Part shown: piece after piece, positions 1 through 64,000 of the stretch
Position numbering within the stretch: the first letter of the stretch is position 1
How the letters are laid out: the number at the start of each line of letters is the position of its first letter
NCBI GenBank assembly: GCA_963720375.1
Contig: CAVRFM010000023.1
Span: 18,179 to 82,178, forward strand
Origin: an uncultured Chloroflexia bacterium
Lineage (GTDB): Bacteria > Chloroflexota > Dehalococcoidia > UBA2247 > RBG-13-53-26
Length of the DNA stretch: 64,000 bases
Reading direction: 5' to 3'
Notes under the pieces: model-generated
What the model was told of the DNA's origin: nothing
The model's database searches: none
What the model saw: only the letters and a program-made list of their open reading frames with translations
Translations under genes and position numbers: made by a program

Positions 1-912
1 ATAGAGACAGCTCTTACAGAGGAAGAGCGGGCTTTGTTCGACATGATGGATCTGGATGAACTGCTTCGGGAGTTTGAGAAGAGGCTGGCTGAACAGACAG
101 AGCAGCATGATGGAGGCAATTACTGGATCGGCAGAGGGGGCACCAGCCCGTTCGGACACTCCGGCTCTCACCCTGCTGGCATCAGGGTTGGGGGGCAGTC
201 GAGGGGCAGGGGGGCCATTAAGATTGCGCAGGAGAGAAGGTTCAGGAACTACCGCAGTGATCTGACCCTGGATGTACGTCAGGTAAAGATGGCCTTGAGG
301 CGGGTGAGGCAGTTGAGTCGTATTGGTATCGAGGATGAACTGGACCTGGAAGAGACGATCGATGCTACTGCCAAGAATGCCGGGGAGGTGGAACTGCGCT
401 GGATGCGGAGCAGAAAGAATGCGGTAAAACTGCTTCTGTTGATGGATGTCGGGGGCTCCATGGAACCATTTGCTGAAGTATGCAGTCTGCTCTTCTCTGC
501 AGCGCATTCCAGTTCGCATTTCAAGGATTTCCAATACTACTACTTCCACAATTGTGTATATGAGAACGTTTATCGTGATATGGAAAAGCAGGAGGAAGTG
601 AGTACCGAACAACTTCTGCGCACGCTGGAGCCGGACTACAAGGTGATACTGGTGGGGGATGCCAGGATGGGGATTACGGAGCTGACGGAAAAATACGGAG
701 CCATATACTATTACCAGCGCAATGAAACTCCGGGAGTAGTGTGGCTGAAGCGGATGGCCGACCACTTCACGCATTGCGTCTGGCTGAATCCGGAGGAGCC
801 ACGATACTGGAATCATCCCACCGTGGCCATGATCGGGAAGATCTTCCCTATGTTTGAGCTCAACCTTGATGGGATTGGAGATTCGGTCAAGAAGCTGGTC
901 AGAAAGAGATGA
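1..912 (+). CDS. CoxE-like VWA domain protein (5'-partial, frame open to window start)
   Basis: ORF 34..912 remains open upstream to nt 1. LMDVGGSM (MIDAS-like) and ILVGDARMG motifs are typical of the CoxE/VWA family. Confidence 0.55.
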   Translation: METALTEEERALFDMMDLDELLREFEKRLAEQTEQHDGGNYWIGRGGTSPFGHSGSHPAGIRVGGQSRGRGAIKIAQERRFRNYRSDLTLDVRQVKMALRRVRQLSRIGIEDELDLEETIDATAKNAGEVELRWMRSRKNAVKLLLLMDVGGSMEPFAEVCSLLFSAAHSSSHFKDFQYYYFHNCVYENVYRDMEKQEEVSTEQLLRTLEPDYKVILVGDARMGITELTEKYGAIYYYQRNETPGVVWLKRMADHFTHCVWLNPEEPRYWNHPTVAMIGKIFPMFELNLDGIGDSVKKLVRKR

Positions 913-1007
913 GCCTTAGTCCTGTTGGCTCTTGGCTTCTTCCTTGAAGCAGTGACAACAGACCGGGTGGTATCACGGGGTAAATTGAATAAAGGCGGGC
1001 AACCTCT

Positions 1008-1970
1008 ATGTGGGAGACAAGAGTAACCAAGATGCTGGGGATAAAGTACCCTATCATTCAGGGTGCTTTTGGGAGCTTTGGCACATCAGCTCTGGCTGTT
1101 CCGGTATCTGAAGCGGGTGGGCTGGGGATGATCACTGCTACGGCCCTGCGCACGCCGGAGGGGCTGCGTCAGGACATACGACGGGCTAAATCTCTTACCG
1201 ACAAGCCGTTTGGGGTGAACCTGACATTGATGGGATGCCCCAACGTTGATGAAATGCGAGAGGTGATTATTGAAGAGGGTGTGCCGGTGGTGGAGACTGC
1301 TGCCTATCGTGCGGATAACCACGGGAAACGGCTGCAGGCTGCCGGGATAAAGTGGATTCATAAGGTGGCTACGATGAAGCATGCCCTGGCAGTGGAGGAG
1401 CAGGGGGCTGATGCGGTGATAATAGTTGGGCTGGAAGGTGCGGGCTTCAAAAGCACGCTTCAACTTCCCACCCTGATATCGATTACCTGGGCAGTGAGGC
1501 AACTGAAGATACCGGTAATAGCTGCCGGTGGCATTGCTGATGGCCGGGGCCTCATGGCTGCTTTGGCAATGGGGGCAGAAGCAGTCTATATGGGGACTGC
1601 CTTCATGGCGACCAAGGAATGCCCCATTTCTGAGCGCCACAAGCAGTCCATGGCAGAAGCTGACCCCACTGAGCCAAAGTACCGGGAACGCTGCCTCGCT
1701 CCTCCGAAGCCTGAGGAATTGGCTAAGGTGATGAGTCAAAGAGGCTCTGTGCCTGCAGAGAAGTGGCTGGCAAGTCTGGAGAGGGTCATGCTGAAGGATT
1801 CTCCGGACATGCCTGATATAACTGAGGAGAACTTAGAGGAGGAGGTGCTGCGGAGCCTTCCAGGGTCACTGGCTGTGGCGGTTATTGATAAGGTGGTCAC
1901 CGTACGGGAACTCATCGATAATATGATCAGTGAAGCTGAGGAGATCCGGCGACGCTGGTCGATATGCTAG
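1008..1970 (+). CDS. nitronate monooxygenase / FabK-like (NMO family) flavoenzyme
   Basis: YPIIQGAFG...GGLGMI N-terminal signature of the 2-nitropropane dioxygenase/enoyl-ACP reductase II family. 320 aa. Confidence 0.6.
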   Translation: MWETRVTKMLGIKYPIIQGAFGSFGTSALAVPVSEAGGLGMITATALRTPEGLRQDIRRAKSLTDKPFGVNLTLMGCPNVDEMREVIIEEGVPVVETAAYRADNHGKRLQAAGIKWIHKVATMKHALAVEEQGADAVIIVGLEGAGFKSTLQLPTLISITWAVRQLKIPVIAAGGIADGRGLMAALAMGAEAVYMGTAFMATKECPISERHKQSMAEADPTEPKYRERCLAPPKPEELAKVMSQRGSVPAEKWLASLERVMLKDSPDMPDITEENLEEEVLRSLPGSLAVAVIDKVVTVRELIDNMISEAEEIRRRWSIC

Positions 1971-2052
1971 CATAAAGTTGACATAACCAGGCCATTTAAC
2001 GGCAAACTTGTTCTGTCCTTCGTTGCTTTGAAGGGGGAATTCAAGGAAGCTC

Positions 2053-2511
2053 TTGTCAAAGGGGTGGGATATGAAACCAAAGGGTGTCAATAGAGTAGTG
2101 ATAGCTGTAAAGGATATCGATAAGGCGATAGATCTCTATTCGAGACTTCTCGGAGCTACTTTTCATGATGCGAGTGCCGGGGCAGAGTCCTATGGGGTGA
2201 GGGTAGCCATAAGCTGGGATGCCGGGATAGAGCTTTGTGCACCGCTGCCCGGACGCAACAGTTACATAGAGCAGATTATCAAAAAGCGTGGGGAGGGTCT
2301 GGTAGGGGTAGTATTCTGTGTTGACGATGTTGATAAAGCACATGAAAAGGCAAAGGACATGGGCATTGGCGTTTTATCCTTGATTGAATATGACCAGCAT
2401 CAGATAGAGCAGCATCTTGGAGGCAGGTTCACGAAGTATAAGGAATACATGCTCAACTCTGCTGACCTTTGCGGTGTAGGGGCGATTGTGGGGCAAATAG
2501 AGCCGAAGTAG
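2053..2511 (+). CDS. VOC (glyoxalase/bleomycin-resistance/methylmalonyl-CoA epimerase-like) family protein
   Basis: 152 aa. VNRVVIAVKDIDKAIDLY pattern and size are typical of the VOC fold. Confidence 0.5.
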   Translation: MSKGWDMKPKGVNRVVIAVKDIDKAIDLYSRLLGATFHDASAGAESYGVRVAISWDAGIELCAPLPGRNSYIEQIIKKRGEGLVGVVFCVDDVDKAHEKAKDMGIGVLSLIEYDQHQIEQHLGGRFTKYKEYMLNSADLCGVGAIVGQIEPK

Positions 2512-2583
2512 CCATCAGATGGAATGCTTAAACGGTCTCTAGTTCGATCAGGTAAAGGGCTAATGAGCGCCCCTCTGTATCCT

Positions 2584-2913
2584 TTACTGAAAATTCACCC
2601 TGGTAGACCCATTGGGACTGGGCCAAAGAAGCTTACTTATCTTCTGCTGTTCCTTCTTGTCTATAATCGGCTCAATTTCCGATAGGGCTTCCCCCTTTTC
2701 ATTTGTCCCATATCTCCAGCGCACTACGTAGCCTCTCACGTTCATGTTCCCTACAAATGGTGTGCCTGAGGCGGTACAAAAATTAACGGCGGTTGCCTCG
2801 GCATAGTGATAGAGGACTTTTCGTCCTTGGTACTCCATTATACCTTCGCTCAGCGTAAACCTTCTCTCATCCAGAATAGAGTCCTGTGGCGGGTGGGCGT
2901 AAACATATGTCAT
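2584..2913 (-). CDS. hypothetical protein
   Basis: 109-aa ORF in an otherwise empty interval. No recognisable motif. Confidence 0.3.
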   Translation of the reverse strand: MTYVYAHPPQDSILDERRFTLSEGIMEYQGRKVLYHYAEATAVNFCTASGTPFVGNMNVRGYVVRWRYGTNEKGEALSEIEPIIDKKEQQKISKLLWPSPNGSTRVNFQ

Positions 2914-3338
2914 AGCTCTTCCACTCCAGTTCTGATACGCCAGGCAAAGGCTGGCCCTTATGCACTTTCAATGATACTGACATAAGTATCAGACATCAAA
3001 TCGCAGTGAAATACGGCAGCATGGCTAGTTGTTGGGAGAGCAATTTGATGCCTGGGAACAAAAGGCTGCTTTTCGTCGTCTATATTAGAAGAGAGGCGGT
3101 CTGGCCACTTGCTTAGTCAGAGGGGGTGTGAAATGCAGAAAGAAGTCATTATTGATCCGAGAGCGGCTTATTACAGGGGACGTTACCGGATCACCATAGA
3201 TTGGTCGAAAGTTGGCAAGGGCCATGGTGATGAAGATTTGCCGATATCCGAAGGAGTTCAGAGCAAACAAAACAAGGTGGCGAAACAATACTCGAAGAGC
3301 GCCTTGCAATCTTAGTTGATCATATAGTTCGATGGACC

Positions 3339-4208
3339 TTATCTCTTGAGTGCTTTGATGCTGGCCCATCTCGCTTTCCCTTTTGCCAGCACCCGCTGCC
3401 CTTCAGTTCTGAATACGAAGTAGTTCTGCTCAAACCTCTTCAGTAAATCCTTTTCCTGCCGGAACCACAGGTTTTCGCGGGCCTGTAGCCAGTGAGGTCC
3501 CATGGGGATTTCCTCGATTCCCTTCTGGTCGAAGGATGACTCTTGAACCTGACAGATCTCAAGTGAAAAACCAGCCTTTTCGTACAGTTCCTTCAATTGG
3601 GACATGGTGAAGAATCTGAAGTCCGGGCCGTGGGCCTCCTGGAAGGCCTCTTCAATTGACTCATTCAGCCTTTTCTCTTCGCTGTCCGAAGGTTCCTGCA
3701 GCACCGGGTCCAGAGAGAAGAGGTAACCCATTGGCTTCAATATGCGGTGCAGTTCTGCTGCAGCTTTTTCAGGCCGGGTGAAGTGGTGGAAACTCATCAT
3801 GAGGCAGGCCGAATCAAAGACCTGTGGCAGGAAGGGCAGTATTTCTGCTTCCCCCCGAACCAGGAAGAAGTTATCTATATTGCGCTTTAAGATCTTTTCC
3901 CTGGCTACTCTGAGCATACCGCGGCCGGAATCTATGCCGACTACAGAGCCACTAGGAAGTCTGTCATGGAGAGCAATACCCAGTCGGCCTGTCCCTGTCC
4001 CCACATCCAATACCCGATCACTGGCTCCAGGGCGCAATCCATCCATTGTGATGCGGGTCAGAGACTCCAGGGCTGCCATTCCGGAAACACGTTGATCAAA
4101 CTGTAATGCCTTATGGTAGTCCTGATAGTCGATCTCGTTAGTCATTGGAATCAGCCTCCCCTTTGATGATGGTCCTTTACTGTATGAACCGGGACTGTCT
4201 TGGGTCAA
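3339..4208 (-). CDS. class I SAM-dependent methyltransferase
   Basis: VLDVGTGTGRLG motif I (GxGxG) of the UbiE/SmtA-type methyltransferase fold. 289 aa. Confidence 0.65.
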   Translation of the reverse strand: MTQDSPGSYSKGPSSKGRLIPMTNEIDYQDYHKALQFDQRVSGMAALESLTRITMDGLRPGASDRVLDVGTGTGRLGIALHDRLPSGSVVGIDSGRGMLRVAREKILKRNIDNFFLVRGEAEILPFLPQVFDSACLMMSFHHFTRPEKAAAELHRILKPMGYLFSLDPVLQEPSDSEEKRLNESIEEAFQEAHGPDFRFFTMSQLKELYEKAGFSLEICQVQESSFDQKGIEEIPMGPHWLQARENLWFRQEKDLLKRFEQNYFVFRTEGQRVLAKGKARWASIKALKR

Positions 4209-4347
4209 AGTATACCACGGTCCGTGAGTGGAATTCTCTCGTTATTGCGAGCGAGGGGAAGCAATCTCTGTGTCTTGGTAAACGCTATCCTTGAGGCTGC
4301 TTGATACTGCCGGGTGTAGCGTGAGAGAATAGATAGAGGTTCTGCTG

Positions 4348-4950
4348 ATGAAAGTCATAGGTCTCACCGGAAGCATCTGCAGCGGCAAGAGTACTGTTGC
4401 CGGTTTTCTGGCGAAGCTTGGTGCGGTGGTATTGAGTGCTGACGAGATTGGCCACGAAGCCTTCAGCCCCCATACCGAGACCTGGCAGCGGGTGGTCGAA
4501 GCCTTTGGCAGGGAGATTGTCACCGGCGGTGATGAGATTGACCGGAAGAGGCTGGGGGAGATTGTCTTCAATAACAGCCAGTCTCTGGAGCGGCTGAATC
4601 AGATAATGCATCCCGGCATGCACCGGGTAGCAGAGAAAAAGCTTGAGGAACTGAGACAGCAGGGGGTGGGAGTGGTTGTGCTGGAAGCACCGCTCCTGAT
4701 AGAAGCTAAATGGCTGGACTTGGTGGACGAGGTCTGGGTGGCTATGGCCAGTGAGTCCACCATGGTTCGCCGCTGCCAAAACCGCTCCGGGCTTCCTGAA
4801 TCTCAGGCTAAGGCGCGTATCCTGTCGCAACTTCCTCCGGGGGAGAAGACCAGGTATGCGGACGTAGTGATAGATACTGATGTCACCTTAGAAGAGGTAG
4901 AAGCCAGAGTGAAAGATCTGTGGGAGCAGAGGTTTTGCTCAAAAGGGTAG
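4348..4950 (+). CDS. coaE: dephospho-CoA kinase
   Basis: MKVIGLTGSICSGKST P-loop and overall CoaE architecture, 200 aa. Overlaps the downstream CoA-pyrophosphatase-type Nudix gene. Confidence 0.8.
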   Translation: MKVIGLTGSICSGKSTVAGFLAKLGAVVLSADEIGHEAFSPHTETWQRVVEAFGREIVTGGDEIDRKRLGEIVFNNSQSLERLNQIMHPGMHRVAEKKLEELRQQGVGVVVLEAPLLIEAKWLDLVDEVWVAMASESTMVRRCQNRSGLPESQAKARILSQLPPGEKTRYADVVIDTDVTLEEVEARVKDLWEQRFCSKG

Positions 4951-5537
4951 AAATAGACAAGGAAAAGATCAGGCAAGCGCTCTCCCAACGGGAGAAGATA
5001 GTTGAAAAGCCGGATGGTTTTACTCCAGCGGCTGTGCTCCTGCCGCTCTACGAGGCGGAGGGAAGCTACCACCTTGTTTTCACCAAGAGGACGGAGAAGG
5101 TTCATTATCATAAGGGGCAGATTTCGTTCCCCGGTGGAGGGCGGCACCCGGAGGATAGATCCCTCATGGATACGGCTCTCAGGGAAACCTGGGAGGAGAT
5201 AGGCCTCAACCCCGGGGATGCGGAGATCCTCGGTGAGCTGGATGACTTTGCCACCTATACCACTAATTTTGTCATATCCCCCTTCGTAGCGGCTATACCG
5301 TATCCTTATGAATTCCGAACAAGTCCGGACGAAGTAGAGGAGATAATCAAGGTGCCCCTCTCCGTGCTCCTGGACAAGAACAATTTCACTGAAGAGGAAT
5401 TGCTCCTGGGGAACAGGCCCATTATGCAGTATTTCTATCGCTATGGCGATCAAGTGATCTACGGGGCTACAGCCAGGATTGTGAAGCAATTCCTGGAGGT
5501 TGTGTTCACAAATGACAGGGCTGGCACTAGCACCTGA
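4920..5537 (+). CDS. Nudix hydrolase, CoA pyrophosphatase (NudL-like)
   Basis: GQISFPGGGRHPEDRSLMDTALRETWEEIGL Nudix box. Genomic coupling with coaE. Confidence 0.7.
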   Translation: MGAEVLLKRVEIDKEKIRQALSQREKIVEKPDGFTPAAVLLPLYEAEGSYHLVFTKRTEKVHYHKGQISFPGGGRHPEDRSLMDTALRETWEEIGLNPGDAEILGELDDFATYTTNFVISPFVAAIPYPYEFRTSPDEVEEIIKVPLSVLLDKNNFTEEELLLGNRPIMQYFYRYGDQVIYGATARIVKQFLEVVFTNDRAGTST

Positions 5538-5680
5538 ACATCCCACGTTCCATCACTTGAAGCCAACCTCTTCTGGCCTCAATCCTTTGTGGTAGAACTT
5601 CAGGCTGCTCCCCTTTGTATCCAGGCTGAAGTAGCATGATATAATCTCGCAGAGGATCTTCTCTAATTCACTAAACCCAA

Positions 5681-6196
5681 TTGCACAATGAAATGAAATA
5701 CAGAGTTGAACATTTCTTCTGTAGCCCATGCCTGCTAAAGAATGTGGATGAAATTAGCGAGGTCTACTCGTGTATAGATCGCATAATGTGGCATTCTGAG
5801 TTCGTGCTCGAGTTTAAGGGTAGGAGATATGAGCACCAGCAAGCATACAACAAAGCACTTGAGATAGAGTTCTCTAGCTATGGATGGAAGCCACACCCTC
5901 TGCTGGTTGACCAACCCAGGCTACTAGGAGACTTTCAGAAGAACAATGTATTCGTTGAGATTCAGTTTGGCAACAGTGCTACAGTCTACAGGGATTACTA
6001 TAAGTTCCACTACGGTTTGACGCACAACCTTCTGGCCCTAGCCGTGTTGATAGTCCCAACTACCCCAAAGAAATTCTTCCCCACTCGTGCTTCCAGTGTG
6101 AGTAACATGGCGGAATTTAACCTGGCCGACAGGTACTTTAAGCTGCTGCCTATCCCGGTGCCTATTCTTCTGATTGGACTACTACCAGAGAACTAA
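5681..6196 (+). CDS. putative PD-(D/E)XK nuclease, BglII/BamHI-like restriction-endonuclease fold (tentative)
   Basis: VFVEIQFGN resembles the E-x-Q/E-x-E catalytic motif of BglII/BamHI-family enzymes, recalled from memory and unverified. The gene sits in a lower-GC islet. Confidence 0.3.
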   Translation: MHNEMKYRVEHFFCSPCLLKNVDEISEVYSCIDRIMWHSEFVLEFKGRRYEHQQAYNKALEIEFSSYGWKPHPLLVDQPRLLGDFQKNNVFVEIQFGNSATVYRDYYKFHYGLTHNLLALAVLIVPTTPKKFFPTRASSVSNMAEFNLADRYFKLLPIPVPILLIGLLPEN

Positions 6197-6236
6197 AGTC
6201 TGAGGCATGGACTATACTTGCGAAGGGGGTTTCTAG

Positions 6237-6935
6237 TTGATGCAGCCTGGAGACATTTTGTCCTACCTTCAGATGTGCTCGCAGGAAGGAGTGAACCTCC
6301 AAAGGGGAATGAATTATCACCTGCGTGGTGGACTGAGCGTTATCCTCATGAGCTTGCGACCAAGAGCACCGTATGCAGACAGAATTGAGGATAATGGCCG
6401 AGTCTTGATCTATGAGGGCCATGACCTACCAAGGCAAAGAGGTAGTCTTGATCCTAAGATGGTTGACCAGCCAATGACGAATCCAAATCATACACTGACC
6501 CAGAATGGCTTGTTCTATCAAGCGGCGATGAGTTATAAGCAAAAAGGTGGTCAGCCCGAGCGTGTGAGAGTCTATGAGAAGGTGCGCCCTGGGATATGGG
6601 TCTACAATGGGTTGTTCAAGCTAGTTGATGCTTGGCAGGAGAAGGACAACTCTCGCAAGGTTTTCAAGTTCAGATTGCAAATGCTGGGTGATTCCGAAGA
6701 CTCGGTCACAACACAAGAGGACATCGATCACACTCGTCTCATTCCAGCATCAGTGAAGCTGCAGGTGTGGCAAAGGGATAAGGGGCGATGCGTCATCTGT
6801 GGAAGTAGCGACAACCTTCATTTTGACCACATAATCCCCTACTCAAGAGGAGGTTCTTCATTGGTGGCTGCTAACATTCGGCTACTATGTGCCAGGCACA
6901 ATCTGGCCAAGAGAGACAGGATAGAATACGCCTAG
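6237..6935 (+). CDS. HNH endonuclease with N-terminal putative DNA-recognition domain (Type IV-like candidate)
   Basis: C-terminal CVICGSSDNLHFDHIIPYSRGG...NIRLLCARHN is a clear HNH motif. An N-terminal domain of about 150 aa is of unknown type (possibly SRA/PUA-like). Confidence 0.45.
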   Translation: MMQPGDILSYLQMCSQEGVNLQRGMNYHLRGGLSVILMSLRPRAPYADRIEDNGRVLIYEGHDLPRQRGSLDPKMVDQPMTNPNHTLTQNGLFYQAAMSYKQKGGQPERVRVYEKVRPGIWVYNGLFKLVDAWQEKDNSRKVFKFRLQMLGDSEDSVTTQEDIDHTRLIPASVKLQVWQRDKGRCVICGSSDNLHFDHIIPYSRGGSSLVAANIRLLCARHNLAKRDRIEYA

Positions 6936-7030
6936 CATATACCTTATCCTCCCTCATAGTCGTCTAAGAATCCCCTTTGTATCCAAGTTTGGGTTGGGAT
7001 GGTACGCTGAGTAACTGATGTGGACTTAGC

Positions 7031-7768
7031 ATGGTAGCGAATCCGAAGGATGCAGCTACCCTGATCCTGTTGCGCAGTGCCAGGCGATCTGAATCAGGGA
7101 TCGAAGTCCTCATGCTGCAAAGGCATGCCAATAGCGCGTTTATGCCTGGTGCTTATGTCTTCCCTGGGGGCATGGTGGAAGTGGCGGACTATGCACCTGA
7201 GGTGGAGCGAATCTGCCATGGGCTGAGCTTCGAAAAGGCGCGGGGTATTATCAATAGTGCTTCCCCTCCTGAGAGGGCGCTCGGATTCTTCGTGGCCGCC
7301 ATCAGGGAGACGTTTGAGGAGGCGGGAATTCTTCTGGCTTGCAGGGAGTCCTCTGCATTGGCAGCTCTCGATGAGGAGCAGAAGGCGCGGTTTGCTGGGT
7401 ACCGTGATAAAGTACACGGTGATCCCGTTGCTTTTATGCCGATAATTGAGCAGGAGGGGCTGAAGCTGGCGACAGACAGCCTCTGCTACTTTGCCCACTG
7501 GATTACTCCGGAGGCGTCTCCTATTCGGTTTGACGCCCGTTTCTTTGTGGCCTCTGCCCCGCCGGATCAGGAGGCTTGTTCTGATGGATTGGAGACGACT
7601 GTGGCTAAGTGGATTTCACCTCAGGAGCTACTGGAAGAACACCGAAAAGGGGCGTTGTTTCTGCCTGTGCCCACGCTGTCCAGCGTGTCAACCCTGGCCC
7701 GGTTCTCCAGAGTTGACGAAGTGATTGCCTCGACGCGTGGTAAAGTGATACATGTTGGTCATGGATGA
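7031..7768 (+). CDS. Nudix-family hydrolase
   Basis: MPGAYVFPGGMVE...IRETFEEAGIL Nudix box. The 3' half lies inside the 395-bp direct repeat. Confidence 0.55.
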   Translation: MVANPKDAATLILLRSARRSESGIEVLMLQRHANSAFMPGAYVFPGGMVEVADYAPEVERICHGLSFEKARGIINSASPPERALGFFVAAIRETFEEAGILLACRESSALAALDEEQKARFAGYRDKVHGDPVAFMPIIEQEGLKLATDSLCYFAHWITPEASPIRFDARFFVASAPPDQEACSDGLETTVAKWISPQELLEEHRKGALFLPVPTLSSVSTLARFSRVDEVIASTRGKVIHVGHG

Positions 7769-7833
7769 CCCGGATTAGCCTTTGCTTGATTCTCCTTCAC
7801 CCGGCGCAGCCAATTCTCTACCCATGACACCAG
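7439..7833. repeat. 395-bp direct repeat, copy A (3' half of Nudix gene + 3' end of meaB)
   Basis: About 97% identical to 10914..11309. Contains about 50 nt matching the meaB C-terminal coding sequence although meaB itself lies 3.4 kb away. Confidence 0.85.
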
Positions 7834-7916
7834 CCTTCAATCCTGCTAACATAGTCCGGCAATTATCTCTATAGCAACATAATTGATTGCATCCGTGTCC
7901 CGTGTCGTCCAATTCA

Positions 7917-8064
7917 CAACTTCAAAGATGAAGGGCAATTGTGGTATAGTATTGCCATTGCTGGTACACGGGCGACATGGATAATATGCGGGTATCTGTG
8001 CAACGCCGAAATCATCTATTTTATTTCTCTTTTGATGCGTACGCTTGGAATGGCAGACATCCCA
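7917..8064 (+). other. conserved noncoding element copy E1 (about 148 nt)
   Basis: About 75% identical to 10208..10350. Ends in the core TTGATGCGTACGCTTGGAATGGCAGACATCCC immediately upstream of the probable PHP gene start (TTG at 8087). No conserved reading frame between copies. Confidence 0.6.
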
Positions 8065-8755
8065 ATCATCTTGTCGAGATTTCATCTTGAAGATCGATCT
8101 CCACGTTCATACCAATCCGCTATCACCCGATAGCTTCATGAGCGCTGAGCAAGCCATCCAGACAGCGAAGGAGATTGGATTAGATGGTATTTGCTTCACT
8201 GAGCATGATCGCGCATGGCCATTGTCTGAAATCCGCCTCTTAAGAGAAAAGCACGACTTCCCCGTTTTCAGGGGTGTCGAGGTCATGCTGCGGGGCGGTA
8301 TTGAAATGCTCGTTTTCGGTTTGAACATCGACTTCACCAGTCTGCTCCAACTCAGAGATCTAAGGAATATGGTAATCGCGGCGAAGGGATTCATGGTCTA
8401 CGCACACCCCTTTCGTGGGCTCCCGGAACTGACAATCAGTGATTCAGATGCTGCATTTCAGATCACGCTTGGCAAGGTAGACATCACCAGCATTGATGCT
8501 ATGGAAGGTCGCAATGGGCGCCACAAAGACATTTTCAACCAACCAGCCCTGGAAATGGCTGCGAGGTGTAGCTTGAAGACCACAGGCGGAAGTGATGCCC
8601 ATGCAGTAGATGAAATCGGCACATGCGTCACGGTCTTTGAGAGCAACGTCACTTCGGATGCCGAACTACTGAACGAGTTGAGTGCCGGCAGATTTGCCAG
8701 CGCACAATTCAGGATCAGGGAGAGATGGACATGGCGGGAACCACAGATAGGATAG
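8045..8755 (+). CDS. PHP-domain metal-dependent phosphoesterase
   Basis: KIDLHVHT...GLDGICFTEHD PHP signature. The likely true start is TTG at 8087 (MKIDLHVHT). Confidence 0.65.
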   Translation: MEWQTSQSSCRDFILKIDLHVHTNPLSPDSFMSAEQAIQTAKEIGLDGICFTEHDRAWPLSEIRLLREKHDFPVFRGVEVMLRGGIEMLVFGLNIDFTSLLQLRDLRNMVIAAKGFMVYAHPFRGLPELTISDSDAAFQITLGKVDITSIDAMEGRNGRHKDIFNQPALEMAARCSLKTTGGSDAHAVDEIGTCVTVFESNVTSDAELLNELSAGRFASAQFRIRERWTWREPQIG

Positions 8756-8976
8756 GTACCCGCGCTGGGGGTCTTAATTGACAACCTGCGTCCCGATGGC
8801 GTAGCATTTTCTTTGAGCCTTGTTCATGAAATGGGACACCGCAGTTTCTCGGAAAGCAAGAAGGTAACCCTATTGAGCGGTGCCGTCGACAACGGGGAGC
8901 CCTGCCTTGATCCCCCAGCCTGAAGTATTGCGGATGTCCTACACAAATAAACGCAAATAGGAGGTGCGGAGCAAAA

Positions 8977-9900
8977 ATGGCAAAGAGACTGGATGGCAAA
9001 GTAGCGATAGTAACCGGTTCCGGCCGCGGAATCGGTGCCGCCCACGCAATGGCGCTGGCCATGCACGGAGCGAAGGTAGTCGTCAATGATCCCGGTGTCA
9101 ATCGCGACGGGACTGGTTCCTCCAACGTGGCTGACGAGACCGTAGCCGCTATCAAGAAGGCCGGCGGAGTAGCCATAGCCAACTATGACAGCGTGGCCAC
9201 TCCTGAAGGCGGCGAGGCCATCGTCAAGTGCGCGGTGGAGAAGCTCGGCGGAATCCACATACTGGTAAACAACGCAGGCTTCCTGCGGGACAAGACATGC
9301 TGGACCATGACTCCGGAAGAGTTTGACTTGGTGGTCAAAGTGCATCTCTACGGGCATTTCAATACCATCAGGGCAGCGGCACCGATCATGAGGCAGCAGA
9401 GGTGGGGAAGGATAATCAACACCTCCTCTGAGGCAGGTGCTATCGGTAATTTCGGGCAGATCAACTACTCGGCAGCCAAGGAGGGCATCGTCGGTCTGAC
9501 CAGGGTTGTCGGCAGGGAACTGGGCAAGTACGGCGTGACCTGCAATGCGATCAGGCCGCAGGCGGCAACGCGTATGACCATGACCGAGGATGTGCTGTCC
9601 AATATCGCGAAGATGACCGGGCTGAAAGACGCGAAAGAGGCCGAGAAAGCATTCATTGCCATGGCCGACCCCAAGTTTATTTCTCCTATCCTGATATTCC
9701 TGTGCTCAGAGGAAGCGGCAAACGTCAATGCGCGCGTATTCAATGTTGGCAGCGGCAAGTTCGGCCTCTACAACGAGCCGGAGGTCATTGCCTTTGTGGA
9801 GAAGCCTGGCCAGGTCTGGGACACTGAAGAGCTGATCAAGGAAATGGTCGCCAAAGTAACTGGCAAACTGGCTAACGTGTCCCCTCCGCAGCAGAAATAG
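8977..9900 (+). CDS. SDR-family NAD(P)-dependent oxidoreductase (3-hydroxyacyl-CoA dehydrogenase-like)
   Basis: TGSGRGIG cofactor motif, NNAG, and the YSAAK catalytic YxxxK. 307 aa with a C-terminal extension. Confidence 0.7.
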   Translation: MAKRLDGKVAIVTGSGRGIGAAHAMALAMHGAKVVVNDPGVNRDGTGSSNVADETVAAIKKAGGVAIANYDSVATPEGGEAIVKCAVEKLGGIHILVNNAGFLRDKTCWTMTPEEFDLVVKVHLYGHFNTIRAAAPIMRQQRWGRIINTSSEAGAIGNFGQINYSAAKEGIVGLTRVVGRELGKYGVTCNAIRPQAATRMTMTEDVLSNIAKMTGLKDAKEAEKAFIAMADPKFISPILIFLCSEEAANVNARVFNVGSGKFGLYNEPEVIAFVEKPGQVWDTEELIKEMVAKVTGKLANVSPPQQK

Positions 9901-10207
9901 ATCGAAGTGGCAATTCGAGCAACCGAAGCCGCTGTAGGTATGACAAACCTGCAGCGGCTTTCATTCCTATGAACTGGCTATCGGCAACGGCTGAGGCATG
10001 ATCACCGAATACGATCTGAGACAAGCCGCAGCATCTACCTGGTCTTGATCCTGATCAGTATGTCTCCCGGGTGGCCGTCAGTAGCCTAGCAGGCGCCGCG
10101 GTGCTTTCGGCTGTGTGCCGACAAAGGACCGAGAATCTGACGACCGGAGAGACCTAGAACGGACAGTCACAGGACTGTGTTGGCCTTGTGTCATGTCCCT
10201 TTGTTCC

Positions 10208-10350
10208 GCAACTTCAAACCTCAAGGCCAACTGTAGTATAGTGCTGCCATTCTTGGTTCACGGACGACGCGAAGAGACTGCCGGTGTCTGTGCGACGCCG
10301 AAATGATTCAGGTAGATCTTGATGCATAAGCATGAAAGGGCAGACATCCC
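10208..10350 (+). other. conserved noncoding element copy E2
   Basis: Aligns with E1. The core is TTGATGCATAAGCATGAAAGGGCAGACATCCC. No plus-strand gene follows directly. Confidence 0.55.
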
Positions 10351-10473
10351 AACCTCAGCTTGGACGTAGAAGTGGATAGGCGGTTTTGATTCCCTCAAGG
10401 CCGTCAAGTGATCCCAAATGGCCTCTTGAATATCGAGGGTATCACAATCTACCGCTGAATTAAGGAGCAGCGT

Positions 10474-10827
10474 CTAGCTAACATTCTCCGGCCCCCAGTA
10501 TGCCCTCATGTGTTGCACCTTGCCATCGGCATTAAGCTCGAACACATCAATCGGGCTGATGGTCATGGCTTTCATCACACCATCAAAACTGAAGGCCACC
10601 GAATTGCCAGCGCAGCGCAGCTTGCCATTCAATTTCAGCTTCATCCCCATGGCAAACCCAGATTTGTACAATCCAAGGATCTCCTCGATGCCGTGGCGCA
10701 CGGGGGAGCCGACCGGGTCTTCCACAGTGGCATCTACAGCAAAGAGTCTGCGGATCATGTTGAGATCAGCTTTCTCAAAGGCTTCAACGTACATTTGAAC
10801 GGTTTTTTGAAGCGTAGCGGTTTCCAT
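10474..10827 (-). CDS. SnoaL-like / NTF2-fold (ketosteroid-isomerase-like) protein
   Basis: 117 aa. YVEAFEKADLNMIRRLFAVDATVEDP pattern is typical of SnoaL-like polyketide-cyclase/NTF2 folds. Confidence 0.5.
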   Translation of the reverse strand: METATLQKTVQMYVEAFEKADLNMIRRLFAVDATVEDPVGSPVRHGIEEILGLYKSGFAMGMKLKLNGKLRCAGNSVAFSFDGVMKAMTISPIDVFELNADGKVQHMRAYWGPENVS

Positions 10828-10883
10828 GCGGCCTCCTCCTTTTGGATAATCACGCAGACATTATACACTTACAGTTTAAGGTT

Positions 10884-10915
10884 TTGATGCGTACGCATGG
10901 AATGGGAGACATCCC
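10884..10915 (+). other. conserved element core copy E3 (32 nt), perfect palindrome ATGCGTACGCAT
   Basis: TTGATGCGTACGCATGGAATGGGAGACATCCC abuts the start of repeat copy B. Confidence 0.5.
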
Positions 10916-11309
10916 GATAATTGTGCAGGAGGGGCTGAAACTGGCGACAGACAGCCTCTGCTACTTTGCCCACTGGATTACTCTGGAGACGTCTCCTATT
11001 CGGTTTGACGCCCGTTTCTTTGTGGCCTCTGCCCCGCCGGATCAGGAGGCTTGTTCTGATGGATTGGAGACGACTGTGGCTAAGTGGATTTCACCTCAGG
11101 AGCTACTGGAAGAACACCGAAAAGGGGCGTTGTTTCTGCCTGTGCCCACGCTATCCAGCGTGTCAACCCTGGCCCGGTTCTCCAGAGTTGACGAAGTGAT
11201 TGCCTCGACGCGTGGTAAAGTGATACATGTTGGTCACGGGTGACCAGGATTAGCCCTTTGCTTGATTATCCTTCACCCGGCGCAGCCAATTCTCCACCCA
11301 TGACACCAG
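10914..11309. repeat. 395-bp direct repeat, copy B
   Basis: About 97% identical to 7439..7833. Here the meaB 3' end is the genuine one and the Nudix portion is a truncated fragment. Confidence 0.85.
10927..11243 (+). pseudogene. truncated duplicate of the C-terminal ~105 codons of the Nudix gene at 7031..7768
   Basis: The encoded peptide is near-identical to the C-terminus of the 7031 product, but lacks the N-terminal half and a proper start. Confidence 0.7.
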
Positions 11310-12246
11310 AGTCCTGTGGCTGAGGATCTCTTCGGCGGCGGAGTAGGGATCAATCTCGCCTTTCTCCACCTTTTCCAGGTAGCAGTTGAGCTGGCTGTCA
11401 CCCTCAACCAATTGTAGAATCTGGGTGGTGATCCTGATTCTCTATGGTGCGAAGCAGGTCTGCCTTGCGCTGCTGCTGACGCCTCAGGGCGAGTTTGCCA
11501 CTCTGTTTAAGGGCCTGATAGTGGTTTTCAACATGTTGATAGAGTTCTCTGGTGCCTACGTCGTTGGTGGCCTGGGTGGCCACAACGGGGACTTGCCACC
11601 ACGATTGTTTTGGGCTCTGGTGGAGCATTGATATCAACTCGCCTACCAGGTAATCCGCCCCGGGGCGGTCGGCCTTGTTCACAGCGAAGATATCGGCGAT
11701 TTCCATCAGTCCGGCTTTCATGGTCTGAATGGTGTCCCCGGCTTCGGGGACCAGGATGACGACGACGGTATCAACGGTCTCCATGACATCAATCTCTGTC
11801 TGCCCAACGCCAACCGTCTCCACGAAGATGATGTCCTTACCGGAGGCATCCATGAGCTTGATTACACTGGAGGCCGTCCGAGGCAGTCCTCCATGGCTCC
11901 CCCGGGTGGCCATGCTGCGAATGAAGACGCCGTCATCAAGGAAGTGCTGCTGCATCCTGACCCTGTCTCCCAGCACAGCGCCTCCCGAAAACGGGCTGGT
12001 GGGGTCAACAGCTATGATGCCGACCTGCAACGCCTTCTCTCTGGCGATGGCAGTCAGTCTGCTGACCATGGTGCTCTTCCCGCCTCCCGGCGGGCCAGTG
12101 ATGCCAACACAGAAGGCCTTGCCTGTGTGGGGATAGATGGCCCTCATTAGTTCGGGCACCTCGTCGCTTTCCCTCTCCACCGTGGTGATCAGCCGTGCCA
12201 AGGATAGCCTGTCACCAGCGAGCATTCTCTCTATAATTTCAGTCAT
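11250..12246 (-). CDS. meaB: methylmalonyl-CoA mutase-associated GTPase MeaB/ArgK, interrupted by an apparent +1 frameshift near 11433
   Basis: GITGPPGGGKST P-loop, NKAD G4 motif and the family's C-terminal LEKVEKGEIDPYSAAEEIL. The C-terminal about 55 codons are only readable after skipping one nt (CAG-G-ATC). Confidence 0.75.
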
Positions 12247-12403
12247 TAACGGCTCCTCGTCAGGTTCTGCCAGGGCGTCATGAGGAAGATGGTATGACAG
12301 TCACTGCGATGCTGCTTTTGCATTGTAGGTCTGCTTGTTGATATTATAGATTATAAGGTAAGAATGAGCCCGATTCAAAGTCGGGGAAGATCGAGGAGGG
12401 TCG

Positions 12404-14011
12404 ATGGCTGAGAACAAAAATGGGCAAATATACTCAGTCTCTGGGATCCCCATAAAGGACATCTATACCCCAGAGGACGTGAAGAATATCAACTACGAGA
12501 AAGACATCGGCGCCCCCGGCAAGCCTCCATATACTCGGGGCGTGTACGCCAGTATGTACCGGGGCCAACTGTGGACCATCAGGCGTCTCACCGGCTATGA
12601 CAGCCCGGAGGCCACCAACGCCCGCTACAAGGAGGAGTATGCCCTGGGGCAGACAGGCTTCTCCATTGCTCCCGATATTTCCACTCCTTCGGGCATGGAC
12701 CCGGATGACCCCAGAGTGGCGCATGATATTGGCCACGCCGGCGTTCCCATCTACTCCATCGAAGATATGGAGGCTGTCTTCAAGGATCTGCCCATAGAGA
12801 AGTGTTCTGCTTTCTTGGCAGACAGGGTTGGTGGACTGCTGACACCTGCATACTTCGTCATGGCGCAAAGGCGAGGCATACCCCTCGATCAGGTCAGAGG
12901 GACAACGGCCAACGACATGCTGACCTGGAGCTCGATGGAGCTGGCCAACCAGCCTCCGCCAGAGGCCTACTTCCGGCTCTCCGTGGACCTCGTCGAGTGG
13001 TGCGCTCAGTACGCGCCGCGGTGGTATCCCATATCCATGAACTCCTACAACCCCAGAGACAACGGCATCAGCGCTATCCAGGAGCTGGGCATGCTCATGG
13101 CGGATGTTATCCAGTATTGCGATGAGGGGAAGCGGCGGGGCAGGGTTCCTTTGGACAAGTTCTGCAAGAGGTTTGCGTTCAACATGGCTGCCAACAACGA
13201 TCTCTTTGAGGAAATATGCAAACTACGTGCGGCCCGGCGCATGCTGCGCAAGATCATCAACGAAAGATTCGGGGTACAGGACCCGGCGTGCGGACAGTTC
13301 CGGGTGCACGTCCAGACCTCAGGCTCCACTCATACGCACCAGGAGCCTCTGAACAACGTCATCCGCATTGCCTACCAGACACTGGCTGCTGTCTTGGGCG
13401 GAGCCCAGTCTATACACGCCAACGGCTATGATGAAGCGGTGTGCCTGCCGACGGAACAAGCCATGCTGCTGGCCATTCGGACGGAGCAGATAGTAGGGCT
13501 CGAGTCCGGTGTTACCAATACCATAGACCCGCTCGGAGGCTCTTACTATGTTGAGTCCCTGACCAATGAGATAGAGAAGAGGGCATGGGAATATATCAAG
13601 AAGATCGAAGACCAGGGTGGTCTCTTGAAGGCCATCACCAATGGATGGATTCACCGGGAGTACAAACAGGCCATCATTGACTACGACAACAAACTGAAGT
13701 CCGGCGAACTTACCATTGTGGGCGTCAACAAGTTCCGCCTCGATCCGGACAAGGTGCCCTACAAGGTGCCCATCTTCAAGTCCGATCGGACCTCTGTCGA
13801 GTTTCTCAAGCAAAGGATCAAGAAGCTCAGAGAGACCAGGGACAAAGCCAAGCATGCCCAGGCCATGAAGAAGCTGGACGAGGTCCTCCGCAGCGACGCC
13901 AACTCTGTCCCGGCTATCAAGGAAGCGGTGGAAGCACATGCTACCCCCGGAGAGTTGGGGGCGGCTGTGATGAAAGTCTACGGCAAGTGGGCCTACCCGA
14001 TCGGTGTCTAG
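12404..14011 (+). CDS. methylmalonyl-CoA mutase-family catalytic (substrate-binding) subunit
   Basis: RGVYASMYRGQLWTIRRLTGY...PRVAHDIGHAGVPIYSIEDM matches the MCM/ICM alpha-subunit TIM-barrel signature. 535 aa, with a separate B12 subunit downstream. Confidence 0.8.
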   Translation: MAENKNGQIYSVSGIPIKDIYTPEDVKNINYEKDIGAPGKPPYTRGVYASMYRGQLWTIRRLTGYDSPEATNARYKEEYALGQTGFSIAPDISTPSGMDPDDPRVAHDIGHAGVPIYSIEDMEAVFKDLPIEKCSAFLADRVGGLLTPAYFVMAQRRGIPLDQVRGTTANDMLTWSSMELANQPPPEAYFRLSVDLVEWCAQYAPRWYPISMNSYNPRDNGISAIQELGMLMADVIQYCDEGKRRGRVPLDKFCKRFAFNMAANNDLFEEICKLRAARRMLRKIINERFGVQDPACGQFRVHVQTSGSTHTHQEPLNNVIRIAYQTLAAVLGGAQSIHANGYDEAVCLPTEQAMLLAIRTEQIVGLESGVTNTIDPLGGSYYVESLTNEIEKRAWEYIKKIEDQGGLLKAITNGWIHREYKQAIIDYDNKLKSGELTIVGVNKFRLDPDKVPYKVPIFKSDRTSVEFLKQRIKKLRETRDKAKHAQAMKKLDEVLRSDANSVPAIKEAVEAHATPGELGAAVMKVYGKWAYPIGV

Positions 14012-14444
14012 AGAAGGAGAAGAAGCAATGACTCAGAAGAAAGTCAGAGTTCTAATGGCCAAGCCGGGGCTGGAGGGTCACTGGCGCGGATTGATTTCCG
14101 TCAGCCAGGCTTTCAAGGATGCCGGCTTTGAAGTGATATACGGTGGCAGCATGCCTCCGACTGAGATCGCTGCGACCGCTCTTCAGGAAGACGTTGATAT
14201 AGTTGGCCTCAGCATACTCTGCTCCAACTACATGGAGCTGGTCACCGAGGTCATGAAGGAGCTCAAGGCCAAGAAGAAGGATGACGTAATCGTCATATTG
14301 GGTGGCATCATCTACGAGGAGGATTTTGATGCACTCCACAAGATGGGCGTCGATGGGATATACATTCCGGGCACTCCTCTGGACGATATAGTGGCCTCGG
14401 TCCGCCAAATCATTACCCGGGGCAAGAGGAAGGTTACCAGGTAG
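14004..14444 (+). CDS. cobalamin-binding small subunit of acyl-CoA mutase
   Basis: 146 aa. B12-binding Rossmann-like domain (VIYGGSMPPTEI, DIVGLSIL). 8-bp overlap with the catalytic-subunit gene. Confidence 0.75.
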   Translation: MSREGEEAMTQKKVRVLMAKPGLEGHWRGLISVSQAFKDAGFEVIYGGSMPPTEIAATALQEDVDIVGLSILCSNYMELVTEVMKELKAKKKDDVIVILGGIIYEEDFDALHKMGVDGIYIPGTPLDDIVASVRQIITRGKRKVTR

Positions 14445-14564
14445 GATTGGCCCACCGGGGGGAGTACCACTATCCATACTCCCCTTATGGCTGGCTTACT
14501 CCTACATCCACAGCAAAGTCGGGTAGGCTGGAGCATTGCGGCTCCGCCTCCCCGTTTCCGTCAC

Positions 14565-14579
14565 AGGGGCTTCGCCCCT
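14565..14579 (+). terminator. GC hairpin AGGGGC-TTC-GCCCCT after the mutase genes (weak, no U-tract)
   Basis: Perfect 6-bp stem seen directly. It starts a 580-bp gene-free AT-rich spacer. Confidence 0.3.
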
Positions 14580-15029
14580 CTGCACTCCCCAGTTGCTAAA
14601 CAATCTCACTTCCTCAAGTTTGACACTTAGAACGAGCCTATCTTATACTTAAGCTGCGATCAGCTTCTAGACTCAATCTCTGGACTCAGTTTTTGTAACT
14701 AGCGAGGAAGAAATATTGGTGCCGACTGCGGCTGTAAAGCAAGGCCACATACTGGGGTCTGATTACAATGGGTTTGTTTTGACTATAGCTGGAGTCCAGG
14801 TATCTGATCCTTCAACCAGTTTTCTCCGACTTAACTACACCTGCGATTCTATATACTATGTCCGGAGATGTTTTGATTCCTGCCAAAGGTAATCATGTGG
14901 GGGATGATAGGTTTTCAAGACTATCGGGTTTCGGTGTTCAAGCTGTGGTATCGGACGGAATGTCTTACCAGTGTTGATAGGCTTGTCTATAGTATATATC
15001 CTTGTGGTCTATAATCGAGGAGGGAGTGA

Positions 15030-15500
15030 ATGAGTGTAAAGGATCCATTGTGGTTGGCGAAGCATCTACATAGCAGGAAAAGGGTCCTGATCATGGCCGG
15101 TGCCCTGTGCGATCAAATAGAGCTGGAGGGCAAGAGCTTATTGGATTACGTAGCAGAGATATCCAAGAAGATAAATGCGCCCATTGCTGCTACGGGGAAT
15201 ACGGTTAATGGCTTGAGACAAAGAGGCATCGATACAAAAAAGGCATGGGCGATCGAAATGGTGAATTTCACGCGCTATGACTGGAAGCACCCTATCATGA
15301 ATGGAAAACCTGAAGTAATGGTCTTCATAGGCTATAGCCCGACACTTGCCAGCAACCTGGTCTCCGCGGTCAAGGATGTGGAGACTGTTGTGCTGGGCAA
15401 TACGTGTGTTGATGAGGCGACTTACTCTCTTCCTGATACCACCAGCTTCAAGGCGTGGCAGAAGGAACTGACGGATTTGATCCAGGCACTGGGGAAATAA
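15030..15500 (+). CDS. cdhB: CO dehydrogenase/acetyl-CoA synthase epsilon subunit (CdhB-like)
   Basis: 156 aa. VLIMAGAL...INAPIAATGN...MVFIGYSP pattern matches archaeal CdhB (PLLMVGTL...IPIAATG...MVIAIGF, recalled from memory). Confidence 0.6.
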   Translation: MSVKDPLWLAKHLHSRKRVLIMAGALCDQIELEGKSLLDYVAEISKKINAPIAATGNTVNGLRQRGIDTKKAWAIEMVNFTRYDWKHPIMNGKPEVMVFIGYSPTLASNLVSAVKDVETVVLGNTCVDEATYSLPDTTSFKAWQKELTDLIQALGK

Positions 15501-15509
15501 TAGCGCGAA

Positions 15510-16079
15510 ATGAACGATCAGGCTGCGATACCGAAGGAGCGGGCCAGTGACGGTGAGTTCCGGCACTACGTATTCAGTGTGTCGGAGGTGCGTGCTGAGA
15601 CAGAGCGATTTCTGGGGCAAGTAGGATACGAACTCAAGCCTCCAAAGTACATTGGCCTTGTTCAGCCTGATTTTCGAGCAAAGCGCAAGACGAGCAGTGG
15701 TACCTATGAACTTGTTGGGATGGTGCGTGACAATTTGGATCAGGCAGTTGAGGCGCTTACCAAGCTGGCTGCCGTAAAGGCTGCCAATCGTAATGTTGAC
15801 TGTGTCCTGGTTTTGCCTCCCATAAACGAGTACCTCTTGATCGAATGGCTGACAGAGGAGAGCGGTCGATGGTACTTTGGCCTGAAGGACTGCAAAATCG
15901 TGGTGTGGTTCTGCAATCCGGACAATAAGACAACGATATGCGTTATTGGAGCGCCGGCAGACAGGGACTTCCAGAAGCACTTCTATATGAGTACGATGAG
16001 TTTCGATGACTACATGTCTATCAGAGCGTCTCACCTCATTAAAGAGAGGCTTCTGGCAGAAGAAGAGGAAGAAGAGTAG
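15510..16079 (+). CDS. hypothetical protein with poly-Glu C-terminus
   Basis: 189-aa ORF tightly packed between cdhB and the SDR gene. No recognisable motif. Confidence 0.4.
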   Translation: MNDQAAIPKERASDGEFRHYVFSVSEVRAETERFLGQVGYELKPPKYIGLVQPDFRAKRKTSSGTYELVGMVRDNLDQAVEALTKLAAVKAANRNVDCVLVLPPINEYLLIEWLTEESGRWYFGLKDCKIVVWFCNPDNKTTICVIGAPADRDFQKHFYMSTMSFDDYMSIRASHLIKERLLAEEEEEE

Positions 16080-16127
16080 GCCGAAGAAGGCCTTCTAGAT
16101 CAAGCAAAAGATACTCTTGAGGAGGAG

Positions 16128-17054
16128 GTGAGAATGGCTAAACATCTGGAAGGTAAGAATGCTGTGGTCACCGGCGGAGGCCGGGGCATAGGAAGAGCAG
16201 TGGCATTGGAATTGGCCAGGAATGGCGCCAAGGTAGTCGTATCTGATCTCGGCGGCAGCGCGGCTGGAGAAGGCTCTGATGCGACGCCGGCGCAGCAGGT
16301 GGCAGATGAGATCAAGAAGGCTGGTGGGCAAGCGGTTGCCAATCATGATAACGTCACCGATTTCGCTGCGGCAGAGCGGATCATCAAGACATGCGTGGAC
16401 AACTTCGGCAGGATAGACATTCTGGTCAACTGCGCCGGTATTCTGCGTGATCGCATGATCTTCAACATGACGGAACAGGAGTGGGATGCCGTTATCGCTG
16501 TTCATCTGAAGGGCATGTTCAACATGTGCCGCCATGCATCCAGACTGATGAGGGAGCAGAAGTGGGGACGAATTGTTAGTACTACCTCTGATGCCTGGCG
16601 GGGTGCGCCGGGACAGCCTAACTACAGCGCCGCCAAGGGCGGCATTGTAAGTCTCACCTACACCATGGCGGGAGAGTTGGGCAAGTATAATGTGACTGTG
16701 AATGCCATTGCTCCAATAGCAGCTACCAGACTGACGATGAGTGATGAGGTGAAGGCGAGATTCACCAGGGCTCTTGAAGCGGGCATGATGAACAAGGAAC
16801 AGTATGAGGAGGCAATAAACATGCCCGGGCCGGAGTTTGTGGCTCCAATAGTGGCCTACCTTTGCACGGAAGAGGCAAAAATCATCAATGGTAAGGTTAT
16901 CGGGGTCAGCGGTGGTCGCGTGGCTATCTATACCAAACCATTCGAGATTGCGGGCCTCCATAGGCAGCCTAGGAAAGATGGTGCCTGGACAGTGGACGAG
17001 CTGATCAAGTTAGTCCCCGGGACTTTGATGGCTACACCATTGGTCATGATGTAG
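16128..17054 (+). CDS. SDR-family oxidoreductase (paralogue of 8977..9900)
   Basis: TGGGRGIGRA, NCAG, YSAAK motifs. Domain layout matches the 8977 product. Confidence 0.7.
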   Translation: MRMAKHLEGKNAVVTGGGRGIGRAVALELARNGAKVVVSDLGGSAAGEGSDATPAQQVADEIKKAGGQAVANHDNVTDFAAAERIIKTCVDNFGRIDILVNCAGILRDRMIFNMTEQEWDAVIAVHLKGMFNMCRHASRLMREQKWGRIVSTTSDAWRGAPGQPNYSAAKGGIVSLTYTMAGELGKYNVTVNAIAPIAATRLTMSDEVKARFTRALEAGMMNKEQYEEAINMPGPEFVAPIVAYLCTEEAKIINGKVIGVSGGRVAIYTKPFEIAGLHRQPRKDGAWTVDELIKLVPGTLMATPLVMM

Positions 17055-17082
17055 TTTGTGATCTTAAAGCGGATTTAACCTC

Positions 17083-17112
17083 GGTGCACCGTGCCTTAGA
17101 CCACGGTGCACC
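17083..17112. promoter_or_regulatory. perfect 11-bp inverted repeat GGTGCACCGTG-N8-CACGGTGCACC
   Basis: Seen directly between the SDR stop and the cdhC-1 start. No U-tract, so it is more consistent with a regulator binding site or an attenuator than with a simple terminator. Confidence 0.4.
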
Positions 17113-17241
17113 GGGATTTGGTTGTCTGGAGGAACAAGCAAAAACTGGCCTGTTTGAGAAGGCGCTTGTCTAAGGGTCTTCTCAAGCATGGCACAGTCTG
17201 ATATCTGATATATGTATGGATCTATGTAGAAGGAGGTCAAT

Positions 17242-18606
17242 GTGAGTGTTGCGGAAAGTGCCGAGATAAAGATACCAGCCGGAAGGGAGTATCAGTTGCC
17301 GACCGACCCTGATCATCTGTGGGATGGGTTGAAGGATATCGGGTTGGGGATAAGATGGGTAGCTGAGGTAAAAAAGGCCGACATGCAAATTGAGCTGTCG
17401 GGGCCAAAGTGGGAATACAAGAGTTACACCATCCTTGAGATCGTAGAAGAACCGGGGAAGGTCAGGAACGGCATAGTTAACCTTGTTGGCCCGGATATAC
17501 ATGAAGTCCCGCCTGGGAGTTCCTTCCCTATGGCATGGGACATCAAGGTCTATGGCCATGGGATAACCCAGAGACACCGGGAATACATTGAAAGACAAAT
17601 GGCCATGTCATTACATGGTATAGAGGGCTATATGGCCTTTGGCTCATTCCAGGCCCCCTGGATGCGCTTCAGCAAGGCTATCGTTGGACGACTCACCTTT
17701 GCGAAGCTGTGCCAGGTCATACATGCCTACGTCAAGACCGTTGTCCCGCAGGTGGAGGCGATGGAGTTCCGCTGGATCATTGCATCGGAGGAAGTTGGTG
17801 GCCTCAAGCTGATTGAGCCACTTTACAGGTTGGGTATCCAGAGGCTGAAGGCGCAGGAGCTGTCGGTCTCTCTTGAAGATGCTGATGTGGATATCTTCTA
17901 TGGCTGCACTATCTGCAAGTCGCTGGCCCCCAACCACGTGTGCGTCATTACACCGAGCCAGATACCGTACTGTGGCATCCTCTCCTATAATGGAGCGCAG
18001 GTGACGGTGGAGCTTGATCCGGAGGGCTATATCTTCCGGATGAGCAAAGGCGAGTGCAAAAATGAACAAATGGGCAGCTACACCGGTGTGGATGAGGCAG
18101 TCTACGAGAGGTCTAACCATCAGATAAAGCATGTGAATGTCTTCAGTGCCATAAAGTATCCTACTACCAACTGCGGTTGCTTCGAAGGGGCGGCATTCTA
18201 CATTCCTGAAGTAGATGGCCTTGGCCTGGCTATAAGACGGTACATTGGGGTAACTCCGTTGGGCGTAAAGTTCTCGCGTCTGGCCGGCATGATTTCGGGC
18301 GGCTCTCAGAATCATGGAAATAAGGGCGTATCCATGCGGTCCATGCAAAGCAAGACCTTTCTCAAGGGCGATGGAGGTTGGAGCAGGATAGTGTGGATGC
18401 CCGCCGATTTGAAGAAGGAAGTCGCGGAATACATTCCCGAAGAGATCTACGATAAGATTGCCACTGAGCAGGATACCGTTGATCCTATCGAGCTGAAAGA
18501 GTTTCTAAAGAAGAAGAAGCATCCGATAGTAGAGAAGTATTGGAAGAATGGCGAACCACAGCCACTGAAAGTACCACTCCCCGGAGCGAAGTGGCCCGAC
18601 GAATAG
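17242..18606 (+). CDS. cdhC: acetyl-CoA synthase catalytic subunit, archaeal short type (CdhC/AcsB-like), copy 1
   Basis: 454 aa. Contains the A-cluster Cys-Gly-Cys motif (NCGCFE) plus upstream Cys residues (CTICKS...CGIL). Confidence 0.75.
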   Translation: MSVAESAEIKIPAGREYQLPTDPDHLWDGLKDIGLGIRWVAEVKKADMQIELSGPKWEYKSYTILEIVEEPGKVRNGIVNLVGPDIHEVPPGSSFPMAWDIKVYGHGITQRHREYIERQMAMSLHGIEGYMAFGSFQAPWMRFSKAIVGRLTFAKLCQVIHAYVKTVVPQVEAMEFRWIIASEEVGGLKLIEPLYRLGIQRLKAQELSVSLEDADVDIFYGCTICKSLAPNHVCVITPSQIPYCGILSYNGAQVTVELDPEGYIFRMSKGECKNEQMGSYTGVDEAVYERSNHQIKHVNVFSAIKYPTTNCGCFEGAAFYIPEVDGLGLAIRRYIGVTPLGVKFSRLAGMISGGSQNHGNKGVSMRSMQSKTFLKGDGGWSRIVWMPADLKKEVAEYIPEEIYDKIATEQDTVDPIELKEFLKKKKHPIVEKYWKNGEPQPLKVPLPGAKWPDE

Positions 18607-18622
18607 CCTTTGGAGGTGGACT

Positions 18623-18838
18623 ATGGGAGAGAAGACCTGCGGTGTTTGTCAGAAGAAGGTAGCGGAGTTTGCATGTAGTGTGTGTGGCGTACCTCTGTGT
18701 GCTGAATGTGTTCGAGAGGTAGCCATAGAAAACCCTGGTCAGAGAGTTCTGGGTGTATTAACCAGCCCTTTGAAGTCCGGAATGAAGAAGCAAAAAGTAT
18801 GTGAGAAATGCATGAAGGAAGTGGACTTTGTTGAGTAG
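18623..18838 (+). CDS. Cys4x2 zinc-ribbon small protein, copy 1
   Basis: 71 aa with four CxxC pairs (CGVCQ, CSVCG, CAEC, CEKC). A paralogue sits at the same position in module 2. Confidence 0.6.
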   Translation: MGEKTCGVCQKKVAEFACSVCGVPLCAECVREVAIENPGQRVLGVLTSPLKSGMKKQKVCEKCMKEVDFVE

Positions 18839-19120
18839 CGCGGCTCCTTCTTGCTGTTGTTTTGGTGACCCTGTAATTTACAGCAAGTCACTTGATTGCC
18901 GAGAGGCTTTGACTTATTTGCTGGTGTATTCACTTTCTCAAGGTTCTTAAAGACGAAATTCAGTGGTATTTCGAACACGACATTGAAGAAGATCTCTACA
19001 CACTCTGCAGTGAATACCGGGAAGGTCTGCCAGGTGAATAGAGGATATATGTGTTCTGAATCGGTCGTCAATTGTTTGTTCTGCTGACTCAATTAAGCGA
19101 TATCTGGGAGGGAGAAAGCT

Positions 19121-21622
19121 GTGAAAGATAAGAGAATTGCTCATGTCGGATCTCTGGAGGTCGATATCAGCACAGTCGTGCGTGACCCGCGCGGTCATGA
19201 AGACGAAATTGTCGAGATAATGGAGAACGACTTTGTTGAGGGCCGCCATAGTAATTTTGGAGGATGGATAACTCTACTGCCCGATGCGGCAGACATAGCA
19301 GAACTGGATTATGCTCTGTTGAGCAGGTATCCGCCGTTATACACTCAGCCCAATGGTGTTTGCACTGACTGTGGCCTGGGCCCCTGCAACTTGAAAGAGG
19401 GTCAGGGAAAGTGCGGACTGGATATGGAGGCTTTCCAGGGCAGGTTAAGCTTACGGAAAGCATGCCGGGGTTGTATGACTCAACTAGTGGCCAGCCGACA
19501 ATTGCTGAACTACGCTCTCAAACGCTGGCCGGAGGATACGCCTGTCAGCATGGGTGAGATTCTCGGTATCTCAGATCATGCTCCTGCCATAAGCGTGTTA
19601 TCCGGGATACACGTAAAGACTTTAAGAGATCTTAACAGAGCGCTTTCTTATGGAGAGGAACAACTGGCCAAGCTCTTTCAGGCGAGTTATTCGGGCACTG
19701 GAACGGCGGTGAATTTTGAAAGCATGGTGCTGCATGCCGGGTCTGTTTTGCTCCTCACCATGGGTGTGGCTGAGCTGCTGAAGATCTCCTGCTATGGCTT
19801 TATCAGTGCTGCCAATCAGCCACTGGAGGCGATCGAGCAGTTTCCTCCTGCCACTTTAAATGGTGGGTGGGCATCCATGGAGAGTGGGAAGCCTGTCATA
19901 GCCTTTGTTGGGGATGACTTCCTGCCGGCATGGTGTGCCATCGATCATATGAAGCAGAACGGTCTGACAGAAAAGATTGAGATATGCGGCATGGGTTCAG
20001 CCGGTGATGACATAGTGAGATTCTACGATAGGTGCCGGATCGTGGCCCCGATGGTGAGGGCGCCAAAGGCGATCAGAAATGGCCTGTTTGATGTGGTTGT
20101 GGTCAGTCCAGGATGTATTCCCCTGGACCTTCTATCCCAGGCGGAGCGTGTCGATAGCAAGGTTATATGGGTTGGTCACAATGGAATCAGCAATCTAGCG
20201 GATAGCACGGATGAGCCATCAGACAAGATAGTAGAGGCCTTACTTCATGGAGGAAAGGCAGTCTGGATCAGGGACGTAGAGAAGGCTGGTGAGGTGGCGG
20301 TGAAGTTGGCACAGAAGGTCAAGAGAAGTGGTAATTACATTATCTCTGACGATGAAGCAATAAAACAGGCAAAGGGCCATAAGCAGGATTGTGATATTTG
20401 TTCCAGTGTCTGTCCCAATAATCTGCCTGTATCCAGGGCGGTCAGAGAATTGGGTAAGGGTGACTGGAAGGGTTTCTTCGAGGTGGAGAAAGGATGCAAT
20501 TTCTGCGGCAAATGTGATGAGGCCTGCCCCAGCAAGGTTCAACTGCGCGATATCATTGTGGCTGCCGAGAGAAAGCAGGCCGGCACCGATAAATTCATAA
20601 TGAGGCCAGGCAGGGGGCCGATATCAATAACTGAGCTGCTGCAATCTGCTTTCGCAGTAGGCTGGGGCAGCATACCAGCCATGGTGACCATCTTTGGTTG
20701 CGGCGATGCCAAGAAGGAGGAGATCGCCTGGATAGCCAGTGAGTTGCTTAACGGCGGTTGCATGGTCTTTGTGGCAGGGTGTGCCGGAGCTGAAGTAGCT
20801 CGATCTTTCAGCCAGGCGAAGAAGAAGTACCTCTTTCAAGAATATGCTGGCACTTGTGCCTCGAGAAATATTGTGAATTGCGGCAGTTGCTCTGCTATTT
20901 GCCATGCTGTCCCGATGTATCTCATGCTGCGGCCTTCTGGTGGCATTCCTCTGTATGGCAATCTACCACCGCTGGGAGATTCCATCAGTCTTGGTGGTGC
21001 TCAGTCTGTGATCATGTGGGGGGCATTGCCGGACAGAATGTATGCGGTGGCAGCTGCCTGGGCTCGGCTTGGATCAACGGTCATTGTAGGGCCTGCCTCA
21101 TCCTCAGGATGGAACCGCTACCTGGTTGGTGATAGATATGATCGCAGCAAGTGGTGGGTCTATCATGGTGAGACGGGTAAGAGGCGTGAGGTTGAACCGG
21201 TAAAGGAACACTGCATTGTGCCCGTGGAAACTAAAGAGGAAGCGTTGACTATGCTGGCAAGGTCTGTGTTGAATGTAAAGGACTACAGAGAGAGCCGAGC
21301 TACTCACCTGGAGGTGATGATTGACTACTTTGAGCGCTTCTATCAGCAGTTGCCGGAGGATTGGCCTCTCTTTGTGAGGTCAGATTTCGAACTGCCGCCG
21401 AGATACAGACGACGCATGGTCAATCTCCTGGGATCCGAGTATGGATGGGAGACTGAAGGTGTGAAGGTTAAGAGAGCAAAGAATAGAGATGGCAAGCTAA
21501 TGACCATGTCTGAGTTCGCAGCTAACTATGGGATGGAGCAAGGGATATATAGCACAAGGCTTCGCACCCAGTTACCCCTACGTCTCAGGGGTGTGGCTGA
21601 TGAAGGTAAGTCTAAAAAGTAA
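19121..21622 (+). CDS. cdhA: CO dehydrogenase catalytic subunit, archaeal CdhA-like, copy 1
   Basis: 833 aa. N-terminal CTDCGLGPC...GKCG Cys cluster. Two internal ferredoxin motifs (CDICSSVCPNN; CNFCGKCDEACPS) are typical of archaeal CdhA. Adjacent to cdhB and cdhC. Confidence 0.65.
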   Translation: MKDKRIAHVGSLEVDISTVVRDPRGHEDEIVEIMENDFVEGRHSNFGGWITLLPDAADIAELDYALLSRYPPLYTQPNGVCTDCGLGPCNLKEGQGKCGLDMEAFQGRLSLRKACRGCMTQLVASRQLLNYALKRWPEDTPVSMGEILGISDHAPAISVLSGIHVKTLRDLNRALSYGEEQLAKLFQASYSGTGTAVNFESMVLHAGSVLLLTMGVAELLKISCYGFISAANQPLEAIEQFPPATLNGGWASMESGKPVIAFVGDDFLPAWCAIDHMKQNGLTEKIEICGMGSAGDDIVRFYDRCRIVAPMVRAPKAIRNGLFDVVVVSPGCIPLDLLSQAERVDSKVIWVGHNGISNLADSTDEPSDKIVEALLHGGKAVWIRDVEKAGEVAVKLAQKVKRSGNYIISDDEAIKQAKGHKQDCDICSSVCPNNLPVSRAVRELGKGDWKGFFEVEKGCNFCGKCDEACPSKVQLRDIIVAAERKQAGTDKFIMRPGRGPISITELLQSAFAVGWGSIPAMVTIFGCGDAKKEEIAWIASELLNGGCMVFVAGCAGAEVARSFSQAKKKYLFQEYAGTCASRNIVNCGSCSAICHAVPMYLMLRPSGGIPLYGNLPPLGDSISLGGAQSVIMWGALPDRMYAVAAAWARLGSTVIVGPASSSGWNRYLVGDRYDRSKWWVYHGETGKRREVEPVKEHCIVPVETKEEALTMLARSVLNVKDYRESRATHLEVMIDYFERFYQQLPEDWPLFVRSDFELPPRYRRRMVNLLGSEYGWETEGVKVKRAKNRDGKLMTMSEFAANYGMEQGIYSTRLRTQLPLRLRGVADEGKSKK

Positions 21623-21700
21623 ATACGAACCCCCCGCCAGGTTCTGTACCCTGGCACGGTAGTCACGGGAAATAGGGGTTTCTGAACGTAGAAACCGATT

Positions 21701-23101
21701 GTGTTGTGTAGGTTCCACGAAAGGGGTATACAAATGGCTATTCCAGAGGAAGAAGCAGTATCCAAACTCCCACCGGGAAGGATATTTCAGTTGCCGACAG
21801 ACCTTGATCACCTTTGGGACGGGCTGGATGACGTCGGGCTCGGTCTAAGGTGGTTGAGTGAGGTGAAGAAAGCTGACATGCACATTGAGTTGGGTGGGCC
21901 TAAGTGGGACTATAAGATGTTCTCCATCTTCTACATTGAGGAAGATCCGGAAAAGGTCAGGGATGGAGAAGTCAAGTTGATCGGCCCGGACGTTCCAGAA
22001 GTGGCAGCAGGCACCTCATTACCCGGCGGGTTTACGATAAGGATCTATGGTAAACAATTGACTCAAGCACATCAGGGCTATGTATCCAGACAGATAGGAA
22101 CTGCGCTGCAAGGCATAGAAGGATTCATGCTCTTTGGAACGCCGGATGCTCTGTGGATAAGGATAAGCAAAGACGTGGCGAACAGGTTGACCTTTGCCAA
22201 GATATCTCAGTTTTGCTATGCCACCGCGAGAACGCTGATCCCTCAGGTAGATGCCATAGCATTCTTCTGGGCAGTAGGAGCTCCTGAAGTCGGTGGTGTT
22301 GAGATGATAAACCCGCTGGTTACCTGGGCTAAGGAGAAGTTTAAGATCATAAGTGCCAAGGAGCTCTACGATGATGAAGACGTAGATACCTTCTATGGTT
22401 GCACGATCTGCAAATCCCTGGCGCCAAATCATGCCTGTGTCCTTACGCCAAGCGCGCTGCCTTACTGCGGCATCATCGGCTATGATTCGGCTAAGGTAAC
22501 AGCAGAAATAGACCCGGAAGGGTATGTTTTTACTATTCCTAAAGGTGAATGCTTGGATCAGGAGAAAGGGCATTACACGGGAGTCGACCAGGCCATATGG
22601 GAGAAATGCAATCATCTGGTAAAGCGCGTGAACATCTACAGCAGCATAAACTATCCGACTACCAATTGTGGGTGCTTTGAGGCAGCATCTTTCTACATAC
22701 CGGATGTTGATGGTATCGGTCTGGCTATGCGGCGCTATACCAAGATGACACCGCTCGGTGTCAAGTTTTCCACTTTGGCAGGTATGATCTCCGGTGGGGC
22801 TCAGAATCATGGGTTCAAGGGATTGTCGATTGCCGGTATGGCGAGTAAGAACTTCCTGCGAGGAGATGGCGGTTGGAACCGGGTAGTCTGGATGCCTGCG
22901 GATTTGAAGAGGGATATCGCGGATGTGATTCCAGAGGAGGTCTATGACAAGATTGTCACTGAGGAAGAGACTATTGATCCTCTGGAGCTCAAGGAGTTGC
23001 TCCGCAAGAAAGGACACCCAATAGTCAAGCTGTTCTGGAAGAATGGCGAACCCCAGCCATTAAAGTTGCCGCTTCCCGGTGAAGACTGGCCGGATAACTA
23101 A
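21701..23101 (+). CDS. cdhC: acetyl-CoA synthase catalytic subunit (CdhC-like), copy 2
   Basis: 466 aa, about 60% identical to copy 1. NCGCFE A-cluster motif retained. Confidence 0.75.
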   Translation: MLCRFHERGIQMAIPEEEAVSKLPPGRIFQLPTDLDHLWDGLDDVGLGLRWLSEVKKADMHIELGGPKWDYKMFSIFYIEEDPEKVRDGEVKLIGPDVPEVAAGTSLPGGFTIRIYGKQLTQAHQGYVSRQIGTALQGIEGFMLFGTPDALWIRISKDVANRLTFAKISQFCYATARTLIPQVDAIAFFWAVGAPEVGGVEMINPLVTWAKEKFKIISAKELYDDEDVDTFYGCTICKSLAPNHACVLTPSALPYCGIIGYDSAKVTAEIDPEGYVFTIPKGECLDQEKGHYTGVDQAIWEKCNHLVKRVNIYSSINYPTTNCGCFEAASFYIPDVDGIGLAMRRYTKMTPLGVKFSTLAGMISGGAQNHGFKGLSIAGMASKNFLRGDGGWNRVVWMPADLKRDIADVIPEEVYDKIVTEEETIDPLELKELLRKKGHPIVKLFWKNGEPQPLKLPLPGEDWPDN

Positions 23102-23342
23102 ATTTAGATTTGGGGGAATGTTTATGGAAAAGATGTGTGATCTATGCCAAAAAAGGGTAGCGCCGTGGACATGCCATGAATGTGGTATCGCTTTGTGTGA
23201 CGAATGTTCCCGTGAGGTTCGTATTGATTCTACCAGACCTGGCCAGAGAATGATGGGCCGGATCACCAGCCCCATGAAGTCAGGGGTGCAGAAACTAAAG
23301 GTCTGCGAGAAGTGCTTCAAGGAAAAGGAGTTTCTCGGATAA
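23079..23342 (+). CDS. Cys4x2 zinc-ribbon small protein, copy 2
   Basis: 87 aa. CDLCQ, CHECG, CDEC, CEKC. Overlaps the cdhC-2 stop. Confidence 0.55.
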   Translation: MKTGRITKFRFGGMFMEKMCDLCQKRVAPWTCHECGIALCDECSREVRIDSTRPGQRMMGRITSPMKSGVQKLKVCEKCFKEKEFLG

Positions 23343-23365
23343 GAGGTACCCTTTTCTGGTGATGG

Positions 23366-25871
23366 TTGCTGAGGAGAGAAGTAATGGAGAAAAAGAGGAT
23401 TGCCCATGTAGGGCCTCACAAAGTTGACATAAGTGAAGTGGTGCGTGATCCCCGTGGTATTGAGGATATAGTCACGGAGATACTGGAGAAAGACTTTGTT
23501 GAGAGCCGCTATTCACAATTTGGGGCGTGGTTGAATATCTTGCCCGACGCGGCGGATATCGGTGATTGGGATCGCACTCTGCTGGAAAGATATGTGCCGC
23601 TATATACTCAGCCTCAAGGCACGTGCATTGATTGTGAGTTGGGTCCTTGCAGATCTCAAGGTAAGCAAAGGTAAATGCGGATTAGAGATGGATTCGTTTC
23701 AAGGCAGGCTGAGTTTGCGCAAGGCCTGCCGTGGCTGTATGGGCCAGATGGTAGCTACTCGTCATTTGTTGAACTATGCATTGAAGTTATGGGATGAAAG
23801 CAAGGCTGTCAGCATGGGTGAGCTCTTGACCATGTCGGATGCCTGCCCTCCTGTAGGCACTTTGAGCGGCATCTATGTGAAAACCCTCAAGGACTTGAAC
23901 AGGGTGCTCTCATATGGAGAGGCGCAGTTGGCTAAGCTGATGTCTGCGAGCTATTCAGGCACCGGAGCAGTGGCGGATTTTGAGAGCATGGTGATGCATG
24001 CTGGTTCTGTTCTGCTTCTGGCTATGGGAGTGTCTGAGATGATTAAGGTCGCTTGCTTCGGCTTTACGTCAGCCGCTAACCATAAGATTGATGAACTGGA
24101 GAATTTCCCGCCGGCCAACGTGGTTGGAGGATGGCCGTCCATAAAGGAAGGTAAGCCGGTAATTGCCTTTGTCGGCGATGATTTTCTGCCGGCATGGTGT
24201 GCCATAGAGTATCTCAAGCAGAATGAATTGTTGGACAAAGTCGAGATATGCGGTATTGGCCCTGCAGGTGATGACGTGGTGCGCTTCTATGACAAGTGCC
24301 GCATAATCGCTCCGATGGTGAAGGCGGGCAAAGCTATCAGAAATGGTGTCTTCGATGTGGTTGTAGCTGCGAACGGATGTATTCCTTTGGATATGCTATC
24401 TGAAGCGGCAAGGGTAAAGAGCAAGTTCATATGGGTAGGAGCGCAGGGAGTTGGCAATCTGGTCGATAAGACTGATGAACCTCTGGACAAGATAGTGAGT
24501 GCTCTGGTTGATGGTGAAGAGGCAGCTTGGATTAGAGATGTTGAGAAGGCTGGCCAGGTAGCAGTCAAGGTAGTCCAGCAAGTGAAGAGAACACGGCAAT
24601 TTATTCTAAGTGATGAGTTGGCAGTTGCGCAGGCTAAGAAGTGTAAGGATGATTGTGATCTTTGCTCTAGTGCTTGCCCCAATAGCTTGCCATTATCAAA
24701 GGCGGTCAGACTGTTACGCGGCGGTAACTGGGATGGTTTCTCAGAGGTGGAGAGAGGGTGCTATTTCTGTGGAAAGTGTGAAGAGGCTTGCTCGGCTGGG
24801 GTGAGGCTGCGTGACATAATAGTAGCGACTGAAAGGAAACAAGCGAAGAAGGACAAATTCATTATGAGAGCGGGAAGAGGTCCTCTCCCCCTCACTGAGA
24901 TACTGCAGTCGGCTTTTTCCATGGTCTGGGGTAATGCTCCCGGTATCGTGGTGATAGCGGGTTGTGGTGATGCTTCCCGCGATGATATCGGATGGCTGGC
25001 TCAAGAATTAACCAGACGAAACTGCATTGTCTTTGTGGCTGGATGCGCCGGTGCTGAGATTGCCCGCAACTACAGCGAAAGGAAGGGTAAGTATATTTTT
25101 GAGCAGTACCTGGCTTCTATTGAGCCACGGTCTCTCATCAACTGCGGTGGCTGCACCGCAATTTCCCTGGCGAACAACATGTATATGTACTCGCGTGCTG
25201 CCGGAGGCATTCCTCTCTATGGGGGCATACCAGAGGTAGGCGAAGGGTCACTTTATACTACCTTCACGTTGCTTGTGTGGGGTGCTCTGCCTGACAGGAT
25301 GTATGCAGCAGCAGCAGCATATGCCCGTCTTGGGATAAGGGTTGTAGTGGGTCCGGCTTCGGGTTGGACTTGGGGTCGCTATTTGCCTGGCAATAGGTAT
25401 GATCGGAGCAAATGGTGGGTCTATCATGGAGACAATGGTAGTAAGAGGGAAACCGAACCTGTTCCGGAGCATTTTATTATCCCCGTGGAAACCAAAGAGG
25501 AAGCACTGACCATGATGCCCCACACTTTCTTCAGTACATCTGAGATGAGGGAGGGTCGGGCTGCTCGTCTTGACCTGCTTATTGAGTTGTATCGGCTGTT
25601 CTATGGCCAACTTCCCGATGATTGGGATTTGTTGGTGAGGTCCCATTTGGATATCCCGACTAGGCACAGGATCAGGTTGGTTAAGCTACTTCGGGATGAA
25701 TATGGTTGGGAAGGCGATGGATTGAAGATTACCAAGGCCAGGAATCGTGATGGGAAACTGTTAACCCTGTCGGAATTCAATACCAGCTACGGTATGGAGC
25801 TGGGAAGATACCACTGCAGACTGAAGAGACTATTGCCAAAGAGTGTGAGAGATAGAGAAAAGGGCAGTTAG
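23366..25871 (+). CDS. cdhA: CdhA-like CO dehydrogenase subunit, copy 2, with apparent +1 frameshift at ~23651
   Basis: ORFs 23366..23674 and 23562..25871 together reconstitute a CdhA-1 homologue. The frames join directly after CELGPC (TGC-A-GATCTC). Confidence 0.6.
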
Positions 25872-26365
25872 TCCTCCTCATCCTTAGTTTCCTCCGATTT
25901 TACGAGGTCAAGTGCGCTGAAGGGGCATTTTTCAGCGCATAGGTTACAGATATCAAGACCCGGTACTGCGCGTTTACAGCTTGACCATTCTACTACGTTA
26001 AGATTGCCGTCTATCACTTTAATGACTGGTGGTACGGGGGCGCGCTGAGAGAGCCTGCCGCCGGAAGTGATAGTGGTAAGTGCTCTATCGCAGACGGCGA
26101 CGCAATCACCGCAACCGGTGCATCTCGACCTATCAATGACGTGATCTGTACCTTTGATGCGCTCTCCTTCCCCCAACATCTCCTTCAGCATATCGTATGA
26201 ATCACGGAATTCTTCCTTGAGAAGGAGGGGGCAGTCAGCCGGCTTCTTATTCCTGCTTATGAGGTCGAAGGCAAAGGCATAACACGTGGGAGAACCACAG
26301 AGCTTACAATTGGTGCGTGGCAATAGCCTGTACATCTGGAGCGGTTGAAGATCTTTCTTAGGCAA
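25868..26365 (-). CDS. RnfB-like polyferredoxin
   Basis: The N-terminal LPRTNCKLCGSPTCYAFAF motif is the Fe-S domain found in RnfB and the AcsC N-terminus. Two CxxCxxCxxxC(P) ferredoxin motifs follow. Confidence 0.6.
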   Translation of the reverse strand: MPKKDLQPLQMYRLLPRTNCKLCGSPTCYAFAFDLISRNKKPADCPLLLKEEFRDSYDMLKEMLGEGERIKGTDHVIDRSRCTGCGDCVAVCDRALTTITSGGRLSQRAPVPPVIKVIDGNLNVVEWSSCKRAVPGLDICNLCAEKCPFSALDLVKSEETKDEED

Positions 26366-26762
26366 CTTTCCTCCTGACCAGGAGGTCTGAGGGCGTGGTA
26401 ATATTCTTTTCGGTCGGTATGGCTGTCACATCTATCATCTTAAGGTTTGGCAGTTGCGATACCGATGGATCGTAGCTTCCCAGGTAGTTAGAATACAGGC
26501 TGGACGGCATATGGCCTATGCCTTCTTCGATAGCGGTTTCTGATTTTGCTGCCACCACCACGGAGCCTGATTTGCCTCTGATCTCGATAGGGGCGCCACT
26601 CTTAAGCCCCAGCTTTTTCAGATCAGCCGCGGATAGGTGCACCACGGCAGACCTGGTCTGATATTCATCGCCCAATCCATCTCTCTGCCTGGCAATCGCC
26701 TGGTGAATATCGTCATAGGTCACGATGGTCAGACTAATACCCTGGTTAGATGAATCCATCAA
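26358..26762 (-). CDS. fwdD: formylmethanofuran dehydrogenase subunit D-like (molybdopterin-binding domain)
   Basis: 134 aa. Overlaps fwdB by 4 nt. Size and context match the FwdD family. Confidence 0.5.
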   Translation of the reverse strand: MMDSSNQGISLTIVTYDDIHQAIARQRDGLGDEYQTRSAVVHLSAADLKKLGLKSGAPIEIRGKSGSVVVAAKSETAIEEGIGHMPSSLYSNYLGSYDPSVSQLPNLKMIDVTAIPTEKNITTPSDLLVRRKVA

Positions 26763-27982
26763 ATGCTCCCTGCCAATTGTTTCAGGACTTCCTCCTCGGT
26801 AGGCTGATCTACTTTTTTTGGCCCGGCTAATGCTACCTCAGCCCCATCCATTCTTATCATTGAGCCACCGTATTCTACGCCGGGCAGTGCTGTTGGTATG
26901 ACCACATCAGCGGAGATCGTGGTAGGTGTACGGAAGTGATCCAAACAGATGACGTTTATGCCCTGCAGATTCTTCATTATGGACTGAGGCAGAGCTGAAA
27001 ACGGATCTGCCCCCATTATTAGCAGGCATTCGGGGACACGGTTTCTTACTTGTTCCAATAAGGAGAACTCACTTCCGTGAGAAATGCTGCCGGCAAAGCT
27101 TATGCTGTTAACATATCCCGTCTGTTTGTAGAGCGATTGATGGAATCCTCTCATGTTGGCTTCTGCGATCATGGGAATCACAGCAACCCTGGTCGACTGA
27201 CTGAACGTATGTACCATCTTGCTGAATGAGGTGAGATCATTGTCAAGAGAGTAGATCAGGCCGAGCCCGCAGAAGATGACGCAAAAGCGAGATTTTGCCA
27301 CCATTTCTCTGAATTTTCTGGCTTCCTCACGTGCGTTTTGTCCCTCATCGAGGATGGTATTGATGAATCCCTTATCCTGTCCAGGCTTGATTCTGAAGGG
27401 CGGCTTACACATTGAGCTTAACTCAGTCTGTCTAACCTCGACGCAGCTTAGTGTTACCTTGGGGTACCATCCGGCGGGATTATAATCAGCATAGGCATAG
27501 TAAGTGTACTTCGAAAGGTGCCTCGGGTGGGTGTGGGGAGGATTGGCACCCCAGTAGATTAGCAGATCTGCATTATCTTTTACTTCGGAGAGAGAGCATG
27601 TTGGCAGATCCTCGGTAAGGATTTTCTGCATCATGACACCATATGAAAAGGATGAGGCGTCATCGATAGTTCCGCCAAGCCTTTTTGCCAGATCGATGGC
27701 AACCGCCTGTGATTCTAAGGTCGAATTATCAAGACCAAAGACGAGGAGATTCTTTGCCTTGGAAAGGAGGTGCACTGCCTCTTGAATGGCTTCTTCCAAA
27801 GAGCGCCTTTGGCCTCTAATGAGGGCCTCTGCCCGGCGCTGCGGATCGAAGCTGGAACGGAGATAGGTCGCCCCCTTGGCACAGGCGTTCTCGATACGGC
27901 CCAGATTGGCACCGTCGATCTCAACCCGGATATCGTCGCATAGGCAACCGCATCCGGTGCAGACCAAGTTCTGAAAGCTCAA
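26759..27982 (-). CDS. fwdB: formylmethanofuran dehydrogenase subunit B-like (bis-MGD oxidoreductase fold)
   Basis: N-terminal VCTGCGCLCDD Fe-S motif and downstream blocks (DLLIYWGANPPHTHPRH) align with archaeal FwdB as recalled from memory. Confidence 0.65.
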   Translation of the reverse strand: MSFQNLVCTGCGCLCDDIRVEIDGANLGRIENACAKGATYLRSSFDPQRRAEALIRGQRRSLEEAIQEAVHLLSKAKNLLVFGLDNSTLESQAVAIDLAKRLGGTIDDASSFSYGVMMQKILTEDLPTCSLSEVKDNADLLIYWGANPPHTHPRHLSKYTYYAYADYNPAGWYPKVTLSCVEVRQTELSSMCKPPFRIKPGQDKGFINTILDEGQNAREEARKFREMVAKSRFCVIFCGLGLIYSLDNDLTSFSKMVHTFSQSTRVAVIPMIAEANMRGFHQSLYKQTGYVNSISFAGSISHGSEFSLLEQVRNRVPECLLIMGADPFSALPQSIMKNLQGINVICLDHFRTPTTISADVVIPTALPGVEYGGSMIRMDGAEVALAGPKKVDQPTEEEVLKQLAGSI

Positions 27983-28100
27983 TTGAAGACCTCACTTAAC
28001 ATTGCGGATATCATCTGTATGCCCGATGATTTGTTCCGGCCCTTCACTATAAGTTGCAGATTGAATGACCTGGTCCAATGAGATACTCAGTTGGTGAGCT

Positions 28101-30311
28101 TCATGAATACGAAGTGCGAGCTGCTGCTGCTTCTTCGACCAAGGTGGCAGGCAGTTCCTCAGGTCCGACAAGGTAGATTCTCCCCTTCCCTACTTTGGCA
28201 ATCCTTCTCATCAACTCCGGATCGGCGGATCGCTGGTTGATACAGACGCAGGAAATTGTAATACCTCGGCGAGCTACCCTGGCAGCTTGCCTGAGGGCGT
28301 ACTTCTGTGGGGATGGATGGGGTGCTGTCGCATCGCCATCGGATATGAGGATAATATGCTGCTTTGCTCTTCCCTTGGGGTGATGTTCCAGCAATTCACA
28401 GGCCTTCAGCAAACCATAGCCGATGTTGGTAAAAGCGTTCTCATGCAGCTCGAGTTCAATTACACGGCGAGTCACTCTGTGAGGGCTGGCGGTTAGATCG
28501 ACCACAATATCAGCCAGGTTGGAGAATGAGACCACTGCCACCCTGTCTTTATATGCAGTCGCGGCCAGTGAGAGAGCCATCGCGCTTTGCTTAGCGAACC
28601 AAAATTTCTCGAGTTGCAACATAGTGCCGGAGACATCGATCACCAAGACAATATCCATTCTGGTGCGGATGTCTTTGATATTGACGATGATATCTTCTCT
28701 GGTGATGTATTGTCTTCGGTGGCGGATTGCCTCTCTCATGGTATTTCTGAATGATATGTCGCGGTATTTGTCCCCGAAGCGATAGTGGCGCATTCCCACC
28801 ACTCTGCCCTCGCCCAAGCTCAACTTCTTACCCGAGCTGTGCTTCCCATATCCATATAGATAAGCTCCCTCGTCCAACCGTGGCGTCAACTTCTCCAATA
28901 GCATGTTAATGCCACGCTGGCTGAGCATCCAGCCGCTGCTGGTACGCTCCAGGATATCTTCCTTCTCCAGAAATTCAAGGGTTTTGGCCAGCGCTTGCTG
29001 CTCTATAAGCTTGGCTATCATTTCCTTTTCTTTTCTGTATTCTTCAACTTCCTTAAGCAACTCATCATCGAGATTATCGGCTTTGTATCGTTCCGGGTAG
29101 AGCTCTGGCAAGCGACAGGCAATCTCTCTGTATAGCTGGGCCAGTTTGGAGTCAGGGAATCGTTTGATTCTCCTTAGCAGTAGATCGAAGGAGCCATATT
29201 TCAGAGGTTTCCTGAACTTATCTTCCCGGACAATCTCCTCGATCAGGGCCAGAACATCATCTTTGGTCAGGGTAGCCAGCTGTTCCCTGGCTTCATGTTT
29301 GCCGGTTACCTTCTCGACAACTTCCTCAACAATTCGCTCTCTCTTCCCGGGCAGATCGACCTCCGGGGCCAGTTTAAGGCGGTGGGGCAGCGAGACTGCT
29401 GCTGCGACAGAAAGTCTTCTATCGGCGTCCTCGTATTCCTCCAATTCAGGGAAGTGGGCTAGAAGCTCAGCATTTCTAATCATGCCGCGCGTTCCTACTC
29501 CCCTTTCTACCTCGCTGTGTCTTCTCGTCTCGTTAACTATGCGAATTGCCTGCTCAAGAACTGGTTCGGCTAAGGTTTCTGTATCACGGCCGATGTGGGC
29601 AAGAACAATCCTCTTTTGCTTATCAAGATCGTCAACGTAGTCAAGGTGGATAACATCAAAGTTGTCCAGCAAGTCCAGTGGTAATGACTTTAATGCTCCC
29701 TCTCCGCCAGTGGCTACTACTAGGGTATCCAGTTTGATCTTTTGTTCCAACACACCAATGGTTATTGTTCCATCTTGGAGGGCATACATAACTACATTGA
29801 GCACTCGCTCAGGGATTCTATCGATGAAATCAATCAGCAATATGCCTCGATTAGCCCGTAACAGTTTTCCGGGCAGGAAAGCACGAGGAGAGTAAATACC
29901 TTCTTTAAAGGCTATTTCTGGATCAAGGTCTCCGATCAGATCTTCAACCGTTAACCCTCCGCTTCCTTGTATCTTCACCAATCTCCTGGCTGCAGGGAGG
30001 ATGGTGCTGTGAAGTATTTCACCTCGCTTTTTCCTGTCTATACACCAGGGGCAGGGATCATCTTTAGGAAAACAATGTAGGGGACAGCCTTCTACTACCT
30101 CAATATCATCCAGAATAACAGGTAGGCTGTTGGCTAAACTTGTTTTACCACTTCCGGGGGGGCCAAGAATAAGCAGGTGGTGTGCACTGCAGAGACTGCT
30201 TAGTAAGGCCAGCTTCTTCGCATCTTCTATTTGAAGATCATCAAAGACTGACCGGCTAAACTTGTCAGTGCCTATTCTGTCTAGGGTGGTAAGGATTTCT
30301 TCCAGAAGCAA
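28101..30311 (-). CDS. ChlD/BchD-like protein: AAA+ N-domain with Cys4 insertion + C-terminal VWA domain
   Basis: GPPGSGKTS Walker A. CPLHCFPKDDPCPWC insertion. C-terminal VLVIDVSGTM...ILISDGDATAP is a VWA domain with a MIDAS motif. 736 aa. Confidence 0.7.
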   Translation of the reverse strand: MLLEEILTTLDRIGTDKFSRSVFDDLQIEDAKKLALLSSLCSAHHLLILGPPGSGKTSLANSLPVILDDIEVVEGCPLHCFPKDDPCPWCIDRKKRGEILHSTILPAARRLVKIQGSGGLTVEDLIGDLDPEIAFKEGIYSPRAFLPGKLLRANRGILLIDFIDRIPERVLNVVMYALQDGTITIGVLEQKIKLDTLVVATGGEGALKSLPLDLLDNFDVIHLDYVDDLDKQKRIVLAHIGRDTETLAEPVLEQAIRIVNETRRHSEVERGVGTRGMIRNAELLAHFPELEEYEDADRRLSVAAAVSLPHRLKLAPEVDLPGKRERIVEEVVEKVTGKHEAREQLATLTKDDVLALIEEIVREDKFRKPLKYGSFDLLLRRIKRFPDSKLAQLYREIACRLPELYPERYKADNLDDELLKEVEEYRKEKEMIAKLIEQQALAKTLEFLEKEDILERTSSGWMLSQRGINMLLEKLTPRLDEGAYLYGYGKHSSGKKLSLGEGRVVGMRHYRFGDKYRDISFRNTMREAIRHRRQYITREDIIVNIKDIRTRMDIVLVIDVSGTMLQLEKFWFAKQSAMALSLAATAYKDRVAVVSFSNLADIVVDLTASPHRVTRRVIELELHENAFTNIGYGLLKACELLEHHPKGRAKQHIILISDGDATAPHPSPQKYALRQAARVARRGITISCVCINQRSADPELMRRIAKVGKGRIYLVGPEELPATLVEEAAAARTSYS

Positions 30312-30329
30312 TTTGTATATCGTCCGACT

Positions 30330-31091
30330 TCAACTGTAGCTCAGTATCTTCTTGCAGATTTCATCTATCGCAATGGATGCTGGAGAGTCTTTTGGAATCT
30401 CGCTCACAGGTTTGCCTTCGCCATCAAACTGTGCCACTAGCGGTTCGAAGGGGATATAGGCTGCTATCTCGAGACCGTTTTCCTTGGCCAACTCGTCTAC
30501 TCGAGACCTGTTTTCCTCCGTCACTCTGTTGGCCACTATCAGGATGGCGCCAAACTCGATATTGAGCTCTCTTGATATCTCCACAATTCTCTTAGCAGTT
30601 TGAATGGCATTTTTTGTAGGATCGGTAACCACCAGCATGATGTCAACATCCCGGGTAGTGCGCCGGCTAAGGTGCTCCAGCCCTGCGTGACAGTCGATTA
30701 TAGTGAAATCATAACCCCTTGCTCTAGTGTCTATTACCTGTCGGATGACGTGGTTGACGGCGCAGTAGCATCCCTCACCCTCCGAACGCCCCATTACGAG
30801 TATGTCGAATTGAGGGAACTCCTCAATAGCTTCGTGGAGGGCCAACTCCAGATGTTCTTGTTTAGAATTTGTCACCTTGCTACGAGCTGGTGCGTTTATA
30901 ATTGCCTCCCGGCTCTCTCCTACATTCTTGGTCACTGTCACACCAAGGGCTTGGGGGAGGTTGGAATCCGGGTCGGCATCAATTGCCAGTACACTACCGT
31001 GCTCCGATAACTTCTTTACCAGCATGCCTGACACAAAGGTCTTCCCTACTCCGCCCTTTCCGGAGACCGCAATAGCAAGTCCTCTGCTCAT
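30330..31091 (-). CDS. cooC: CooC-type Ni-insertion ATPase (MinD/ParA family)
   Basis: Deviant Walker A AVSGKGGVGKT. GCYCAVN CxC Ni-binding motif characteristic of CooC/AcsF. Confidence 0.75.
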   Translation of the reverse strand: MSRGLAIAVSGKGGVGKTFVSGMLVKKLSEHGSVLAIDADPDSNLPQALGVTVTKNVGESREAIINAPARSKVTNSKQEHLELALHEAIEEFPQFDILVMGRSEGEGCYCAVNHVIRQVIDTRARGYDFTIIDCHAGLEHLSRRTTRDVDIMLVVTDPTKNAIQTAKRIVEISRELNIEFGAILIVANRVTEENRSRVDELAKENGLEIAAYIPFEPLVAQFDGEGKPVSEIPKDSPASIAIDEICKKILSYS

Positions 31092-32128
31092 GAGTACTTC
31101 CCTTCCAGAACGCTATTTACCAGTTCATTAATCAAATTCATGGGGTCATCGTAGAACTTGGACTCAGGCGATGGCTTGATTCTGCTACCAAGAGAGGAAG
31201 CGGCCATATTTCGTATATCATCCATATTTGCTTCAGATCGGTTTTCCAGCTTTGCCACAGCCTGTACCTTCTCATAAAGCGAAAGTGTAGCTCTTACACT
31301 GGCGGCTTGATCCATCTCCTTCGACCAAGGCTCTTCACGTGTAGCTCGTACCAGGGCAACCACGGCATCAAGTACTTTATCCGGCACTCTTACGTTATCA
31401 ATCCTGAGGCCATATCGGACTACTATCTCCTTCTCTTTTTGCAGAGATTCAGGATAGCCCATCTTGACTACATCAAATCTATCGAGAAGGACATCGGAAA
31501 GCTCCTCGACCCCAGCCCGTTCTCTCGGATTCATGGTAGCTATCATCACAAAATCAGCCGGGTAGTCTACGTCGTAAGGCCCTATCGTCGCGATGCCCTC
31601 TTCAAGGACCTCTAATAGAGCATTTTGAAGTTTCTCTGTAACCCTGTTAAGTTCATCGAAGAAAACGATCCCTCGATTGCCTTTGAGCAATTTCCCCGGC
31701 AAGAATGCTCGGTAGTCCTGGGGACCATACTTGAAAGCCTGTGTTGGATCGATATCTCCCAAGAGGTCCTCAGCCGTAAGGTCAGGAGAACCCTGCAACC
31801 TGACGAACCTTTGCTCACCAGGAATTATAGTGGACTCCAGTTTCTCACCAGTGGAAGCCTTTGCCTTGCACTGTGGGCAGACAGGCTGTTCCGGGTGGCA
31901 ATGGTAAGGACAACCCTTCACCACCTTTATAGGAGGCAAAGCTGCCGCTATGTGCTTGGCGAGAGTAGTCTTGCCAACTCCAGGCGGTCCCTCAATCAGC
32001 ACGTGATGGCCAGCCAGCAATGACGCAAGGATCCTTTTCTTGGCATCATCCTGGCCCACAATGACTGAAAGCATGTCATTCCCATCGGTCGCAGATTTCA
32101 GGATCGTTTCTCTTAGTCCCTCAATCAT
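31088..32128 (-). CDS. ChlI/BchI-like AAA+ ATPase with Cys4 zinc-ribbon insertion
   Basis: VIVGQDDAKKRILASLL + GPPGVGKTT + LPPIKVV matches the magnesium-chelatase I-subunit N-terminal pattern. CPYHCHPEQPVCPQC is inserted after it. 4-nt overlap with cooC. Confidence 0.7.
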   Translation of the reverse strand: MIEGLRETILKSATDGNDMLSVIVGQDDAKKRILASLLAGHHVLIEGPPGVGKTTLAKHIAAALPPIKVVKGCPYHCHPEQPVCPQCKAKASTGEKLESTIIPGEQRFVRLQGSPDLTAEDLLGDIDPTQAFKYGPQDYRAFLPGKLLKGNRGIVFFDELNRVTEKLQNALLEVLEEGIATIGPYDVDYPADFVMIATMNPRERAGVEELSDVLLDRFDVVKMGYPESLQKEKEIVVRYGLRIDNVRVPDKVLDAVVALVRATREEPWSKEMDQAASVRATLSLYEKVQAVAKLENRSEANMDDIRNMAASSLGSRIKPSPESKFYDDPMNLINELVNSVLEGKYS

Positions 32129-32192
32129 CTCTCCTCCTAATTAAGAAGTATACTATACAATCTCGATCCGAACCAATCTCAGGGGTGATTGA

Positions 32193-33131
32193 TTGCAGGG
32201 GCGGTTGCTGGGTATCAGGAGGCTTCTCTGGGTCAGTGAAGGAACTGAATATTGGTGTTTTGACGCTGCAGATAGTGATTGTTATAATGGCCTCGTGGCA
32301 CGAACAAATGGGGTTCCCGCTAAGATGCTGACGGTAGGTGAAGTCAACAGTACTTTTGCTGAAAAGGGAGTGGATATTAAGCTGCCGTTGCCCACTCACT
32401 TTTTGGTAAAGAATCTGCAGGTTCTTGAGAGAAGGAAAGTCCCGGGTGGGGTGGGGCTACTTTTGAGCGTAGAGTTCATAAATGATAATGGGGAGGAAGT
32501 TACCGATCTGTTTCACTGTGAAGGAGGGGTAAAGGTAGAGGGTAGAAAGAAGACTGAAACAGCAGAGATCCAGCAGCCACCCCTGACAGACCTGCTGCCC
32601 CTGCGCTCGAAAGAGGAATTTGAGAGCGATGACGAGGTGAAGTCTTATTTGAAAGAAGCTATCAGTCACCTGCTGCAGGATAAGGGGTACCGGCTTGGTG
32701 AGCGCGGCGATGTTGATTTGTATTTTGAGCGGCAGGAGCAGGGGTTCTTTATTAGTCTGGCAGTACGGTGTGACGAGTCACTCCTTGAAAAGGCGAAGAG
32801 CTTAGTAGAACTAAGGCAGAGGTATGGTGTTGATAATGAGTATGGCCTTATAGTCCCAGCCTTTCAGGATTCTCTGGGGGTTCCGCTTCTAAGTCAGGAG
32901 CGCTGGATATTGAGAAACCAGGAGTTCCTGACAATAAATCGGATCGGGGTCTATGCTGTTGATAATTGGAATCCAAATCTGCTCTATGCTTTTACTATTC
33001 ACCCTTCCCCAAGAGATCTCAAGAAATACTTCATGACTACGGGACCTAAGTGGTCTCTGGTTCGTAGCCGCTATGTTCTGGGCAGATCTAAGAAGAAGGC
33101 GGCTGGTCTTGAGTCTCCATCGGATGGTTAG
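32193..33131 (+). CDS. hypothetical protein (true start probably internal, about 32325)
   Basis: Long ORF, no recognisable motif. Confidence 0.35.
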   Translation: MQGRLLGIRRLLWVSEGTEYWCFDAADSDCYNGLVARTNGVPAKMLTVGEVNSTFAEKGVDIKLPLPTHFLVKNLQVLERRKVPGGVGLLLSVEFINDNGEEVTDLFHCEGGVKVEGRKKTETAEIQQPPLTDLLPLRSKEEFESDDEVKSYLKEAISHLLQDKGYRLGERGDVDLYFERQEQGFFISLAVRCDESLLEKAKSLVELRQRYGVDNEYGLIVPAFQDSLGVPLLSQERWILRNQEFLTINRIGVYAVDNWNPNLLYAFTIHPSPRDLKKYFMTTGPKWSLVRSRYVLGRSKKKAAGLESPSDG

Positions 33132-33291
33132 GGACAAAGGCAGTATGACCTGTGGTAAAATGAAGTGGGAGCCTGTTAAGGATCGGTAGCAACAGTTATT
33201 AACCTTTGTTGCTCGCCCCTGCAGCAAAACCAGACGGAAACAGGATCTTATATTTCTTCCCTAAAATAATCTAAGGAGTATTCTCAGAAGC

Positions 33292-35718
33292 ATGACATCT
33301 ATGAAACCAGAGAGGTTAACGGAGCAAGCCCAGCAGGCGATAGCTGCTTCACAGGAGCTTGTCAGGCGCTATCGGCACAGCCAGTGGGATGTTGAGCATG
33401 TGTTGTTAGCCCTATTGGAGCAAGAGGATAGCCTGACAGCCAAGATAATGAAGGAGCTTGGGGTGGATGATGGGGTAGTGAAGCAGCAGGTAGAATTGGT
33501 TTTGGAGAAGGCACCAAAGGTTACTTATGAAGGTGCTCAAATCTATGCAACCCCGCGCATTCCTCGTCTTCTTGAGTCCGCTGCATCTGAGGCAGACAGG
33601 CTGAAGGATGAATTCGTCGGCATTGAGCATCTTCTTATTGCTATAGCCATGGAGCCGAATGGGGAAGCAGCGCGTATTCTCAGGTCGGCAGGTGTGGATC
33701 AGGAGGGTATTTATCGGGCTCTGCGCAATGTGCGGGGAAGCCATAGAGTTACTGATAGAAGAGCTGAAAGCAAGTACCGTAGCCTGGAGAAATACGGACG
33801 TGATCTGACGGAGATGGCGAGGCAGAGCAAGATAGACCCTGTGATCGGTAGGGAGGACGAGATTCGCCGGGTCACGCAGATCCTATCTCGGCGCACTAAG
33901 AATAACCCCATAATCATTGGTGAAGCTGGAGTAGGTAAAACTGCTATCGCTGAAGGTCTGGCTCAGAAGATTGTTGCTGAGGATGTTCCTGATTCATTGA
34001 AAAACAAGAGGATGATTGCCTTGGACATGACCTCTCTGGTGGCTGGCAGCAAGTTTAGAGGTGAGTTTGAAGACAGGCTTAAAGCTGTGATTGACGAAGT
34101 ACGCCAATCCAACGGAGAGATTATCCTTTTCATTGACGAATTTCACACTGTGGTTGGTGCTGGAGCGGCTGAGGGGGCTATAGATGCCAGTAACATACTC
34201 AAACCGGCTCTTGCCAGAGGGGAGCTTCAGTGTATAGGAGCCACTACCCTGAATGAGTATCGGGAGCATATTGAAAAGGACAAGGCTTTAGAGAGGAGGC
34301 TTCAGCCTGTATTTATCGAACAACCTAGTGTTGAAGCTACGGTAGAGATGCTTCGGGGGCTTCGACCCAGATATGAGGCGCATCATAAGATTGAGATTGC
34401 TGATTCAGCCCTTATCGCTGCTGCCAAGTTATCGCACAGGTATATCACTGATCGATTCTTGCCTGACAAAGCTATTGACCTTATCGATGAGGCAGCCAGC
34501 AAACTTCGCATTGATCTGGAGAGTGCGCCACCACCGGTAAAGAAACTGGAGCAGGAACTCAAGCACTTGACCAACGAGGAAGAGGCGGCATCGCAACGGC
34601 GTGACTATCAGCGTGCTGCTGAGCTTAAGTCACAAATGTTGCGACTCGAGGAAGAGTACAAAGAGGCCAAGAATGAATGGCTTCAGAGCAGGAAGATTGA
34701 CCGTGTCGTGGATGAGAGTGACATTGCTGAACTCGTTTCTAAATGGACCGGAATACCGCTTTCTCGCATGCTGGAGAGCGAGTCAAAGAAGCTAGTCCAT
34801 ATGGAGGAAGAGATCCATAAAAGGATCATCAATCAGGAAAGAGCTGTGGCAGCTGTTTCAGAAGCCATTCGGCGGGCTAGAGCCGGACTAAAAGACCCGA
34901 AGAGACCTATTGGCAGCTTTATCTTTCTCGGCCCTACAGGGGTGGGTAAGACAGAATTGGCCCGTGCTTTGGCGGAGTTTCTATTTGATGATGAAAATGC
35001 TTTGGTACGCCTGGATATGTCAGAGTACATGGAGAAACATACTGTCTCGAGGCTTATTGGTGCTCCACCGGGGTACGTTGGGTATGATGAGGGAGGACAA
35101 CTCACTGAATTGGTACGTCGTCGTCCATTCAGGGTTATTCTTTTTGATGAGATTGAAAAAGCTCACCCAGACGTATTCAATATAATGTTGCAGATTCTGG
35201 AAGATGGGCGATTGACTGATGGACATGGCCGAGTTGTGGATTTCAAGAATGTTGTAGTCATAATGACCAGCAACTTGGGCACACAAGAAATACAGCGTCA
35301 GAGGATTGGCTTTCGTCTGGAGAAAGAGCTTGATCAGGAACGGTTACGGCAGACAATCAGCACTGCTCTGAAGCAGACATTCCGGCCTGAACTCCTTAAC
35401 AGGATAGACGAAATAATTATCTTTGATTCACTGACTGAGCAGCATCTTCATCAAATCATTGAGCTGCTGCTAAAGGAAGTGCAGAAACGGCTTTCTGAGC
35501 ACAGGATAACAGTCGAGTTGAGTGAATCTGCTAAGGCGTGGCTTATTAAGGAAGGCTATGACCCTGTTTATGGTGCAAGACCATTGCGGCGGGCAATTCA
35601 GCATCATGTAGAGAATCCGCTTTCTAAAAGAATCCTGGATGGTGAATTTGTGGAGGGGGATGTTGTCTTAGTTGACTCTGTGCCTGATGGGTTGACGATT
35701 ACGAAGAAAAGTAGTTGA
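33292..35718 (+). CDS. clpC: ATP-dependent Clp protease ATP-binding subunit ClpC (class I Hsp100)
   Basis: Two AAA modules (GEAGVGKT; GPTGVGKT). Short M-domain. RIGFR ClpP-docking loop. 808 aa. Confidence 0.8.
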
Positions 35719-35724
35719 CGATCG

Positions 35725-36168
35725 ATGAGGGTATTGCTGCAGCGGGTGACCCAGGCCTCTGTTAGTATTGATGGAGAAGAAGTAGCCCGGATCGGCAAGG
35801 GACTGGTGTGCCTGGTGGGTGTAGCTCAGGGAGACACGGAAAGCGATGCACGATTCTTGGCCGAGAAGGCAGCCAACCTCCGTATATTCTCAGACGAGGC
35901 AGGCAAATTCAATCTCTCACTGGTGGATGTCAATGGAGAACTGTTAGCGGTGAGCCAATTCACACTACTGGCTGATGCTCGCAAAGGTCGACGACCCAGC
36001 TTCACTCAGGCAGCATTGCCAGTTGAGGCTGAAGCTCTATTCAACAAGTTTGTGGAACTGGCGAGGGCTACGGGCCTGAGAACGGAGACAGGGCGATTCC
36101 AGAAGCACATGCTGGTGGAAATCTACAATGACGGCCCAGTTACCGTTCTCCTAGATAGCAAGCTGTGA
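35725..36168 (+). CDS. dtd: D-aminoacyl-tRNA deacylase
   Basis: MRVLLQRV...SQFTL pattern and 147-aa size match Dtd. Confidence 0.8.
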
Positions 36169-36185
36169 GAAGCTATCAAGTTATG

Positions 36186-39100
36186 CTAGTTTGATTCCTT
36201 TGATTCCTCTGAAATATCCCCTGTGGCAGCAGCCTGTAACTGGGGCTCAGCCTGGCCCTCAAGTTCTTCTGGCTTGCTTACCACTTCTTCTAGGATGACT
36301 TCTTCCTGCTTAATGAGCTGACCTTGTAAGGCCTGTAAGTCTTCCGGTTTGAGACAGCGAGCGGGGATGAGTCTCCCTATAATCACATTCTCCTTAAGCC
36401 CCAGGAGTCTATCCACCTTTCCGTTTATGGCTGCCTCTGTGAGTACTCGAGTGGTCTCCTGGAAAGAAGCTGCAGCCAGCCAGCTATCCGAATTGAGGGC
36501 AGCCTTTGTTATCCCTAAGAGGGCAGTCTGAGCTGTGGCTGGTTCGCCTGCTTCAGCTACCACTCTAGCATTGATATCCTCAAAGGCGAAGCGATCTACC
36601 AGGTCTCCGGGAAGTAATTCGGTATCACCAGGGGAATCGACCCTTACCTTTTGCAGCATTCGGCGGCCTATAATCTCGATATGCCTATCGTTGATGGTAA
36701 CTCCTTGAGAGCGATAGACTTTCTGTATTTCGTCCACAAGATATCGCTGCACAGCTTCACGTCCTTTGATACGCAGGATGTCCTGGGGATTAGCATGGCC
36801 GTCAGTAAGTTGGTCACCGGCCTTCACATGAGAACCATTTACTATTCTAATATTTGATGTAAAAGGAATGATGTATTCTTCCTCTTCCTTTTCCTCATAG
36901 CTGATGATGAGGTTGTCGCCTTCAATGTTTACCTTGCCACTCACAGGAGCTAACAGGAGGGGGACTGGTGACGACACATCTGCTTCTTCTTCAGCCGAGG
37001 CTGTTGAGGATTGCTTGGCTAAAACTGTTCCTACATCTACCCATTCACCATCGCTGACCTGCGGTTCTGTGCCGGGGGGCAGAGGGTATTCGTTACGATA
37101 TAACTCAGAGTTAGTAATCCTTATTTTGTAACCTTCTTCGGTGGGTAATACCTCTGCCACACCGTCAATTTCGGAAAGGATGGCTTGCCCTTTTGGTATT
37201 CTTGATTCAAAGAGTTCTTCTACTCGTGGCAATCCGGTGGTGATATCCAAACCCAATACGCCGCCGGTGTGGAAGGTACGGAGTGTTAGCTGTGTTCCTG
37301 GCTCCCCGATACTCTGGGCGGCGATAATGCCGACTGTGGTACCCTCCTCTGCCAAGCGACCTTTGGAGAGGTCATTACCGTAGCAGGACTGGCAGATGCC
37401 GACCCTTGCCTGACAGCTAAGTGGCGACCTGGCGTAGACCTGACTTATTCCTGCTGAGACAATCTGCTTTGCCTTCTCCTCGGTTATTTCCTCGTTTCGA
37501 TCTACGATAACCTTACCGTCAGAGGGGTCAGTTACTGCAGCTGCGGCCAAGCGTCCTACTATGCGCTCAGAAAGATGAGGCAGAAAACTGTCTTTGGACT
37601 CTGTGCACCAAATACCAGAAGTTGTGCCACAATCCTTCTCAGTAATGATGACATCTTGAACAATGTCTACAAGGCGTCTGGTAAGGTAGCCCGCATCTGA
37701 GGTTCTCAAGGCAGTATCTGCCAGTCCCTTACGGGCGCCATGCGTAGAGATAAAGTACTCCAAGACGGAAAGTCCTTCGTTGAAGCTGGACCTGATGGGG
37801 AAGTCTATAATCTTACCCGAAGGATCTGTCATCAAGCCGCGCATGCCTGCCATTTGCCTTATCTGAGACATGTTTCCTTTTGCTCCAGAGGTTGCCATCA
37901 TGTAGACCCCCCCGTAGCGATCCAATGATTGTGAGACAAGGTCGGTGATTTTATCAGTAGTCTCTGTCCACAGGTCCACTGTGCTGCTATACCGTTCCTC
38001 ATCAGTGATTAGTCCCCGATAGTGCTGGTCTTCTATTTGAGCAATGACCTTTTCTGCCTCCCGGAGAACCTGAGGTTTTTCTTGTGGGACTTTTACATCG
38101 TTAATACTGATGGTGGTACCCGATTTGGTGGCATATCTGAATCCCAAATTCTTGATATTGTCAGCCATAATAGCGGCATCTACATTGCCCACTAATTTGA
38201 TGCAGTCTGCGATAAGCCGCTTCAGACGTGTCTTGTCTACTGTTTCGTTAATGAACCCAACTTCTTTGGGCATGATGCTGTTAAAGATAATACGTCCCAC
38301 GGTTGTCTTAATACGCTTATTCTGATCATCATCATGCATCCGTACTTCGATCTCTGCACCCAAGTCAACGATGTCCAGGTTGTAGGCCAACTCCGCTTCA
38401 CTGAAGCTGCCGAAAGATTTTCCTTCCCCTTTAGCCCCTGGCTTGGGGGATGTCAGGTAATAGCAACCAAGGACCATGTCAAGAGTCGGTGCTACTGCAG
38501 GTTCTCCGTTGCTAGGCAAGATCATGTTGTGGATACTGAGCATTGCTTTTCTGGCCTCCATGACTGCAGCCCTGGATAGGGGAACATGCACAGCCATTTG
38601 GTCTCCATCGAAGTCTGCATTAAAGGCAGTGCACACCAGAGGATGAAGTTGAATAGCACTGCCTTCGATTAACACAGGCTCAAATGCCTGAATGCTAAGT
38701 CGGTGCAATGTTGGGGCTCGGTTGAGCAAAACCGGCCTTTCTTTAACGACTTCCTCCAAGATACTCCAGATTTCTGGTCTTGCTCTCTCTACCATTCTCT
38801 TTGCACTCTTGATGTTGGTAGCAAGACCCTGTTGTACCAGGCGAAACATGAGGAATGGTTTGAAGAGTTCCATGGCCATGCGCTTGGGCAATCCACATTG
38901 ATGAAGCCCCAGTTCAGGACCCACTATTATTACTGAGCGCCCGCTGTAATCGACTCTCTTGCCCAGAAGATTCTGGCGGAAACGTCCCTGTTTGCCTCGA
39001 AGTACATCTGATCGTGACTGCAAAGGTCGGTTGCCTGCGCCAGTAATAGCCCTTCTTTGTCTCCCATTGTCAATAAGAGAATCCACTGCCTCTTGCAGCA

Positions 39101-40085
39101 TCCTTTTTTCGTTGTGGATAATTATCTCGGGGGCACCTACGTCCAGCAGCCTTCGAAGGCGATTATTCCGGTTGATTACCCTTCGATAAAGATCATTGAG
39201 ATCGCTGGTAGCAAATCGTCTCCCATCTAGCTGTACTATGGGCCGTAAGTCAGGGGGCAGAACGGGGAGGATGGTCAAAATCATCCATTCGGGCTTATTG
39301 CCGCTGCGACGGAAAGCTTCAACTACCTGTAATCTCTTAATGGCTTTCTTCCGTCGTTGTCCTGAGGCAGATATTATTTCCTGATGTAAGGCTGTATGTA
39401 GTTCTTCCAGATGAAGCTTGCGGAGGATAGTCAGGATAGCTTGAGCACCTGAATCTGCTTCGAAGAAGTTGCCATGTTTCCTTTTAAGTTCGCGGTATTT
39501 GCCATCCGTTAGCAGTTTCAGAGGACGCAAATCCTCTATCTCTTCAATCTTTTCCTCGATTTCCTTCTCTAACCGAATCCGCTCCTCGACATTGACATCT
39601 TCCTTTTGGGATATCTGCTGTCGCTCTTCCTGTAGTTGCTGGATCAGTCTTTGTTTTGGCTCTTCGTCTACACTGGTTATGATGTACTGGGCAAAGTAGA
39701 TGATACGCTCTAGACTGCGTGGTGAAAGGTCAAGGAGTAATCCTATTCTGCTCGGTATTCCTTTCACAAACCAGCTGTGAGCCACCGGGGCGGCTAATTC
39801 TATATGCCCCATGCGCTCCCGGCGCACCTTGGAGAGAGTAACCTCTACGCCGCAGCGGTCACAGCGGATACCCTTATAGCGTACCTTCTTATATTTCCCG
39901 CAGTAGCATTCGAAGTCCTTGGTGGGTCCAAAGATCCTTTCGCAAAAAAGGCCGTCTCTCTCTGGTTTCAGACTACGGTAATTTATAGTCTCCGGCTTTG
40001 TTACCTCACCCCAGGACCAGCTTTTGATCTGCTCTGGTGAGGCAAGAGAGATTCGTATTCCGCTAAGGCTATCGGCACTAAACAA
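36186..40085 (-). CDS. rpoC: DNA-directed RNA polymerase subunit beta'
   Basis: 1299 aa. N-terminal Zn-binding CYCGKY...CDRCGV. Universally conserved NADFDGD active-site motif. Confidence 0.95.
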
Positions 40086-40132
40086 AGCGTTGCCTCCTTG
40101 GAAATGCAGTTTCCATTATGCTTATGCTGTGG

Positions 40133-43100
40133 TCAGATTTTCTCTTCGCTGGATAACTCTACTGATAATCCTAGACTCTGTAGTTCGCGGACCAGAACGT
40201 TGAAGGATTCCGGCAGTCCTGGAGGATACACATCCTCACCCTTAGTAATAGCTTCATAGGCTTTAGCTCTTCCAGCGATATCGTCGGACTTGATGGTGAG
40301 AAGCTCTTGGAGGGTGTGGGCAGCTCCATAGGCTTCTAGTGCCCAGACCTCCATCTCGCCAAAGCGTTGCCCTCCGAATTGAGCCTTGCCTCCCAATGGC
40401 TGTTGTGTGATCAGTGTGTAAGGACCTGTTGAGCGAGCATGTATCTTATCCTCCACGAGGTGGATTAGCTTCATCATATAGACATATCCCACTGTTACAG
40501 GCTGATCAAATGGCCGGCCAGTGCGTCCGTCGTAAAGTATGGTTTTACCGTAGATTGGTGGAGAAACGGATCTTTCTTTAATCACCTTCTCTACCTGTTG
40601 TTGTATTTGTTTATCAGTGAGTCCTTCAGTTGAAACCCCCAGCTCTTTAAGCCAGAGGCGAAGGCATACCAGAGTAGCTTCGGAGGTGAGATCCTGGCTG
40701 AATACCTTATCGCCATCGAAGCCCTGAGTTTGAAGCCATGTTTTTGCCTTTTTAAGCCTCTCCTCGGGGTTAGGATCATCGTTGCTGGAATCAGCCTGGC
40801 GGATAATCCAAGCTCTTGCCAGGGCATTCTCAATCACCGCCGTATCAGCTCCCTCAAATACAGGGCAGTCGACTTTGAAACCAAGCTCGTGGGCGGCCCA
40901 GCCAAGGTGGGTCTCGAAAATCTGCCCCAAATTCATTCGAGAGGGTACTCCGATAGGGTTGAGGATGATATCAACGGGTGTGCCGTCGGGCAGGAAGGGC
41001 ATGTCTTCTTCGGGCAGTATACGAGCTATAACACCCTTATTACCATGCCTGCCGGCCAGTTTGTCTCCCTCTGAAGCCTTCCTCTTTTGGGCAATCCATA
41101 CTCTTACCAGCTTGCTGACTCCCTCCTGTAATTCATCACGGTTGGTAAAAATTCTTACCGCGATCACCAATCCCTTTTCACCGTGAGGTACCCGAAGAGA
41201 GGTGTCTTTTACTTCCCGGGCTTTCTCACCGAAGATGACTCTGAGGAGCTTCTCTTCGGCACTCAACTCGGTTTCTCCCTTGGGGGTGATCTTCCCTACC
41301 AGAATGTCTCCTGACTCAACGGTGGCACCGACTTGTATAATCCCGTCATCGTCGAGCTTGCGAAGACTCTCTTCACCCACATTGGGAATGTCCCTGGTAA
41401 TTTCCTCGGCACCTAGCTTGGTCTCTCTTGCTTCAACCTCATACCGTTCAATGTGGATTGAGGTAAATTTGTCGTCTTTGACCATCTTCTCTGAGATTAC
41501 AATCGCATCTTCGAAGTTGTATCCTTCCCAGCTCATGAAAGCACAAAGCAAATTTTGCCCCAGTGCCAGTATTCCCTTGTCAGTGGCTGAGCTGTCGGCT
41601 AGTACCTGACCCAAGTGAACCCTGGAGCCTTTGCTTACAATGGGATGTTGGTTGACACAGGTTCCTTGGTTAGTACGCATGAATTTCGTCAGGGGATAAA
41701 CATGTTCTTCGCCGCTATCACTTCTGACAACAATCTGTTTCCCAGTGGCAGAGACAACCTCACCGTCGCTGTCACTCAGGATCAACTGGCCACTATCTCG
41801 GGCCACTTGTTGCTCTATTCCTGTTCCTACTATCGGAGACTCAGAGCAAAGCAAAGGCACTGCCTGGCGCTCCATGTTTGATCCCATCAGCGCTCGGTTA
41901 GCATCATCATGTTCCAAGAAGGGAATTAGGGAGGCAGATATACCTACTATCTGTTTTGGGGAAACGTCCATAAGGTCGATGTTCTCAGGGGCCTCTGAAA
42001 AGAATCGTTCCCCTTTTCTCACCTCGATTTTGCTCTCGCTGAATTGGCCACCAGACCCGATGGGGGCATTGGCTTGGGCGATGACATAGTCCTCTTCTTT
42101 ATCAGCCGGAAGGTAGACAATCTGGTCAGATACGAAAGGCAGCACCTTCACATCTCTTGGTGATAGCTCGGAGACTTGCTCAGCAATCTTAGGGGTGATA
42201 CGCGCTCCCTTTTTAGCAATTTGATGGCCATCCTCGTCAGATATCGGCTCTCTGAGGGTTCTATTGAGCAACTCCTCTGGCGTATTTCTTACCTCTCGGA
42301 CTACTTTTCGATATGGAGTTGTTATGAAACCATATTCATCAATGGAGGCGTAGGTAGCCATGGAACTTATCAGGCCGATATTTGGCCCCTCAGGTGTCTC
42401 AATAGGACAAATCCTGCCGTAGTGAGAATGGTGAATATCACGGACCTCGAAGCCAGCCCGTTCTCTTGATAGTCCTCCGGGACCCAGTGTTGATAGACGA
42501 CGTTTATGGGTTAATTCCGCCAGAGGATTAGTCTGATCCATGAATTGACATAACTGGGAGCCACTAAAGAAGTCCCTTATTGCGGTATTTATAGGTCGTG
42601 TATTGATGAGGGCGTTTGGTGTAACAGTTTCAGGGTCAACGATGCTCATGCGTTCCTTTACCATTCGCTCTAGGTTCAGAAGGGCAATATGGAACTGGTT
42701 CTGAATTAGTTCACCGACGGTGCGCAGTCTTCGATTGCTCAAATGATCAATATCATCAGGTGCTTCCATGCCATTGTTGACCATGATGATGTGATGTACT
42801 ATGGCTACAAGGTCTTCTCGGGTGAGGGCAGAACTACTATGGTTATTCTCTAATGTCTCTTGCCCCAGCCTCTTGTTGAGCTTGTAACGGCCGACCTTGC
42901 CCAGATTGTAGTGTCTGGGGTTAAAGAACAGGTTGTTCAGTAAGGTCTTGGCATTGTCGATATTAGGGAGATCTCCGGGGCGCAGACGTCTGTGGATTTC
43001 GAGTATAGCCTCAGTTTCATTCTTGATAAAAGAGTCCTGTTTAGCGCTAGCTGCAATGAAGGAGTGGTCTGGATTTGTATCTACATCTTTGAATAGCTGG

Positions 43101-43741
43101 AGTAAATCCTCGGTACCGGCATAGCCTACAGCGCGCAGGATGGTGGTGACAGGAAATCGCCTCTTCCCGTTTACCTTCACCCATATTACATCCTTGGTAG
43201 TGGTTTCAAAATCGAGCCATGATCCATGCTCTGGTATTAGCTTTCCATAGCAGAGTTCACGCCCGCTTGTTATATCTGTCTCGCTAGTAAGGTAGAGGCC
43301 TGGAGAACGGATCAATTGGCTTACTACTACTCGCTCTGCCCCATTGATAATGAAGGTCCCGTTGGGGGTCATTAATGGTAGATCAATTATGAAGATATTC
43401 TGCTCTTTAACTTCTCCTGTCCCTTTAACTACCAACTGAACCTTGGCATAGAGTGGTGTGGCATAAGTCAGGTCACGTTCCCGGCAATCCAATATCGAAT
43501 TCTTTGGCGGTCCGAACTCACAGTTGAGGAAACGCAATTCAAGCCGTGCACCAGTCAGGTCTTGGATAGTCAGGTCCTGGAAAAGCTCTCTCAGTCCCTC
43601 CTCCTGGAACCTGCGGAAGGAGTTGAACTGTACTTGAATAAGGTTGGGTATTTCTAATACTGGTGAAGTTCTGGCGAATGATTTTCTGGCGACGCTTTGT
43701 GTCTGAGAAACAAGATTAGTAGAAGTCAAAGCTTTGTACAC
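40133..43741 (-). CDS. rpoB: DNA-directed RNA polymerase subunit beta
   Basis: 1202 aa. Conserved beta-subunit blocks. Immediately upstream of rpoC. Confidence 0.95.
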
Positions 43742-43993
43742 ACTCCTTTGCTGGCTTTAATGGGCATAGTGTGCCTCACAGTAACAAATCAAAACAAAAC
43801 AGGACACACCTATACCAAGATGGGAACACTTAATGAGGAACAATATTGCATAGAATGCAAATGCAAAAGGTTAGTATAGCGTACTATATAATCTGTGTCA
43901 AGTGGCTTTTGTGCTGGAATTTATAGAAATGTGGGTTATGGATAACTTCCGTTGAAACATCGGCATCTGTGTTGGAGATAGCGTTCACCGAAA

Positions 43994-44032
43994 GTAATGA
44001 AGGCCTGCGATTTAACCACAAGCCTTCATTAC
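43994..44032 (-). terminator. 11-bp perfect-stem hairpin downstream of hybB (GTAATGAAGGC-N17-GCCTTCATTAC)
   Basis: Seen directly. Followed by TTTCGG in minus sense. Lies between the hydrogenase operon and the rpoB leader. Confidence 0.45.
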
Positions 44033-44056
44033 TTGCTCTAGTTAATGTCTATTGGG

Positions 44057-45247
44057 CTACGATGCATCGGCCTTGGTTGTAGCAGTTTCATCTGACTTGT
44101 GCTCTGCGGACTCTTCATGATGCTCGGCGATGGGCAGGAACCTGTTGGCCAGCATGAAGACTAAAATGCCGCCCGACACGATACCGATTGACACGGCGAA
44201 CTCGCCGAAGCTGGGGAAGTAGGAATAACCCGGACGTATCGCCAGTTGCAGCAGGCTAGAATTGAAGCGGTTGAACACCAAGCCGCCGATGACGAAGATG
44301 GAACTGATGAACAGGCCTTTCCGGCTCTGCTGGATCTTGGGTATGGAGAATAGGATGATGGGCACCACGACGCCAAGGATAACCTCAGCGAACCAAATAA
44401 GGTTTTGTGGATATTCAGTGCCCAGGGCCTTCAACTCATTAAAATGAGGCCAGCCGGCGAATACAATGTCGCCGACTTTCAGCACCAGGTAGAGTGCCAA
44501 GGGGTAGCGAAGTATCTTGCCCAAGCCGCTCAAGACCTCCAGTCCTATCTGGTGGTGGAAAGCCTTGCCGCTGAGGGTGGACTCGAAGATGACCATAGCT
44601 GGCCCCACGGCTACTGCGGAGACGAAGAACAGCAGGGGCATTATTGGCGTGTACCACAGGTGGTTGAGAGTGTTACCCATTATGAGCATCATGGATCCCA
44701 ACGAGTTCTGATGGCCGGTGGAGATGACGATGCCGGCGATGACCAAAGGGATCTGTATCATGCGGATGAACTTCAGGGGGATGCTCCAGTGGAGCTTCTC
44801 GAAGACTGCCGGGCTGATTTCCAATGCCAGCACAGCGGTGTACAGCATGACGCACCAGCCCACTTCATATAGTGGAGAGTGGATATTCGGATTGAAGATC
44901 ATCTTCCAGATGTACCAGGGTTGTCCGAGGTCAACCAGCAGAGCGAAGACGACCAGCAGATATCCCAGGAAGGCGGTTAGGATGGCTGGTCTCACCACCG
45001 GATGGTACTTCTCCATATGGAAGATGTAGACGATGGCTGCCAGGGTGAATCCGCCTGCTGCCAGCGCCACACCGCAGTAGAGGTCGAAGCTGATCCATAG
45101 GCCCCAGCCGCGGCCATCACTCATGTTGGTCATGGCCCCAAGTCCCATGCCGTAGCGGACCACTGCCGTTGCCAGGAAGATGACCACCAGGAGGGCCAGG
45201 AAGAGGGTGCCGACGGGTAGTCTGCGTTCTTTCTGTTGCGTTGTCAT
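44057..45247 (-). CDS. hybB: hydrogenase membrane-anchor subunit, NrfD/HybB family
   Basis: 396 aa, polytopic hydrophobic protein. Sits at the operon position of hydrogenase cytochrome-b-less membrane subunits. Confidence 0.6.
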   Translation of the reverse strand: MTTQQKERRLPVGTLFLALLVVIFLATAVVRYGMGLGAMTNMSDGRGWGLWISFDLYCGVALAAGGFTLAAIVYIFHMEKYHPVVRPAILTAFLGYLLVVFALLVDLGQPWYIWKMIFNPNIHSPLYEVGWCVMLYTAVLALEISPAVFEKLHWSIPLKFIRMIQIPLVIAGIVISTGHQNSLGSMMLIMGNTLNHLWYTPIMPLLFFVSAVAVGPAMVIFESTLSGKAFHHQIGLEVLSGLGKILRYPLALYLVLKVGDIVFAGWPHFNELKALGTEYPQNLIWFAEVILGVVVPIILFSIPKIQQSRKGLFISSIFVIGGLVFNRFNSSLLQLAIRPGYSYFPSFGEFAVSIGIVSGGILVFMLANRFLPIAEHHEESAEHKSDETATTKADAS

Positions 45248-45251
45248 CTCG

Positions 45252-46206
45252 TCAACCCTCCTTCTTCTCTTCTTGCTTGGTGGCGGCCAGTTTTTGGCGG
45301 CGCTTGGTGTACCAATAGGCGCCGGCCATAAGGATTATCACCCCCCCGGCGTAGAAAGGCAGTGTGCCCATAGCCTTTCTGGCATTCTTTGGCGCTGCTT
45401 CATCGCTGACCTGAGCGAAATGCAACTCTTCGAAGGAAACTGGAGAGATGTATATCCAGGCTGTGCCACCTACCTCTTCCTCTCCATATACGTGATCGTA
45501 ATACAGTTGCGGCTGAGCCGCGATTCGGCTGTGTGCCTCATTAATGAGGTCATTGCGATTACCGAATTTAAGTGCTCCTGATGGGCATGTCCCGGTGCAG
45601 GCTGGTTGGAGATTCTGGGCCTGTCTATCGGCGCAGAAGGTGCACTTCCTAATCCATGGTGATGCCTTCTCCCATTGATAGGTCGGAATGCCAAAGGGAC
45701 AAGCCGACATGCAATAGCGACAGCCGATGCATTTGTTTTGGATGTATACTACCGGCCCGTCTTCATGTTTTCTCAAGGCGCCGACTATGCAGGCCCCGGC
45801 GCAGGCTGGCTCATTACAGTGCATGCACTGCCGTTTCCAGTAGACGAAGTCTTGATCTGGCTGGTCAACCTCCACTGTGTTTATCGTAGTGAATGTGTTG
45901 CTGTCCAACCCCGGCGGGTTGTGCTGGTTAGTCCCTCTATCGGGAATGGTTGACATCTGGTAGCTGGTTCCACTGCTTACAGGCTATTACGCAAGCTCTG
46001 CACCCAACACACTTGGTTATGTCGACCAACACCCCGTGGCCGTTCTCTCCATTGGTACTGGAGCTATGCTGCTTCAGGGAGCCATCGTTCTGATCAGAGG
46101 CCACACCTGAAACTGGTAGCCCGATGAAGGATCTTCTGGTCAGCTCCACTTGATCGCTCCTTTCTGATAGCCGCAGAGCCACAAGCAAACAGAGGCGATT
46201 CGCCAA
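45252..46206 (-). CDS. hybA: hydrogenase 4Fe-4S ferredoxin-type subunit (HybA-like), apparent +1 frameshift at ~45940-45960
   Basis: ORFs 45937..46206 (Tat-like RRSFIGLP, CVGCRAC) and 45252..45956 (CMHCNEPAC, CIGCRYC, CTFC, C-terminal TM helix) overlap in different frames. Confidence 0.6.
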
Positions 46207-46250
46207 CTTTGGCCAGGAATGAATGCTCGGTCAACGGTCATCATTGTTAT

Positions 46251-46781
46251 CTAAACACCAGCAGTTGACGGGGCTGACACCCCCAGTTCGCTAAGTACGA
46301 GTTCAATCACTCGCGGTATCATTGACTTCACTTTAGGTGTAAGTTCCAATCCCCAGCCCAATTCCTCAGGCTCTATGCCATAAAAGACCACGCTCTGTGG
46401 GGCATGGCCCAGGTACTCCACATGAGTTAAGGCATCTAACACACCAAGCTGGTGCAACGAAGTGATGATTTCCTTGTGGACGCTGATGTCACCTGGGGTG
46501 AATCGGTAGAGTGTTCCCGGCTCATGGTCAGCTTTGACGGCGTCGATGATAATGACCTTGTCGCGATCCCTGAGAATATCAAGGAGAGCCATAGATGCCG
46601 TGCCACCGTCGAGAACTTCCACGTTGTCCGGCATCTTCATCTGCTCCATAGCCTCCACAACCCGAACCCCTACCCCCTCATCGCTGAGGAGGATATTGCC
46701 CACACCCAGAACAAGCATAGGGGCACGGGTGGTTTTGTCTTTCTCTCCTTGTCTCATCGCTACGTTTGGCATCATCAGCAA
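46251..46781 (-). CDS. hupD: hydrogenase maturation endopeptidase (HyaD/HybD/HupD family)
   Basis: LVLGVGNILLSDEGVG N-terminal signature. 176 aa. Confidence 0.75.
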   Translation of the reverse strand: MLMMPNVAMRQGEKDKTTRAPMLVLGVGNILLSDEGVGVRVVEAMEQMKMPDNVEVLDGGTASMALLDILRDRDKVIIIDAVKADHEPGTLYRFTPGDISVHKEIITSLHQLGVLDALTHVEYLGHAPQSVVFYGIEPEELGWGLELTPKVKSMIPRVIELVLSELGVSAPSTAGV

Positions 46782-46792
46782 CCGCCTATCCC

Positions 46793-48377
46793 TTAGATTA
46801 CGCGGAACCTGCCTATCTCAGTACCCTTGGGCGTGACCAGATGGATGGCGCAAGCCAAACAGGGGTCAAAGGCACGTATTATCCGCACGATCTCAAACGG
46901 GTTCGCCTCGTCTTTGACCGTGGTGCCGATGATGGCCTGCTCCGCAGGGCCTGGCACGTCGTTGTCATCCTTGGGTGAGAAATTCCAGGTGCTGGGGACG
47001 ACGCACTGGTAATTCTCAATTGCGTGGTTCTTGACGCTTATCCAATGTCCCAGCGCTCCGCGCGGTGCATCCCAGAGTCCCATCCCTTCGCCGTTATCCT
47101 CCAAATCACGCCTGTAATCCAGGTATGTTGGCTCATTCGGATTCAATGTAAGCACCCAGTTTGCCATGTTATCGGCAACAATCTTGCACTCGAGCGCACG
47201 GGCTGCATGCCTGCCAAGGACACTGAACAGTGCATCGGCACCAGCACCGAAATAGCTCAGTACACCATCCACGGCTGCCTTGACAGTGGGATCGCCCGCT
47301 ACGTAGCTCACGACCATACGGGCGAGTGGTCCTACCTCATATGGCATGCCTCCGTATCGAGGCGCCTTTACCCAGCTATAGGCTCCCGACTTGTTGTGGT
47401 CCGGGTCGGTTTGGCCCACGCCGGGATATAGCCCAGATGGGCTGCTATACCAACTGTACTTCACCTGCTCAGTAATCTGCTTAGCATCAATGGCTCCCAA
47501 ATTTGTGAGGTCCGTGAGCGAAACCCTTCCCTGCGTAAACAGTCTCTTCCGCTTTGTCAGGTCGGTCTCATCGGTCTCCAAATCGAAGACGCCGTAAGTC
47601 ATGAGATTACCACAGCCCTTGCCGATACCGAAGTAATCGGAGTAGACCCCGGCCACTGCCAGAACATCGGGGATATAGACATTGTCAATGAACTGGCGCA
47701 GTTGATTCAGCTTCCACAGGAAATTGGTCATCCTGTCGGTTGTGGCGTTCTCAGTGGCACCGCCGGGGACGATGCCAACGTTGTGCGGCATCCTGCCGCT
47801 GAAAATGGCGGACATCTCGTGAGCCAGACGGCGCATGTCCAGCGCCTGCACGTAGTGAGCCACGGCCTGCTGGTTCACATCAGGTGGACAGGCGGTAGTC
47901 ACCTTCATAGCGAGGGAAGAAGGGCCCTAGCTTAGCCGTATCCGTGCCGGCTCGCTCGATGAAGTTGCTGACCGAGATAAGGGCAGGATCATTGCCCGTA
48001 TATCCGGCGGCTGCCGTGACATCGACGTAGTCCAGAGCCGTGAGGTGGTAGAAGTGAAGAATATGAGACTGTATATAGTTCGCACCCTGGATCAAGTTGC
48101 GAATTATGCGGCCATTGTCCGGTATCTGATCAGCGATACCGAAGGCGCTGTCGAGGCATAGCGCTGAAGCCAGCGCATGGGCCGTCGGTCAAACCCCGCA
48201 GATGCGCTGCACCAGAAATTGAGCATCAAAGGGTTCTCGCCCCTTCAGGATGGTCTCGATACCCCTGAAGAGCATGCCAACACTTTTGGCGTCTTTGACC
48301 ACACCACCCTCAACCGTCACCTCTATCTTCAGGTGGCCCTCTATACGAGTTACCGGGTCAATAACAATCGTTCCCAT
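46793..48377 (-). CDS. hupL: [NiFe] hydrogenase large subunit, interrupted by in-frame TGA (48189..48191) and a +1 frameshift (~47888)
   Basis: N-terminal RIEGH...RICGV-TGA-PTAHALAS. Middle block NGRIIRN... C-terminal DPCLACAIH. Three track ORFs; the first two are in the same frame, separated only by TGA. Confidence 0.75.
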
Positions 48378-48474
48378 AGATCACTCCTTCTTCGCGATTC
48401 GTGATTTGTGAAGCTTTGTGCAGTGGAGCAGGGCCTTATTTCACCTTCCTCGCGTCAGTCCTGCCAAATGCTCC

Positions 48475-49671
48475 CTATTGCTCCTTTTTCTCCTCTTGGC
48501 TTTCGGGCGTGCCCTCAGAGGAACCCTTGGCCTTGTTGGCCACGTACAGGCCGCCTCCTACTACTGCAGCGCCTACTGCAGCGCCAACGACTCCACCCAC
48601 AACTCCAGCCACGACGGGGTTGAATCCTTTCTTCTCCTCGGTTTGCACTTGCAGCGCCTCCACTTCCCAACTTGCGGGCTCTCGTCTGATCGAAGCTGAA
48701 CCTTCAGGCAAGTAGCCGGCGAAATCCGGGAAGGTGGGTTCGGCGCAGCCATGGCAGAGGCTGTTGGCTCCGACGCACCAGTTAGTGCCGCTGTTCCACA
48801 GCCTCTTGGGGCAATCGGCGTGGGTTACCGGCCCCTTGCACCCCAACTGGTACATGCAGTAGGGATCAGAGAACTTCTTGGAGAACTGGCCTCTCTCGAA
48901 ATAGCTGTATCGTGGGCAGTTGTGGTGAATGAGCTCTCCGTAGAACATAGTTGGTCGGCCTTGGTCATCCAGGTTGAGCGCTGCCAATCCCCCTATAAGG
49001 TATGTAGCTACTGTGCCAACAAACCAGTCGGGATGAGGCGGACAGCCGGGGACATTGACGACTGGGGTAGTGATCCCTGCATCAGAGAATACTTTCCGGG
49101 CGCTCACGCAGCCAGAAGGATTGGGCTTGGCGGCGGCGATGCCACCACCGACAGCACAAGTCCCTAGAGCGATGACTGCCATGGCATCTGCACCCAGGGT
49201 CTGCACCCAGTGCAGGCCAGTCACATCATTGCCGTTGCTGTCTTGCCCGAATTCGCAGTAGATGCCATCATCTTTGGTTGAGATGCCACCTTCCACCACT
49301 AGAACATAGCCACCTTTGTTTTCGGCGGTGTCCGTCAGTGCCTTAATGGCTTGGTCTCCTGCTGCTGCCATGATGGTAGCGTGATAGCGTAGACTGAGGT
49401 GGTCGCCCGGCACAACCTCGTCTACAAGGACATTCTGAATTCTGGGGCTGAGAGAGTTGAGGACTGACACCGAGCATCCAGTACAGGTGCCGGTCTGTAT
49501 CCAGACTACTGGCACCTCGATCGTAGCGCTGGCGTCAGCAGCCCGAGCTACTCCATTTCTCCCCTTAAGATTAGGGATACTAACGTAAAGCAGGCTCACT
49601 GCCAGCGCAGAACCTCCGGCAACTTTCAGAAAATCGCGGCGTGACCATTCTTTAGTATTTGCCATCATCAA
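48475..49671 (-). CDS. hupS: [NiFe] hydrogenase small subunit with Tat signal and C-terminal membrane anchor
   Basis: SRRDFLK twin-arginine motif. CTGCS and GCPP Fe-S blocks. C-terminal hydrophobic VVAGVVGGVVGAAVGAAVVGG. Confidence 0.85.
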   Translation of the reverse strand: MMMANTKEWSRRDFLKVAGGSALAVSLLYVSIPNLKGRNGVARAADASATIEVPVVWIQTGTCTGCSVSVLNSLSPRIQNVLVDEVVPGDHLSLRYHATIMAAAGDQAIKALTDTAENKGGYVLVVEGGISTKDDGIYCEFGQDSNGNDVTGLHWVQTLGADAMAVIALGTCAVGGGIAAAKPNPSGCVSARKVFSDAGITTPVVNVPGCPPHPDWFVGTVATYLIGGLAALNLDDQGRPTMFYGELIHHNCPRYSYFERGQFSKKFSDPYCMYQLGCKGPVTHADCPKRLWNSGTNWCVGANSLCHGCAEPTFPDFAGYLPEGSASIRREPASWEVEALQVQTEEKKGFNPVVAGVVGGVVGAAVGAAVVGGGLYVANKAKGSSEGTPESQEEKKEQ

Positions 49672-49959
49672 CCCTCATCTGTAAAAATTTGACCCTGAGA
49701 CAAACACATTGTCAGTAGTTTACCAAAATCGCGTTTTTCGGTGCAAACGATTGTACTCGTCCATTACACATAGGGTAGTTAGGGAGATAGAGGCATCTCC
49801 GGGGAGACTGTCGCCTAGCCATTGCTGGCAGTTCGGGCAGAGCACCCGAAGCCACAACAGCAACCACGGCTGTTCCCGATAGCTTCAGGAAGTCTCTGGG
49901 GTCTAGTTCCACGGGTCGTCCTTCTTTCTCTGGGTTATAGGGTCGTAATCAAGTACCAA

Positions 49960-49993
49960 AAAGGGCAATTCAATGTTTGTCGAATTGCCCTTT
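49960..49993. promoter_or_regulatory. perfect 12-bp palindrome AAAGGGCAATTC-N10-GAATTGCCCTTT
   Basis: Seen directly, about 290 bp upstream of the hupS start. T-runs on both sides. Either a bidirectional terminator or an operator. Confidence 0.4.
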
Positions 49994-50323
49994 CTTACCC
50001 GCTCCGGTGTCCTTGTCATGCCGTCTTTGCTATTTTCCCCATCCAGTTCCGAAGGCCACCACCTCAGATGCGTTTATCTACGCTGCTTTACACAAATACT
50101 TTGTGTTTTGTGTATCGAATATATTGTATCAGGTCGCCTTTTCGGAAGCAAACAAAGCCAGTAGTATGCTGGATGAACTGCATTGAATGTCCTTTGGGTT
50201 GCAGGCGATTTTGTGGCTGGTTTGGTTACCTTACGGAGGATGATTAAGAGCAGGGGGCTGAAGTCTCCTCTGATCCCGAAGTCCCTGGTCTGAATTACAG
50301 TGTCAATCGACTTACGCTGTATT

Positions 50324-50734
50324 TTAGGGGGATGGTTTATTTTGTGCGTGGTCTTGTGGCGACTGTAGATACTCAGTGCCCCATATCTCTATCTGAGCAC
50401 CGGGGTGTTGCTGCTGCAAAGACTGTCTGATGTTGTTGCGGTCATTCTCATCCTGGATTATTTCTACTTTGGAAACGGGTTGTGCGGTCCCCTTGCCACG
50501 TATGTGTCTCCTGACCAGATAGCCTGGCACCTGAATGTAACCCCAGTTTGCTCCGGCACCACAGCATGGCCTTTCCAGACGGGCGTAACCTAGTATGTAG
50601 ATGACCTCTCGCCCATTATGAGTTAAGGTATGTTCTTCTATAGGAATGTAGTAGCCGGCACGGCCCTGCACGTCCTCACCTAATTCGGGATGGATAAACT
50701 CTATTACCATATCTTGTTTTCGAGCCCGTGCCAT
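50324..50734 (-). CDS. hypothetical protein
   Basis: 136-aa ORF, no recognisable motif. Confidence 0.35.
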   Translation of the reverse strand: MARARKQDMVIEFIHPELGEDVQGRAGYYIPIEEHTLTHNGREVIYILGYARLERPCCGAGANWGYIQVPGYLVRRHIRGKGTAQPVSKVEIIQDENDRNNIRQSLQQQHPGAQIEIWGTEYLQSPQDHAQNKPSP

Positions 50735-50880
50735 GGCTTTATTATAACACCCGGTGCCCCACAGGGGGCATCGTCTTCAGGAGCTTCCTGGGCCCTTATC
50801 GGTTTCTGCGGTGAACAGCTTTCCTTTGGATACTGTAATGGGTGAGGACAGACCGAATTTGATGTCGGTGCTGGCTTGGT

Positions 50881-51750
50881 TCATGCGGCAGGCGGAATCC
50901 CTGCCAGTACCTGGATCACTCGCGGGATCAGATAGTGAGCGAGGTCGCGGCGGCTTCCTCCACACAGGACGACTATAAGCCTGCCTGAGCAGAGCTGGTC
51001 AGCCGTCTCCTTAAGCTCCTCGGCAAGGCGGGTGTGGAGATAAGGGGTGATCCCAATGTCACCGTAGTCGCCCTGGGTTCCGTCATAGCCCCAATTCCAG
51101 AAGATACACTGTGGCTGGAACGCTGTTGCGAGGGGGACAAAGCTCTGCGTGACCAGATGGAGATAGTCATCGTCGCTTATTCTCCAGGGCACGCGGACGT
51201 TTACCTTGTTCTTTCTTTCCGAGGAAGTGCCTGAGCAGAGGCATACATAGAGTACCTCCGGATCATTTTCAAAGATTTCCCACGTGCCGTTGCCATGATG
51301 GGCGTCAGTGTCTATGATGGCTGCCCTTTTCACTCCGAAGTGGCGTCTCAGCTCATGAATGGCTAACGCTGTGCCGTTGAAGTAGCAGCCGCCACCAAAG
51401 AAATTACTGCCGGCATGATGATCGCCGTATCCGGTGAAGACAAAGGCATTATCTATCTCATCGTGCCATATTCTGATGGCTGCTGAGACTGTGCCTGCTG
51501 CCGAGAAGAGCGCCCCCTCATATTCGCCACTGGCTTTTACCTGCCGGACCATCTCCGGAGTATGGACTTGGCAGAGGATTTCCTCGGAGATGGGCTCCAG
51601 TTCGAAAGATGAGGGAGGTTTCAGGGGGTAGAAGGCATCATAGAGGAAGACGTTTTCCTTATCCAGGATTCCTTCCAGCGCCTGAGGAAAGTCTCGGAGT
51701 CTCTCTCCATACTGATAATGGAAGAATATGCCGGTTCGGCGTCTAAGCAT
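50881..51750 (-). CDS. histone-deacetylase-family (Zn-dependent) deacetylase, AcuC/AphA-like
   Basis: IIDTDAHHGNGT motif of class I/II HDAC-fold enzymes. 289 aa. Confidence 0.7.
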   Translation of the reverse strand: MLRRRTGIFFHYQYGERLRDFPQALEGILDKENVFLYDAFYPLKPPSSFELEPISEEILCQVHTPEMVRQVKASGEYEGALFSAAGTVSAAIRIWHDEIDNAFVFTGYGDHHAGSNFFGGGCYFNGTALAIHELRRHFGVKRAAIIDTDAHHGNGTWEIFENDPEVLYVCLCSGTSSERKNKVNVRVPWRISDDDYLHLVTQSFVPLATAFQPQCIFWNWGYDGTQGDYGDIGITPYLHTRLAEELKETADQLCSGRLIVVLCGGSRRDLAHYLIPRVIQVLAGIPPAA

Positions 51751-52324
51751 TCCCTGATGTCAACTGCTCCAGGGTCTTACGATATGTCTCATAGGCTGTA
51801 GCATCAAAGAGGACGAAGACTACTTCGTTCAAGGATTCTTCCTGGCGGAGGAAGCTGATGACTGTCTGAAGGGCTATCTCTGCGGCTGGCGCAACAGGGT
51901 AACCATAGGCGCCGGTGCTTATGGAAGGGAATGAGACGCTCTTCAAGCCATTGACCACTGCTATCTTGAGGCTCTCTCGATAGGCACTGGCCAGAAGGTC
52001 GGACTCGCTGCGGTGACCACCGTGCCAGACAGGACCCACAGTATGGATGACATATTTTGCCCCCAGTCTCCCTCCTGTAGTAATGACAGCCTTGCCAGTT
52101 GGCAGCCGGCCCTGCCGGGAAACGATCTGTTTACATTCTTCAAGGATAGCCGGCCCTCCAGCACGGTGAATGGCACCATCAACGCCGCCACCGCCCATCA
52201 GGCTGGAGTTGGCGGCGTTAACTATGGCATCTGTACTCTGACTGGTGATATCCCCTTGAATTAGTGAGAGCCTGGTCTTATTGATGGTTACTCTCATTTC
52301 CGTTAGCTCTTCTTGTCGATCCAT
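51743..52324 (-). CDS. macro-domain protein (ADP-ribose / O-acetyl-ADP-ribose processing)
   Basis: IVNAANSSLMGGGGVDGAIHRAGG macro-domain signature. 8-nt overlap with the HDAC-family gene. Confidence 0.75.
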   Translation of the reverse strand: MDRQEELTEMRVTINKTRLSLIQGDITSQSTDAIVNAANSSLMGGGGVDGAIHRAGGPAILEECKQIVSRQGRLPTGKAVITTGGRLGAKYVIHTVGPVWHGGHRSESDLLASAYRESLKIAVVNGLKSVSFPSISTGAYGYPVAPAAEIALQTVISFLRQEESLNEVVFVLFDATAYETYRKTLEQLTSGNA

Positions 52325-52519
52325 TATAGCCGACTTGCTCGGTGGATTCTATGAGCTTTGGGTGCAGGTGGAATTTTGTGGAAAGGCGGCAGGAACTGGC
52401 CACAATATTCAGAGGAAAGGTACAAAATCGTACGTTGGTTTCCAAACAGCGAGCCCCATGCCAAATGCGCATGGGGCTCGTTAATGCCTGTAGCTTTGAT
52501 GTCTCTTGATTGGAGCTGG

Positions 52520-52906
52520 CTAGTCGCCTGGCTGGGCCAGAGACCATACCACCCTAACGGCATTAATGATGGCTGCAGGATCATAAGAACAGCTATATAG
52601 GCCACCATTCCGTTCAGAACTCTGCCCAGTCCGTCGATAACGTCGTCCAGGGGACTGAATGGTCTGCACTGCGCTTCCAACTACCACTAAGGCAATAGCT
52701 GCTACCAGGAAGGGTATCATCTCCCTGCCGGTGATGTTGAACAGTCCGATGATGATGCCCATGATGACCAGGATCAGGACAATGGTACCGTTGTCCCGGG
52801 ACACGCCACCTCCGATGATGGCCAGGAGCATGCCTGCGAAGAACGCTATGGCGCCGATTATGCCTATCATGCTCCTTTGTGTCTTGGATGATGATGTGTT
52901 GACCAC
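52520..52906 (-). CDS. small membrane protein
   Basis: Several hydrophobic helices (IGIIGAIAFFAGMLLAIIGGG; ILVIMGIIIGLF). Confidence 0.4.
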   Translation of the reverse strand: MVNTSSSKTQRSMIGIIGAIAFFAGMLLAIIGGGVSRDNGTIVLILVIMGIIIGLFNITGREMIPFLVAAIALVVVGSAVQTIQSPGRRYRRTGQSSERNGGLYSCSYDPAAIINAVRVVWSLAQPGD

Positions 52907-53098
52907 TAAATACCCTCCTTTCTAGAGCACCTTAGCTCTGGGGCAGAAGTCTAGCAACAACGTGTGATGCTGTCAAGCATTGGACTGCTAGGTGTCATAT
53001 CTTTCTCCCTGTGTTTGCGGAATAAGAAAAGCTTGACAGTGAGAGGAGTTTTGTCTGAGAATGGGAGCAATAAGGACTAAGCTCCCGATTCTTGAATC

Positions 53099-54664
53099 AT
53101 GCGAACGCGAGTTCTGTTTATCAATACGCCCTTCCCCCGTGAAGAACATCCTGTACCACCGCTCGGTTTGACCTACCTTGCTGCGGTACTTGAAAAGGAA
53201 GGGATGGATGTCCACATCCTGGATCTTCTTGTAGAGCAATACTCCCCCGAGAAGCTGAGGAGAAACCTGCAGGAATATCGGCCTCAATTCGTTGCGGCTA
53301 CATGCTCGACCCTAAATTACGGTATTGCCTCTAGAATCCTCAAGGTATGCAAAAACTTCGATGCCAGCCTGGTTACACTCATTGGGGGGCCGCACGTGAG
53401 TTTTGTGGCCAGTCAGGTAATTGAAAAAGCCCCATGGATTGATTTTGTTGTAAGAGGAGAAGGCGAATATACGCTGGTAGACCTGCTGCATACTCTGGTA
53501 AATGGGAAAGACTTGAGGGAGGTTTTGGGCATTGCCTTTCGAAGAGATGGGAAGGTTATTCTTACCCCCCCTCGTCCCTTGATTAAAGAACTCGATAAGC
53601 TGCCTTTGCCTGCCCGTCACCTGCTTCCCCTATCGAAGTATCGAGCCCTCAAAGCGCCCACCACTGTTATCACCAGCAGAGGGTGTCCTTTTGGCTGCAT
53701 CTTTTGCTCAGCACCGAAGATGTTTGGAAGGGGTGTCCGCTTCCGAAATCCCAAGCTGGTGGTTGATGAGATAGAGATGATTTACCGAGAATTCGGCTTC
53801 GAGCAAATAAATATTGTCGATGACACCTTTACGGTGAAAGAACAGCATGTGCAGAGTATTTGTGATGGATTGATGGCTCGCGGTCTCAAGATCAGATGGT
53901 CGGTTTACTCCAGGGTGGATACGATCAGCCCGCGTCTACTGAGCATTATGAAGGAGGCCGGCTGTTCCTGGGTCTGTTTTGGACTGGAGTCAGGATCGCA
54001 GGAGATTCTGGATAGGATCAAGAAGGGGATTACGATAGCCAAGTCAAGAGAGGCGGTGAGGATGGCAAAGGAGGCTGGCATAAATACCATGACCTCCTTC
54101 ATGCTGGGTCTGCCTGGTGAGAATCCGGAAACCGCCAGCCAGACAGTCGAACTGGCCAAGGAACTATTCGGTAAGTATGGTGTCAGTTATGGGTTCCATA
54201 TCCTGGCCCCTATGCCTGGTACGGAGGTGTGCGAAAAGGCCGATGAATATGGCATCAGGATACTCACCCACAACTGGGCGAAGTATGATGCGAACCGCCC
54301 GGTGGCCGAGACCACTACCTTCAGCGCTGCCCAGATGATACGCATAGTCGAGGACTACGAATATGAGATCAATGAAGCCTGGAAGGAGATGAAGTCGCAG
54401 GCGGAATGTGGGAATACCCAACTCATGGAGAGGGTAGCTGGAATTATTACCCAGGATTTTGTGTGGAAGATGTTGAAAAGCGATGCAATTGAGCGTGTGA
54501 GGCGCTCTGATGGCCATCAAAGTGAATTGGCCCGGAAGATATCTCAAAGACTGGATGTTCCTTTAGACCTGGCGGAACAAGAACTGGCGAAACTGATTGC
54601 GGCTGGGAATATCACCAGGACCAAAGTGGATGGGGAGAAGCGTCCTGTTTGGAAGTGGGCCTGA
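53099..54664 (+). CDS. B12-binding-domain radical SAM enzyme
   Basis: N-terminal B12-binding-like domain. CPFGCIFCS radical-SAM CxxxCxxC. 521 aa. Confidence 0.75.
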   Translation: MRTRVLFINTPFPREEHPVPPLGLTYLAAVLEKEGMDVHILDLLVEQYSPEKLRRNLQEYRPQFVAATCSTLNYGIASRILKVCKNFDASLVTLIGGPHVSFVASQVIEKAPWIDFVVRGEGEYTLVDLLHTLVNGKDLREVLGIAFRRDGKVILTPPRPLIKELDKLPLPARHLLPLSKYRALKAPTTVITSRGCPFGCIFCSAPKMFGRGVRFRNPKLVVDEIEMIYREFGFEQINIVDDTFTVKEQHVQSICDGLMARGLKIRWSVYSRVDTISPRLLSIMKEAGCSWVCFGLESGSQEILDRIKKGITIAKSREAVRMAKEAGINTMTSFMLGLPGENPETASQTVELAKELFGKYGVSYGFHILAPMPGTEVCEKADEYGIRILTHNWAKYDANRPVAETTTFSAAQMIRIVEDYEYEINEAWKEMKSQAECGNTQLMERVAGIITQDFVWKMLKSDAIERVRRSDGHQSELARKISQRLDVPLDLAEQELAKLIAAGNITRTKVDGEKRPVWKWA

Positions 54665-54850
54665 AACCTGCTGTGAACTGCTGCTCTGGTATTCTTCTGT
54701 TCCCTGACAGTCATGGCCCTCCTAGAAATGTCCTCTGAGTAACCCTCCTGAGATCTCTCTTTGCTACCAGCCTTTTCTCCGCTCAGGGCCAACGCAAATT
54801 TGAAGAATCAGAAGTGACTTGTTCTACCTTTGCAGATGAATGATTCCCTA

Positions 54851-56278
54851 TCAGCGATTGCCTACCTGATGGAAGGCGTAGTATTCGGTTACGCGTTTCA
54901 GCGCCTTGGCCGCTCTTTCGAAGTTAGTAAAACTGGGTATGCCCCTCTCTATCAACTTGTTTCTGATATCCAATGCTTCTGCTTCCAGTTGCCCTGCAGA
55001 AATAACGGTCAAAAAGGACTTGGGGCATCTGTTCTTGAATTCGGACAGAGCCTCAACCAAGGTATCGATATAAGAGGGGTAGTATTGCCAGATTTGAGAT
55101 AGAAATGGCAGGGATAACTCGAAGACCAGGGAGTCTGTATTGGCGTCAGCGCTCAGAACATCCAGTATCCTGATGGAATCTTCTATTGAAGGCGCATGCC
55201 AGGAAATATCCAGCGGATTGAGGTAACTGCCACCTATGATGTTAAAGAAGGAGGCAAATTGCCGATAGGAGCGATCGCTGAGTTTTGGAGCTGTAAGTCC
55301 CATCCTGGTGAAGGCATCTGCGATCACCACGGACTGTCCCCCGCTCTGTGCCACCAGGGCCACCCTGCCCCCGAGAGGAGCTTTGAGATAAAGGAGCGCT
55401 TTCACACAATCGACCATCTCGTCAAGGCTGTCGACCTTGATGGCACCGCACTGTTTGATAACGGCCTCCCATATAGTGGGTTTGGAGGCTAGCGAACCGG
55501 TGTGGCATGCTATTGCCCTGTATCCCTCTTCGCCTTTACCCCCCTTCCAGACAAGCACTGGTTTGCTTCTGGCCGTTTCCATGAGGGAGTGGAAGAACCT
55601 CCTCCCATCCTTTATGCCTTCTATGTACATACCTATTATTTTTGTTTCCTCATCCTGGGACAGATATTCCAGGTAGTCTGTGCTGTCTAGGACTGCTCCG
55701 TTACCATAGCTTACTGATTTGCTTATCTTGATTCCGTTTGGTGCTCCTACAAGGCTGAAGAAGATGGCGTGGGTGCCGCTCTGAGAGATGAAGCCTACCG
55801 GGCCGGCTATCCCATGGTATTGGTCTGGATCATGGCGCAACCCGAGAATCGGGTTGAAGATACCCATACAATTTGGCCCGATAAGGTTGAAGTTAGCGTC
55901 CTTCGCCATCTTGACAAGGAGCTTCTCCAGTCTGAATCCCTCCTCAGTATTTGTCTCGGCAAAACCAGAGGTAAACAGTGTTGCCCCACCTACTCGCTTC
56001 TGAATGCAATCGTTCAGGACACGAGGGGCTACTCCCCTGGGAACGGCGATAAGTACGTAGTCCACCGGCTCTGGTATATCAAGCAAGCTGAAGTAGTTCG
56101 GTATTCCCATGCTCTCTATGCCGGGCAGTTCTTCCGGGTCAATCTGGACGGAGTATAGCTTGCCGGTGAAGGTGCTCAGGCTTCTGAGCCACACATAACC
56201 ATTCCCCCTCTTATCGCCCACTACTGCTACGCAGCGAGGGTTAAAGGCCCTATCCAGTTCCTTCCGGTTTATACTCAA
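54851..56278 (-). CDS. CoA-binding / ADP-forming acyl-CoA synthetase-family protein
   Basis: N-terminal CVAVVGDKRGNGYVWLRSL CoA-binding Rossmann pattern. 475 aa. Confidence 0.55.
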   Translation of the reverse strand: MSINRKELDRAFNPRCVAVVGDKRGNGYVWLRSLSTFTGKLYSVQIDPEELPGIESMGIPNYFSLLDIPEPVDYVLIAVPRGVAPRVLNDCIQKRVGGATLFTSGFAETNTEEGFRLEKLLVKMAKDANFNLIGPNCMGIFNPILGLRHDPDQYHGIAGPVGFISQSGTHAIFFSLVGAPNGIKISKSVSYGNGAVLDSTDYLEYLSQDEETKIIGMYIEGIKDGRRFFHSLMETARSKPVLVWKGGKGEEGYRAIACHTGSLASKPTIWEAVIKQCGAIKVDSLDEMVDCVKALLYLKAPLGGRVALVAQSGGQSVVIADAFTRMGLTAPKLSDRSYRQFASFFNIIGGSYLNPLDISWHAPSIEDSIRILDVLSADANTDSLVFELSLPFLSQIWQYYPSYIDTLVEALSEFKNRCPKSFLTVISAGQLEAEALDIRNKLIERGIPSFTNFERAAKALKRVTEYYAFHQVGNR

Positions 56279-56568
56279 CGGATAATCCTCCTGTCTGATA
56301 CCATAATCGTCATTCGTTGCTACATTGGAATTGGTTTAACCAATGTCCCAGGGGTTTTCGAAGTCTAGTCGATTATTCTATCACCTCACATTCGAAAAGG
56401 CATTTTGATCTGGCATGATTGTAGTAACCGTAGCAGCCAGAATACTCTGCTTGGCTGGTTTGCCCAGGCAAGTGAGCTTGCGGTATCATATCCTCTAGTC
56501 TGCATAAAAGAACCGGAGACTTATCTCATTCTATCTTCGGCCATTGCCGATAAAAGAGGAGGATCAAA

Positions 56569-57783
56569 TTGGCATCAGCGCTTAGTGGTATTAAGGTAAT
56601 CGACATCTGCGGCTTAGGGCCAGGTTCGCTTGTTTCCATGACCTTGGCAGACATGGGGGCTGACGTCATTAAGGTTGACATGCCACCTGGGGGTGGACAT
56701 CGAGGTGTCGGCGATGGTCTGGCTTATTTCCCGGAGGCGGAAGATGAAGCCGAGAAAATGGTTGCCTACGGGGCGGTCAACCGCAATAAGAAGAGCATGG
56801 CGATCAATTTTCGAACTGAGGCAGGGCAGCGTGTCTTTCATAAGCTCGTCGGGACTTGTGACGTTGTCATCGAAGCCTTCCGGCCAGGTGTGATGGATCG
56901 TATGAACGTGGGCTATGAGGCCCTGTCTAAGACAAACCCCAGGATCATCTACTGCGCGGTTTCCGGTTATGGGCAAACTGGCCCGTATCGGAGCTTCCCT
57001 GGACATGATGCCAATTATGCTGGTTTCGGGGGCATATTAGGCTTGACCGGCGATCGCCGTGATGGCCCACCGGTTATGGCGCTCAATATAGTGGCTGATA
57101 TGGCTGTTGCATATCTGAACGCTGTTATTGGTGTGCTGCTGGCCGTTTGTGCTCGGGAAAGAACAGGTAAAGGTCAGATGGTGGACATATCAATGCTGGA
57201 TGGTGTTGTGGGGCTTCTGGCTGGTGTGCCTGGTACGGCAGAGTATCCCTACAACGGAGTTTTACCACAGCGTGGTGATACACTGACCAGCGGCAATAAT
57301 CCCTTCTACTCTGTCTATCAGACCAAGGATGGCAAGTATCTCAGTGTTTGTCCGATCGAGCCGCGCTTCTGGCAGAACCTGTGTCGGGTGCTGGGGCGCG
57401 AGGATCTGGCCCCTCATGAGTTTGCCCCGAGTCCTAAGAAAGAAGAGATGTTGGGGGACTTAAAGAAGATCTTCCTCACCAAGACCAGGGATGAATGGTT
57501 TGATCTTCTCATCAAGGCTGATGTGCCGGTAGGCAAGATTCTTGATGTGGATGAAGTATTCAAGGACCCCCAGGTACTTGCTCGGAAGATGGTAATTGAA
57601 GTACCTCATCCCAAATTTGGCAAAGTGAAACAGATTGGCATCAGCGTCAAACTCTCCGATACACCGGGCGAGGTACGCAGTCTGGCGGTCCGTCTTGGCA
57701 AGCATACTGACGAAGTCCTCTCGGGGTTGGGTTATTCCAAGGCTGAGATCGAGAAACTGCGGCATGACGGAGTAGTTGGCTGA
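56569..57783 (+). CDS. family III CoA-transferase (CaiB/BaiF)
   Basis: GIKVIDICGLGPGSLVSMTLADMGADVIKVD N-terminal signature. 404 aa. Confidence 0.75.
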   Translation: MASALSGIKVIDICGLGPGSLVSMTLADMGADVIKVDMPPGGGHRGVGDGLAYFPEAEDEAEKMVAYGAVNRNKKSMAINFRTEAGQRVFHKLVGTCDVVIEAFRPGVMDRMNVGYEALSKTNPRIIYCAVSGYGQTGPYRSFPGHDANYAGFGGILGLTGDRRDGPPVMALNIVADMAVAYLNAVIGVLLAVCARERTGKGQMVDISMLDGVVGLLAGVPGTAEYPYNGVLPQRGDTLTSGNNPFYSVYQTKDGKYLSVCPIEPRFWQNLCRVLGREDLAPHEFAPSPKKEEMLGDLKKIFLTKTRDEWFDLLIKADVPVGKILDVDEVFKDPQVLARKMVIEVPHPKFGKVKQIGISVKLSDTPGEVRSLAVRLGKHTDEVLSGLGYSKAEIEKLRHDGVVG

Positions 57784-58115
57784 GCCCCAGGTCTTGTTCT
57801 TTGCAGAGAAATCTCGTCTGAAGAAGCTGTCTGTGTCCTGAGCAGTGGTTGACGGGGAGATACGGGTTACATTTCAACCGGATTCTCCCCTTTACCTTAT
57901 GCTGCTCTTGTGATGTAGGAATCTCTTCCATATATGGGGTTCTGGATATCCACTGCCGCGTGCCGGATTGCCGTAGTTGATTATGTGGCATTTCCCCTCG
58001 TATTGCGGTTGTTGCCTATATACATATATTTGTTGGCTGTTCGACGGGCAAAGCTGACATAGTTAACCTCATAGTAGAAGTCTAGATCGGGCGAGCCGAT
58101 TGCAGGAGGGACGTT

Positions 58116-58781
58116 ATGGATGTCATTGAAGCTATCAACAGCCGGAGGAGCGTTCGGGCATTCAAGGCTGAGCCTGTGCCCAGGGAGGTCCTCCGGTCGA
58201 TCATGGAGGCTGCTCTGCGGGCGCCTTCCTGGGAGAACACTCAGCCGTGGGAGTTTGCTGTTCTGGGGGGGGATGTCATGAAGAATGTGAAGGCAGCCAT
58301 TCTAAGTATGATGATGGCTGGGGAGAAGCCCAGTCTTGACCTACCCTGGCCCAAGTTTACCGGACGGCATCTCGAACGGGCGAAGACAGATGGCAGACGC
58401 CTTTTCCTTGAATTAGGTATATCGAAAGAGGATAAGAAGGCAATCATGAACTGGCGGTTGTCCATGTCCCAGTTCTTCGATGCCCCTAATGGAGTAATAG
58501 TATATATGGATGCTTCATTGGGGCAGTGGTCACTGGTCGATGTGGGGATAGCGCTGCAAAACCTGATGCTGGCAGCGTGGCACTATGGCGTGGGGTCATG
58601 CCCTCTGGCAGCTGCGGTGGTGTATCCTGCAGTTCTACGCGGTCTTCTGGGAATACCTGAATCAAAGCGTTTTGTTTTAGGTGTGGCTCTGGGGTACCCA
58701 GACCTCTCGAAGCCAGCGTCGCAATTCCATGCTAGCCGGGAGCCTCTGGAAAGCATGGTGACCTGGCATGGCTTTGACTAA
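58116..58781 (+). CDS. nitroreductase-family FMN oxidoreductase
   Basis: INSRRSVRAF...PSWENTQPW signature. 221 aa. Confidence 0.75.
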   Translation: MDVIEAINSRRSVRAFKAEPVPREVLRSIMEAALRAPSWENTQPWEFAVLGGDVMKNVKAAILSMMMAGEKPSLDLPWPKFTGRHLERAKTDGRRLFLELGISKEDKKAIMNWRLSMSQFFDAPNGVIVYMDASLGQWSLVDVGIALQNLMLAAWHYGVGSCPLAAAVVYPAVLRGLLGIPESKRFVLGVALGYPDLSKPASQFHASREPLESMVTWHGFD

Positions 58782-59170
58782 TTATGGCGAAGCGTCATGC
58801 AGGTTCAGTGATTTGAGACGGGAGTGGCTTGTGGTGGGCAGGTTTGATGGCTTGGACAAGTGATAGAATTCGCTGTCTGCCAGTATGCTGACTTAGTTGG
58901 GAGAGTAGGCAACCTCAACTCATCACCAAAAATCATGCTTGCGGTATTGTGCTTTGCCTAAGCCCCCCTTTGTATCCAGGCTGGTGTTGACACCCTTTGC
59001 CCCACCATGCTATTGTTCGAGCCGATCTGCACCGTTGAGCAAAGTGGATTGTGGCCCGCCAACGCCGCACTATTCGGAGTTGGTACCCTGGGGAGAACTC
59101 GGGGCTACCCTCATCTCCTATTGGAGGAACTATCTCTTCCTGTTTCCGTCGAGACAGGTGATGGAGGGGA

Positions 59171-59908
59171 ATGACAAATAAAGAGGAGTCGCCAATGCTG
59201 ATCTTCTTCATTCTCGTTCTGATCGTCATAGTTGTTGCCGTCATCGGTGTTGCTGTCTGGAACCGCCGACTCAGAGACAAGCGCCGGAAGGAGTTGGCCG
59301 AGTGGGCACGCCTGAACGAGTTTGGCTTCCTCCCTGCAGAGGACTATTCAATAGGCTTCCGTTATCAGTTTTTTAAATGCTTGCAGCGGGGAGATAACCG
59401 CTACGGCTACAACATCATGGAGGGGATCTCCGGCAAACGAGTAGTGTGCGCCTTCGATTACCACTATGAAACGCACTCCAGCGACAGCAAGGGCAATCGG
59501 CAGACTCACCATCACCATTTCTCGGCCGTTGTTGTGGAAGCTGGCCTGCCGCTCAAGCCCCTGTTCATCCGCCCCGAGGGTTTTCTTGATAAAGTGGCCG
59601 AGTTCATCGGGTTCGAAGACATCAACTTCGAATCTGCAGAGTTCAGCAAACGGTTTTTTGTCAAATCCCCTGACCGTCGCTGGGCTTATGACGTTCTGCA
59701 CCAGGCCACCATGGAGTTGATGCTGTGCTACCCCGCCTTCGTCATTGACTTCCAGGGCAGCCAGGTCATGGCCTATTGGGACAACAAGACGTTCTCCCTG
59801 GGGGATTTCGGATCGGCACTGAAGGTGGTGACGGGTATCCTGGATGGGTTGCCTGACTCTGTGGTGCGGGAACTGAAGGAAATTCGTTCAGGAGGTCAGC
59901 CGTCATGA
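59171..59908 (+). CDS. membrane protein with N-terminal TM helix (LemA-associated, DUF3137-like?)
   Basis: N-terminal hydrophobic helix. 4-nt overlap with the lemA start. Confidence 0.4.
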   Translation: MTNKEESPMLIFFILVLIVIVVAVIGVAVWNRRLRDKRRKELAEWARLNEFGFLPAEDYSIGFRYQFFKCLQRGDNRYGYNIMEGISGKRVVCAFDYHYETHSSDSKGNRQTHHHHFSAVVVEAGLPLKPLFIRPEGFLDKVAEFIGFEDINFESAEFSKRFFVKSPDRRWAYDVLHQATMELMLCYPAFVIDFQGSQVMAYWDNKTFSLGDFGSALKVVTGILDGLPDSVVRELKEIRSGGQPS

Positions 59909-60465
59909 CTCTGATAATCGGCATTATCCTTGGCGTCGTCTTGTTGCTGGTGCTCTGGATAGCTGTGATGTACAACGCCCTGGTGCGGGGCCGCAACCAT
60001 TGTGATGAGTCGTGGTCGGACGTTGATACTGAACTGAAACGGCGCTATGATCTGATCCCCAACCTGGTCAACACAGTCAAAGGTTATGCCGCACATGAGA
60101 GGGAAGTCCTAGAACAGGTGACTCAGGCGCGGAGTGCTGCTGTGGCCAGTCAGGGCTCGCCTTCTTCGCAGGCGCGCGACGAGAACGTTCTGGTGGACAC
60201 CCTGCGGCAGTTGCTAGCTGTGGTCGAGAACTACCCTGACCTGAAGGCCAGCCAGAACTTTCTCAAACTTCAAGAGGAACTGGTCAACACGGAAGACCGT
60301 ATTCAGAGAGCACGCCGGTTCTACAACGGCAATGTGCGGGACTACAACAACCGCGTGGAGCTGTTCCCGTCCGCCTTGGTAGCCGGATGCCTAGGCTTCA
60401 AGGAGCGAGAGTTTTTCGAGATCAAGGTGGCGGTGGAGCGCAAAGCGCCGCTGGCGAAGATGTAG
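59905..60465 (+). CDS. lemA: LemA-family protein
   Basis: N-terminal TM helix followed by MYNALVRGRNHCDESWSDVDTELKRRYDLIPNLV, typical of LemA. Confidence 0.75.
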   Translation: MTLIIGIILGVVLLLVLWIAVMYNALVRGRNHCDESWSDVDTELKRRYDLIPNLVNTVKGYAAHEREVLEQVTQARSAAVASQGSPSSQARDENVLVDTLRQLLAVVENYPDLKASQNFLKLQEELVNTEDRIQRARRFYNGNVRDYNNRVELFPSALVAGCLGFKEREFFEIKVAVERKAPLAKM

Positions 60466-60600
60466 GGCAGATTGCCTGACGGGAAGGCCATAGCAGAGTC
60501 CTCTCGAAGCTTAGGATTAATGGCCACAGAACCGAACTACGGAATTCGCTGCCTTCGGATTGGATGCCGGACAGGTTTATATTTCCGCAGCCGAATCCAG

Positions 60601-62070
60601 CTATAAGGTCGCTTGCCGGAAGCGATGGTACTGGAGGACCATGCGGGCTGTTTTGATCCCTCCGCCCGATGCCTTATGGGTGCCCATGCCGGCGATGCCA
60701 ACGTCGGCACCGGTGTAGAAAAGCCCTCTGATCGGTGCCTTTGGTGATGGCTGATACTTGCCACACTGGCCTGCAATCTGGGCCAGGCCAACACACTCAC
60801 CCCCCTGCCCCTCAACTACATGATCGCGGGTAAAGTGTGATACCTCAGCCGGCCCCTCCACTTCCTTGTACATAAGGGCGTCCATGACCCCGGGATATAA
60901 CTTGTCCCACATTTTGTCCATCTTGTCGTATAGCATCTTGATTTCTGTGGCATCCGGGTCTGGTGAACAGATGGTGCCAGCAATAATACACTGCTTACCC
61001 GGGGGTGCCATGTTGGGGTCAAAGTTGGAGGGGATTGTGGCGAACATCATTACCTCGTCGGGTACTTCGCCGGCCCTCATCTTGAGGAAGCGCTCCAGGT
61101 TCATGGTCGTGTCATCGGCCCAGATGTTGTACATCTGATCTTCCAGGACTTTCTTATTGAGAAAATACTTGACGCCGGTGAATGCCCAGCCCGGGACCAG
61201 CCCCTTAACATAGTTTACATAACTTTTATCGAATTGGTTTTCACCCACCAGTTTGAGTACTGTGGGCTGGATGCCGACATCACTTATGACAATAGGTGCC
61301 TCGTAAGTGTCGTCCCCGGTGGTTACGCCGGTCACCCGGCCATCGCTGATCTTTATCTTTTCTGCCCTGGTGTGTGCTCGTATCTCCCCGCCATTGGCCT
61401 TGATTGCCTTGGCTAAGTCATCAAGCACACGTCCGAAGCCGCCGATGTAGTACCCTGCAGCTCCACGGAGAGCTATGTCCTGCATTATCACTATTTGCTC
61501 TGAGGCTGAAACAAGATCAATGGGTTCAGCCAGCGAGCCATTGGCGTGCATTGCAAAGTAACTGTAGAGGGGCAATGGTAAATCCGCAAATTGAGAGAGC
61601 CATTGATCTCCAGTGAGATCATCCAGGGCATTGATCTGATCTGCGGTCATCATGGCCACGTCAATCATGAACTTCAGTGCAATCTCACGTTCCTTGCTTC
61701 CAATGTCCCAGAGATCAAAGAAAGGATCGGGCTGCAGTCCGGTGGTCGCAGGCAGAGTACCCCTCTTATATTTTCCTGATCGACCTCTATATGCTAATCC
61801 GGCGACATTCAAGGGGAGCGGCTTAAGTTGAGACTCGATGCCCAGTTCTTTGAAGGCCACGGCAAAACTTGGTCCTTGAGCCGGTACCTGAAGCTTGGGC
61901 CCCAGTTCATAGGAGAAGCCGTCTTTGTTGGTTGGCGTGACCGCCTTGCCGCCAGTCGTGTCATTTTTCTCCAGCAGCAGGACTTTAGAGCCCCATTTGG
62001 ATAGTAAAGCGGCAGAGGTAAGACCACCCGGCCCTCCTCCTATCACTATCACGTCATATTTCTTTGTCAT
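60601..62070 (-). CDS. FAD/NAD(P)-dependent oxidoreductase, phytoene-desaturase (CrtI)-like
   Basis: YDVIVIGGGPGGL dinucleotide-binding motif. 489 aa. Confidence 0.65.
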   Translation of the reverse strand: MTKKYDVIVIGGGPGGLTSAALLSKWGSKVLLLEKNDTTGGKAVTPTNKDGFSYELGPKLQVPAQGPSFAVAFKELGIESQLKPLPLNVAGLAYRGRSGKYKRGTLPATTGLQPDPFFDLWDIGSKEREIALKFMIDVAMMTADQINALDDLTGDQWLSQFADLPLPLYSYFAMHANGSLAEPIDLVSASEQIVIMQDIALRGAAGYYIGGFGRVLDDLAKAIKANGGEIRAHTRAEKIKISDGRVTGVTTGDDTYEAPIVISDVGIQPTVLKLVGENQFDKSYVNYVKGLVPGWAFTGVKYFLNKKVLEDQMYNIWADDTTMNLERFLKMRAGEVPDEVMMFATIPSNFDPNMAPPGKQCIIAGTICSPDPDATEIKMLYDKMDKMWDKLYPGVMDALMYKEVEGPAEVSHFTRDHVVEGQGGECVGLAQIAGQCGKYQPSPKAPIRGLFYTGADVGIAGMGTHKASGGGIKTARMVLQYHRFRQATL

Positions 62071-62344
62071 TTCGCCCCCCTTTTTATTTTGGTTACATGC
62101 CTGGGATTGGTGTTGGCTTTGGTGCTAACGCATGATAAACTATGCATTTCTTTTTTGCAATTTCGTAATTGGCGAGCGAAAGGATATGATAGCAGCGAGC
62201 ACAGAGGACTAAGGTTGACCAAAGTCGGCCAATAGTGCTACTTTAAGGAGGAGACAGGAACATTGCATAGCGGTTTGCGGCGTGTATTGAATGTAGAAGA
62301 GAGCATGATCCTGTCCAGTACCCAGGCAGCCATAGGAGCATATA

Positions 62345-62438
62345 GGAGGGATCGCATAGTGGTCTAGTGCGGGCGCCTGCTAAGCGCTTACAGGGGCTAA
62401 AACCTGTGTCGTGGGTTCGAATCCCACTCCCTCCGCCA
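62345..62438 (+). tRNA. tRNA-Ser (anticodon GCU), class II with long variable arm, CCA encoded
   Basis: Hand-folded. Acceptor GGAGGGA/TCCCTCC. Anticodon stem GGCGC/GCGCT, loop CTGCTAA. Variable arm ACAGG-GGCTAAAA-CCTGT. T-arm GTGGG-TTCGAAT-CCCAC. Ends in GCCA. Confidence 0.85.
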
Positions 62439-62542
62439 TATTGACAGGGCACTGCTTCAAACGAAACGAAAGGTCTTTCTCTCCCGGTTCTGGTTTAATT
62501 GCGTTGATCTTACATTCCAGCCGATTCTGAGGTAGGAAACCC

Positions 62543-63868
62543 GTGCCGAAATACTATATTTGGACTATTGGTTGTCAGATGAATAAGGCTGATTCGGACT
62601 ATATGGCCAACTACCTGGAGGATTTGGGATACTCTCGCGCAGAAATGGCTGATGAGGCTGAGGTGATTTTGATCAATAGCTGCGTGGTGCGTCAGAATGC
62701 CGAAGATAAAGTAACCAACAAGCTCAACTCCCTCAGGGGTCTGAAGAGGAGGTCTCCAGGTGCGGTCATTGCTCTCACTGGCTGTATGGTTGACTCTGAA
62801 ATTGACGACCTTAGTAAGCGCTTCCCCTGGATTGACCTTTTCTTTCGGCCACAGCAATGGGAAGTCTTATCCCAATGGGCTGGAAGCCACGGATTAGGCA
62901 GCGCCGACACCAAGGGCTTTCTCATCTCTCAGCGACCTCCTGTGAGTGCGTTGCTTCCGATCATGCATGGTTGCGATAGTTTCTGCTCCTATTGCGTTGT
63001 GCCCTATCGCCGCGGAAGGGCGAAGAGCCGTGACCTGCGTGATATTTGCTGCGAGGTAGAAGCGCTCGTTCAGCGTGGTGTAAAGGAAGTCACCTTGCTT
63101 GGTCAAATTGTCGATTCGTATGGGCTTGACCTGCCGTCAAGGCCTGATCTGGCGGATTTATTGGCAGAACTGAACAAAATCGAAGGACTTCTGCGAATAC
63201 GCTTCCTGACCAACCATCCAAACTGCATGAGCTACAAGCTTATCCGGGCGGTGGCTGGACTGGAAAAGGTCTGCGAGTATATCAGCCTGCCTGTTCAGGC
63301 TGGTGACAATGAGATACTGAAGGCAATGCGGCGTGGCTATACAGTGGAGCATTATTGTGACTTGGTGGGGCAGATACGCGGGAACATCCCCCATGTTTCA
63401 TTGAGCACCGATGTGATTGTTGGTTTCCCGGGTGAAACAGGGGAGCAGTTCACCAGGACACTGGACATCCTGCGTCAGATCAGATTTGATAAAGTCCATA
63501 TAGCTGCCTACTCGCCCCGGCCTGAGACCATTGCCTCCCGAAAACTTGATGACGATGTCTCTTCTGAACGAAAGGAGCTGCGGCGTTTGCAGACTGAAGC
63601 TGTACAACAGCGTATAGCCACTGAAATCAATGCATGCTTTATGGGCAAGATAGTGGAGGTTCTGGTGGAGGGCAAGAAAAAGGATAAATGGCAGGGTCGC
63701 ACTAGAGGAGACAAGCTAGTATTCTTTCCGGGCGGTGACAGCCTGGTTGGGCAATTGGTGATGGTGAGAGTTGAGAAGACCAGTGCCTTTGCACTGCAAG
63801 GCGTGCCGGAAGAAAAGATTAAGAATCCAGTAGTTGGAAGGAGTTCTTGCCCAGGAACTCCTTCATAG
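62543..63868 (+). CDS. miaB: tRNA-i6A37 methylthiotransferase
   Basis: N-terminal MTTase domain (YIWTIGCQMN), radical SAM CDSFCSYCVVP, C-terminal TRAM domain. 441 aa. Confidence 0.85.
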   Translation: MPKYYIWTIGCQMNKADSDYMANYLEDLGYSRAEMADEAEVILINSCVVRQNAEDKVTNKLNSLRGLKRRSPGAVIALTGCMVDSEIDDLSKRFPWIDLFFRPQQWEVLSQWAGSHGLGSADTKGFLISQRPPVSALLPIMHGCDSFCSYCVVPYRRGRAKSRDLRDICCEVEALVQRGVKEVTLLGQIVDSYGLDLPSRPDLADLLAELNKIEGLLRIRFLTNHPNCMSYKLIRAVAGLEKVCEYISLPVQAGDNEILKAMRRGYTVEHYCDLVGQIRGNIPHVSLSTDVIVGFPGETGEQFTRTLDILRQIRFDKVHIAAYSPRPETIASRKLDDDVSSERKELRRLQTEAVQQRIATEINACFMGKIVEVLVEGKKKDKWQGRTRGDKLVFFPGGDSLVGQLVMVRVEKTSAFALQGVPEEKIKNPVVGRSSCPGTPS

Positions 63869-64000
63869 AGTCAAACCATTTGGCCTTCAGGTCGTCTGGC
63901 CACTCGGTGTTGAAGGAAGGGAACTTATCCATTAGAAACATCATGGTCTGAAGACGGTCGAACCATTCCTCTCGGACATCTTTAGGCCAATTTGGATCAA
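63819..64000 (-). CDS. 3' end of an unannotated minus-strand ORF entering from beyond the window
   Basis: Frame open from nt 64000 to a TAA at 63819..63821 (…KAKWFDSMKEFLGKNSFQLLDS*). Overlaps the miaB 3' end. Identity unknown. Confidence 0.25.
   Translation of the reverse strand, partial: DPNWPKDVREEWFDRLQTMMFLMDKFPSFNTEWPDDLKAKWFDSMKEFLGKNSFQLLDS

Follow-up and report, generated by a model that had tools for sequence, protein, structure and literature searches.

A small predicted cross-brace zinc finger linked to non-canonical CdhA-like and CdhC-like proteins, a probable adaptor subunit of an uncharacterised nickel-enzyme-like complex

Few ancient metalloenzyme systems have been studied as well as the Ni-CODH/ACS enzymes; no function is known for the bacterial CdhA-like proteins of groups A-4 and A-6, whose active sites are incomplete. 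Group A-4 was described as bacterial and associated with ACS beta, with D, P, C, C, C and C at the C-cluster, Q/R at the acid-base positions, no D-cluster, and clusters E and F present (Inoue 2019, PMC6344411). The latter two clusters form the proposed ferredoxin route in CdhA, and a zinc-finger gene goes unmentioned in that paper (PMC6344411). In archaeal ACDS, CdhA is bound by CdhB (epsilon), a small, non-catalytic protein encoded beside cdhA. Small multi-ligand fingers are known from other settings. B-boxes (PF00643; Midline-1 B-box1, CONSTANS) are two-metal cross-braced modules for protein-protein interaction. FYVE and FYVE-related fingers (EEA1, 1hyi; RIM2/rabphilin, 2a20 and 2cjs) have their eight Cys arranged as four CxxC pairs, and those of the RIM type are pure protein-protein adaptors. 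The zf-HIT proteins (Hit1, Bcd1) are eukaryotic snoRNP factors whose small binuclear fingers act with AAA+ ATPases in complex assembly.

The stretch of DNA analysed here (the window; 64,000 nucleotides from an uncultured Chloroflexia bacterium) encodes two small eight-Cys proteins, ZnF1 and ZnF2, each beside relatives of cdhC and cdhA (Table 1). The Cys of ZnF1 occupy positions 6, 9, 18, 21, 26, 29, 60 and 63, which make four CxxC pairs; its gene follows the cdhC-1 stop (18604-18606) and is preceded by an SD sequence, GGAGG at 18612-18616, 6 nt 5' of the ATG. The preliminary description had given 71-87-aa proteins at both cdhC copies, the second of them overlapping the cdhC-2 stop. Both reading frames and the length of ZnF1 stand, and the ORF list does contain an 87-aa version of ZnF2 (GTG 23079 to 23342). 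However, the true start of ZnF2 is almost certainly ATG 23124 (72 aa, MEKMCDL...), because an SD-like GGGGGA (23112-23117) lies 6 nt upstream of it and all homologues are 72-74 aa long and start at the equivalent point. The GTG start was rejected in favour of this ATG. Since the cdhC-2 stop lies at 23099-23101, the two genes are separated by 22 nt and do not overlap.

Table 1. Genes of the non-canonical cdh-like module in the window
Feature	Position	Strand	Description
cdhB-like (epsilon-like)	15030..15500	+	156 aa; weak CO_dh/cdhB match
Conserved 189-aa protein	15510..16079	+	Without family match; in the same module at nearly all loci
cdhC-like 1	17242..18606	+	454 aa, archaeal-type ACS beta; A-cluster motifs CxxC...C...C and CGC intact
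ZnF1	18623..18838	+	71 aa, ATG start, eight Cys (4 x CxxC); predicted B-box/FYVE-like cross-brace finger
cdhA-like 1	19121..21622	+	833 aa; GTG start and SD conserved in relatives
cdhC-like 2	21734..23101	+	60% identical to copy 1; ATG 21734 fits 455-aa relatives
ZnF2	23124..23342	+	72-aa ZnF1 paralogue; start moved from GTG 23079 to ATG 23124
cdhA-like 2	23384..25871	+	Relatives 828 aa; non-canonical ligands Asp, Gly-Pro, Gln, Arg
165-aa Fe-S protein	25868..26365	-	PF04060 FeS domain as in CdhE N-terminus, plus 4Fe-4S ferredoxin motif; module member
FwdD-like and FwdB-like pair	26358..27982	-	Molybdopterin-oxidoreductase-type; module members
FwdD-like	26358-26762	-	134 aa
FwdB-like	26759-27982	-	407 aa
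Putative maturation set	28101..32128	-	ChlD/BchD-like, CooC/MinD-type and ChlI/MoxR-like genes
ChlD/BchD-like AAA+ plus VWA protein	28101-30311	-	736 aa
CooC/MinD-type ATPase	30330-31091	-	253 aa
ChlI/MoxR-like AAA+	31088-32128	-	346 aa

ZnF1 and ZnF2 are real genes under strong purifying selection. At dS ~1.4, the copy-1 type has a median dN/dS of 0.074 and the copy-2 type one of 0.084; on these values and on their conservation, a chance or non-coding reading frame was rejected. It had been considered that the two copies might share little besides their cysteines; they are in fact 57% identical and 77% similar (E = 3e-28), and conservation reaches well past the Cys into the loop PGQRxxGxxTSPxKSG and the C-terminal KVCEKCxKExxF. 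The family comprises 46 close and ~40 distant homologues in public data, with a mean column identity of 32% and the eight Cys invariant or nearly so (C29 gives way to His or Asp in two sequences, and C60 to Phe in one close homologue). Distant relatives occur away from cdh genes at two loci (L014 and the phage-like contig L093), so the fold is a general module. An exact-sequence look-up of ZnF1 returned no identical record, and the closest locus among the relatives (L006) is 99% identical. Some members are named "zinc finger HIT domain-containing protein" by NCBI, and one is annotated by JGI as "RNA-binding Zn-ribbon protein". Literature searches that covered Cdh together with MCM, CooC/VWA/MoxR, Dehalococcoidia CODH clade A and prokaryotic treble-clef fingers turned up no paper describing the finger.

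Profile and structure comparisons indicate a cross-braced two-zinc fold of the B-box/FYVE/HIT/RING type with a 30-residue loop insertion, and not the zinc ribbon proposed in the preliminary description or a rubredoxin fold. Among 37 diverse members, Pfam matches were found to zf-B_box in 28 (at E <= 0.01), ANCHR B-box in 25, zf-HIT in 15, FYVE in 14 and RING in 13, and the sequence matches in the PDB were the B-boxes of Midline-1 and CONSTANS. The finger shares with the B-box its first six ligand spacings (C-x2-C-x8-C-x2-C-x4-C-x2-C); ZnF1 scores 28.5 bits, above the PF00643 gathering threshold of 24.1, and ZnF2 scores 20.3 bits, below it, in alignments that cover only positions 3-31 of the 42 in the profile. 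A B-box is compact (~40 residues), with its seventh and eighth ligands (His/Cys) within ~10 residues of the sixth, whereas the last pair of the finger, Cys-x2-Cys, comes 30-32 residues after pair 3, past the conserved loop. Moreover, the finger is a prokaryotic stand-alone protein tied to a metalloenzyme rather than a TRIM or CONSTANS-type domain. The FYVE profile (PF01363) aligns nearly end to end (9-65 of 67), but at 21.7 and 24.3 bits both copies fall under its gathering threshold of 27.8, and pairs 3 and 4 are joined by a longer loop than in FYVE. The AF2 model has a pLDDT of 70.7 (moderate confidence), and its conserved loop, residues 36-58, is poorly predicted. The best Foldseek matches of this model were the zinc finger of RIM2 and the FYVE domain of EEA1, with TM 0.48-0.62 over 66-71 columns (1hyi, TM 0.58/0.62 over 71 columns; 2a20, probability 1.00). 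The eight Cys in four CxxC pairs would sit in a FYVE-like fold. FYVE domains bind PI3P through the motifs WxxD, R(R/K)HHCR and RVC. None of these is present in any aligned finger member; the corresponding sites read MGEKTC before the first Cys, VAEFAC before pair 3 and KVC before the last pair. The zf-HIT matches were weak and below the Pfam threshold; like these proteins, the finger is small and predicted to be binuclear, and it is encoded with AAA+ ATPases. Zinc-ribbon families, in which two knuckles on a three-stranded sheet bind one Zn, gave only weak, sub-threshold DZR/DZR_2 matches in 2 of the 37 members, all stronger matches being to cross-brace families. We predict that two Zn are held in the cross-brace by pairs 1+3 and 2+4, and the metal is presumably Zn, not Fe.

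The preliminary description had taken the genes downstream of the fingers as cdhA proper, which their altered C-cluster ligands contradict. In cdhA-like 1, the C-cluster His is replaced by Asp and Cys-Cys by Gly-Ser, the acid-base His and Lys by Gln and Arg, and the D-cluster Cys are missing; it retains the motifs of clusters B, E and F, but with His as the first E ligand. The cdhA-like 2 gene is broken in the window by a 1-nt insertion at ~23653. Against TIGR00314, the canonical CdhA equivalog, the cdhA-like score is 450.1 bits versus a cutoff of 781.3, and by these sequence criteria the cdhA genes of the window are non-canonical and not canonical CO dehydrogenases. By the published ligand definition of group A-4 (PMC6344411), cdhA-like 2 is an exact match (D, P, Q, R) and cdhA-like 1 has Ser for Pro; the bacterial host and the association with ACS beta are shared as well. 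For the CdhC-like proteins, the scores are 382.3 bits against NF003379 (cutoff 372) and 353.2 against TIGR00316 (cutoff 355.95). Their A-cluster motif cysteines (CxxC...C...C and Cys-Gly-Cys) align with 9c0s_E and are present in both copies. The ORF finder placed the start of cdhC-like 2 at GTG 21701. In most other phyla the cdhB-like gene comes after the cdhA-like one. The module holds the finger in addition to this gene, and the finger, in contrast to CdhB, has an unrelated fold and is absent from canonical operons.

The distribution of the finger was surveyed by means of a CdhA-like alignment in GTDB representatives; of 160 relatives confirmed by tblastn, the best 80 were taken, and there were 68 loci for comparison, 56 of them with non-canonical cdhA-like genes and 12 with canonical cdh genes. 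A finger directly precedes (5') the non-canonical cdhA-like gene in 41 of the 56 loci and occurs in none of the 12 canonical ones, as the preliminary description had supposed. Its proposal of a conserved, functionally linked cdh partner was likewise supported, with homologues beside cdh genes in many genomes of several phyla. Co-occurrence with cdhC is strict: all 36 non-canonical loci with cdhC nearby have the finger, no non-canonical locus has cdhC nearby without it, and the 15 finger-less non-canonical loci are without a nearby cdhC. Five non-canonical loci have a finger and no cdhC nearby, and all five are truncated contigs. By type of CdhA-like gene, the finger accompanies 44 of 45 with the C-cluster His changed to Asp, 3 of 18 with His changed to Asn, and 0 of 12 canonical genes. 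It is found directly 5' of the cdhA-like gene wherever cdhC stands, in the order C-VWA-ZnF-A-B as well as in VWA-ZnF-A-B-C. The rule of position is that the finger either lies immediately 5' of the cdhA-like gene or is fused to it, and the placement between cdhC and cdhA reported for the window is specific to Dehalococcoidia; in other phyla a ChlD-like VWA gene is the usual neighbour upstream, spaced by 9-25 nt. In most phyla, VWA/AAA+/CooC genes are also found together with the finger, which would fit a transient maturation role as well.

In several cases (P0060, 910 aa; P0078, 911 aa; L009; L066-L070; L072) the finger is the N-terminal domain of the CdhA-like protein, joined to it by a linker of 30-40 residues. 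These fusions fall into two separate clades of an NJ tree, and so arose in at least two lineages; the fused forms lack the B-cluster cysteines. Distance matrices of the finger and the CdhA-like protein correlate with r = 0.93 (Mantel 0/2000), which, like adjacency itself, is expected of any operon neighbours. In Dehalococcoidia, C, the finger and A were doubled as a unit, and each paralogue keeps a signature of its own. Measured against the finger family, this doubling, which took place within the Dehalococcoidia, is not ancient, contrary to the ancient duplication first assumed.

We favour, on balance, the view that ZnF1 and ZnF2 are small structural zinc-finger adaptor subunits, each of its own non-canonical CdhA-like/CdhC-like module, and the finger is most probably a so far overlooked subunit of a nickel-enzyme-like complex that is itself uncharacterised. 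It would bind the CdhA-like protein near the N-terminus of the latter, in a manner presumably comparable to the established binding of CdhA by CdhB. As a protein-protein adaptor, it would be required solely where the altered CdhA-like protein has a CdhC-like (A-cluster) partner to work with. Its part may be to dock CdhC onto CdhA, or else to offer the pair of CdhA and CdhC to the ChlI/ChlD-like and CooC maturation machinery.

A role confined to that machinery is a different matter. The finger might be a transient maturation or assembly factor, a handle by which VWA, AAA+ and CooC proteins act on apo-CdhA-like protein or CdhC and insert Ni or a modified cluster, and which is left outside the mature enzyme. 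Outside Dehalococcoidia the finger directly follows the VWA gene in a contiguous MoxR-like / CooC / VWA / ZnF series, and no finger-less locus has a VWA gene. The zf-HIT relatives are partners of AAA+ assembly machines, and the conserved C-terminal E-x-[DE]-hydrophobic motif of the finger could be a MIDAS ligand. MoxR/VWA pairs such as NorQ/NorD are known metal-insertion chaperones (PMC9976466, PMC13036017). Nevertheless, this role appears rather unlikely: covalent fusion in two lineages means that the finger stays on the mature CdhA-like protein there, the finger is doubled with each C-A pair in Dehalococcoidia while the VWA/AAA+/CooC set is single, and the Ca. Alkanophaga loci (ZnF-A-B-C) have no VWA gene within 4-6.6 kb upstream. 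Fusion to an enzyme is also atypical of chaperones, which bears on the suggestion that the finger delivers or stores Ni or another metal for the A-cluster or the C-cluster-like site, in the manner of CooT, CooJ or HypA. The finger is a small Cys-rich protein encoded beside CooC and, in L009, near CooT as well, but it has no His-rich or MHE-type Ni motif and no match to the CooT or HypA families, and the two structural sites of the predicted fold would use up all eight Cys; we regard such a function as very unlikely.

Eight invariant Cys in CxxC pairs, in a system rich in Fe-S proteins, could instead form a redox centre (an Fe-S cluster, or Fe(Cys)4 sites like the single one that rubredoxin forms from two CxxCG knuckles), which would serve for electron entry or exit in place of the D-cluster cysteines that all finger-associated CdhA-like proteins lack (cf. 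Inoue 2019, PMC6344411). No rubredoxin or ferredoxin family was matched in Pfam at E <= 1, however, nor rubredoxin in NCBIfam, and the sequence and structure matches are all structural Zn fingers. The CdhA-like proteins retain the E and F clusters of the ferredoxin route, and the fused forms have lost the B-cluster needed as a wire to the C-cluster site, so a redox centre on the finger would be unwired and a structural role is favoured; electron transfer by the finger is accordingly improbable. Least of all do we expect a nucleic-acid-binding regulator of the operon, acting on transcription or translation, to which the small size, the modest net positive charge and the single JGI annotation might point. 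The finger is N-terminally fused to an 830-aa enzyme subunit and co-duplicated with C and A in a paralogue-specific way, and its fold class is typically used for protein-protein contacts. There is, moreover, no conserved or structured RNA element beside it: an Rfam scan of 14300-26000 gave no match, the 282-nt spacer between ZnF1 and cdhA-1 has no excess structure (z = -0.01) and is conserved only at the SD and GTG of cdhA-1, and a promoter and terminator scan near the finger found nothing above chance.

The adaptor reading may be carried further, although we hold this extension to be doubtful: the finger would mark a distinct enzyme system, not the usual CO dehydrogenase/acetyl-CoA synthase, as its obligatory alpha-like/beta-like coupler or metal-insertion handle. 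The components of such a system would be a CdhA-like protein whose cluster site contains Asp and is depleted of Cys, an A-cluster CdhC (which in some lineages, at loci with UGA-GGN-UGA, appears to carry Sec-Gly-Sec), the CdhB-like, FwdBD-like and Fe-S subunits, the family-less 189-aa protein, and a chelatase-like AAA+/VWA insertion machine. As MeaB, B12-dependent acyl-CoA mutases, an SDR and a thiolase are likewise encoded in the Dehalococcoidia clusters, the reaction could be a new carbonylation or decarbonylation that acts on substrates of the acyl-CoA type. A lead towards acetone carbonylation was set aside as speculation only, since the known Desulfococcus pathway relies on other enzymes.

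The previously unannotated finger, strictly linked to the presence of a CdhC partner, sets the non-canonical complex apart as an entity of its own. It can serve as an annotation marker that separates this system from true acetyl-CoA-pathway genes in the genomes of Dehalococcoidia, Desulfobacterota, Nitrospinae, Spirochaetota and Ca. Alkanophaga, and this affects metabolic reconstructions that now score the non-canonical genes as "Wood-Ljungdahl". A small, taggable finger subunit would also be a handle for purifying and studying the complex. It may be one of the few cross-brace fingers of eukaryote type that a prokaryotic metabolic enzyme has taken up as a subunit.

The two small eight-cysteine proteins of the window, ZnF1 and ZnF2, are real, constrained genes, and the mechanical ORF list contains both ORFs at the coordinates of the preliminary description. 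ZnF1 (MGEKTCGVCQKKVAEFACSVCGVPLCAECVREVAIENPGQRVLGVLTSPLKSGMKKQKVCEKCMKEVDFVE; four CxxC pairs at Cys 6/9, 18/21, 26/29 and 60/63) is preceded by a GGAGG at 18612-18616, which lies 5 nt after the cdhC-1 stop (18604-18606) and 6 nt before the ATG. The GTG at 23079, with which the second ORF had been listed, is unlikely as a start: GGGGGA stands 6 nt 5' of ATG 23124, and the homologues are all 72-74 aa long with the N-terminus MxE(K)xC. ZnF2 is thus shorter than the 87-aa protein first described and, instead of overlapping the cdhC-2 stop (23099-23101), begins after a gap of 22 nt. The two proteins share 57% identity and 77% similarity (E = 3e-28), and the match includes a loop (PGQRxxGxxTSPxKSG) and a C-terminal segment (KVCEKCxKExxF) outside the cysteines, where weak conservation had been named as evidence against the preliminary description. 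Word-indexed searches retrieved 30 copy-1-type and 16 copy-2-type close homologues (67-99% identity), the named ones being annotated "hypothetical protein" in Chloroflexi MAGs; an exhaustive search with a profile, run over 1.84 billion representatives, gave 51 matches at E <= 1e-3, of which about 40 are prokaryotic and 58-97 aa long. Aligning 37 diverse members, which share a mean column identity of 32%, showed seven invariant cysteines; the eighth is replaced in two sequences, only by His or Asp. Median pairwise dN/dS among orthologues is 0.074 for the copy-1 type and 0.084 for the copy-2 type (dS ~1.4).

Features of the window and of related loci (L-numbers) from other genomes
Feature	Coordinates	Strand	Remarks
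MeaB GTPase, B12-dependent acyl-CoA mutase large/small pair, SDR	11404-17054		MeaB on -; directly 5' of cdh-like genes
189-aa protein	15510-16079	+	no Pfam/NCBIfam match
Hairpin	17080-17115	+	SDR gene/cdhC-1 gap; strong, GC-rich, 14 bp, then T-rich stretch
cdhC-like 1	17242..18606	+	
ZnF1	18623..18838	+	ATG start, 71 aa
ZnF1-cdhA-1 spacer	18839-19120		282 nt
cdhA-like 1	19121..21622	+	
cdhC-like 2	21734..23101	+	
Second finger ORF, as listed	23079..23342	+	GTG start, 87 aa
ZnF2, revised	23124..23342	+	ATG start, 72 aa; GGGGGA at 23112-23117
cdhA-like 2	23366-25871	+	two ORFs, 23366..23674 and 23562..25871; CdhA-like protein at 23384-25871
Companion genes	25868-32128	-	Fe-S protein (CdhE-N-terminal-like domain), FwdD-like, FwdB-like, ChlD-like AAA+/VWA, CooC-like, ChlI/MoxR-like AAA+
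Distant finger member	L093:6001-6213		phage-like contig (YopX, thymidylate synthase, many small ORFs)
Distant finger member	L014:991-1251		beside cell-wall genes
TGA-GGN-TGA	L037:3874-3882		cdhC-like
TGA-GGN-TGA	L040:3378-3386		cdhC-like
TGA-GGN-TGA	L073:2745-2753		cdhC-like
TGA-GGN-TGA	L087:10946-10954		cdhC-like
TGA-GGN-TGA	L095 approx. 5120-5128		cdhC-like
TGA-GGG-TGC	L094 approx. 7511-7519		cdhC-like

The family to which both proteins belong (the finger) is classed as a cross-braced finger predicted to bind two zinc ions; this class follows from Pfam profiles, PDB matches, structural matches and ligand spacing. ZnF1 exceeds the Pfam zf-B_box threshold (28.5 bits against 24.1) and has sub-threshold matches to FYVE (profile positions 9-65 of 67), ANCHR-like B-box, zf-HIT and RING. 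Among the 37 members, B-box was matched by 28, ANCHR B-box by 25, HIT by 15, FYVE by 14 and RING by 13, and no family outside the binuclear cross-brace fingers was matched by more than four. A zinc ribbon, as originally proposed, and a rubredoxin were rejected as folds, since Pfam rubredoxin models matched none of the 37 members and zinc-ribbon families only two. A PDB sequence profile search returned Midline-1 B-box1 (E = 0.005) and the CONSTANS B-boxes. The best structural matches of the AF2 model, which is of moderate confidence (mean pLDDT 70.7; N-terminal 30 residues 75-87, loop 51-64), are 2a20, the RIM2 zinc finger (probability 1.00), and 1hyi, the FYVE domain of EEA1 (TM 0.58/0.62, 71 columns), with B-box and RING domains ranking next. 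The ligand spacing, C-x2-C-x8-C-x2-C-x4-C-x2-C-x30-C-x2-C, is that of B-box and FYVE domains except that 30 residues are inserted ahead of the fourth pair. The motifs by which FYVE domains bind lipid (WxxD, RRHHCR and RVC) are lacking. Neither Pfam nor NCBIfam holds a dedicated model, and public annotations read "hypothetical", "B-box zinc finger protein" or "zinc finger HIT domain-containing protein".

The neighbouring genes encode two CdhC-like proteins (60% identity) that are archaeal-type ACS beta subunits with complete A-cluster cysteines, and two non-canonical CdhA-like proteins. The latter score 450 bits against TIGR00314 (cutoff 781). Ligands were typed in an alignment in which 82 CdhA-like ORFs were anchored on canonical archaeal sequences. 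In both copies the C-cluster His is replaced by Asp, the acid-base His and Lys by Gln and Arg, and the D-cluster cysteines are absent, with B, E and F cluster motifs present; Cys-Cys is replaced by Gly-Ser in copy 1 and by Gly-Pro in copy 2, and the copy-1 clade has His for the first E-cluster Cys. With these residues, neither protein is likely to be an ordinary CO dehydrogenase, and genomes carrying such genes would receive misleading Wood-Ljungdahl calls from automated annotation. The two proteins show the ligand pattern of structural group A-4, a bacteria-only, deep-branching group with an incomplete active site that occurs with ACS beta (Inoue et al. 2019, PMC6344411). The split of cdhA-like 2 comes from a 1-nt insertion (an extra A, at about 23653) that is lacking in the 99%-identical locus L006, whose counterpart is intact (828 aa); ZnF2 and cdhC-2 of the window are intact, and the split reflects either an error of sequencing or recent pseudogene formation.

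A scan of GTDB species representatives with the CdhA-like alignment gave 78 loci from the best 80 of 160 relatives, which were searched with a finger HMM and the window's proteins. Among CdhA-like genes of this set with upstream sequence available, the finger accompanies 44 of 45 His-to-Asp genes (37 as a separate gene, 7 fused), 3 of 18 His-to-Asn genes (two Ca. Alkanophaga, one Desulfobacteraceae), the single His-to-Phe gene not at all, and none of 12 canonical genes, which agrees with the earlier claim that it is not part of canonical Cdh operons. Co-occurrence with cdhC was strict within the same best 80 of 160: all 36 non-canonical loci with cdhC nearby have the finger, the 15 finger-negative loci have neither cdhC nearby nor a small Cys-rich ORF in its place, and the contigs of the five finger-positive loci without cdhC all end where cdhC would lie. 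The finger always stands directly 5' of cdhA-like, with cdhC either upstream of the ChlD-like VWA gene or downstream of cdhB. Homologues adjoin cdh-like genes in several phyla, among them Chloroflexota, several orders of Desulfobacterota, Nitrospinae and Spirochaetota, and also in an archaeon, Ca. Alkanophaga; a lack of such neighbours had been named as grounds for doubt. The finger is obligatorily adjacent or fused to non-canonical CdhA-like proteins, tied to an encoded CdhC-like protein and absent from canonical systems. The two distant members of the table (L093, L014) lie outside cdh contexts, their E values in the family search being about 1e-11 and 2e-6 without order, and the fold is therefore a general prokaryotic module of which only one family clade is Cdh-linked. 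His-to-Asn paralogues also occur in MAGs of archaeal methane and alkane oxidisers: in ANME-1 and Methanosarcinales (L045, L048, L053, L056-L061, L074, L076) the CdhA-like gene stands alone, and only Ca. Alkanophaga (L050, L054) has the finger, cdhB, cdhC and the 189-aa protein.

Complete eight-Cys domains were found at the N-terminus of the CdhA-like proteins P0060 (910 aa) and P0078 (911 aa), and likewise in the CdhA-like ORFs of L009, L066-L070 and L072. A charged stretch of 30-40 residues links domain and enzyme, and the B-cluster cysteines are gone from these fused forms. At least two fusion events are suggested, because in a rough, approximate NJ tree the fused proteins fall into two separate clades, L009 neighbouring L011, where the finger is a gene of its own. 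The pairwise distances among fingers are correlated with those among their cognate CdhA-like proteins (r = 0.93, Mantel 0/2000). The same approximate tree shows that the window's modules are a tandem duplication of the cdhC-like, finger, cdhA-like unit within Dehalococcoidia; both paralogue lineages persist in several genomes, with finger signatures ENPGQRVLGV versus DSTRPGQRMMGR.

We favour, with modest confidence, a stable subunit over a transient maturation factor, which we consider unlikely, because a fused finger stays part of the mature protein, each CdhC-CdhA pair of the Dehalococcoidia has its own finger alongside a single maturation set, and the Ca. Alkanophaga loci have no VWA gene nearby. 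Such a subunit would bind two zinc ions and contact the CdhA-like protein near its N-terminus, serving as an adaptor that may dock CdhC on the altered alpha-like subunit or, alternatively, present the CdhA-like/CdhC pair to the chelatase-like AAA+/VWA and CooC machinery. A redox role is improbable, as both the fold class and the B-cluster loss in fused forms speak against it; a Ni chaperone, very improbable, and a regulator, the least probable reading, found little support. The fold is known, and no earlier description appears to exist of a Cdh-like complex that uses it as a dedicated subunit: the finger goes unmentioned in Inoue 2019 (PMC6344411) and in a 2026 marine CODH survey, and no description was found in the other literature searched.

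The window derives from a Chloroflexota genome of Dehalococcoidia type. The closest public locus, on a 1.84-Mb ENA contig, has a ZnF1 of 99% identity, and the closest GTDB loci among the best 80 of 160 relatives are Dehalococcoidia. Other Chloroflexi have the order MeaB, acyl-CoA mutase subunits, CdhB-like, the family-less 189-aa protein, SDR and two successive cdhC-like, finger, cdhA-like units. Distant homologues have ChlI/MoxR-like AAA+, CooC-like, (CdhC), ChlD-like VWA, finger, CdhA-like, CdhB-like, (CdhC), 189-aa protein, FwdB-like, FwdD-like and Fe-S protein; the window's companion set is contiguous with finger and CdhA-like genes in other phyla. The chelatase-like AAA+/VWA pair was found in none of 12 canonical loci (best 80 of 160 relatives) and is not known from canonical cdh operons. 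The 189-aa protein is conserved in nearly every module locus, usually 3' of cdhB-like or cdhC-like. Relatives carry two mutase pairs and a thiolase, and a deltaproteobacterial CdhA-like group with His-to-Phe also adjoins mutase genes; such neighbours hint at acyl-CoA rather than C1 metabolism. The hairpin before cdhC-1 is a possible terminator or attenuator 5' of the unit. The ZnF1-cdhA-1 spacer is unusually long (41 nt in copy 2, 84-300 nt in relatives), with no excess RNA structure or Rfam match and with conservation limited to the SD and GTG start.

In six related loci, from Deltaproteobacteria, Nitrospinae, Chloroflexi and Desulfobacteraceae, the CdhC-like gene beside VWA, finger and CdhA-like genes has in-frame TGA codons in place of one or both cysteines of the A-cluster Cys-Gly-Cys. 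Because frame and conserved sequence run on beyond them, these codons suggest selenocysteine ligands at the Ni site, putatively Sec-Gly-Sec where both are TGA. A 2026 selenoproteome review lists HgcA and not ACS beta. About 20 nt 3' of the TGA motif stands a hairpin, ATCCC-N10-GGGAT, for which no covariation support was found. The window's own CdhC genes carry the ordinary CGC at this motif.

Follow-up and report, generated by a model that had tools for sequence, protein, structure and literature searches.

Background

Formylmethanofuran dehydrogenase reduces CO2 with the help of its FwdB subunit, whose catalytic residues are Cys118, His119 and Arg288 (PMC6926001). Domain IV of this protein family caps and coordinates the pterin, and it is missing where the cofactor was lost (PMC6926001). 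FhcB of the formyltransferase/hydrolase complex of Methylorubrum extorquens (6S6Y) is a bacterial FwdB homologue that lost the dehydrogenase function and is a scaffold for FhcA, FhcC and FhcD. It has Ser at the position of Cys118, does not conserve His119 and Arg288, lacks both the [4Fe-4S] domain and a FwdD-type domain IV, and its loops clash with the pterin (PMC6926001). In another enzyme family, Inoue et al. described the structural groups A-4 and A-6 of Ni-CODHs. They are bacterial, deep-branching, have an “incomplete active-site” and were reported to cluster with ACS.

The locus studied here combines relatives of both families. It is a part of a 64,000-nucleotide stretch of Dehalococcoidia DNA (hereafter, the window). 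The initial annotation described fwdB and fwdD homologues that occur without fwdA, fwdC and fwdE, and suspected that the catalytic Cys was lost. We designate the proteins with primes (Table 1).

Table 1. Genes of the FwdB' locus and its surroundings; coordinates refer to the window
Product	Coordinates	Strand	Description
CdhB'	15030..15500	+	epsilon-subunit-like; PF02552, E 3e-4
u189	15510..16079	+	unknown protein; distant paralogue of the u312 C-terminal half
CdhC'-1	17242..18606	+	ACS beta subunit homologue
71-aa protein	18623..18838	+	has four CxxC pairs; homologue of the 73-aa gene in L007
CdhA'-1	19121..21622	+	archaeal-type CODH alpha homologue; ferredoxin insert kept
CdhC'-2	21701..23101	+	second ACS beta homologue
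CdhA'-2	23366..25871	+	second copy of CdhA'; convergent with the Fe-S subunit gene
Fe-S subunit	25868..26365	-	165 aa; PF04060 (RnfB/CdhE-type) [4Fe-4S] domain
FwdD'	26358..26762	-	134 aa; separate domain-IV (Molydop_binding) cap subunit
FwdB'	26759..27982	-	407 aa; FwdB-fold molybdopterin-oxidoreductase homologue
ChlD'	28101..30311	-	AAA+ domain with Cys4 insert; VWA domain at C-terminus
CooC'	30330..31091	-	MinD/ParA-type P-loop ATPase (GKGGVGKT); C-Y-C motif
ChlI'	31088..32128	-	ChlI/MoxR-like AAA+ ATPase with Cys4 insert
u312	32328..33131	+	conserved protein of unknown function; divergent from ChlI'

Results

FwdB' and its two subunits

The three ORFs occupy the initially annotated interval on the minus strand. 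Residues 4-403 of FwdB' align end to end with FwdB of known structure (5t5i_B, E 3.6e-53). The match to TIGR03129 (316.8 bits, E 1.6e-94) is marginally below the cutoff of 327.8. In the HMMER alignment DNTASVCHG of M. wolfeii FwdB corresponds to DDASSFSYG of FwdB', so that Ser113 stands at the position of the tungsten ligand Cys118 and Tyr114 at that of His119. MAFFT agrees, and it places Ile272 at the position of Arg288. FwdB' lacks all three catalytic residues. Thus the hand alignment behind the initial annotation was right about the Cys, and FwdB' is indeed a non-canonical member of the family, but the catalytic loss is wider than supposed because it extends to His119 and Arg288. The codon of Ser113 is TCA, not UGA, i.e., the residue is not selenocysteine.

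The N-terminal [4Fe-4S] motif is kept (C8, C11, C15 and C34, then K36). The predicted fold is FwdB-like rather than FhcB-like: Foldseek aligns the AF2 model (pLDDT 84) to FwdB chains 5t5i_B and 5t5m_B with TM 0.88-0.89 and to FhcB with TM 0.68. NuoG and complex-I chains are also among the structural neighbours.

FwdD' exceeds the PF01568 cutoff (34.4 against 26.8 bits) and matches 5t5i_D (E 1.8e-5). The FwdB' gene has a TTG start codon preceded by GTGAGG; its stop overlaps the likely ATG start of FwdD' at 26759 (TGATG). The Fe-S gene starts within the last 8 nt of FwdD', with AGGAGG just 5' of it. The three genes are thus translationally coupled, as had been proposed. In the Fe-S subunit PF04060 covers residues 15-46 (E 4.3e-12), which confirms the RnfB/AcsC-type domain, and two ferredoxin-type motifs (CxxCxxCxxxC) follow. 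The earlier label “polyferredoxin” is overstated for three predicted clusters. The subunit has no membrane anchor and is a conserved partner of the other two both in bacteria and in Methanothrix.

Conservation among FwdB' relatives

Hundreds of FwdB' homologues (46-93% identity, about 60 invariant residues) occur in three phyla, and a protein identical to FwdB' exists in public data (P0001). JGI pipelines label the homologues “formylmethanofuran dehydrogenase subunit B”. Ser occupies the Cys118 position in 101 of 116 close homologues (87%), an aromatic residue is found at position 114 in 91% of the clade, and Arg never occurs at the Arg288 position (0/116). Natural members with the full cassette may carry Ala/Leu at position 113 (P0106, AWI; P0098, AFV), which weakens the idea of this Ser as an alternative metal ligand. 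The tree suggests that His119 and Arg288 were lost earlier than the Cys, since the C-Q-V relatives, like the sister clade in Methanothrix, retain the latter.

All 130 representatives of the family have the four [4Fe-4S] Cys, which do not vary within the clade; a C-A-K-G motif is also found in the family. Conservation is also strong in the cap subunit and in the pterin-binding signature blocks WG.NP..HPRH and E.GG..R.DG. Among 55 near-invariant positions of canonical FwdB, 29 are unchanged (WG.NP, HPRH and the G..R block among them) and the other 26, such as R214, D196, N277 and P307, have changed or vary.

A conserved module around FwdB'

The ChlI-, CooC- and ChlD-like genes lie immediately 5' of FwdB' on the same strand, in agreement with the initial annotation. 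ChlI' and CooC' overlap by 4 nt. The C-Y-C motif of CooC' is a type found in CooC, where it binds Ni, and ChlD' homologues in related loci are 53-81% identical. The Cdh' genes (15030-25871) are convergent with the trio and lie just 3' of it.

The pair is not an “orphan”, as it had been called. ChlI', CooC', ChlD', FwdD' and the ferredoxin are present in all adequately flanked loci among 33 close loci, and CdhA', CdhC', CdhB', u189 and u312 are additionally present in most. FwdD' adjoins FwdB' in every related locus that extends far enough. None of 24 loci with only a distant FwdB homologue has any of these module genes. In loci L007, L025 and L031 the genes form a single operon. The single-operon order ChlI-CooC-CdhC'-ChlD-73aa-CdhA'-CdhB'-u189-FwdB'-FwdD'-FeS-u312 is found in three lineages, one of them Nitrospinota. 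FwdB'-FwdD'-ferredoxin is a fixed component of a conserved module of about 12 genes, the others being ChlI'-CooC'-ChlD', CdhC', CdhA', CdhB' and three unknown proteins. The module occurs in MAGs of Dehalococcoidia, Nitrospinota and Thermodesulfobacteriota. We found no description of it in the literature, and the CODH/ACS literature that we searched does not mention FwdB-like or chelatase-like partners.

The Pfam matches of the window, taken from plausible ORFs of 150 aa or longer, include no fwdA, fwdC or fwdE, as claimed initially, and no genes of Moco biosynthesis or Mo/W transport. More than 30 loci have neither fwdA/C nor ftr or amidohydrolase genes up to a distance of about 10 kb. The corrinoid-protein genes cdhD/E and Moco genes are absent from the window and related loci, and Mo/W-transport genes from every locus inspected.

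Other genes of the module

CdhC'-1 retains the full A-cluster ligand set (CxxC..C..C and C-G-C). In CdhA'-1 the C-cluster site is altered, with His replaced by Asp and Cys1 by Ser/Gly in the alignment to 8riu_A; across the family the motif table gives His to Asp and Cys1 to Ser/Pro/Ala. CdhA'-1 is A-4-like in the grouping of Inoue et al., and the TIGR00314 match for its paralogue is below the cutoff. CdhB' follows CdhA' in the single-operon loci. The paired CdhA'/CdhC' duplication is also found in L014, L020 and L030. Frameshifts break cdhA'-2 (near 23650) and hupL in the window.

The u312 ORF opens at 32193, and homologues begin at MLTV. It has no Pfam or NCBIfam match, and all 115 homologues are named “hypothetical”; the gene co-occurs with the module and is the final gene of the operon in L007 and L025. 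The only resemblance of its AF2 model is AF2093 (2ph7). u189, which sits immediately 5' of FwdB' in the single-operon loci, is related to the C-terminal half of u312 (hhalign probability 80%) and matches 2ph7 (E 1e-5). The 73-aa gene of L007 stands between ChlD' and CdhA'; L003 and L005 have a 71-aa gene at the place that the 71-aa gene has in the window.

Discussion

We propose, with a probability of about 0.5, that the trio serves a non-canonical CODH/ACS-like enzyme as its redox partner or as a structural module, and that it is not a formylmethanofuran dehydrogenase. FwdB', FwdD' and the ferredoxin would form one soluble iron-sulfur protein derived from the CO2-reducing FwdBD unit. Both CO2 reduction and formate oxidation would have been abandoned, because small, aromatic and aliphatic residues replace the triad and there is no FwdA/FwdC to use the formate. 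What would remain is an electron wire of three ferredoxin clusters and the FwdB' [4Fe-4S] cluster with its adjacent Lys, possibly with the pterin still bound. The “non-redox” role suggested initially is unlikely, since the four cluster Cys are invariant and the three-cluster ferredoxin is always attached. The partner would consist of CdhC', whose Ni-Ni-[4Fe-4S] A-cluster site is intact, CdhA', whose C-cluster site has been remodelled, and CdhB', and would have no corrinoid gamma/delta subunits; ChlI', ChlD' and CooC' would be ATP-driven assembly or activation factors for its metal centres. We observed directly the homology, the residue replacements and their conservation, and the gene linkage with its phyletic spread; we infer that the proteins form a physical complex, which way electrons flow, what ChlI/D and CooC do and what the substrate is.

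Several observations count against the wire. In the window lineage FwdB' stands beside ChlI/CooC/ChlD, not Cdh', and the Methanothrix trio stands alone, thus a trio can work without Cdh'. The conserved pterin blocks and cap are needless for a plain Fe-S wire and fit a site that is catalytic or that at any rate bears a cofactor; conserved Ser113 and aromatic 114 may reflect function rather than packing. Alternatively, FwdB'D' could still be a Mo-/W-bis-pyranopterin enzyme whose active site has been rebuilt, with Tyr/Phe/Trp and Ile/Val lining the pocket. Its metal would be bound by Ser or by no residue of the protein, for which DMSO reductase or arsenite oxidase are examples, and it would catalyse a new reaction that feeds or drains the A-cluster enzyme. 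The 29 intact canonical positions, the Lys of C-x-K-G and the frequencies at positions 113 and 114 favour such an enzyme, as does the cap, which is always retained here and absent where the cofactor was lost (PMC6926001). We nevertheless regard it as a tentative and rather doubtful possibility, given the 26 altered positions, Ala/Leu at the ligand position in otherwise complete modules, hydrophobic replacements in the pocket and the lack of Moco and Mo/W-transport genes in all inspected loci. Besides, cofactor-less relatives such as NuoG keep all four domains too.

It is improbable that ChlI', ChlD' and CooC' act on FwdB'D' itself, as a chelatase-like AAA+/VWA motor and a Ni-binding GTPase/ATPase-type chaperone that equip the former tungsten site with a different metal centre. 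A MoxR/VWA pair does mature a molybdenum site, namely CoxD/CoxE of aerobic CO dehydrogenase, and ChlI'-CooC'-ChlD' is directly 5' of FwdB' both in the window and in the majority of Dehalococcoidia loci, with a gap of 4 nt in L001 and L003. However, the three genes seem to be tied to Cdh' and not to FwdB', because in the single-operon loci they are interleaved with cdhC' and cdhA' and the trio loci of Methanothrix lack them. CooC is, moreover, known to insert Ni into CODH/ACS, and CdhC' has predicted Ni sites.

An ordinary formylmethanofuran dehydrogenase or Fhc-type complex with other subunits encoded elsewhere would agree with the JGI names and the near-cutoff TIGR03129 score, but it is very unlikely and already contradicted by the lost triad, by the absence of fwdA/C, ftr and amidohydrolase genes from the window and the related loci, by constant partners that are Cdh', ChlI/D and CooC instead, and, for the Fhc type, by the retained Fe-S domain and cap. 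A decaying pseudogene or assembly artefact, suggested by the two frameshifted genes, has a negligible probability and is already contradicted by conservation across three phyla, the identical public protein and the intact, coupled ORFs of the trio.

Comparison with known systems

FwdB'D' shares with FwdB/FwdD of the tungsten enzyme of M. wolfeii (5T5I) the fold, the arrangement of a B subunit bearing the N-terminal [4Fe-4S] and a cap that is a subunit of its own (D), and the pterin-family signature blocks. It differs in Ser/Tyr/Ile at the positions of Cys118/His119/Arg288, in the absence of FwdA/C/E/F/G, with an RnfB/CdhE-type ferredoxin as the partner, and in being embedded in the Cdh'-ChlI/D-CooC module. 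The comparison with FhcB proposed initially holds for the Cys to Ser change only: FwdB' keeps the Fe-S domain and the cap, has other partners and is structurally a weaker match to FhcB.

The uncharacterised trio of Methanothrix/Methanosarcinales (P0284, P0295) is the sister clade of FwdB' at about 39% identity. It is likewise a three-gene unit with a PF04060 ferredoxin that has lost His119 and Arg288, but it is archaeal, keeps the Cys (C-Q/E-V; Cys-Gln-Val) and has no Cdh', ChlI/D or CooC neighbours.

CdhA', CdhB' and CdhC' are homologous to the alpha, epsilon and beta subunits of archaeal acetyl-CoA decarbonylase/synthase CdhABCDE; the A-cluster ligands are intact and CooC is present in both. 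The module lacks the CdhD/CdhE corrinoid protein and has FwdB'D'-ferredoxin, ChlI/ChlD, u189, u312 and the 71-aa Cys-rich protein in addition. In its substitutions (His to Asp, Cys1 to Pro/Ser), CdhA' agrees with groups A-4/A-6 of Inoue et al.

Finally, the C-terminal domain of NuoG/Nqo3, QrcB and OmeA are cofactor-poor or non-catalytic homologues of molybdopterin oxidoreductases that serve as electron or structural modules. They, too, are Fdh-like subunits that have lost Fdh chemistry and stay in larger redox complexes, though they belong to other subfamilies and to membrane-associated complexes. OmeA, a subunit of the OHR complex of Dehalococcoides and thus from the same bacterial class as the window, probably has Ser at the Sec/Cys position.

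Genes of the FwdB'-FwdD'-ferredoxin trio

Three intact ORFs encode divergent homologues (marked with a prime) of the formylmethanofuran dehydrogenase subunits FwdB and FwdD and a ferredoxin-like Fe-S protein. FwdB', which is identical to a public-database protein (P0001), aligns over its full length with the NCBIfam equivalog TIGR03129 and scores 316.8 bits, below the curated cutoff of 327.8. Among solved structures, five FwdB/FmdB chains match it, led by that of M. wolfeii (5t5i_B, E 3.6e-53, residues 4-403). FwdD' passes the gathering cutoff of PF01568, the molybdopterin dinucleotide-binding cap (34.4 bits vs 26.8), falls far under the cutoff of the NCBIfam FwdD model (40.7 bits vs 175), and also matches the structure chain 5t5i_D. 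Residues 15-46 of the Fe-S protein form a PF04060 domain (E 4.3e-12), which is common to RnfB and to the N-terminus of CdhE/AcsC, and two ferredoxin-type four-Cys motifs follow; therefore three clusters are predicted. The protein misses the curated cutoff of the RnfB model TIGR01944 (38.3 bits vs 68.7) and has no hydrophobic membrane anchor, its N-terminus (MPKKDLQPLQMYRLLPRT) not being hydrophobic. There are no rnf genes near its gene.

The FwdB' gene starts with TTG, has GTGAGG upstream and joins the FwdD' gene in a TGATG overlap. The FwdD' and Fe-S genes overlap by 8 nt, with AGGAGG preceding. As judged from these junctions, the genes of the trio are translationally coupled, in agreement with the initial annotation, which had coupled the FwdB-FwdD pair to an RnfB/AcsC-type Fe-S protein and had also placed it together with CooC and ChlI/ChlD; the last three are found upstream on the same strand.

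Features of the window and their coordinates
Feature	Position	Strand	Length	Remarks
CoxE-type VWA protein	34-912	plus		at window edge
BglII-like restriction endonuclease, then SAD/SRA-HNH protein	5681-6935	plus		unrelated to module
MeaB, methylmalonyl-CoA-mutase-family large subunit, B12-binding small subunit	11404-14444			directly upstream of CdhB'
CdhB'-like	15030-15500	plus		part of Cdh-like set convergent with Fe-S gene
u189	15510-16079	plus	189 aa	convergent Cdh-like set
SDR	16128-17054	plus		convergent Cdh-like set
CdhC'-1	17242-18606	plus		convergent Cdh-like set
Cys-rich protein	18623-18838	plus	71 aa	four CxxC pairs; convergent Cdh-like set
CdhA'-1	19121-21622	plus		convergent Cdh-like set
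CdhC'-2	21701-23101	plus		convergent Cdh-like set
CdhA'-2	23366-25871	plus		convergent Cdh-like set; frameshift near 23650: N-terminal ~100 residues (including C..C....C motif) at 23366-23674, rest at 23562-25871
Fe-S protein (ferredoxin)	25868-26365	minus	165 aa	PF04060 plus two four-Cys motifs
FwdD'	26358-26762	minus	134 aa	Molydop_binding cap subunit
FwdB'	26759-27982	minus	407 aa	FwdB/TIGR03129 homologue
ChlD'	28101-30311	minus		AAA+ plus VWA; upstream of trio
CooC'	30330-31091	minus		upstream of trio, same strand
ChlI'	31088-32128	minus		upstream of trio, same strand
u312	32328-33131	plus		divergent from ChlI'-CooC'-ChlD'-trio unit
Hydrogenase set	44057-49671	minus		small and large subunits, HycI protease, HybA/HupX-like four-cluster ferredoxin, NrfD-type membrane protein
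NiFe-hydrogenase large subunit (hupL)	46793-48377	minus		at least three ORFs: 48189-48377 (ends RICGV), 47880-48095, 46793-47908

Active site and fold of FwdB'

Cys118, His119 and Arg288 are catalytically important in FwdB (Hemmann et al. 2019, PMC6926001). HMMER pairs the M. wolfeii segment DNTASVCHG with DDASSFSYG of FwdB', so that Cys118 corresponds to Ser113 (codon TCA) and His119 to Tyr114; MAFFT alignments put Ile272 in the place of Arg288. The suspicion that the metal-ligating Cys is missing is thereby borne out. The AlphaFold model of FwdB' (pLDDT 84, pTM 0.84) superposes on FwdB chains with a Foldseek TM of 0.88-0.89 (only 0.68 for FhcB), and therefore the active-site alignment is not due to divergence of the fold.

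Other parts of the protein are kept: the N-terminal [4Fe-4S] motif (C8, C11, C15, C34), invariant in the clade, the C-A-K-G motif, and the pterin-family signature blocks WG.NP..HPRH and E.GG..R.DG. The loop at residues 149-174 (PHTHPRHLSKYTYYAYADYNPAGWYPKV) has many clade-invariant residues and a pLDDT below 50, a pattern that is typical of an interface; it is probably a contact surface for a partner or a cofactor.

Conservation of the replaced residues

A search of 5.8 billion proteins with FwdB' gave 395 sequences with E < 1e-20, the best 120 of which are 52-100% identical to it. Among 116 full-length clade members, the position of Cys118 is occupied by Ser (101), Cys (7), Thr (5), Ala (2) or Leu (1). 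An aromatic residue (Tyr, Phe or Trp) replaces His119 in 106 of the 116, and Ile or Val replaces Arg288 in 101; Arg itself never occurs there. In a sample of 22 clade sequences, about 60 residues do not vary. FwdB' belongs to a conserved clade and is no decayed copy. The contigs of the two Ala variants (P0106 and P0098) carry the complete gene cassette, so the protein can do without a liganding hydroxyl here. Ser113 as a new metal ligand is down-weighted by the Ala and Leu variants.

In the whole FwdB family, searched among 1.84 billion representatives, all of the approximately 130 full-length representatives at 50% identity have the four-Cys motif, and only about 20 have the C-H-R triad (residues at the positions of Cys118, His119 and Arg288). 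Thus triad-less FwdB-like proteins are frequent and for the most part unstudied. Many other triad-less groups occur in Chloroflexota, Planctomycetota, Firmicutes and archaea.

Linkage of the trio to a Cdh'-containing module

The pair had been described as an orphan one. This description does not hold: Cdh', ChlI', CooC' and ChlD' recur as neighbors on the contigs of homologues and in a tblastn comparison of 56 loci with 18 proteins of the window. A scan of GTDB species genomes added 22 loci with close FwdB'. Wherever FwdB' is close (46-69% identity) and the flanking sequence is long enough, the locus carries FwdD', the ferredoxin, ChlI', CooC' and ChlD'; most of these loci also carry CdhA', CdhC', CdhB', u189 and u312. 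None of the 24 loci with only a distant FwdB (at most 33% identity) has module partners by tblastn. All homologues stem from MAGs or metagenomes.

In several loci (L007/L008, L025 from a Nitrospinae MAG, and L031) a single co-directional operon holds the entire module, in the order ChlI-CooC-CdhC'-ChlD-73aa-CdhA'-CdhB'-u189-FwdB'-FwdD'-FeS-u312. MAGs of Thermodesulfobacteriota and Deltaproteobacteria (L028, L034) have rearranged versions. The arrangement in the window is a split form of the operon, with two convergent units and a divergent u312, and its CdhC'/CdhA' pair is duplicated, as it also is in L014, L020 and L030.

As initially noted, fwdA and fwdC do not accompany fwdB and fwdD: the 64-kb window and the inspected related loci contain neither. 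The same is true of genes for Moco biosynthesis or Mo/W transport and of fhcA, fhcC and fhcD (ftr).

Genes of acyl-CoA metabolism often adjoin the module, namely a methylmalonyl-CoA-mutase family enzyme with MeaB and a B12 subunit, an SDR, a thiolase and an enoyl-CoA hydratase. The MeaB/mutase/B12 set of the window is also found beside the module in L003, L005, L009 and L032, and a link of these genes to the Cdh' system is possible. Between the ChlD'/CdhC' and CdhA' genes, a small protein of 71-73 aa is conserved that contains four CxxC pairs (for example, at 6148-6369 of L007). The proteins u189 and u312 (C-terminal half) are distant paralogues (hhalign probability 80%) with a weak restriction-endonuclease-like fold, and the uncharacterised AF2093 of Archaeoglobus fulgidus (PDB 2ph7) is all that they resemble. 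The family of u312 comprises only 115 members, each labelled "hypothetical".

Cdh', ChlI'/ChlD' and CooC' proteins

CdhC'-1 keeps all A-cluster ligands when aligned with 9c0s_E (CxxC..C..C and C-G-C). Alignment of CdhA'-1 with 8riu_A shows that G-H-N at the His site of the C-cluster is changed to G-D-D and C-C at the first Cys-ligand site to G-S, while the remaining four C-cluster Cys are kept. In the window and related loci, G-D-D and G-S/P/A are present in all 20 CdhA' sequences that span both sites (one further sequence is truncated at them). Inoue et al. 2019 reported D and P at these positions for CODH group A-4, and N and S for the neighboring group A-6; both groups are bacterial-only, deep-branching and clustered with ACS, and have "incomplete active-site signatures" (PMC6344411). 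By these residues CdhA' matches structural group A-4. CdhA'-2 scores 422 bits against TIGR00314 (cutoff 781); its frameshift is either an assembly indel or a real pseudogene.

No corrinoid protein CdhD/CdhE (PF03599 or full-length CdhE) was found in the window or loci. Likeness to CdhE is limited to the 50-residue N-terminal-type Fe-S domain of the ferredoxin.

ChlI' and ChlD' are an AAA+ subunit and an AAA+-VWA subunit (Pfam Mg_chelatase, AAA_3/AAA_5, VWA) that miss the cutoffs of the curated chelatase equivalogs (100 bits vs 467 and 64 vs 500). The substrate-binding subunit ChlH/CobN is absent from the window and loci. Soon after Walker A, both AAA+ proteins have a Cys4 insert (CPYHCHPEQPVCPQC in ChlI' and CPLHCFPKDDPCPWC in ChlD'), which the L007 homologue shares. 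This possible Zn or other metal site is atypical of photosynthetic ChlI/ChlD. CooC' contains GKGGVGKT and C-Y-C, candidates for the deviant Walker A P-loop and the CXC metal motif of the Ni-insertion ATPases CooC/AcsF, and its gene adjoins cdhC' in the single-operon loci; libraries match it to generic CbiA/ParA/MinD only.

Other genes in the window

The hydrogenase set resembles the Hup-HupX-OmeB part of the organohalide-respiration complex of Dehalococcoides, with no OmeA or RdhA in view. The reading frames of two genes of the window, cdhA'-2 and hupL, are broken, which may point to indel errors in the assembly. The SAD/SRA-HNH protein is probably encoded by a modification-dependent restriction gene. 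The usual MoxR partner of the CoxE-type VWA protein may lie just beyond the window.

Relatives in Methanothrix and a possible order of events

With P0141, the nearest outgroup, as the seed, a search gave 613 proteins, mostly from Methanothrix and other Methanosarcinales, among which the triad reads C-Q-V in 90 sequences and C-E-V in 27. In Methanothrix, a trio in the order ferredoxin (PF04060), FwdB' (C-Q-V), FwdD' was found at 9514-11615 of L057 and 9533-11614 of L058, with no Cdh', ChlI/D or CooC genes nearby. The Methanothrix FwdB', annotated as formylmethanofuran dehydrogenase subunit B, is without His119 and Arg288; this stand-alone trio may be counted wrongly in the CO2-reduction pathway of acetoclastic genomes.

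On a rough neighbor-joining tree the canonical C-H-R clade is separate. The S-Y-I clade is nested among Cdh'-linked bacterial sequences with C-Q-V and C-Q-G, beside the Methanothrix clade. In its simplest reading, this distance tree would suggest that the FwdBD unit gained the ferredoxin, FwdB' then lost His and Arg, the unit was recruited to the Cdh' module in bacteria, and the Cys was finally lost in Dehalococcoidia. The triads C-H-R (canonical), C-Q-V (Methanothrix and some bacteria) and S-Y-I (Dehalococcoidia) form a natural series in which to ask about the role of FwdBD after CO2 reduction.

Possible functions of the module

The triad losses strip FwdB' of all known requirements for CO2/formate chemistry at a tungsten site, and the window and inspected loci encode no FwdA to consume formate. 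Selection has kept the cap subunit and the wire of Fe-S clusters, together with several signature blocks of the pterin family and the invariant loop. Given these losses and retentions, we read the trio as serving the Cdh' enzyme in a redox or structural role, with a probability of about one half.

The main rival is that FwdB'D' still holds a Mo/W-pterin and now catalyses a different, new reaction. Both the cap subunit and the signature blocks are retained and 29 of the 55 near-invariant positions of canonical FwdB are kept, but the other 26 are changed and conserved in the clade (7) or variable (19). Thus the sequence is ambiguous as to a W/Mo-bis-pyranopterin guanine dinucleotide. We consider the rival rather unlikely. 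A true Fwd with subunits encoded elsewhere was rejected on account of the replaced residues and of the gene context in the window and inspected loci.

The simplest role for ChlI', ChlD' and CooC' would be to mature or activate the Ni-Fe-S centres of Cdh', since in the single operon their genes are interspersed with cdhC' and cdhA', and the Methanothrix trio loci lack them. A bolder proposal, which seems improbable to us, is that the twelve-gene module is an unrecognised class of Ni-dependent carbonylating/decarbonylating complex in which the remodelled CdhA' and Fwd-type sites replace the corrinoid gamma/delta subunits. If so, a canonical ACS A-cluster subunit would be paired with the remodelled CdhA' and Fwd-type (pterin or other metal) sites, an acyl-CoA carbon-carbon bond would be made or broken independently of corrinoid in subsurface Dehalococcoidia, Nitrospinota and Desulfobacterota, and ChlI/ChlD/CooC would be a dedicated ATP-driven metal-insertion machine.

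Annotation pipelines name the homologues "formylmethanofuran dehydrogenase subunit B". Under this label they could pass for methanofuran-dependent C1 metabolism in metagenome surveys of Chloroflexota; the residues and the context argue against it. Their true context is a widespread, uncharacterised companion set of the CdhA group A-4 with "incomplete active-site" signatures.

Comparison with known systems

No description of the module was found in the searched literature (Fwd, CODH/ACS, Dehalococcoidia, chelatase, CooC, VWA and Methanothrix topics), and molybdopterin, formylmethanofuran/FwdB-like or chelatase partners are absent from the CODH genomic-context papers PMC6344411 and PMC13056359 (2026). 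The gene combination appears undescribed in this literature. In the module, ACS, CODH and Fwd come together as three lineages of metalloenzymes, with two of the three active sites rebuilt and a chelatase-type AAA+/VWA motor attached. Its Cdh' part belongs to the catalogued but uncharacterised A-4-like CODH group.

FwdB'D' shares its fold and subunit split with canonical FwdBD but differs in its triad and partners and in scoring below the curated cutoff. FhcB, a scaffold for FhcA/C/D, is without the Fe-S and cap domains (PMC6926001). It has in common with FwdB' only the exchange of Cys for Ser and the missing His and Arg. Unlike FhcB, FwdB'D' has the N-terminal Fe-S domain and a FwdD-type domain IV; an FhcB-type scaffold was rejected because of the Fe-S domain and the cap. 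The nearest functional analogues of FwdB'D' are Fdh-like subunits kept as electron or structural modules: the C-terminal domain of NuoG, QrcB, and OmeA from the respiratory complex of Dehalococcoides.

Follow-up and report, generated by a model that had tools for sequence, protein, structure and literature searches.

A ChlI-like, CooC and ChlD-like gene set in variant Cdh-type clusters: a candidate maturation system for Ni enzymes

In canonical Cdh operons maturation relies on CooC/AcsF only, and it is not obvious why an AAA+/VWA pair should be needed in such a setting. What, then, could a chelatase-type motor and its partner do beside a CooC gene and a set of cdh-like genes? The question is raised by a window of 64,000 nt from an uncultured Chloroflexia bacterium (GCA_963720375.1, contig CAVRFM010000023.1, 18,179–82,178), which is the whole stretch of DNA analyzed here.

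Gene arrangement in the window

Three neighboring minus-strand genes occupy positions 28101–32128. They encode a ChlI-like AAA+ motor (31088..32128, 346 aa; HMM, PDB matches and motifs), a CooC-type Ni-insertion ATPase (30330..31091, 253 aa; PDB match and motifs) and a ChlD-like adaptor (28101..30311, 736 aa; HMM, alignment and structure model). An earlier note on this DNA had proposed the same set; the ORF calls reproduce its coordinates, and the HMM and PDB matches agree with its assignments. The ChlI-like gene has a strong ribosome-binding site (AGGAGG). Its stop codon is overlapped by the ATG of the CooC-like gene as ATGA, so the translational coupling suggested earlier holds for these two genes. 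The ChlD-like gene starts with TTG 18 nt past the CooC stop codon, a start that fits the N-termini of its orthologues.

The same-strand run continues into a FwdB-like molybdo/tungstopterin subunit (26759..27982, minus strand), which retains the N-terminal 4-Cys motif and has Ser-Tyr where 5t5i_B carries the catalytic Cys118-His119, and a FwdD-like subunit (26358..26762, minus strand), whose start overlaps the fwdB-like stop codon. While the earlier note was right about this run and its convergence with the cdh genes, its "polyferredoxin" is a small Fe-S protein of the RnfB/CdhE-N-terminal type (25868..26365, minus strand, 165 aa), in which an N-terminal PF04060 domain (CdhE/RnfB type) precedes ferredoxin-type Cys motifs. 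On the other side, the conserved orf312/orf268 (32325..33131, plus strand, 268 aa) is divergent from the ChlI-like gene in the window, and in other phyla it lies inside the operon in the same direction. Its C-terminal domain adopts a fold like that of restriction endonucleases.

The cdh-like genes lie on the plus strand. Besides a CdhB(epsilon)-like gene (15030–15500) and the conserved orf189 (15510–16079), they form two paralogous sets. The first holds CdhC1 (17242–18606), with all A-cluster Cys kept, a 71 aa zinc-finger protein (18623–18838) and CdhA1 (19121–21622), in which the C-cluster His is replaced by Asp and Cys1 by Ser. The second holds CdhC2 (21701–23101), another zinc-finger protein (about 23124–23342) and CdhA2 (23366–25871), with His→Asp and Cys1→Pro, which is interrupted by a frameshift near 23560–23675. 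The corrinoid protein CdhD/E is absent from the cluster.

The AAA+ pair and its Cys4 loops

The top HMM and PDB matches of the ChlI-like protein are a putative cobaltochelatase model, BchI/ChlI and MoxR, with ChlI and BchI as the nearest solved relatives in the PDB comparison. In Pfam, PF07726 AAA_3 (MoxR, 71 bits) scores above PF01078 Mg_chelatase (66.5 bits), whereas NCBIfam and PDB place chelatase proteins first. The motor is judged intact because Walker A (GPPGVGKT), Walker B (DE), the sensor-1 Asn, the Arg finger and the sensor-2 Arg are invariant in the homologue alignment; Walker B reads DE in 119 of 120 homologues.

The ChlD-like protein begins with an N-terminal Mg_chelatase/AAA+ domain and ends in a C-terminal VWA domain, the region between them being helical, and a structure model predicts both the AAA+ and the VWA fold. 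Its AAA+ domain is paralogous to the ChlI-like protein (38% identity). Walker A is kept, but the Walker B Glu, sensor-1 Asn and Arg finger are lost (DF, Gly and Asn, respectively), and a DE Walker B was never seen among the matched homologues. The VWA domain (28167..28769, minus strand) carries a complete MIDAS site (D559-x-S561-x-T563 ... T628 ... D658/D660), invariant in 47 sequences, and the protein also gives a partial Pfam match to VWA_CoxE.

Both AAA+ proteins contain a Cys4 knuckle. In the ChlI-like protein it spans residues 73–87 (31868..31912, minus strand; CPYHCHPEQPVCPQC; C73-x3-C77-x6-C84-x2-C87, consensus CPYHCxPxxPxCPxC), and in the ChlD-like protein residues 76–90 (30042..30086, minus strand; CPLHCFPKDDPCPWC; C76, C80, C87 and C90, consensus CPxxCxPxxxxCPWC). 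A check for loss in orthologues found the Cx3Cx6Cx2C motif essentially invariant among full-length homologues (118/119 ChlI-like, 117/117 ChlD-like), so that it is not a chance feature. The earlier note had described an unusual insertion shared by the two proteins. The sharing stands, but the stretch is no extra insertion: it matches the BchI/ChlI loop without gaps within the Cys4 itself, and the loop aligns with the ChlI-specific insertion i1. Nor is it unusual, since it is found in the wider family. Cys4 loops also occur in ATPases with scores of 363–663 bits against the putative cobaltochelatase model and of 320–436 bits against BchI/ChlI; as these lie far nearer to the canonical chelatase models, the loop is ruled out as a hallmark of the triad. 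In some close relatives the i1 Cys4 loop is wholly deleted. Being present in chelatase-like ATPases and lost in close relatives, it gives no argument for Ni-Fe-S chemistry. The knuckle would most likely be a structural Zn-type site that stiffens the partner-binding insert in both proteins, rather than a catalytic or Ni-transfer site.

An intact ChlI-type I subunit and a D subunit with a paralogous AAA+ domain and a MIDAS VWA domain are the features of class I chelatase subunits. The pair could accordingly be the motor of a true class I tetrapyrrole chelatase (for Co or Ni) whose CobN/ChlH is encoded elsewhere, its location here reflecting a requirement of the complex for a corrinoid or other tetrapyrrole. 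The identical I + D architecture, the top match to the "putative cobaltochelatase" model TIGR02442 and the Cys4 loop common to chelatase-like ATPases all speak for this, as does a fused archaeal relative located 4–6 kb from hemA and hemB. We nevertheless consider it highly improbable. Neither protein reaches the curated cut-offs of the class I chelatase families: the ChlI-like protein scores 119 against 779 (TIGR02442) and 100 against 467 (TIGR02030), and the ChlD-like protein 120 against 779 (TIGR02442) and 64 against 500 (TIGR02031). As the earlier note had stated, the window holds no CobN/ChlH-sized ORF, rpoB and rpoC being the only ORFs above 1000 aa, and rpoB/rpoC aside, the scan of the flanks of 30 loci (407 kb in total) returned no CobN-sized ORF either. 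Tetrapyrrole genes are absent from the bacterial clusters surveyed, and the missing CdhD/E likewise weighs against a corrinoid link. Fused archaeal ChlI-ChlD proteins are the closest relatives outside the cluster (54–59% identity); they sit among housekeeping genes, and their context gives no functional clue. The housekeeping setting of a second fused archaeal relative also counts against the chelatase reading.

A conserved cluster with variant Cdh-type proteins

A neighborhood survey took in 26 bacterial loci, which represent four or more phyla. Here the pair is part of a cdh-like/fwd-like cluster and not of tetrapyrrole operons, the alternative that the earlier note had set against its own proposal. 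The conserved cluster comprises CdhC, zinc finger, CdhA, CdhB, orf189, ChlI, CooC, ChlD, FwdB, FwdD, FeS and orf268, and was found in Chloroflexota, Thermodesulfobacteriota, Nitrospinota and one unclassified bacterium; in Desulfatiglans, the twelve cluster genes form a single co-directional operon. CooC directly follows ChlI in 24 of the 25 loci with downstream sequence. Where at least 5 kb of downstream sequence is available (n = 15), ChlD is present in 14 loci and cdhA-like plus cdhC-like genes in 13. A Spirochaetota locus with the ChlI-like gene alone, without CooC, counts against the maturation role proposed below.

The CooC-like ATPase has a deviant Walker A motif of the MinD/ParA type (GKGGVGKT). 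Its top PDB match is CooC1 (3kje), at only ~79 bits, and its CxC motif, Cys108-Tyr-Cys110 (30762..30770, minus strand), aligns with the CYC of CooC1, which we take to be the Ni-binding site; GCYC is invariant across 24 orthologues. The deviant Walker A, the CxC motif and the location inside a Ni-CODH/ACS operon, here of the A-4 variant type, are the features expected of CooC/AcsF.

The putative clients encoded in the cluster are, by their motifs, Ni-type proteins: CdhC retains every A-cluster Cys, and the pendant-Fe ligands His and Cys1 are replaced in all CdhA copies of these clusters. The substitutions fit structural groups A-4/A-6 of the clade A Ni-CODHs described by Inoue et al. (2019; PMC6344411), in which His→Asp/Asn and Cys1→Pro/Ser changes occur. 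Judged on these ligands, CdhA of the window falls into A-4, with the remaining four Cys and the Cys motifs of the E/F-cluster retained and ACS beta clustered with it; two of the surveyed loci (L013 and L015) are that study's own A-4 examples. The neighbors are therefore not the ordinary CODH/ACS and Fwd enzymes assumed in the earlier note, since CdhA is a ligand-substituted A-4 protein and FwdB lacks the catalytic Cys.

The altered pterin site offers a second candidate client. The AAA+/VWA pair might assist insertion or remodeling at the pterin site of the FwdB/FwdD-like molybdo-/tungstopterin module instead of serving the Ni proteins, much as CoxD/CoxE work on a Mo enzyme (bioRxiv 10.64898/2026.07.21.739949). 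One long contig (L080) carries FwdB-FwdD-Fer-ChlI-CooC with neither ChlD nor cdh genes within 10 kb, which may mean that the pterin subunit is the client, or just that the genes are split. ChlI-CooC-FwdB are adjoining in L016 and L017, FwdB directly follows ChlD in the window, and the FwdB active-site Cys position varies by lineage (Ser, Gly or Cys). Against this, CooC is a Ni-specific type of chaperone with an invariant CxC, and ChlD most often sits between CdhC and CdhA. Moreover, seven loci (L010, L011, L012, L014, L018, L022 and L028) gave no fwdB-like match, possibly for want of downstream sequence, and four of them contain ChlD and cdh genes. A pterin client thus seems improbable.

Genes for accessory and structural proteins alternate, as in the order ChlI-CooC-CdhC-ChlD-CdhA-CdhB. 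This seemingly stoichiometric gene order suits an integral subunit equally well as an assembly factor.

Proposed function and comparison with known systems

On balance, we lean toward a motor–adaptor–Ni-chaperone set that would mature or reactivate a variant Cdh-type Ni enzyme, a proposal built on synteny and motifs. The ChlI-like protein would assemble into an ATP-hydrolyzing AAA+ ring, like BchI/ChlI, on which the AAA+ module of the ChlD-like protein, probably binding ATP without hydrolyzing it, would dock. The MIDAS-bearing VWA domain could then serve as an adaptor gripping the client, most likely the A-4-type CdhA that lacks two pendant-Fe ligands and/or the A-cluster subunit CdhC. Ni would be delivered by CooC via its CxC site, and ATP-driven remodeling of the client would build or re-activate the unusual metal site. 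We infer ring formation, the adaptor role, client identity and metal insertion from gene context and motifs, which fit the dedicated cofactor-insertion system proposed earlier, with the insertion role itself putative. The scheme follows the motor–adaptor–effector model of how AAA+/VWA pairs act in inserting metals (CobSTN, NorQD, CoxDE and CbbQO; bioRxiv 10.64898/2026.07.21.739949).

The same source provides the CbbQO precedent for another possible, if unlikely, role of the ChlI/ChlD pair: an integral subunit that consumes ATP, or an activase dedicated to the mature enzyme, as CbbQO is for Rubisco, which would perform a conformational step, inhibitor release or repair of an oxidized cluster during turnover and not one-time assembly. 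It would suit the interleaving of accessory and structural genes in a single operon, and the inserts of ChlI, which move in an ATP-dependent manner, are proposed to pass force on to partners (PMC10653834). The coupling of a known maturation factor, CooC, to the ChlI-like gene, adjoining in 24/25 loci, points instead to metal delivery.

The literature search found no paper linking CooC with ChlI/ChlD. The earlier claim that the module is undescribed is borne out insofar as the search turned up no description of the triad, but the co-location already stands, uncommented, in a 2019 supplementary table (PMC6344411), the only place where the synteny was encountered. Its row reads COG1239-COG3640-COG1614-...-COG1152-COG1880-...-COG1029-COG1153-COG1456. 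The clusters of that study share the CdhA substitutions and a matching gene order with the present one; the chelatase-like genes are left undiscussed, the cluster is assigned to the Wood-Ljungdahl pathway by association, and the D-type subunit, MIDAS, Cys4 loop, FwdB active-site change and extra small proteins are not described.

With BchI/ChlI-BchD/ChlD and CobS-CobT, which supply its top HMM and PDB matches, the triad shares an active AAA+ protein with ChlI-type inserts, a partner of degenerate AAA+, linker and MIDAS VWA, and the paralogy of the AAA+ modules. It differs in having no ChlH/BchH/CobN effector or tetrapyrrole context nearby, in scoring four- to eight-fold under the family cut-offs, and in its coupling to CooC within a Ni-enzyme operon. 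Like CooC/AcsF of Ni-CODH and ACS, its third member combines a deviant Walker A and an invariant CxC with a cdh-type operon location. It stands apart in reaching only ~79 bits to CooC1 and in the translational coupling of its gene with that of a ChlI-like AAA+ protein, for which the literature search found no published description.

CoxD/CoxE (Mo-Cu CODH), NorQ/NorD (FeB of cNOR) and CbbQ/CbbO (Rubisco) resemble the triad in placing an AAA+ motor and a separate VWA/MIDAS protein in the client operon, in their proposed motor–adaptor–effector logic and in the partial Pfam matches to AAA_3 and VWA_CoxE. To our knowledge, CoxE, NorD and CbbO have no AAA+ domain, whereas the adaptor of the triad has its own, of the chelatase type, and its motor bears the ChlI-specific i1 insert with Cys4. 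The triad also includes a CooC Ni-chaperone and would serve an anaerobic Ni-Fe-S enzyme as its client.

The triad genes and their products

The reading frames assigned in the earlier note to a ChlI-like, a CooC-like and a ChlD-like protein (346, 253 and 736 aa; together the triad) are confirmed on the minus strand of the window. The ChlI-like gene (31088-32128) begins with ATG downstream of an AGGAGG ribosome-binding site, its stop codon overlaps the start codon of the CooC-like gene (30330-31091) as ATGA, and the ChlD-like gene (28101-30311) starts 18 nt past the CooC stop with a TTG that matches the conserved N-terminus in 47 orthologues. After a gap of 118 nt, the same strand continues with genes for a FwdB-like protein, an overlapping FwdD-like protein and, again overlapping, a 165-aa Fe-S protein; the last had been taken for a polyferredoxin and instead carries an N-terminal Fe-S domain of the CdhE/RnfB type. 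As originally described, this string is convergent with the plus-strand cdh cluster. A promoter and terminator scan of the 25.7-32.5 kb region gave counts not above shuffled expectation, apart from one strong promoter-like site upstream of orf268, which encodes a small conserved protein of the cluster. A second Ni enzyme, a [NiFe] hydrogenase with large and small subunits and an NrfD-like membrane protein, is encoded about 12 kb from the triad (44057-49671, minus strand).

Among solved structures, the ChlI-like protein comes closest to cyanobacterial ChlI and Rhodobacter BchI; in Pfam it matches AAA_3, AAA_5 and Mg_chelatase. Aligned orthologues show no variation at any catalytic AAA+ residue, and Walker B is Asp-Glu in 119 of 120 homologues. 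The N-terminal 340 residues of the ChlD-like protein are 38% identical to the ChlI-like protein; Walker A is kept, but the Glu of Walker B has become Phe, the Asn of sensor 1 Gly and the Arg finger Asn, and the Asp-Glu dipeptide of Walker B occurs in none of the matched ChlD-like homologues. A VWA domain forms the C-terminus, and its MIDAS site (D559-x-S-x-T ... T628 ... D658/D660) is invariant. In the AlphaFold model (mean pLDDT 76), an AAA+ domain, a helical middle region of low confidence and a VWA fold can be distinguished, and Foldseek matched the model to BchI, a MoxR protein and VWA domains. BchD/ChlD have the same layout, an inactive AAA+ module with an integrin-I-like adaptor. The best match of the CooC-like protein is Carboxydothermus CooC1 (3kje), whose CxC motif it shares; we take this motif to bind Ni. 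In 24 orthologues, neither GCYC nor the deviant Walker A varies.

Membership of the canonical chelatases was rejected, as the profile scores of the ChlI-like protein (119 bits for the 'putative cobaltochelatase' model TIGR02442, 100 bits for BchI-ChlI) lie under the cut-offs and neither CobN nor a tetrapyrrole context accompanies it. The window indeed encodes no CobN or ChlH: its only reading frames above 1000 aa are rpoB and rpoC, which, with ClpB and Dtd, identify the stretch as bacterial. The best protein matches of the window place it in a genome of the Dehalococcoidia/Chloroflexota. Likewise, apart from rpoB/rpoC, no CobN-sized reading frame was found in 407 kb of surveyed loci. A true tetrapyrrole chelatase with its CobN encoded elsewhere is highly improbable in view of the low scores, the gene context and the corrinoid subunits CdhD/E, which are absent from the cluster.

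Gene neighbourhoods and altered Cdh and Fwd proteins

A survey of one genome per GTDB species found orthologues (59-87% identity) in 28 loci, and 26 bacterial loci were examined by tblastn with the window proteins and by two look-ups with precomputed Pfam annotation. The hosts belong to the Chloroflexota, Thermodesulfobacteriota (Syntrophales, Desulfatiglans, Desulfobacterales), Nitrospinota and Spirochaetota (ChlI-like gene alone). CooC directly follows the ChlI-like gene in 24 of the 25 loci having any downstream sequence. Where at least 5 kb of downstream sequence is available (15 loci), a ChlD-like gene is present in 14 and CdhA-like and CdhC-like genes in 13. In one of the two loci without cdh genes (L002), the contig edge falls where the window's cdh genes would start; the other (L080) contains FwdB-FwdD-Fer-ChlI-CooC only, an arrangement which suggests the FwdB-like pterin subunit as the client of the triad, a reading that we consider quite improbable. 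The order is interleaved in Syntrophaceae and Nitrospinae (ChlI-CooC-CdhC-ChlD-CdhA-CdhB-orf189-FwdB), and a Dehalococcoidales MAG shows FwdB-FwdD-FeS-ChlI-CooC-CdhC-ChlD-CdhA-CdhB-orf189-orf312 (orf312 being orf268). In Desulfatiglans, twelve genes form one co-directional operon: CdhC-zinc finger-CdhA-CdhB-orf189-ChlI-CooC-ChlD-FwdB-FwdD-FeS-orf312.

The window contains two paralogous sets, CdhA1/CdhC1 and CdhA2/CdhC2, and all A-cluster ligands are kept in both CdhC copies. In both CdhA copies, and in every CdhA of the related clusters, the two pendant-Fe ligands of the C-cluster are replaced, the His of GHN by Asp or Asn and the following Cys by Pro, Ser, Asn or Ala; the remaining four Cys are retained, as are the Cys motifs of the E/F-cluster. 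The CdhA copies of these clusters are members of structural groups A-4/A-6 of clade A Ni-CODH, which Inoue et al. (2019; PMC6344411) described as bacterial and deeply branching, with incomplete active-site signatures; two of the surveyed loci (L013 and L015) are A-4 examples of that study. Its supplementary table lists, uncommented, the string COG1239-COG3640-COG1614-COG1614-COG1239-...-COG1152-COG1880-...-COG1029-COG1153-COG1456, the only trace of the triad synteny that the literature searches turned up, and its main text never mentions a chelatase. CdhA2 of the window is split by a frameshift (23366-23674 versus 23562-25871, plus strand), which places the N-terminal 102 aa, with CxDCxLGPC, out of frame with the remaining 769 aa. 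Its orthologues in two related loci (L005, L007) are intact; the split copy is a pseudogene or else reflects an error of assembly.

The FwdB-like protein (26759-27982, minus strand) scores slightly under the family cut-off, and at residues ~110-114 Ser-Tyr replaces the tungsten-ligating Cys118-His119 of M. wolfeii FwdB (5t5i). By lineage, the site is likewise Ser-Tyr in other Dehalococcoidia (Gly in L007) and Cys-Gln in Syntrophales, Nitrospinae and other Thermodesulfobacteriota/deltaproteobacterial loci. Judged by its sequence, the pterin subunit is probably not a canonical CO2 reductase. The altered CdhA and FwdB sites, combined with the lack of CdhD/E, would make the triad's enzyme a variant that does not necessarily interconvert CO and CO2; its changed active sites suggest that it catalyses something different from canonical CO oxidation.

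Several smaller genes accompany the cluster. Between each CdhC and CdhA lies a gene for a conserved zinc-finger protein, ~71 aa long and rich in Cys (18623-18838 and about 23124-23342, plus strand; 6140-6355 in L082); it is unannotated, shows weak zf-HIT/B-box matches and is a possible metal-handling or assembly factor. In most related clusters, orf189 (15510-16079, plus strand, in the window) comes after the CdhB-like gene, and in L016 and L017 it is present in duplicate. Neither orf189 nor orf268 has a Pfam or PDB sequence match; a CdhB paralogue was rejected for orf189, which has no CdhB similarity, and the model of orf268 resembles AF_2093 and restriction-endonuclease folds, from which no functional inference was drawn. 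An SDR gene sits between orf189 and CdhC1. Methylmalonyl-CoA mutase with MeaB lies near the cluster in the window (11404-14444 and 16128-17054), the mutase with an epimerase and a B12-binding domain in L080 (18312-20832), and acyl-CoA dehydrogenases in L019, L080 and L082 (2606-3787 in L082). The recurrence of such neighbours hints at a link to acyl-CoA metabolism.

The Cys4 motif and relatives outside the cluster

Both AAA+ proteins share a Cx3Cx6Cx2C motif (Cys4). The motif is present in 118 of 119 ChlI-like homologues (consensus CPYHCxPxxPxCPxC) and in 117 of 117 ChlD-like ones (consensus CPxxCxPxxxxCPWC). The earlier note had named a tetrapyrrole context with CobN/ChlH, or orthologues lacking Cys4, as findings that would speak against it; the context found is instead cdh- and fwd-like, and Cys4 is near-invariant. 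The idea of an extra insertion did not hold, since the stretch itself aligns gap-free with the BchI loop VEGCPVS-SPN and the ChlI loop VANDPFNSDPSDP. In the AlphaFold model, it lies between the post-P-loop helix and the next core strand, a position that corresponds to the ChlI-specific insertion i1. In the ATP state of ChlI, i1 is folded upward, and contacts with partner subunits have been proposed for it (PMC10653834). The compact four-Cys spacing would fit a structural zinc-type knuckle.

An exhaustive search of 1.84 billion representatives showed that GCPFNCxPxxPxxMCxxC is carried by proteins far closer to canonical chelatase ATPases (363-663 bits for TIGR02442, 320-436 bits for BchI-ChlI). 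Among near relatives, the Cys residues or the entire i1/Cys4 loop are missing in, for example, P0126, P0131, P0133, P0144, P0151 and P0161 (44-61% identity); where the loop is deleted, the Walker A helix leads straight into ...FIRIQGSPDL. Part of the clade can thus do without the knuckle. The idea that Cys4 is unique to the module was rejected on the gap-free BchI/ChlI alignment, the TIGR02442 high scorers and these losses. Given its presence in chelatase-like ATPases, Cys4 is an old trait of the ChlI/ChlD lineage that is not specific to Ni-Fe-S chemistry, and the argument initially built on it should be discounted. As proof of true chelatase motors, CobN was looked for beside two such Cys4-bearing ATPases (P0201, P0213) and was not found, so their chelatase-likeness is a matter of HMM scores only. 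Downstream of the fused P0213 (663 bits for TIGR02442; L088, 1596-6191) comes an ECF-type transporter that includes a CbiQ component, an arrangement suggestive of a Co/Ni link in that branch.

The closest relatives outside the cluster are archaeal single-chain ChlI-ChlD fusions (54-59% identity, 684-828 aa) in housekeeping surroundings, as for P0123. Fused proteins and a split Asgard pair are located at L025 9980-12466, L084 1539-3593 and L023 3762-7236. The genes hemA and hemB lie a few kb from the L025 fusion, in one lineage only (L024-L026 are syntenic), and in an Asgard (Borrarchaeum) MAG the split pair adjoins SufBD and Fae without cdh. The contexts of the fusions and the Asgard pair gave no functional lead; they indicate that the clade is not confined to a cdh context.

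Proposed role and known metal-centre motors

AAA+/VWA pairs operate in a motor-adaptor-effector scheme exemplified by BchID-H, CobST-N, NorQD-NorB, CoxDE and CbbQO (summarised in bioRxiv 10.64898/2026.07.21.739949). We lean slightly towards a reading, the best supported of those considered, in which the triad and its client would follow this scheme. The ChlI-like ring would hydrolyse ATP, the ChlD-like protein would join the ring through its dead AAA+ module and hold the client by its MIDAS site, and CooC would supply Ni, so that the unusual cluster of the client, A-4 CdhA and/or CdhC, may be assembled or re-activated. What was observed is the gene content, the integrity of the motifs and a conserved, interleaved synteny; from these we infer oligomerisation, adaptor role, client and metal-insertion function. 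It is unlikely, in our estimate, that ChlI/ChlD are instead an integral ATP-consuming subunit or an activase of the enzyme.

A bolder reading, which we regard as doubtful, would see a class-I-chelatase motor whose target has shifted from a tetrapyrrole-binding H/N subunit to a metal cluster held by protein. With CooC, this motor would assemble or drive a new Ni (plus Mo/W) enzyme composed of A-4 CdhA without pendant-Fe ligands, CdhC, CdhB, the FwdBD-like module, the Fe-S protein, the zinc-finger protein and two further proteins. Its chemistry would be other than Wood-Ljungdahl CO/CO2 interconversion, and the holoenzyme might contain the motor itself as a stoichiometric, ATP-consuming component.

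The known maturation factors of Ni-CODH/ACS are CooC, CooT, CooJ and AcsF, and we know of no AAA+/VWA motor-adaptor pair described for any anaerobic Ni-Fe-S enzyme. A literature search found no paper tying CooC to ChlI/ChlD, or an AAA+/VWA pair to Ni-CODH/ACS maturation. 'Mg-chelatase subunit' labels in genomes with the triad are misleading annotations. If the proposed role is confirmed, the module would provide a handle for the heterologous production of the whole A-4/A-6 Cdh-type branch, found widely among uncultured Dehalococcoidia, Syntrophales, Desulfatiglans and Nitrospinota. Neither the individual components nor the general principle is new; the novelty lies in combining a chelatase-type I/D motor with CooC inside a ligand-altered Cdh/Fwd operon. 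Confirmation would extend the motor-adaptor-effector principle from Mg/Co-chelatase, NorQD, CoxDE and CbbQO to Ni-Fe-S cluster enzymes.

Follow-up and report, generated by a model that had tools for sequence, protein, structure and literature searches.

A conserved in-frame UGA, very probably read as selenocysteine, at the bridging cysteine position of a Group 1 [NiFe] uptake hydrogenase from Chloroflexota

To our knowledge, all [NiFeSe] hydrogenases characterised biochemically and structurally carry selenium as a terminal ligand of nickel, and the debate on why selenium is used at all (oxygen tolerance, a bias toward H2 production) rests largely on that position. Variants with selenocysteine (Sec) at the N-terminal bridging position are rare; earlier reports of them are based on sequence only, and no natural enzyme of this type is known to have been studied. 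According to the citation given by Takano et al. (2026; PMC13582414), Baltazar et al. [quoted passage not shown] Evans et al. (2021; PMC8020662) mentioned purported natural replacements of the bridging cysteine and made the C79U variant of Escherichia coli Hyd-1, which showed 13% of native activity, the best of four Sec variants, together with a lower KM for H2. A sequence-only reading of the locus described below had called Sec at the N-terminal position unprecedented, a statement that the CXXU reports contradict.

The stretch of DNA analysed here (64 kb, hereafter the window) carries on its minus strand a hydrogenase operon with the order hupS-hupL-protease-FeS-NrfD. The small subunit gene hupS (48475..49671; PF01058 and PF14720) encodes a twin-arginine motif, SRRDFLK, and a C-terminal hydrophobic anchor. 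It is followed by the hupL-like large subunit gene (46793..48377), which comprises 527 codons when one TGA is read as Sec and one extra base is removed, and by a gene for a hydrogenase maturation endopeptidase of the HycI/HupD family (46251..46781; PF01750, E = 3e-32). A HybA/HupX-like 4Fe-4S subunit with a Tat-type TRRSF signal (45252..46149; Fer4_11), broken by a 1-nt insertion, and a NrfD/HybB-like integral membrane subunit (44057..45247; PF03916, E = 5e-25), presumed to be the quinone-reducing anchor, complete the operon. PF00374/PF27537 was found in the homologues of hupL and in both of its ORF pieces, and the product is 64.7% identical to HupL of Dehalococcoides mccartyi (P0113). The nearest solved structures are the periplasmic [NiFe] and [NiFeSe] large subunits of Desulfovibrio (phmmer against 1FRF_L, E = 7.5e-134 over residues 2-526), and homology to the classical periplasmic [NiFeSe] large subunits is clear (E about 1e-118 to 1e-126). 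The large-subunit fold with both nickel-binding motifs, next to genes for a Tat-signal small subunit and an endopeptidase, assigns the enzyme to Group 1; its HydDB subgroup is presumably 1a, as for the Dehalococcoides Hup. The host of this uptake hydrogenase is a Dehalococcoidia-like bacterium of the Chloroflexota.

Codon 63 of hupL, read on the minus strand from 48377 to 46793, is an in-frame TGA (48191..48189) that occupies the second Cys of the RxCGxC motif (R-I-C-G-V-UGA, 48189..48206, with the first Cys as TGC at 48200..48198); the translation of 48377..46793 is MGTIVIDPVTRIEGH...FLVQRICGV*PTAHALASALCL. The C-terminal nickel-binding motif (46850..46867) holds an ordinary Cys (TGT, 46861..46859) where a classical [NiFeSe] enzyme has Sec, and all TGA-type relatives share the form DPC[LI]AC. 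Translation of the minus strand upheld the sequence-only reading on both counts, the TGA in place of the second Cys and the plain DPCLAC at 46867..46850. Of the 29 other genes called with confidence in the window, 13 end in TGA, rpoB and clpB among them; TGA is an ordinary terminator there, and the genetic code is therefore not reassigned. CXXU-type enzymes are recognised by a UGA that takes the place of the second Cys in the N-terminal CXXC, in frame and conserved in orthologues, which is the arrangement found here, whereas the classical [NiFeSe] type has Sec in DPUxxC, for which the window encodes DPCLAC. With Sec at the bridging N-terminal position and the C-terminal Cys retained, the enzyme would thus be a CXXU-type [NiFeSe] hydrogenase.

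An identical in-frame TGA is present in at least 15 independent assemblies, drawn from JGI, ENA, Logan and GTDB, at 70-97% protein identity (related loci L001-L006, L064-L068, L070, L072, L135, L137, L145 and L146). The gene is otherwise intact, with a length divisible by 3, in L001-L006, L064-L068, L070 and L072; L135 and L137 keep the TGA in genes that are incomplete or frame-broken, and one TGA-type gene sits on a 1.84-Mb contig (L145/L147; ENA ERZ25039480 contig_30969). More than 10 distinct lineages make up this clade of TGA-type Group 1 genes. In pairwise comparisons, dN/dS is 0.06-0.15 before the TGA and 0.09-0.18 after it, typically about 0.09 on both sides, among pairs whose synonymous divergence (pS) reaches 0.6-0.8; selection of this strength on either side indicates that the two parts of the gene are translated as one frame. 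The comparison of orthologues, which had been proposed with the sequence-only reading as a check, therefore found the TGA shared at the same codon, and the alternatives offered there for the TGA, a TGC-to-TGA error or a pseudogene, are rejected by its occurrence in at least 15 assemblies and by strong purifying selection on both sides. Two likely indel errors do occur in the same operon of the window; nevertheless, a sequencing or assembly error or a nonsense mutation beside a coincidental hairpin is hardly credible, given the recurrence of the TGA, a downstream dN/dS of about 0.09 and the constraint on synonymous sites of the hairpin described below. In the tree, the Cys-type locus L144 is nested among the Sec-types and has lost the hairpin; monophyly of the Sec-types, suggested by a first tree, was dropped after further Cys-type sequences had been included (0% bootstrap).

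Every gene caller breaks the TGA-type genes into two ORFs, one of 62 aa and one truncated, so hydrogenase surveys of Chloroflexota and of subsurface metagenomes under-count or mis-annotate them. The presence of two annotated ORFs in every relative would also agree with termination at the UGA and a restart, giving a 62-aa N-terminal peptide and a separate C-terminal protein in the manner of the split VhuA/VhuU of Methanococcus. This reading merits almost no credence, since the second Cys ligand would be altogether missing, and the first start after the UGA falls at codon 95 in the window and L001 but at about 81 in L004, 116 in L005 and 155 in L002. The downstream ORFs are likewise called at variable lengths (433, 373, 447 and 412 aa), with no conserved restart, and purifying selection acts on the 30-90 codons between the UGA and these starts just as it does elsewhere in the gene.

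The mRNA downstream of the UGA contains a candidate SECIS, an upper stem-loop of the sequence GCGCUG-GCUU-CAGCGC (48161..48176, minus strand) whose stem begins 12 nt after the UGA, with the 5' arm at 48176..48171, the loop at 48170..48167 and the 3' arm at 48166..48161. The apical loop opens with a G, 18 nt past the UGA, and the bSECISearch criteria place the apical loop at about 16-37 nt from the UGA. The predicted free energy of the hairpin is about -9 to -11 kcal/mol. Taken alone, the window sequence folds just moderately above chance (MFE -10.8 kcal/mol and z = -2.85 for the 23-nt fold, which 4 of 200 shuffles equalled; MFE -18.5 kcal/mol and z = -2.5 for the UGA plus 42 nt), and the comparative data are decisive. 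The 6-bp stem is invariant in 15 of 15 TGA-type sequences, with GCUU or GCUG as the loop, while synonymous sites flanking it vary. Among 12 full-length TGA-type genes there are 132 conserved four-fold codons; the third base is invariant in only five, four of which (codons +5, +6, +7 and +9) lie inside the hairpin, an outcome with a chance of about 4e-7 by our own arithmetic. The stem is thus constrained at the RNA level. This constraint is tied to the TGA: the hairpin is absent from the nearest Cys-type genes (L144, L069, L078, L076 and L134), Cys-types with the same peptide ALASAQ make a different codon choice, and a hairpin of dG <= -7.5 kcal/mol whose first or second loop base is G is found in 10 of 13 TGA-types versus 3 of 94 Cys-types. 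No covariation was seen among the TGA-types, in which the stem never varies, so the support comes from conservation and not from compensatory change.

As judged from sequence, the hairpin fits a bacterial SECIS in its position after the UGA, its G-containing loop and its UGA-linked synonymous constraint; the G is reported to be 100% conserved in the bacterial SECIS loops of Sec-type hydrogenases (PMC13582414). Rfam gave no family match for it at either the gathering threshold or a permissive one. In the MFE structure of the window, a lower stem (CGA.GGC / GCC.UCG) with an internal loop is also predicted (48152..48188). Both this lower stem and a CAU/AUG pairing that falls within the same region are missing in L066, L068, L072 and L135, and the region is probably not required, given that it is not conserved among relatives. 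The sequence-only reading had proposed a stem of up to 9 bp; its 6-bp stem and 4-nt loop proved to be conserved, and its CAU/AUG extension did not, as relatives show CAC and UAAA.

The UGA at 48191..48189 is very probably a selenocysteine codon, decoded via the putative SECIS, in the large subunit of a Group 1 [NiFe] uptake hydrogenase that is periplasmic and anchored to the membrane. The 16-nt hairpin would act as the SECIS during translation and would recruit SelB-GTP-Sec-tRNA(Sec) to the A site, where Sec would be inserted instead of termination. In the mature enzyme a selenolate would then replace the thiolate that bridges Ni and Fe (equivalent to Cys79 of E. coli Hyd-1 and Cys68 of D. gigas), and the usual C-terminal Sec position would remain Cys. 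Sec decoding is known in the class from Dehalogenimonas alkenigignens, which has selC, selA, selB and selD as well as a Sec-type FDH (PMC4918011). Neither selA, selB, selD nor a tRNA-Sec gene was found within the 64-kb window or the retrieved related loci: ARAGORN returned only a tRNA-Ser for the window and nothing for nine related loci, NCBIfam scans of 20 large window ORFs gave no SelA, SelB or SelD, and tblastn of all the retrieved DNA with SelA, SelB and SelD of E. coli as queries gave only weak AIRS-domain matches (24-26% identity), probably HypE-like. A scan of the window for TGA-joined ORF pairs returned, as other selenoprotein candidates, only adjacent genes or antisense noise; a FwdB-like gene (26759..27982) was considered as a selenoprotein and set aside since it is complete without the upstream piece.

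The same SECIS could in principle serve a different tRNA, a SelC*-type tRNA(ReC) that would be delivered by SelB and would place Cys at the UGA, leaving an ordinary [NiFe] enzyme. All of the comparative evidence presented here fits such recoding equally well, and tRNA(ReC) does read UGA as Cys given a SECIS, and sequence cannot separate the two outcomes (Takano et al., 2026; PMC13582414). It is nonetheless improbable: in the survey by Takano et al., only about 2.3% of the Sec-type genomes that lack a UXXU motif had a tRNA(ReC), no such tRNA lies within the window, and a plain Cys codon would be costless, yet the UGA and the hairpin have been kept across saturated synonymous divergence. We therefore favour Sec as the residue that is inserted.

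Two window-specific 1-nt insertions, in hupL and in the FeS gene, had been missed by the sequence-only reading. The first is an extra T at 47888 (47880..47890, minus strand), about 300 nt downstream of the TGA at codon 63, which shifts the frame into a premature TGA at 47882..47880 and accounts for the 371-aa ORF 46793..47908 in another frame. The earlier statement that the reading frame runs on without any change is thus right locally around the TGA and wrong farther downstream in hupL. The sequence around this insertion is hypervariable, and the extra base is missing in L001, L002, L064, L145 and all other relatives, whose gene lengths are divisible by 3. Programmed +1 frameshifting at 47888 was ruled out, as the site is specific to the window, the relatives are in frame and ACC-UGA precludes re-pairing. 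The second insertion, at about 45958, splits the FeS gene of the window into ORFs 45937..46206 and 45252..45956; the intact subunit has 298 aa in L002 and L145.

Both insertions are probably consensus artefacts at strain-variable sites and possibly signs of recent decay. Under the latter, the Sec codon would be ancestral and functional in the relatives, and the window copy would be a recently inactivated pseudogene operon in which both insertions are real. Such decay is possible, though we consider it rather unlikely. It agrees with the absence of both insertions from the closest relatives (L001, L002, L003, L145 and L146), with their joint occurrence in one 5-kb operon whose neighbours rpoB and rpoC are intact, and with their position outside homopolymers, the usual place of sequencing indels. 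However, each window allele looks like a merge of two alleles found in L001 and L002: CTAC-CA-GATG in the FeS gene against CTAC-A-GATG and CTAC-C-GATG, and CTG-T-CCACCT in hupL against CTG-CCACCT and CTG-TCTGCT. Allele merging is a signature of consensus error in a mixed-strain assembly; additionally, dN/dS between the window and L001 or L002 is 0.09-0.14, with no relaxation. Owing to the frameshifts in hupL and the FeS gene, function in this exact genome is not assured.

A natural, conserved clade with bridging selenium would offer a direct test of the effect of a bridging selenolate, and E. coli already serves as a production host for the Dehalococcoides Hup enzyme, a close relative of the TGA-type clade (PMC6258894). 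A tentative joint reading, which we rate as doubtful, would unite bridging-selenolate CxxU and double-Sec UxxU enzymes in one family, in which the CxxU form of Dehalococcoidia had a single origin, was lost repeatedly and brought a catalytic benefit. If true, the CxxU form of subsurface Dehalococcoidia would have arisen together with one particular SECIS whose sequence fixes the peptide HALA(S/A)AL as well, and bridging selenium would have been kept for altered catalysis, for example a higher affinity for H2 as in the E. coli C79U variant.

Among the known systems, the locus resembles the CXXU-type [NiFeSe] enzymes, which likewise keep the C-terminal Cys, carry a nearby downstream stem-loop whose first or second loop base is G, show Sec and Cys types as a mosaic in one clade and include Chloroflexota among their hosts. 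Unlike the Group 4 CXXU enzymes, which are energy-converting complexes, it encodes a periplasmic uptake enzyme of Group 1 and of the Hup type, which has a Tat-exported small subunit together with one HybA-like and one NrfD-like subunit. The classical periplasmic [NiFeSe] hydrogenases (Desulfomicrobium baculatum, 1CC1; Hys of Desulfovibrio vulgaris Hildenborough, 2WPN/5JSU) are also periplasmic Group 1 heterodimers in which a Sec specified by UGA and a SECIS binds nickel, as proposed here; their Sec is the terminal ligand in DPUxxC, whereas here that residue is Cys and Sec would be the N-terminal bridging ligand. HupL/HupS/HupX of D. mccartyi, the closest characterised orthologue, likewise has a Tat-exported small subunit, an Fe-S partner and an adjoining maturation protease, but its HupL has RICGVC with Cys and no hairpin, and the present operon additionally encodes a NrfD-like membrane subunit. 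In the C79U variant of E. coli Hyd-1, also a Group 1 enzyme, Sec takes the same bridging position, although the variant is artificial (a UAG codon with EF-Tu-dependent insertion, in an O2-tolerant Group 1d enzyme), while the present case is natural and predicted to be SECIS-dependent. Regarding the RNA, Liu and colleagues reportedly found in 1998 that E. coli needs no more than a minimal upper stem-loop when this lies at a distance of 11 nt, which the spacing here matches. The SECIS of E. coli fdhF is, like the present element, an intragenic hairpin that follows directly on the 3' side of the UGA and has a G in its apical loop; the two have no sequence similarity, and the hairpin described here is a perfect GC-rich helix of 6 bp closed by a tetraloop, with no bulged U.

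The in-frame TGA of the hydrogenase large subunit gene hupL (48377..46793, minus strand; codon 63, 48191..48189) coincides exactly with the second Cys of the Ni-binding motif RxCGxC; translation of frame 1 gives MGTIVIDPVTRIEGH...FLVQRICGV, the TGA and then PTAHALASALCLDSAFGIADQIPDNGRIIRNLIQGANY..., and the C-terminal motif reads DPCLAC (46867..46850). The minus-strand operon consists, in order, of a small subunit with a twin-arginine signal (SRRDFLK) and a C-terminal hydrophobic anchor (49671..48475), the large subunit, a HycI-family maturation protease (46781..46251), a HybA-like 4Fe-4S protein whose reading frame is broken by one inserted nucleotide, and an NrfD-like membrane protein (45247..44057), after which come rpoB and rpoC. 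By its gene content the operon is organised like that of a periplasmic uptake hydrogenase anchored in the membrane and predicted to feed electrons to quinone. Among solved structures, periplasmic [NiFe] and [NiFeSe] enzymes of Desulfovibrio are nearest (E = 1e-118 to 1e-134), and the relatives with names in databases are Chloroflexota and Dehalococcoidia MAGs. Elsewhere in the window, archaeal-type CO dehydrogenase/acetyl-CoA synthase genes form two tandem sets (17242-25871, plus strand) with cdhC-like genes at 17242..18606 and 21701..23101 and cdhA-like genes at 19121..21622 and 23562..25871. At 26358-27982 (minus strand), a gene resembling formylmethanofuran dehydrogenase subunit B (TIGR03129, E = 1.6e-94) precedes small ORFs; it adjoins Mg-chelatase-like/VWA AAA ATPase genes (28101..32128) and is Cys-type, without an in-frame TGA.

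Relatives were sought with the repaired window protein, whose top database matches were N-terminally truncated ORFs; the contigs of all of these carry a 62-aa ORF and an in-frame TGA at the same codon, in a hupL that is otherwise intact and of a length divisible by 3. Additional TGA-type genes came from genome and metagenome scans (loci L006, from a Dehalococcoidia MAG, L064-L068, L070, L072, L135 and L137), and an exact-sequence look-up located this gene organisation on two more contigs, one of 1.84 Mb and one short. The sequence-only reading had raised Sec at this codon, and comparison of orthologous genes bears out a shared site, the TGA being present in at least 15 independent assemblies with 70-97% protein identity. 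Synonymous sites among TGA-type genes are near saturation (pS 0.6-0.8) and dN/dS is low on either side of the TGA codon (0.06-0.15 upstream, 0.09-0.18 downstream), therefore both parts are translated, in a single frame. A restart downstream of the TGA is ruled out as a conserved feature since the first usable start codon past it is not at the same place in close relatives, and a reassigned genetic code because TGA is the normal stop in 13 of the 29 confident window genes.

Twelve nt past the UGA the mRNA is predicted to fold into the hairpin GCGCUG-GCUU-CAGCGC (48176..48161, minus strand), previously put forward as SECIS-like. For the window sequence alone the fold stands out only moderately (z about -2.5 to -2.9); the comparative evidence for the putative element is much stronger. 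All 15 TGA-type sequences share one and the same 6-bp stem (loop GCUU or GCUG), and the flanking synonymous sites vary freely among them. Across 132 conserved four-fold codons of 12 full-length TGA-type genes the third base is invariant in only five, four of which (+5, +6, +7 and +9) lie within the stem and loop, a placement with a chance of about 4e-7 by our own arithmetic. The hairpin was not found in the nearest Cys-type genes (L144, L069, L078, L076 and L134), and more distant Cys-types encode the same peptide, ALASAQ, by different codons, which show no pairing. Under a simple criterion, which asks for dG <= -7.5 kcal/mol and a G as first or second loop base, 10 of 13 TGA-types qualify versus 3 of 94 Cys-types; a G in either place is described as a universal feature of the SECIS loops in Sec-type hydrogenases (PMC13582414). 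The CAU/AUG stem extension also proposed earlier shows no conservation among TGA-type relatives and is dropped; the lower stem in the predicted window fold likewise lacks conservation. Rfam gave zero family matches.

The frame had been described as unchanged past the TGA, which overlooked an extra T at 47888, about 300 nt downstream; after it, frame 1 runs ...GDYRLST to a stop at 47882..47880 and the remainder of hupL (PPDVNQQAVAHY...) is read in a different frame. A second frameshift in the same operon is a 1-nt insertion at about 45958 (45937-45960, minus strand) in the HybA-like Fe-S gene. Such breaks could mean that the Sec codon is functional in relatives and that two real insertions recently inactivated the window copy, which we regard as rather unlikely. 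Neither insertion occurs in the nearest relatives (L001, 94.9% DNA identity to the window; L002/L003, 97.4%; L145/L146), and the one in the Fe-S gene is also missing from L004. The L001 and L002 alleles differ at both sites (Fe-S gene, CTAC-A-GATG and CTAC-C-GATG, window CTAC-CA-GATG; hupL, CTG-CCACCT and CTG-TCTGCT, window CTG-T-CCACCT), where the two appear merged in the window. Because of this appearance and the absence from relatives, we think that both insertions are consensus errors at strain-variable positions. Compared with L002, ORF 52520..52906 of the window, which is assigned to no protein family, has lost 1 nt and gained 1 nt at sites separated by 85 nt (52580 and 52665), a compensated frameshift pair recoding about 28 codons. 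Also by comparison with L002, the window shows a 31-nt intergenic insertion (54704-54734) between a B12/radical-SAM gene and a CoA-ligase-like gene.

In a first tree of scanned loci only, the TGA-types appeared monophyletic; all-Sec monophyly received 0% bootstrap once further Cys-type proteins from the database matches were included. Group A (the window gene, L001, L002, L064, L065, L005 and L004) has 100% bootstrap together with Cys-type L144, itself the sister of Sec-type L004 (87%), and group B (L066, L068, L006, L070 and L072) has 76%, with Cys-types lying between the two. Within the N-terminus of L144, which is otherwise conserved, the hairpin region has diverged most. Both groups have the hairpin in identical form as well as the peptide HALA(S/A)AL, so that a single origin followed by Cys reversions, or segment exchange, is more likely than independent gains.

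Two Group 1-like large subunits, L008 (about 4760-4775, Anaerolineae MAG JBHIEC010000001.1, C-terminal DPCIAC) and L009 (about 3695-3710, Anaerolineales MAG DQUX01000264.1, C-terminal DPCMAC), have TGA at both N-terminal motif Cys codons (RI-TGA-GV-TGA, UxxU type) in otherwise intact frames, with hairpins GCGCUG-AGUU-CAGCGC and CUGCUC-CGUGC-GAGCAG respectively; the UXXU form is so far reported for Group 4 only (Takano 2026, PMC13582414). At the protein level, among short database proteins resembling the 62-aa N-terminus (P0121-P0240), several of them encoded on 20-227 kb contigs, 24 clusters end exactly at RxCGV, implying a stop at the second Cys, and 11 more end at QRI, QRT, SRI or ERI, implying one at the first; because of these endings, N-terminal Sec seems widespread among Group 1-like hydrogenases. 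CxxU-type TGA codons were also seen in Bacillota hydrogenases, in L043 (about 578, RVCGV-TGA, Syntrophomonadaceae, 3.8-Mb contig), where the gene adjoins a Cys-type paralogue, and in L053 (about 8522, RICGV-TGA, Desulforudis sp. MAG); neither has a convincing hairpin by the simple criterion.

On the comparative evidence, the TGA is a real site of recoding, conserved and accompanied by a SECIS-type hairpin; this points to UGA very probably being a Sec codon and the enzyme a CXXU-type [NiFeSe] Group 1 hydrogenase. Formally, tRNA(ReC) could instead decode UGA as Cys; this would leave the same pattern, Cys and Sec decoding being indistinguishable from sequence (PMC13582414), and we consider it highly improbable. 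Selenocysteine machinery genes were found neither within the 64-kb window nor in the related loci compared; Dehalogenimonas alkenigignens, of the same class, possesses selA, selB, selC, selD and a Sec-type FDH (PMC4918011), and Sec-type FDHs occur in deep-sea Chloroflexi.

N-terminal Sec had been called unprecedented, a view overtaken by earlier CXXU cases (Baltazar et al., 2011; Takano et al., 2026). [quoted passage not shown] (2011), as cited there, noted N-terminal CXXU in two Group 1 and one Group 3 sequence, and purported natural replacements of the bridging Cys are mentioned by Evans et al. (2021; PMC8020662). Our literature search, in which Baltazar et al. was available through the citing paper, found no description of the Dehalococcoidia Hup-type clade. 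The N-terminal CXXU kind has so far consisted of few sequence observations, to which a whole well-supported clade would now be added. The closest characterised orthologue of the window hupL is Dehalococcoides mccartyi HupL (64.7% identity), and the mosaic of Sec and Cys types in the clade matches that described in Group 4b enzymes. Unlike classical [NiFeSe] hydrogenases, the window enzyme is missing the defining C-terminal Sec and thus does not belong with them; its TGA codon corresponds to the position of the engineered E. coli Hyd-1 C79U, which kept 13% activity with a lower KM for H2 (Evans et al., 2021; PMC8020662).
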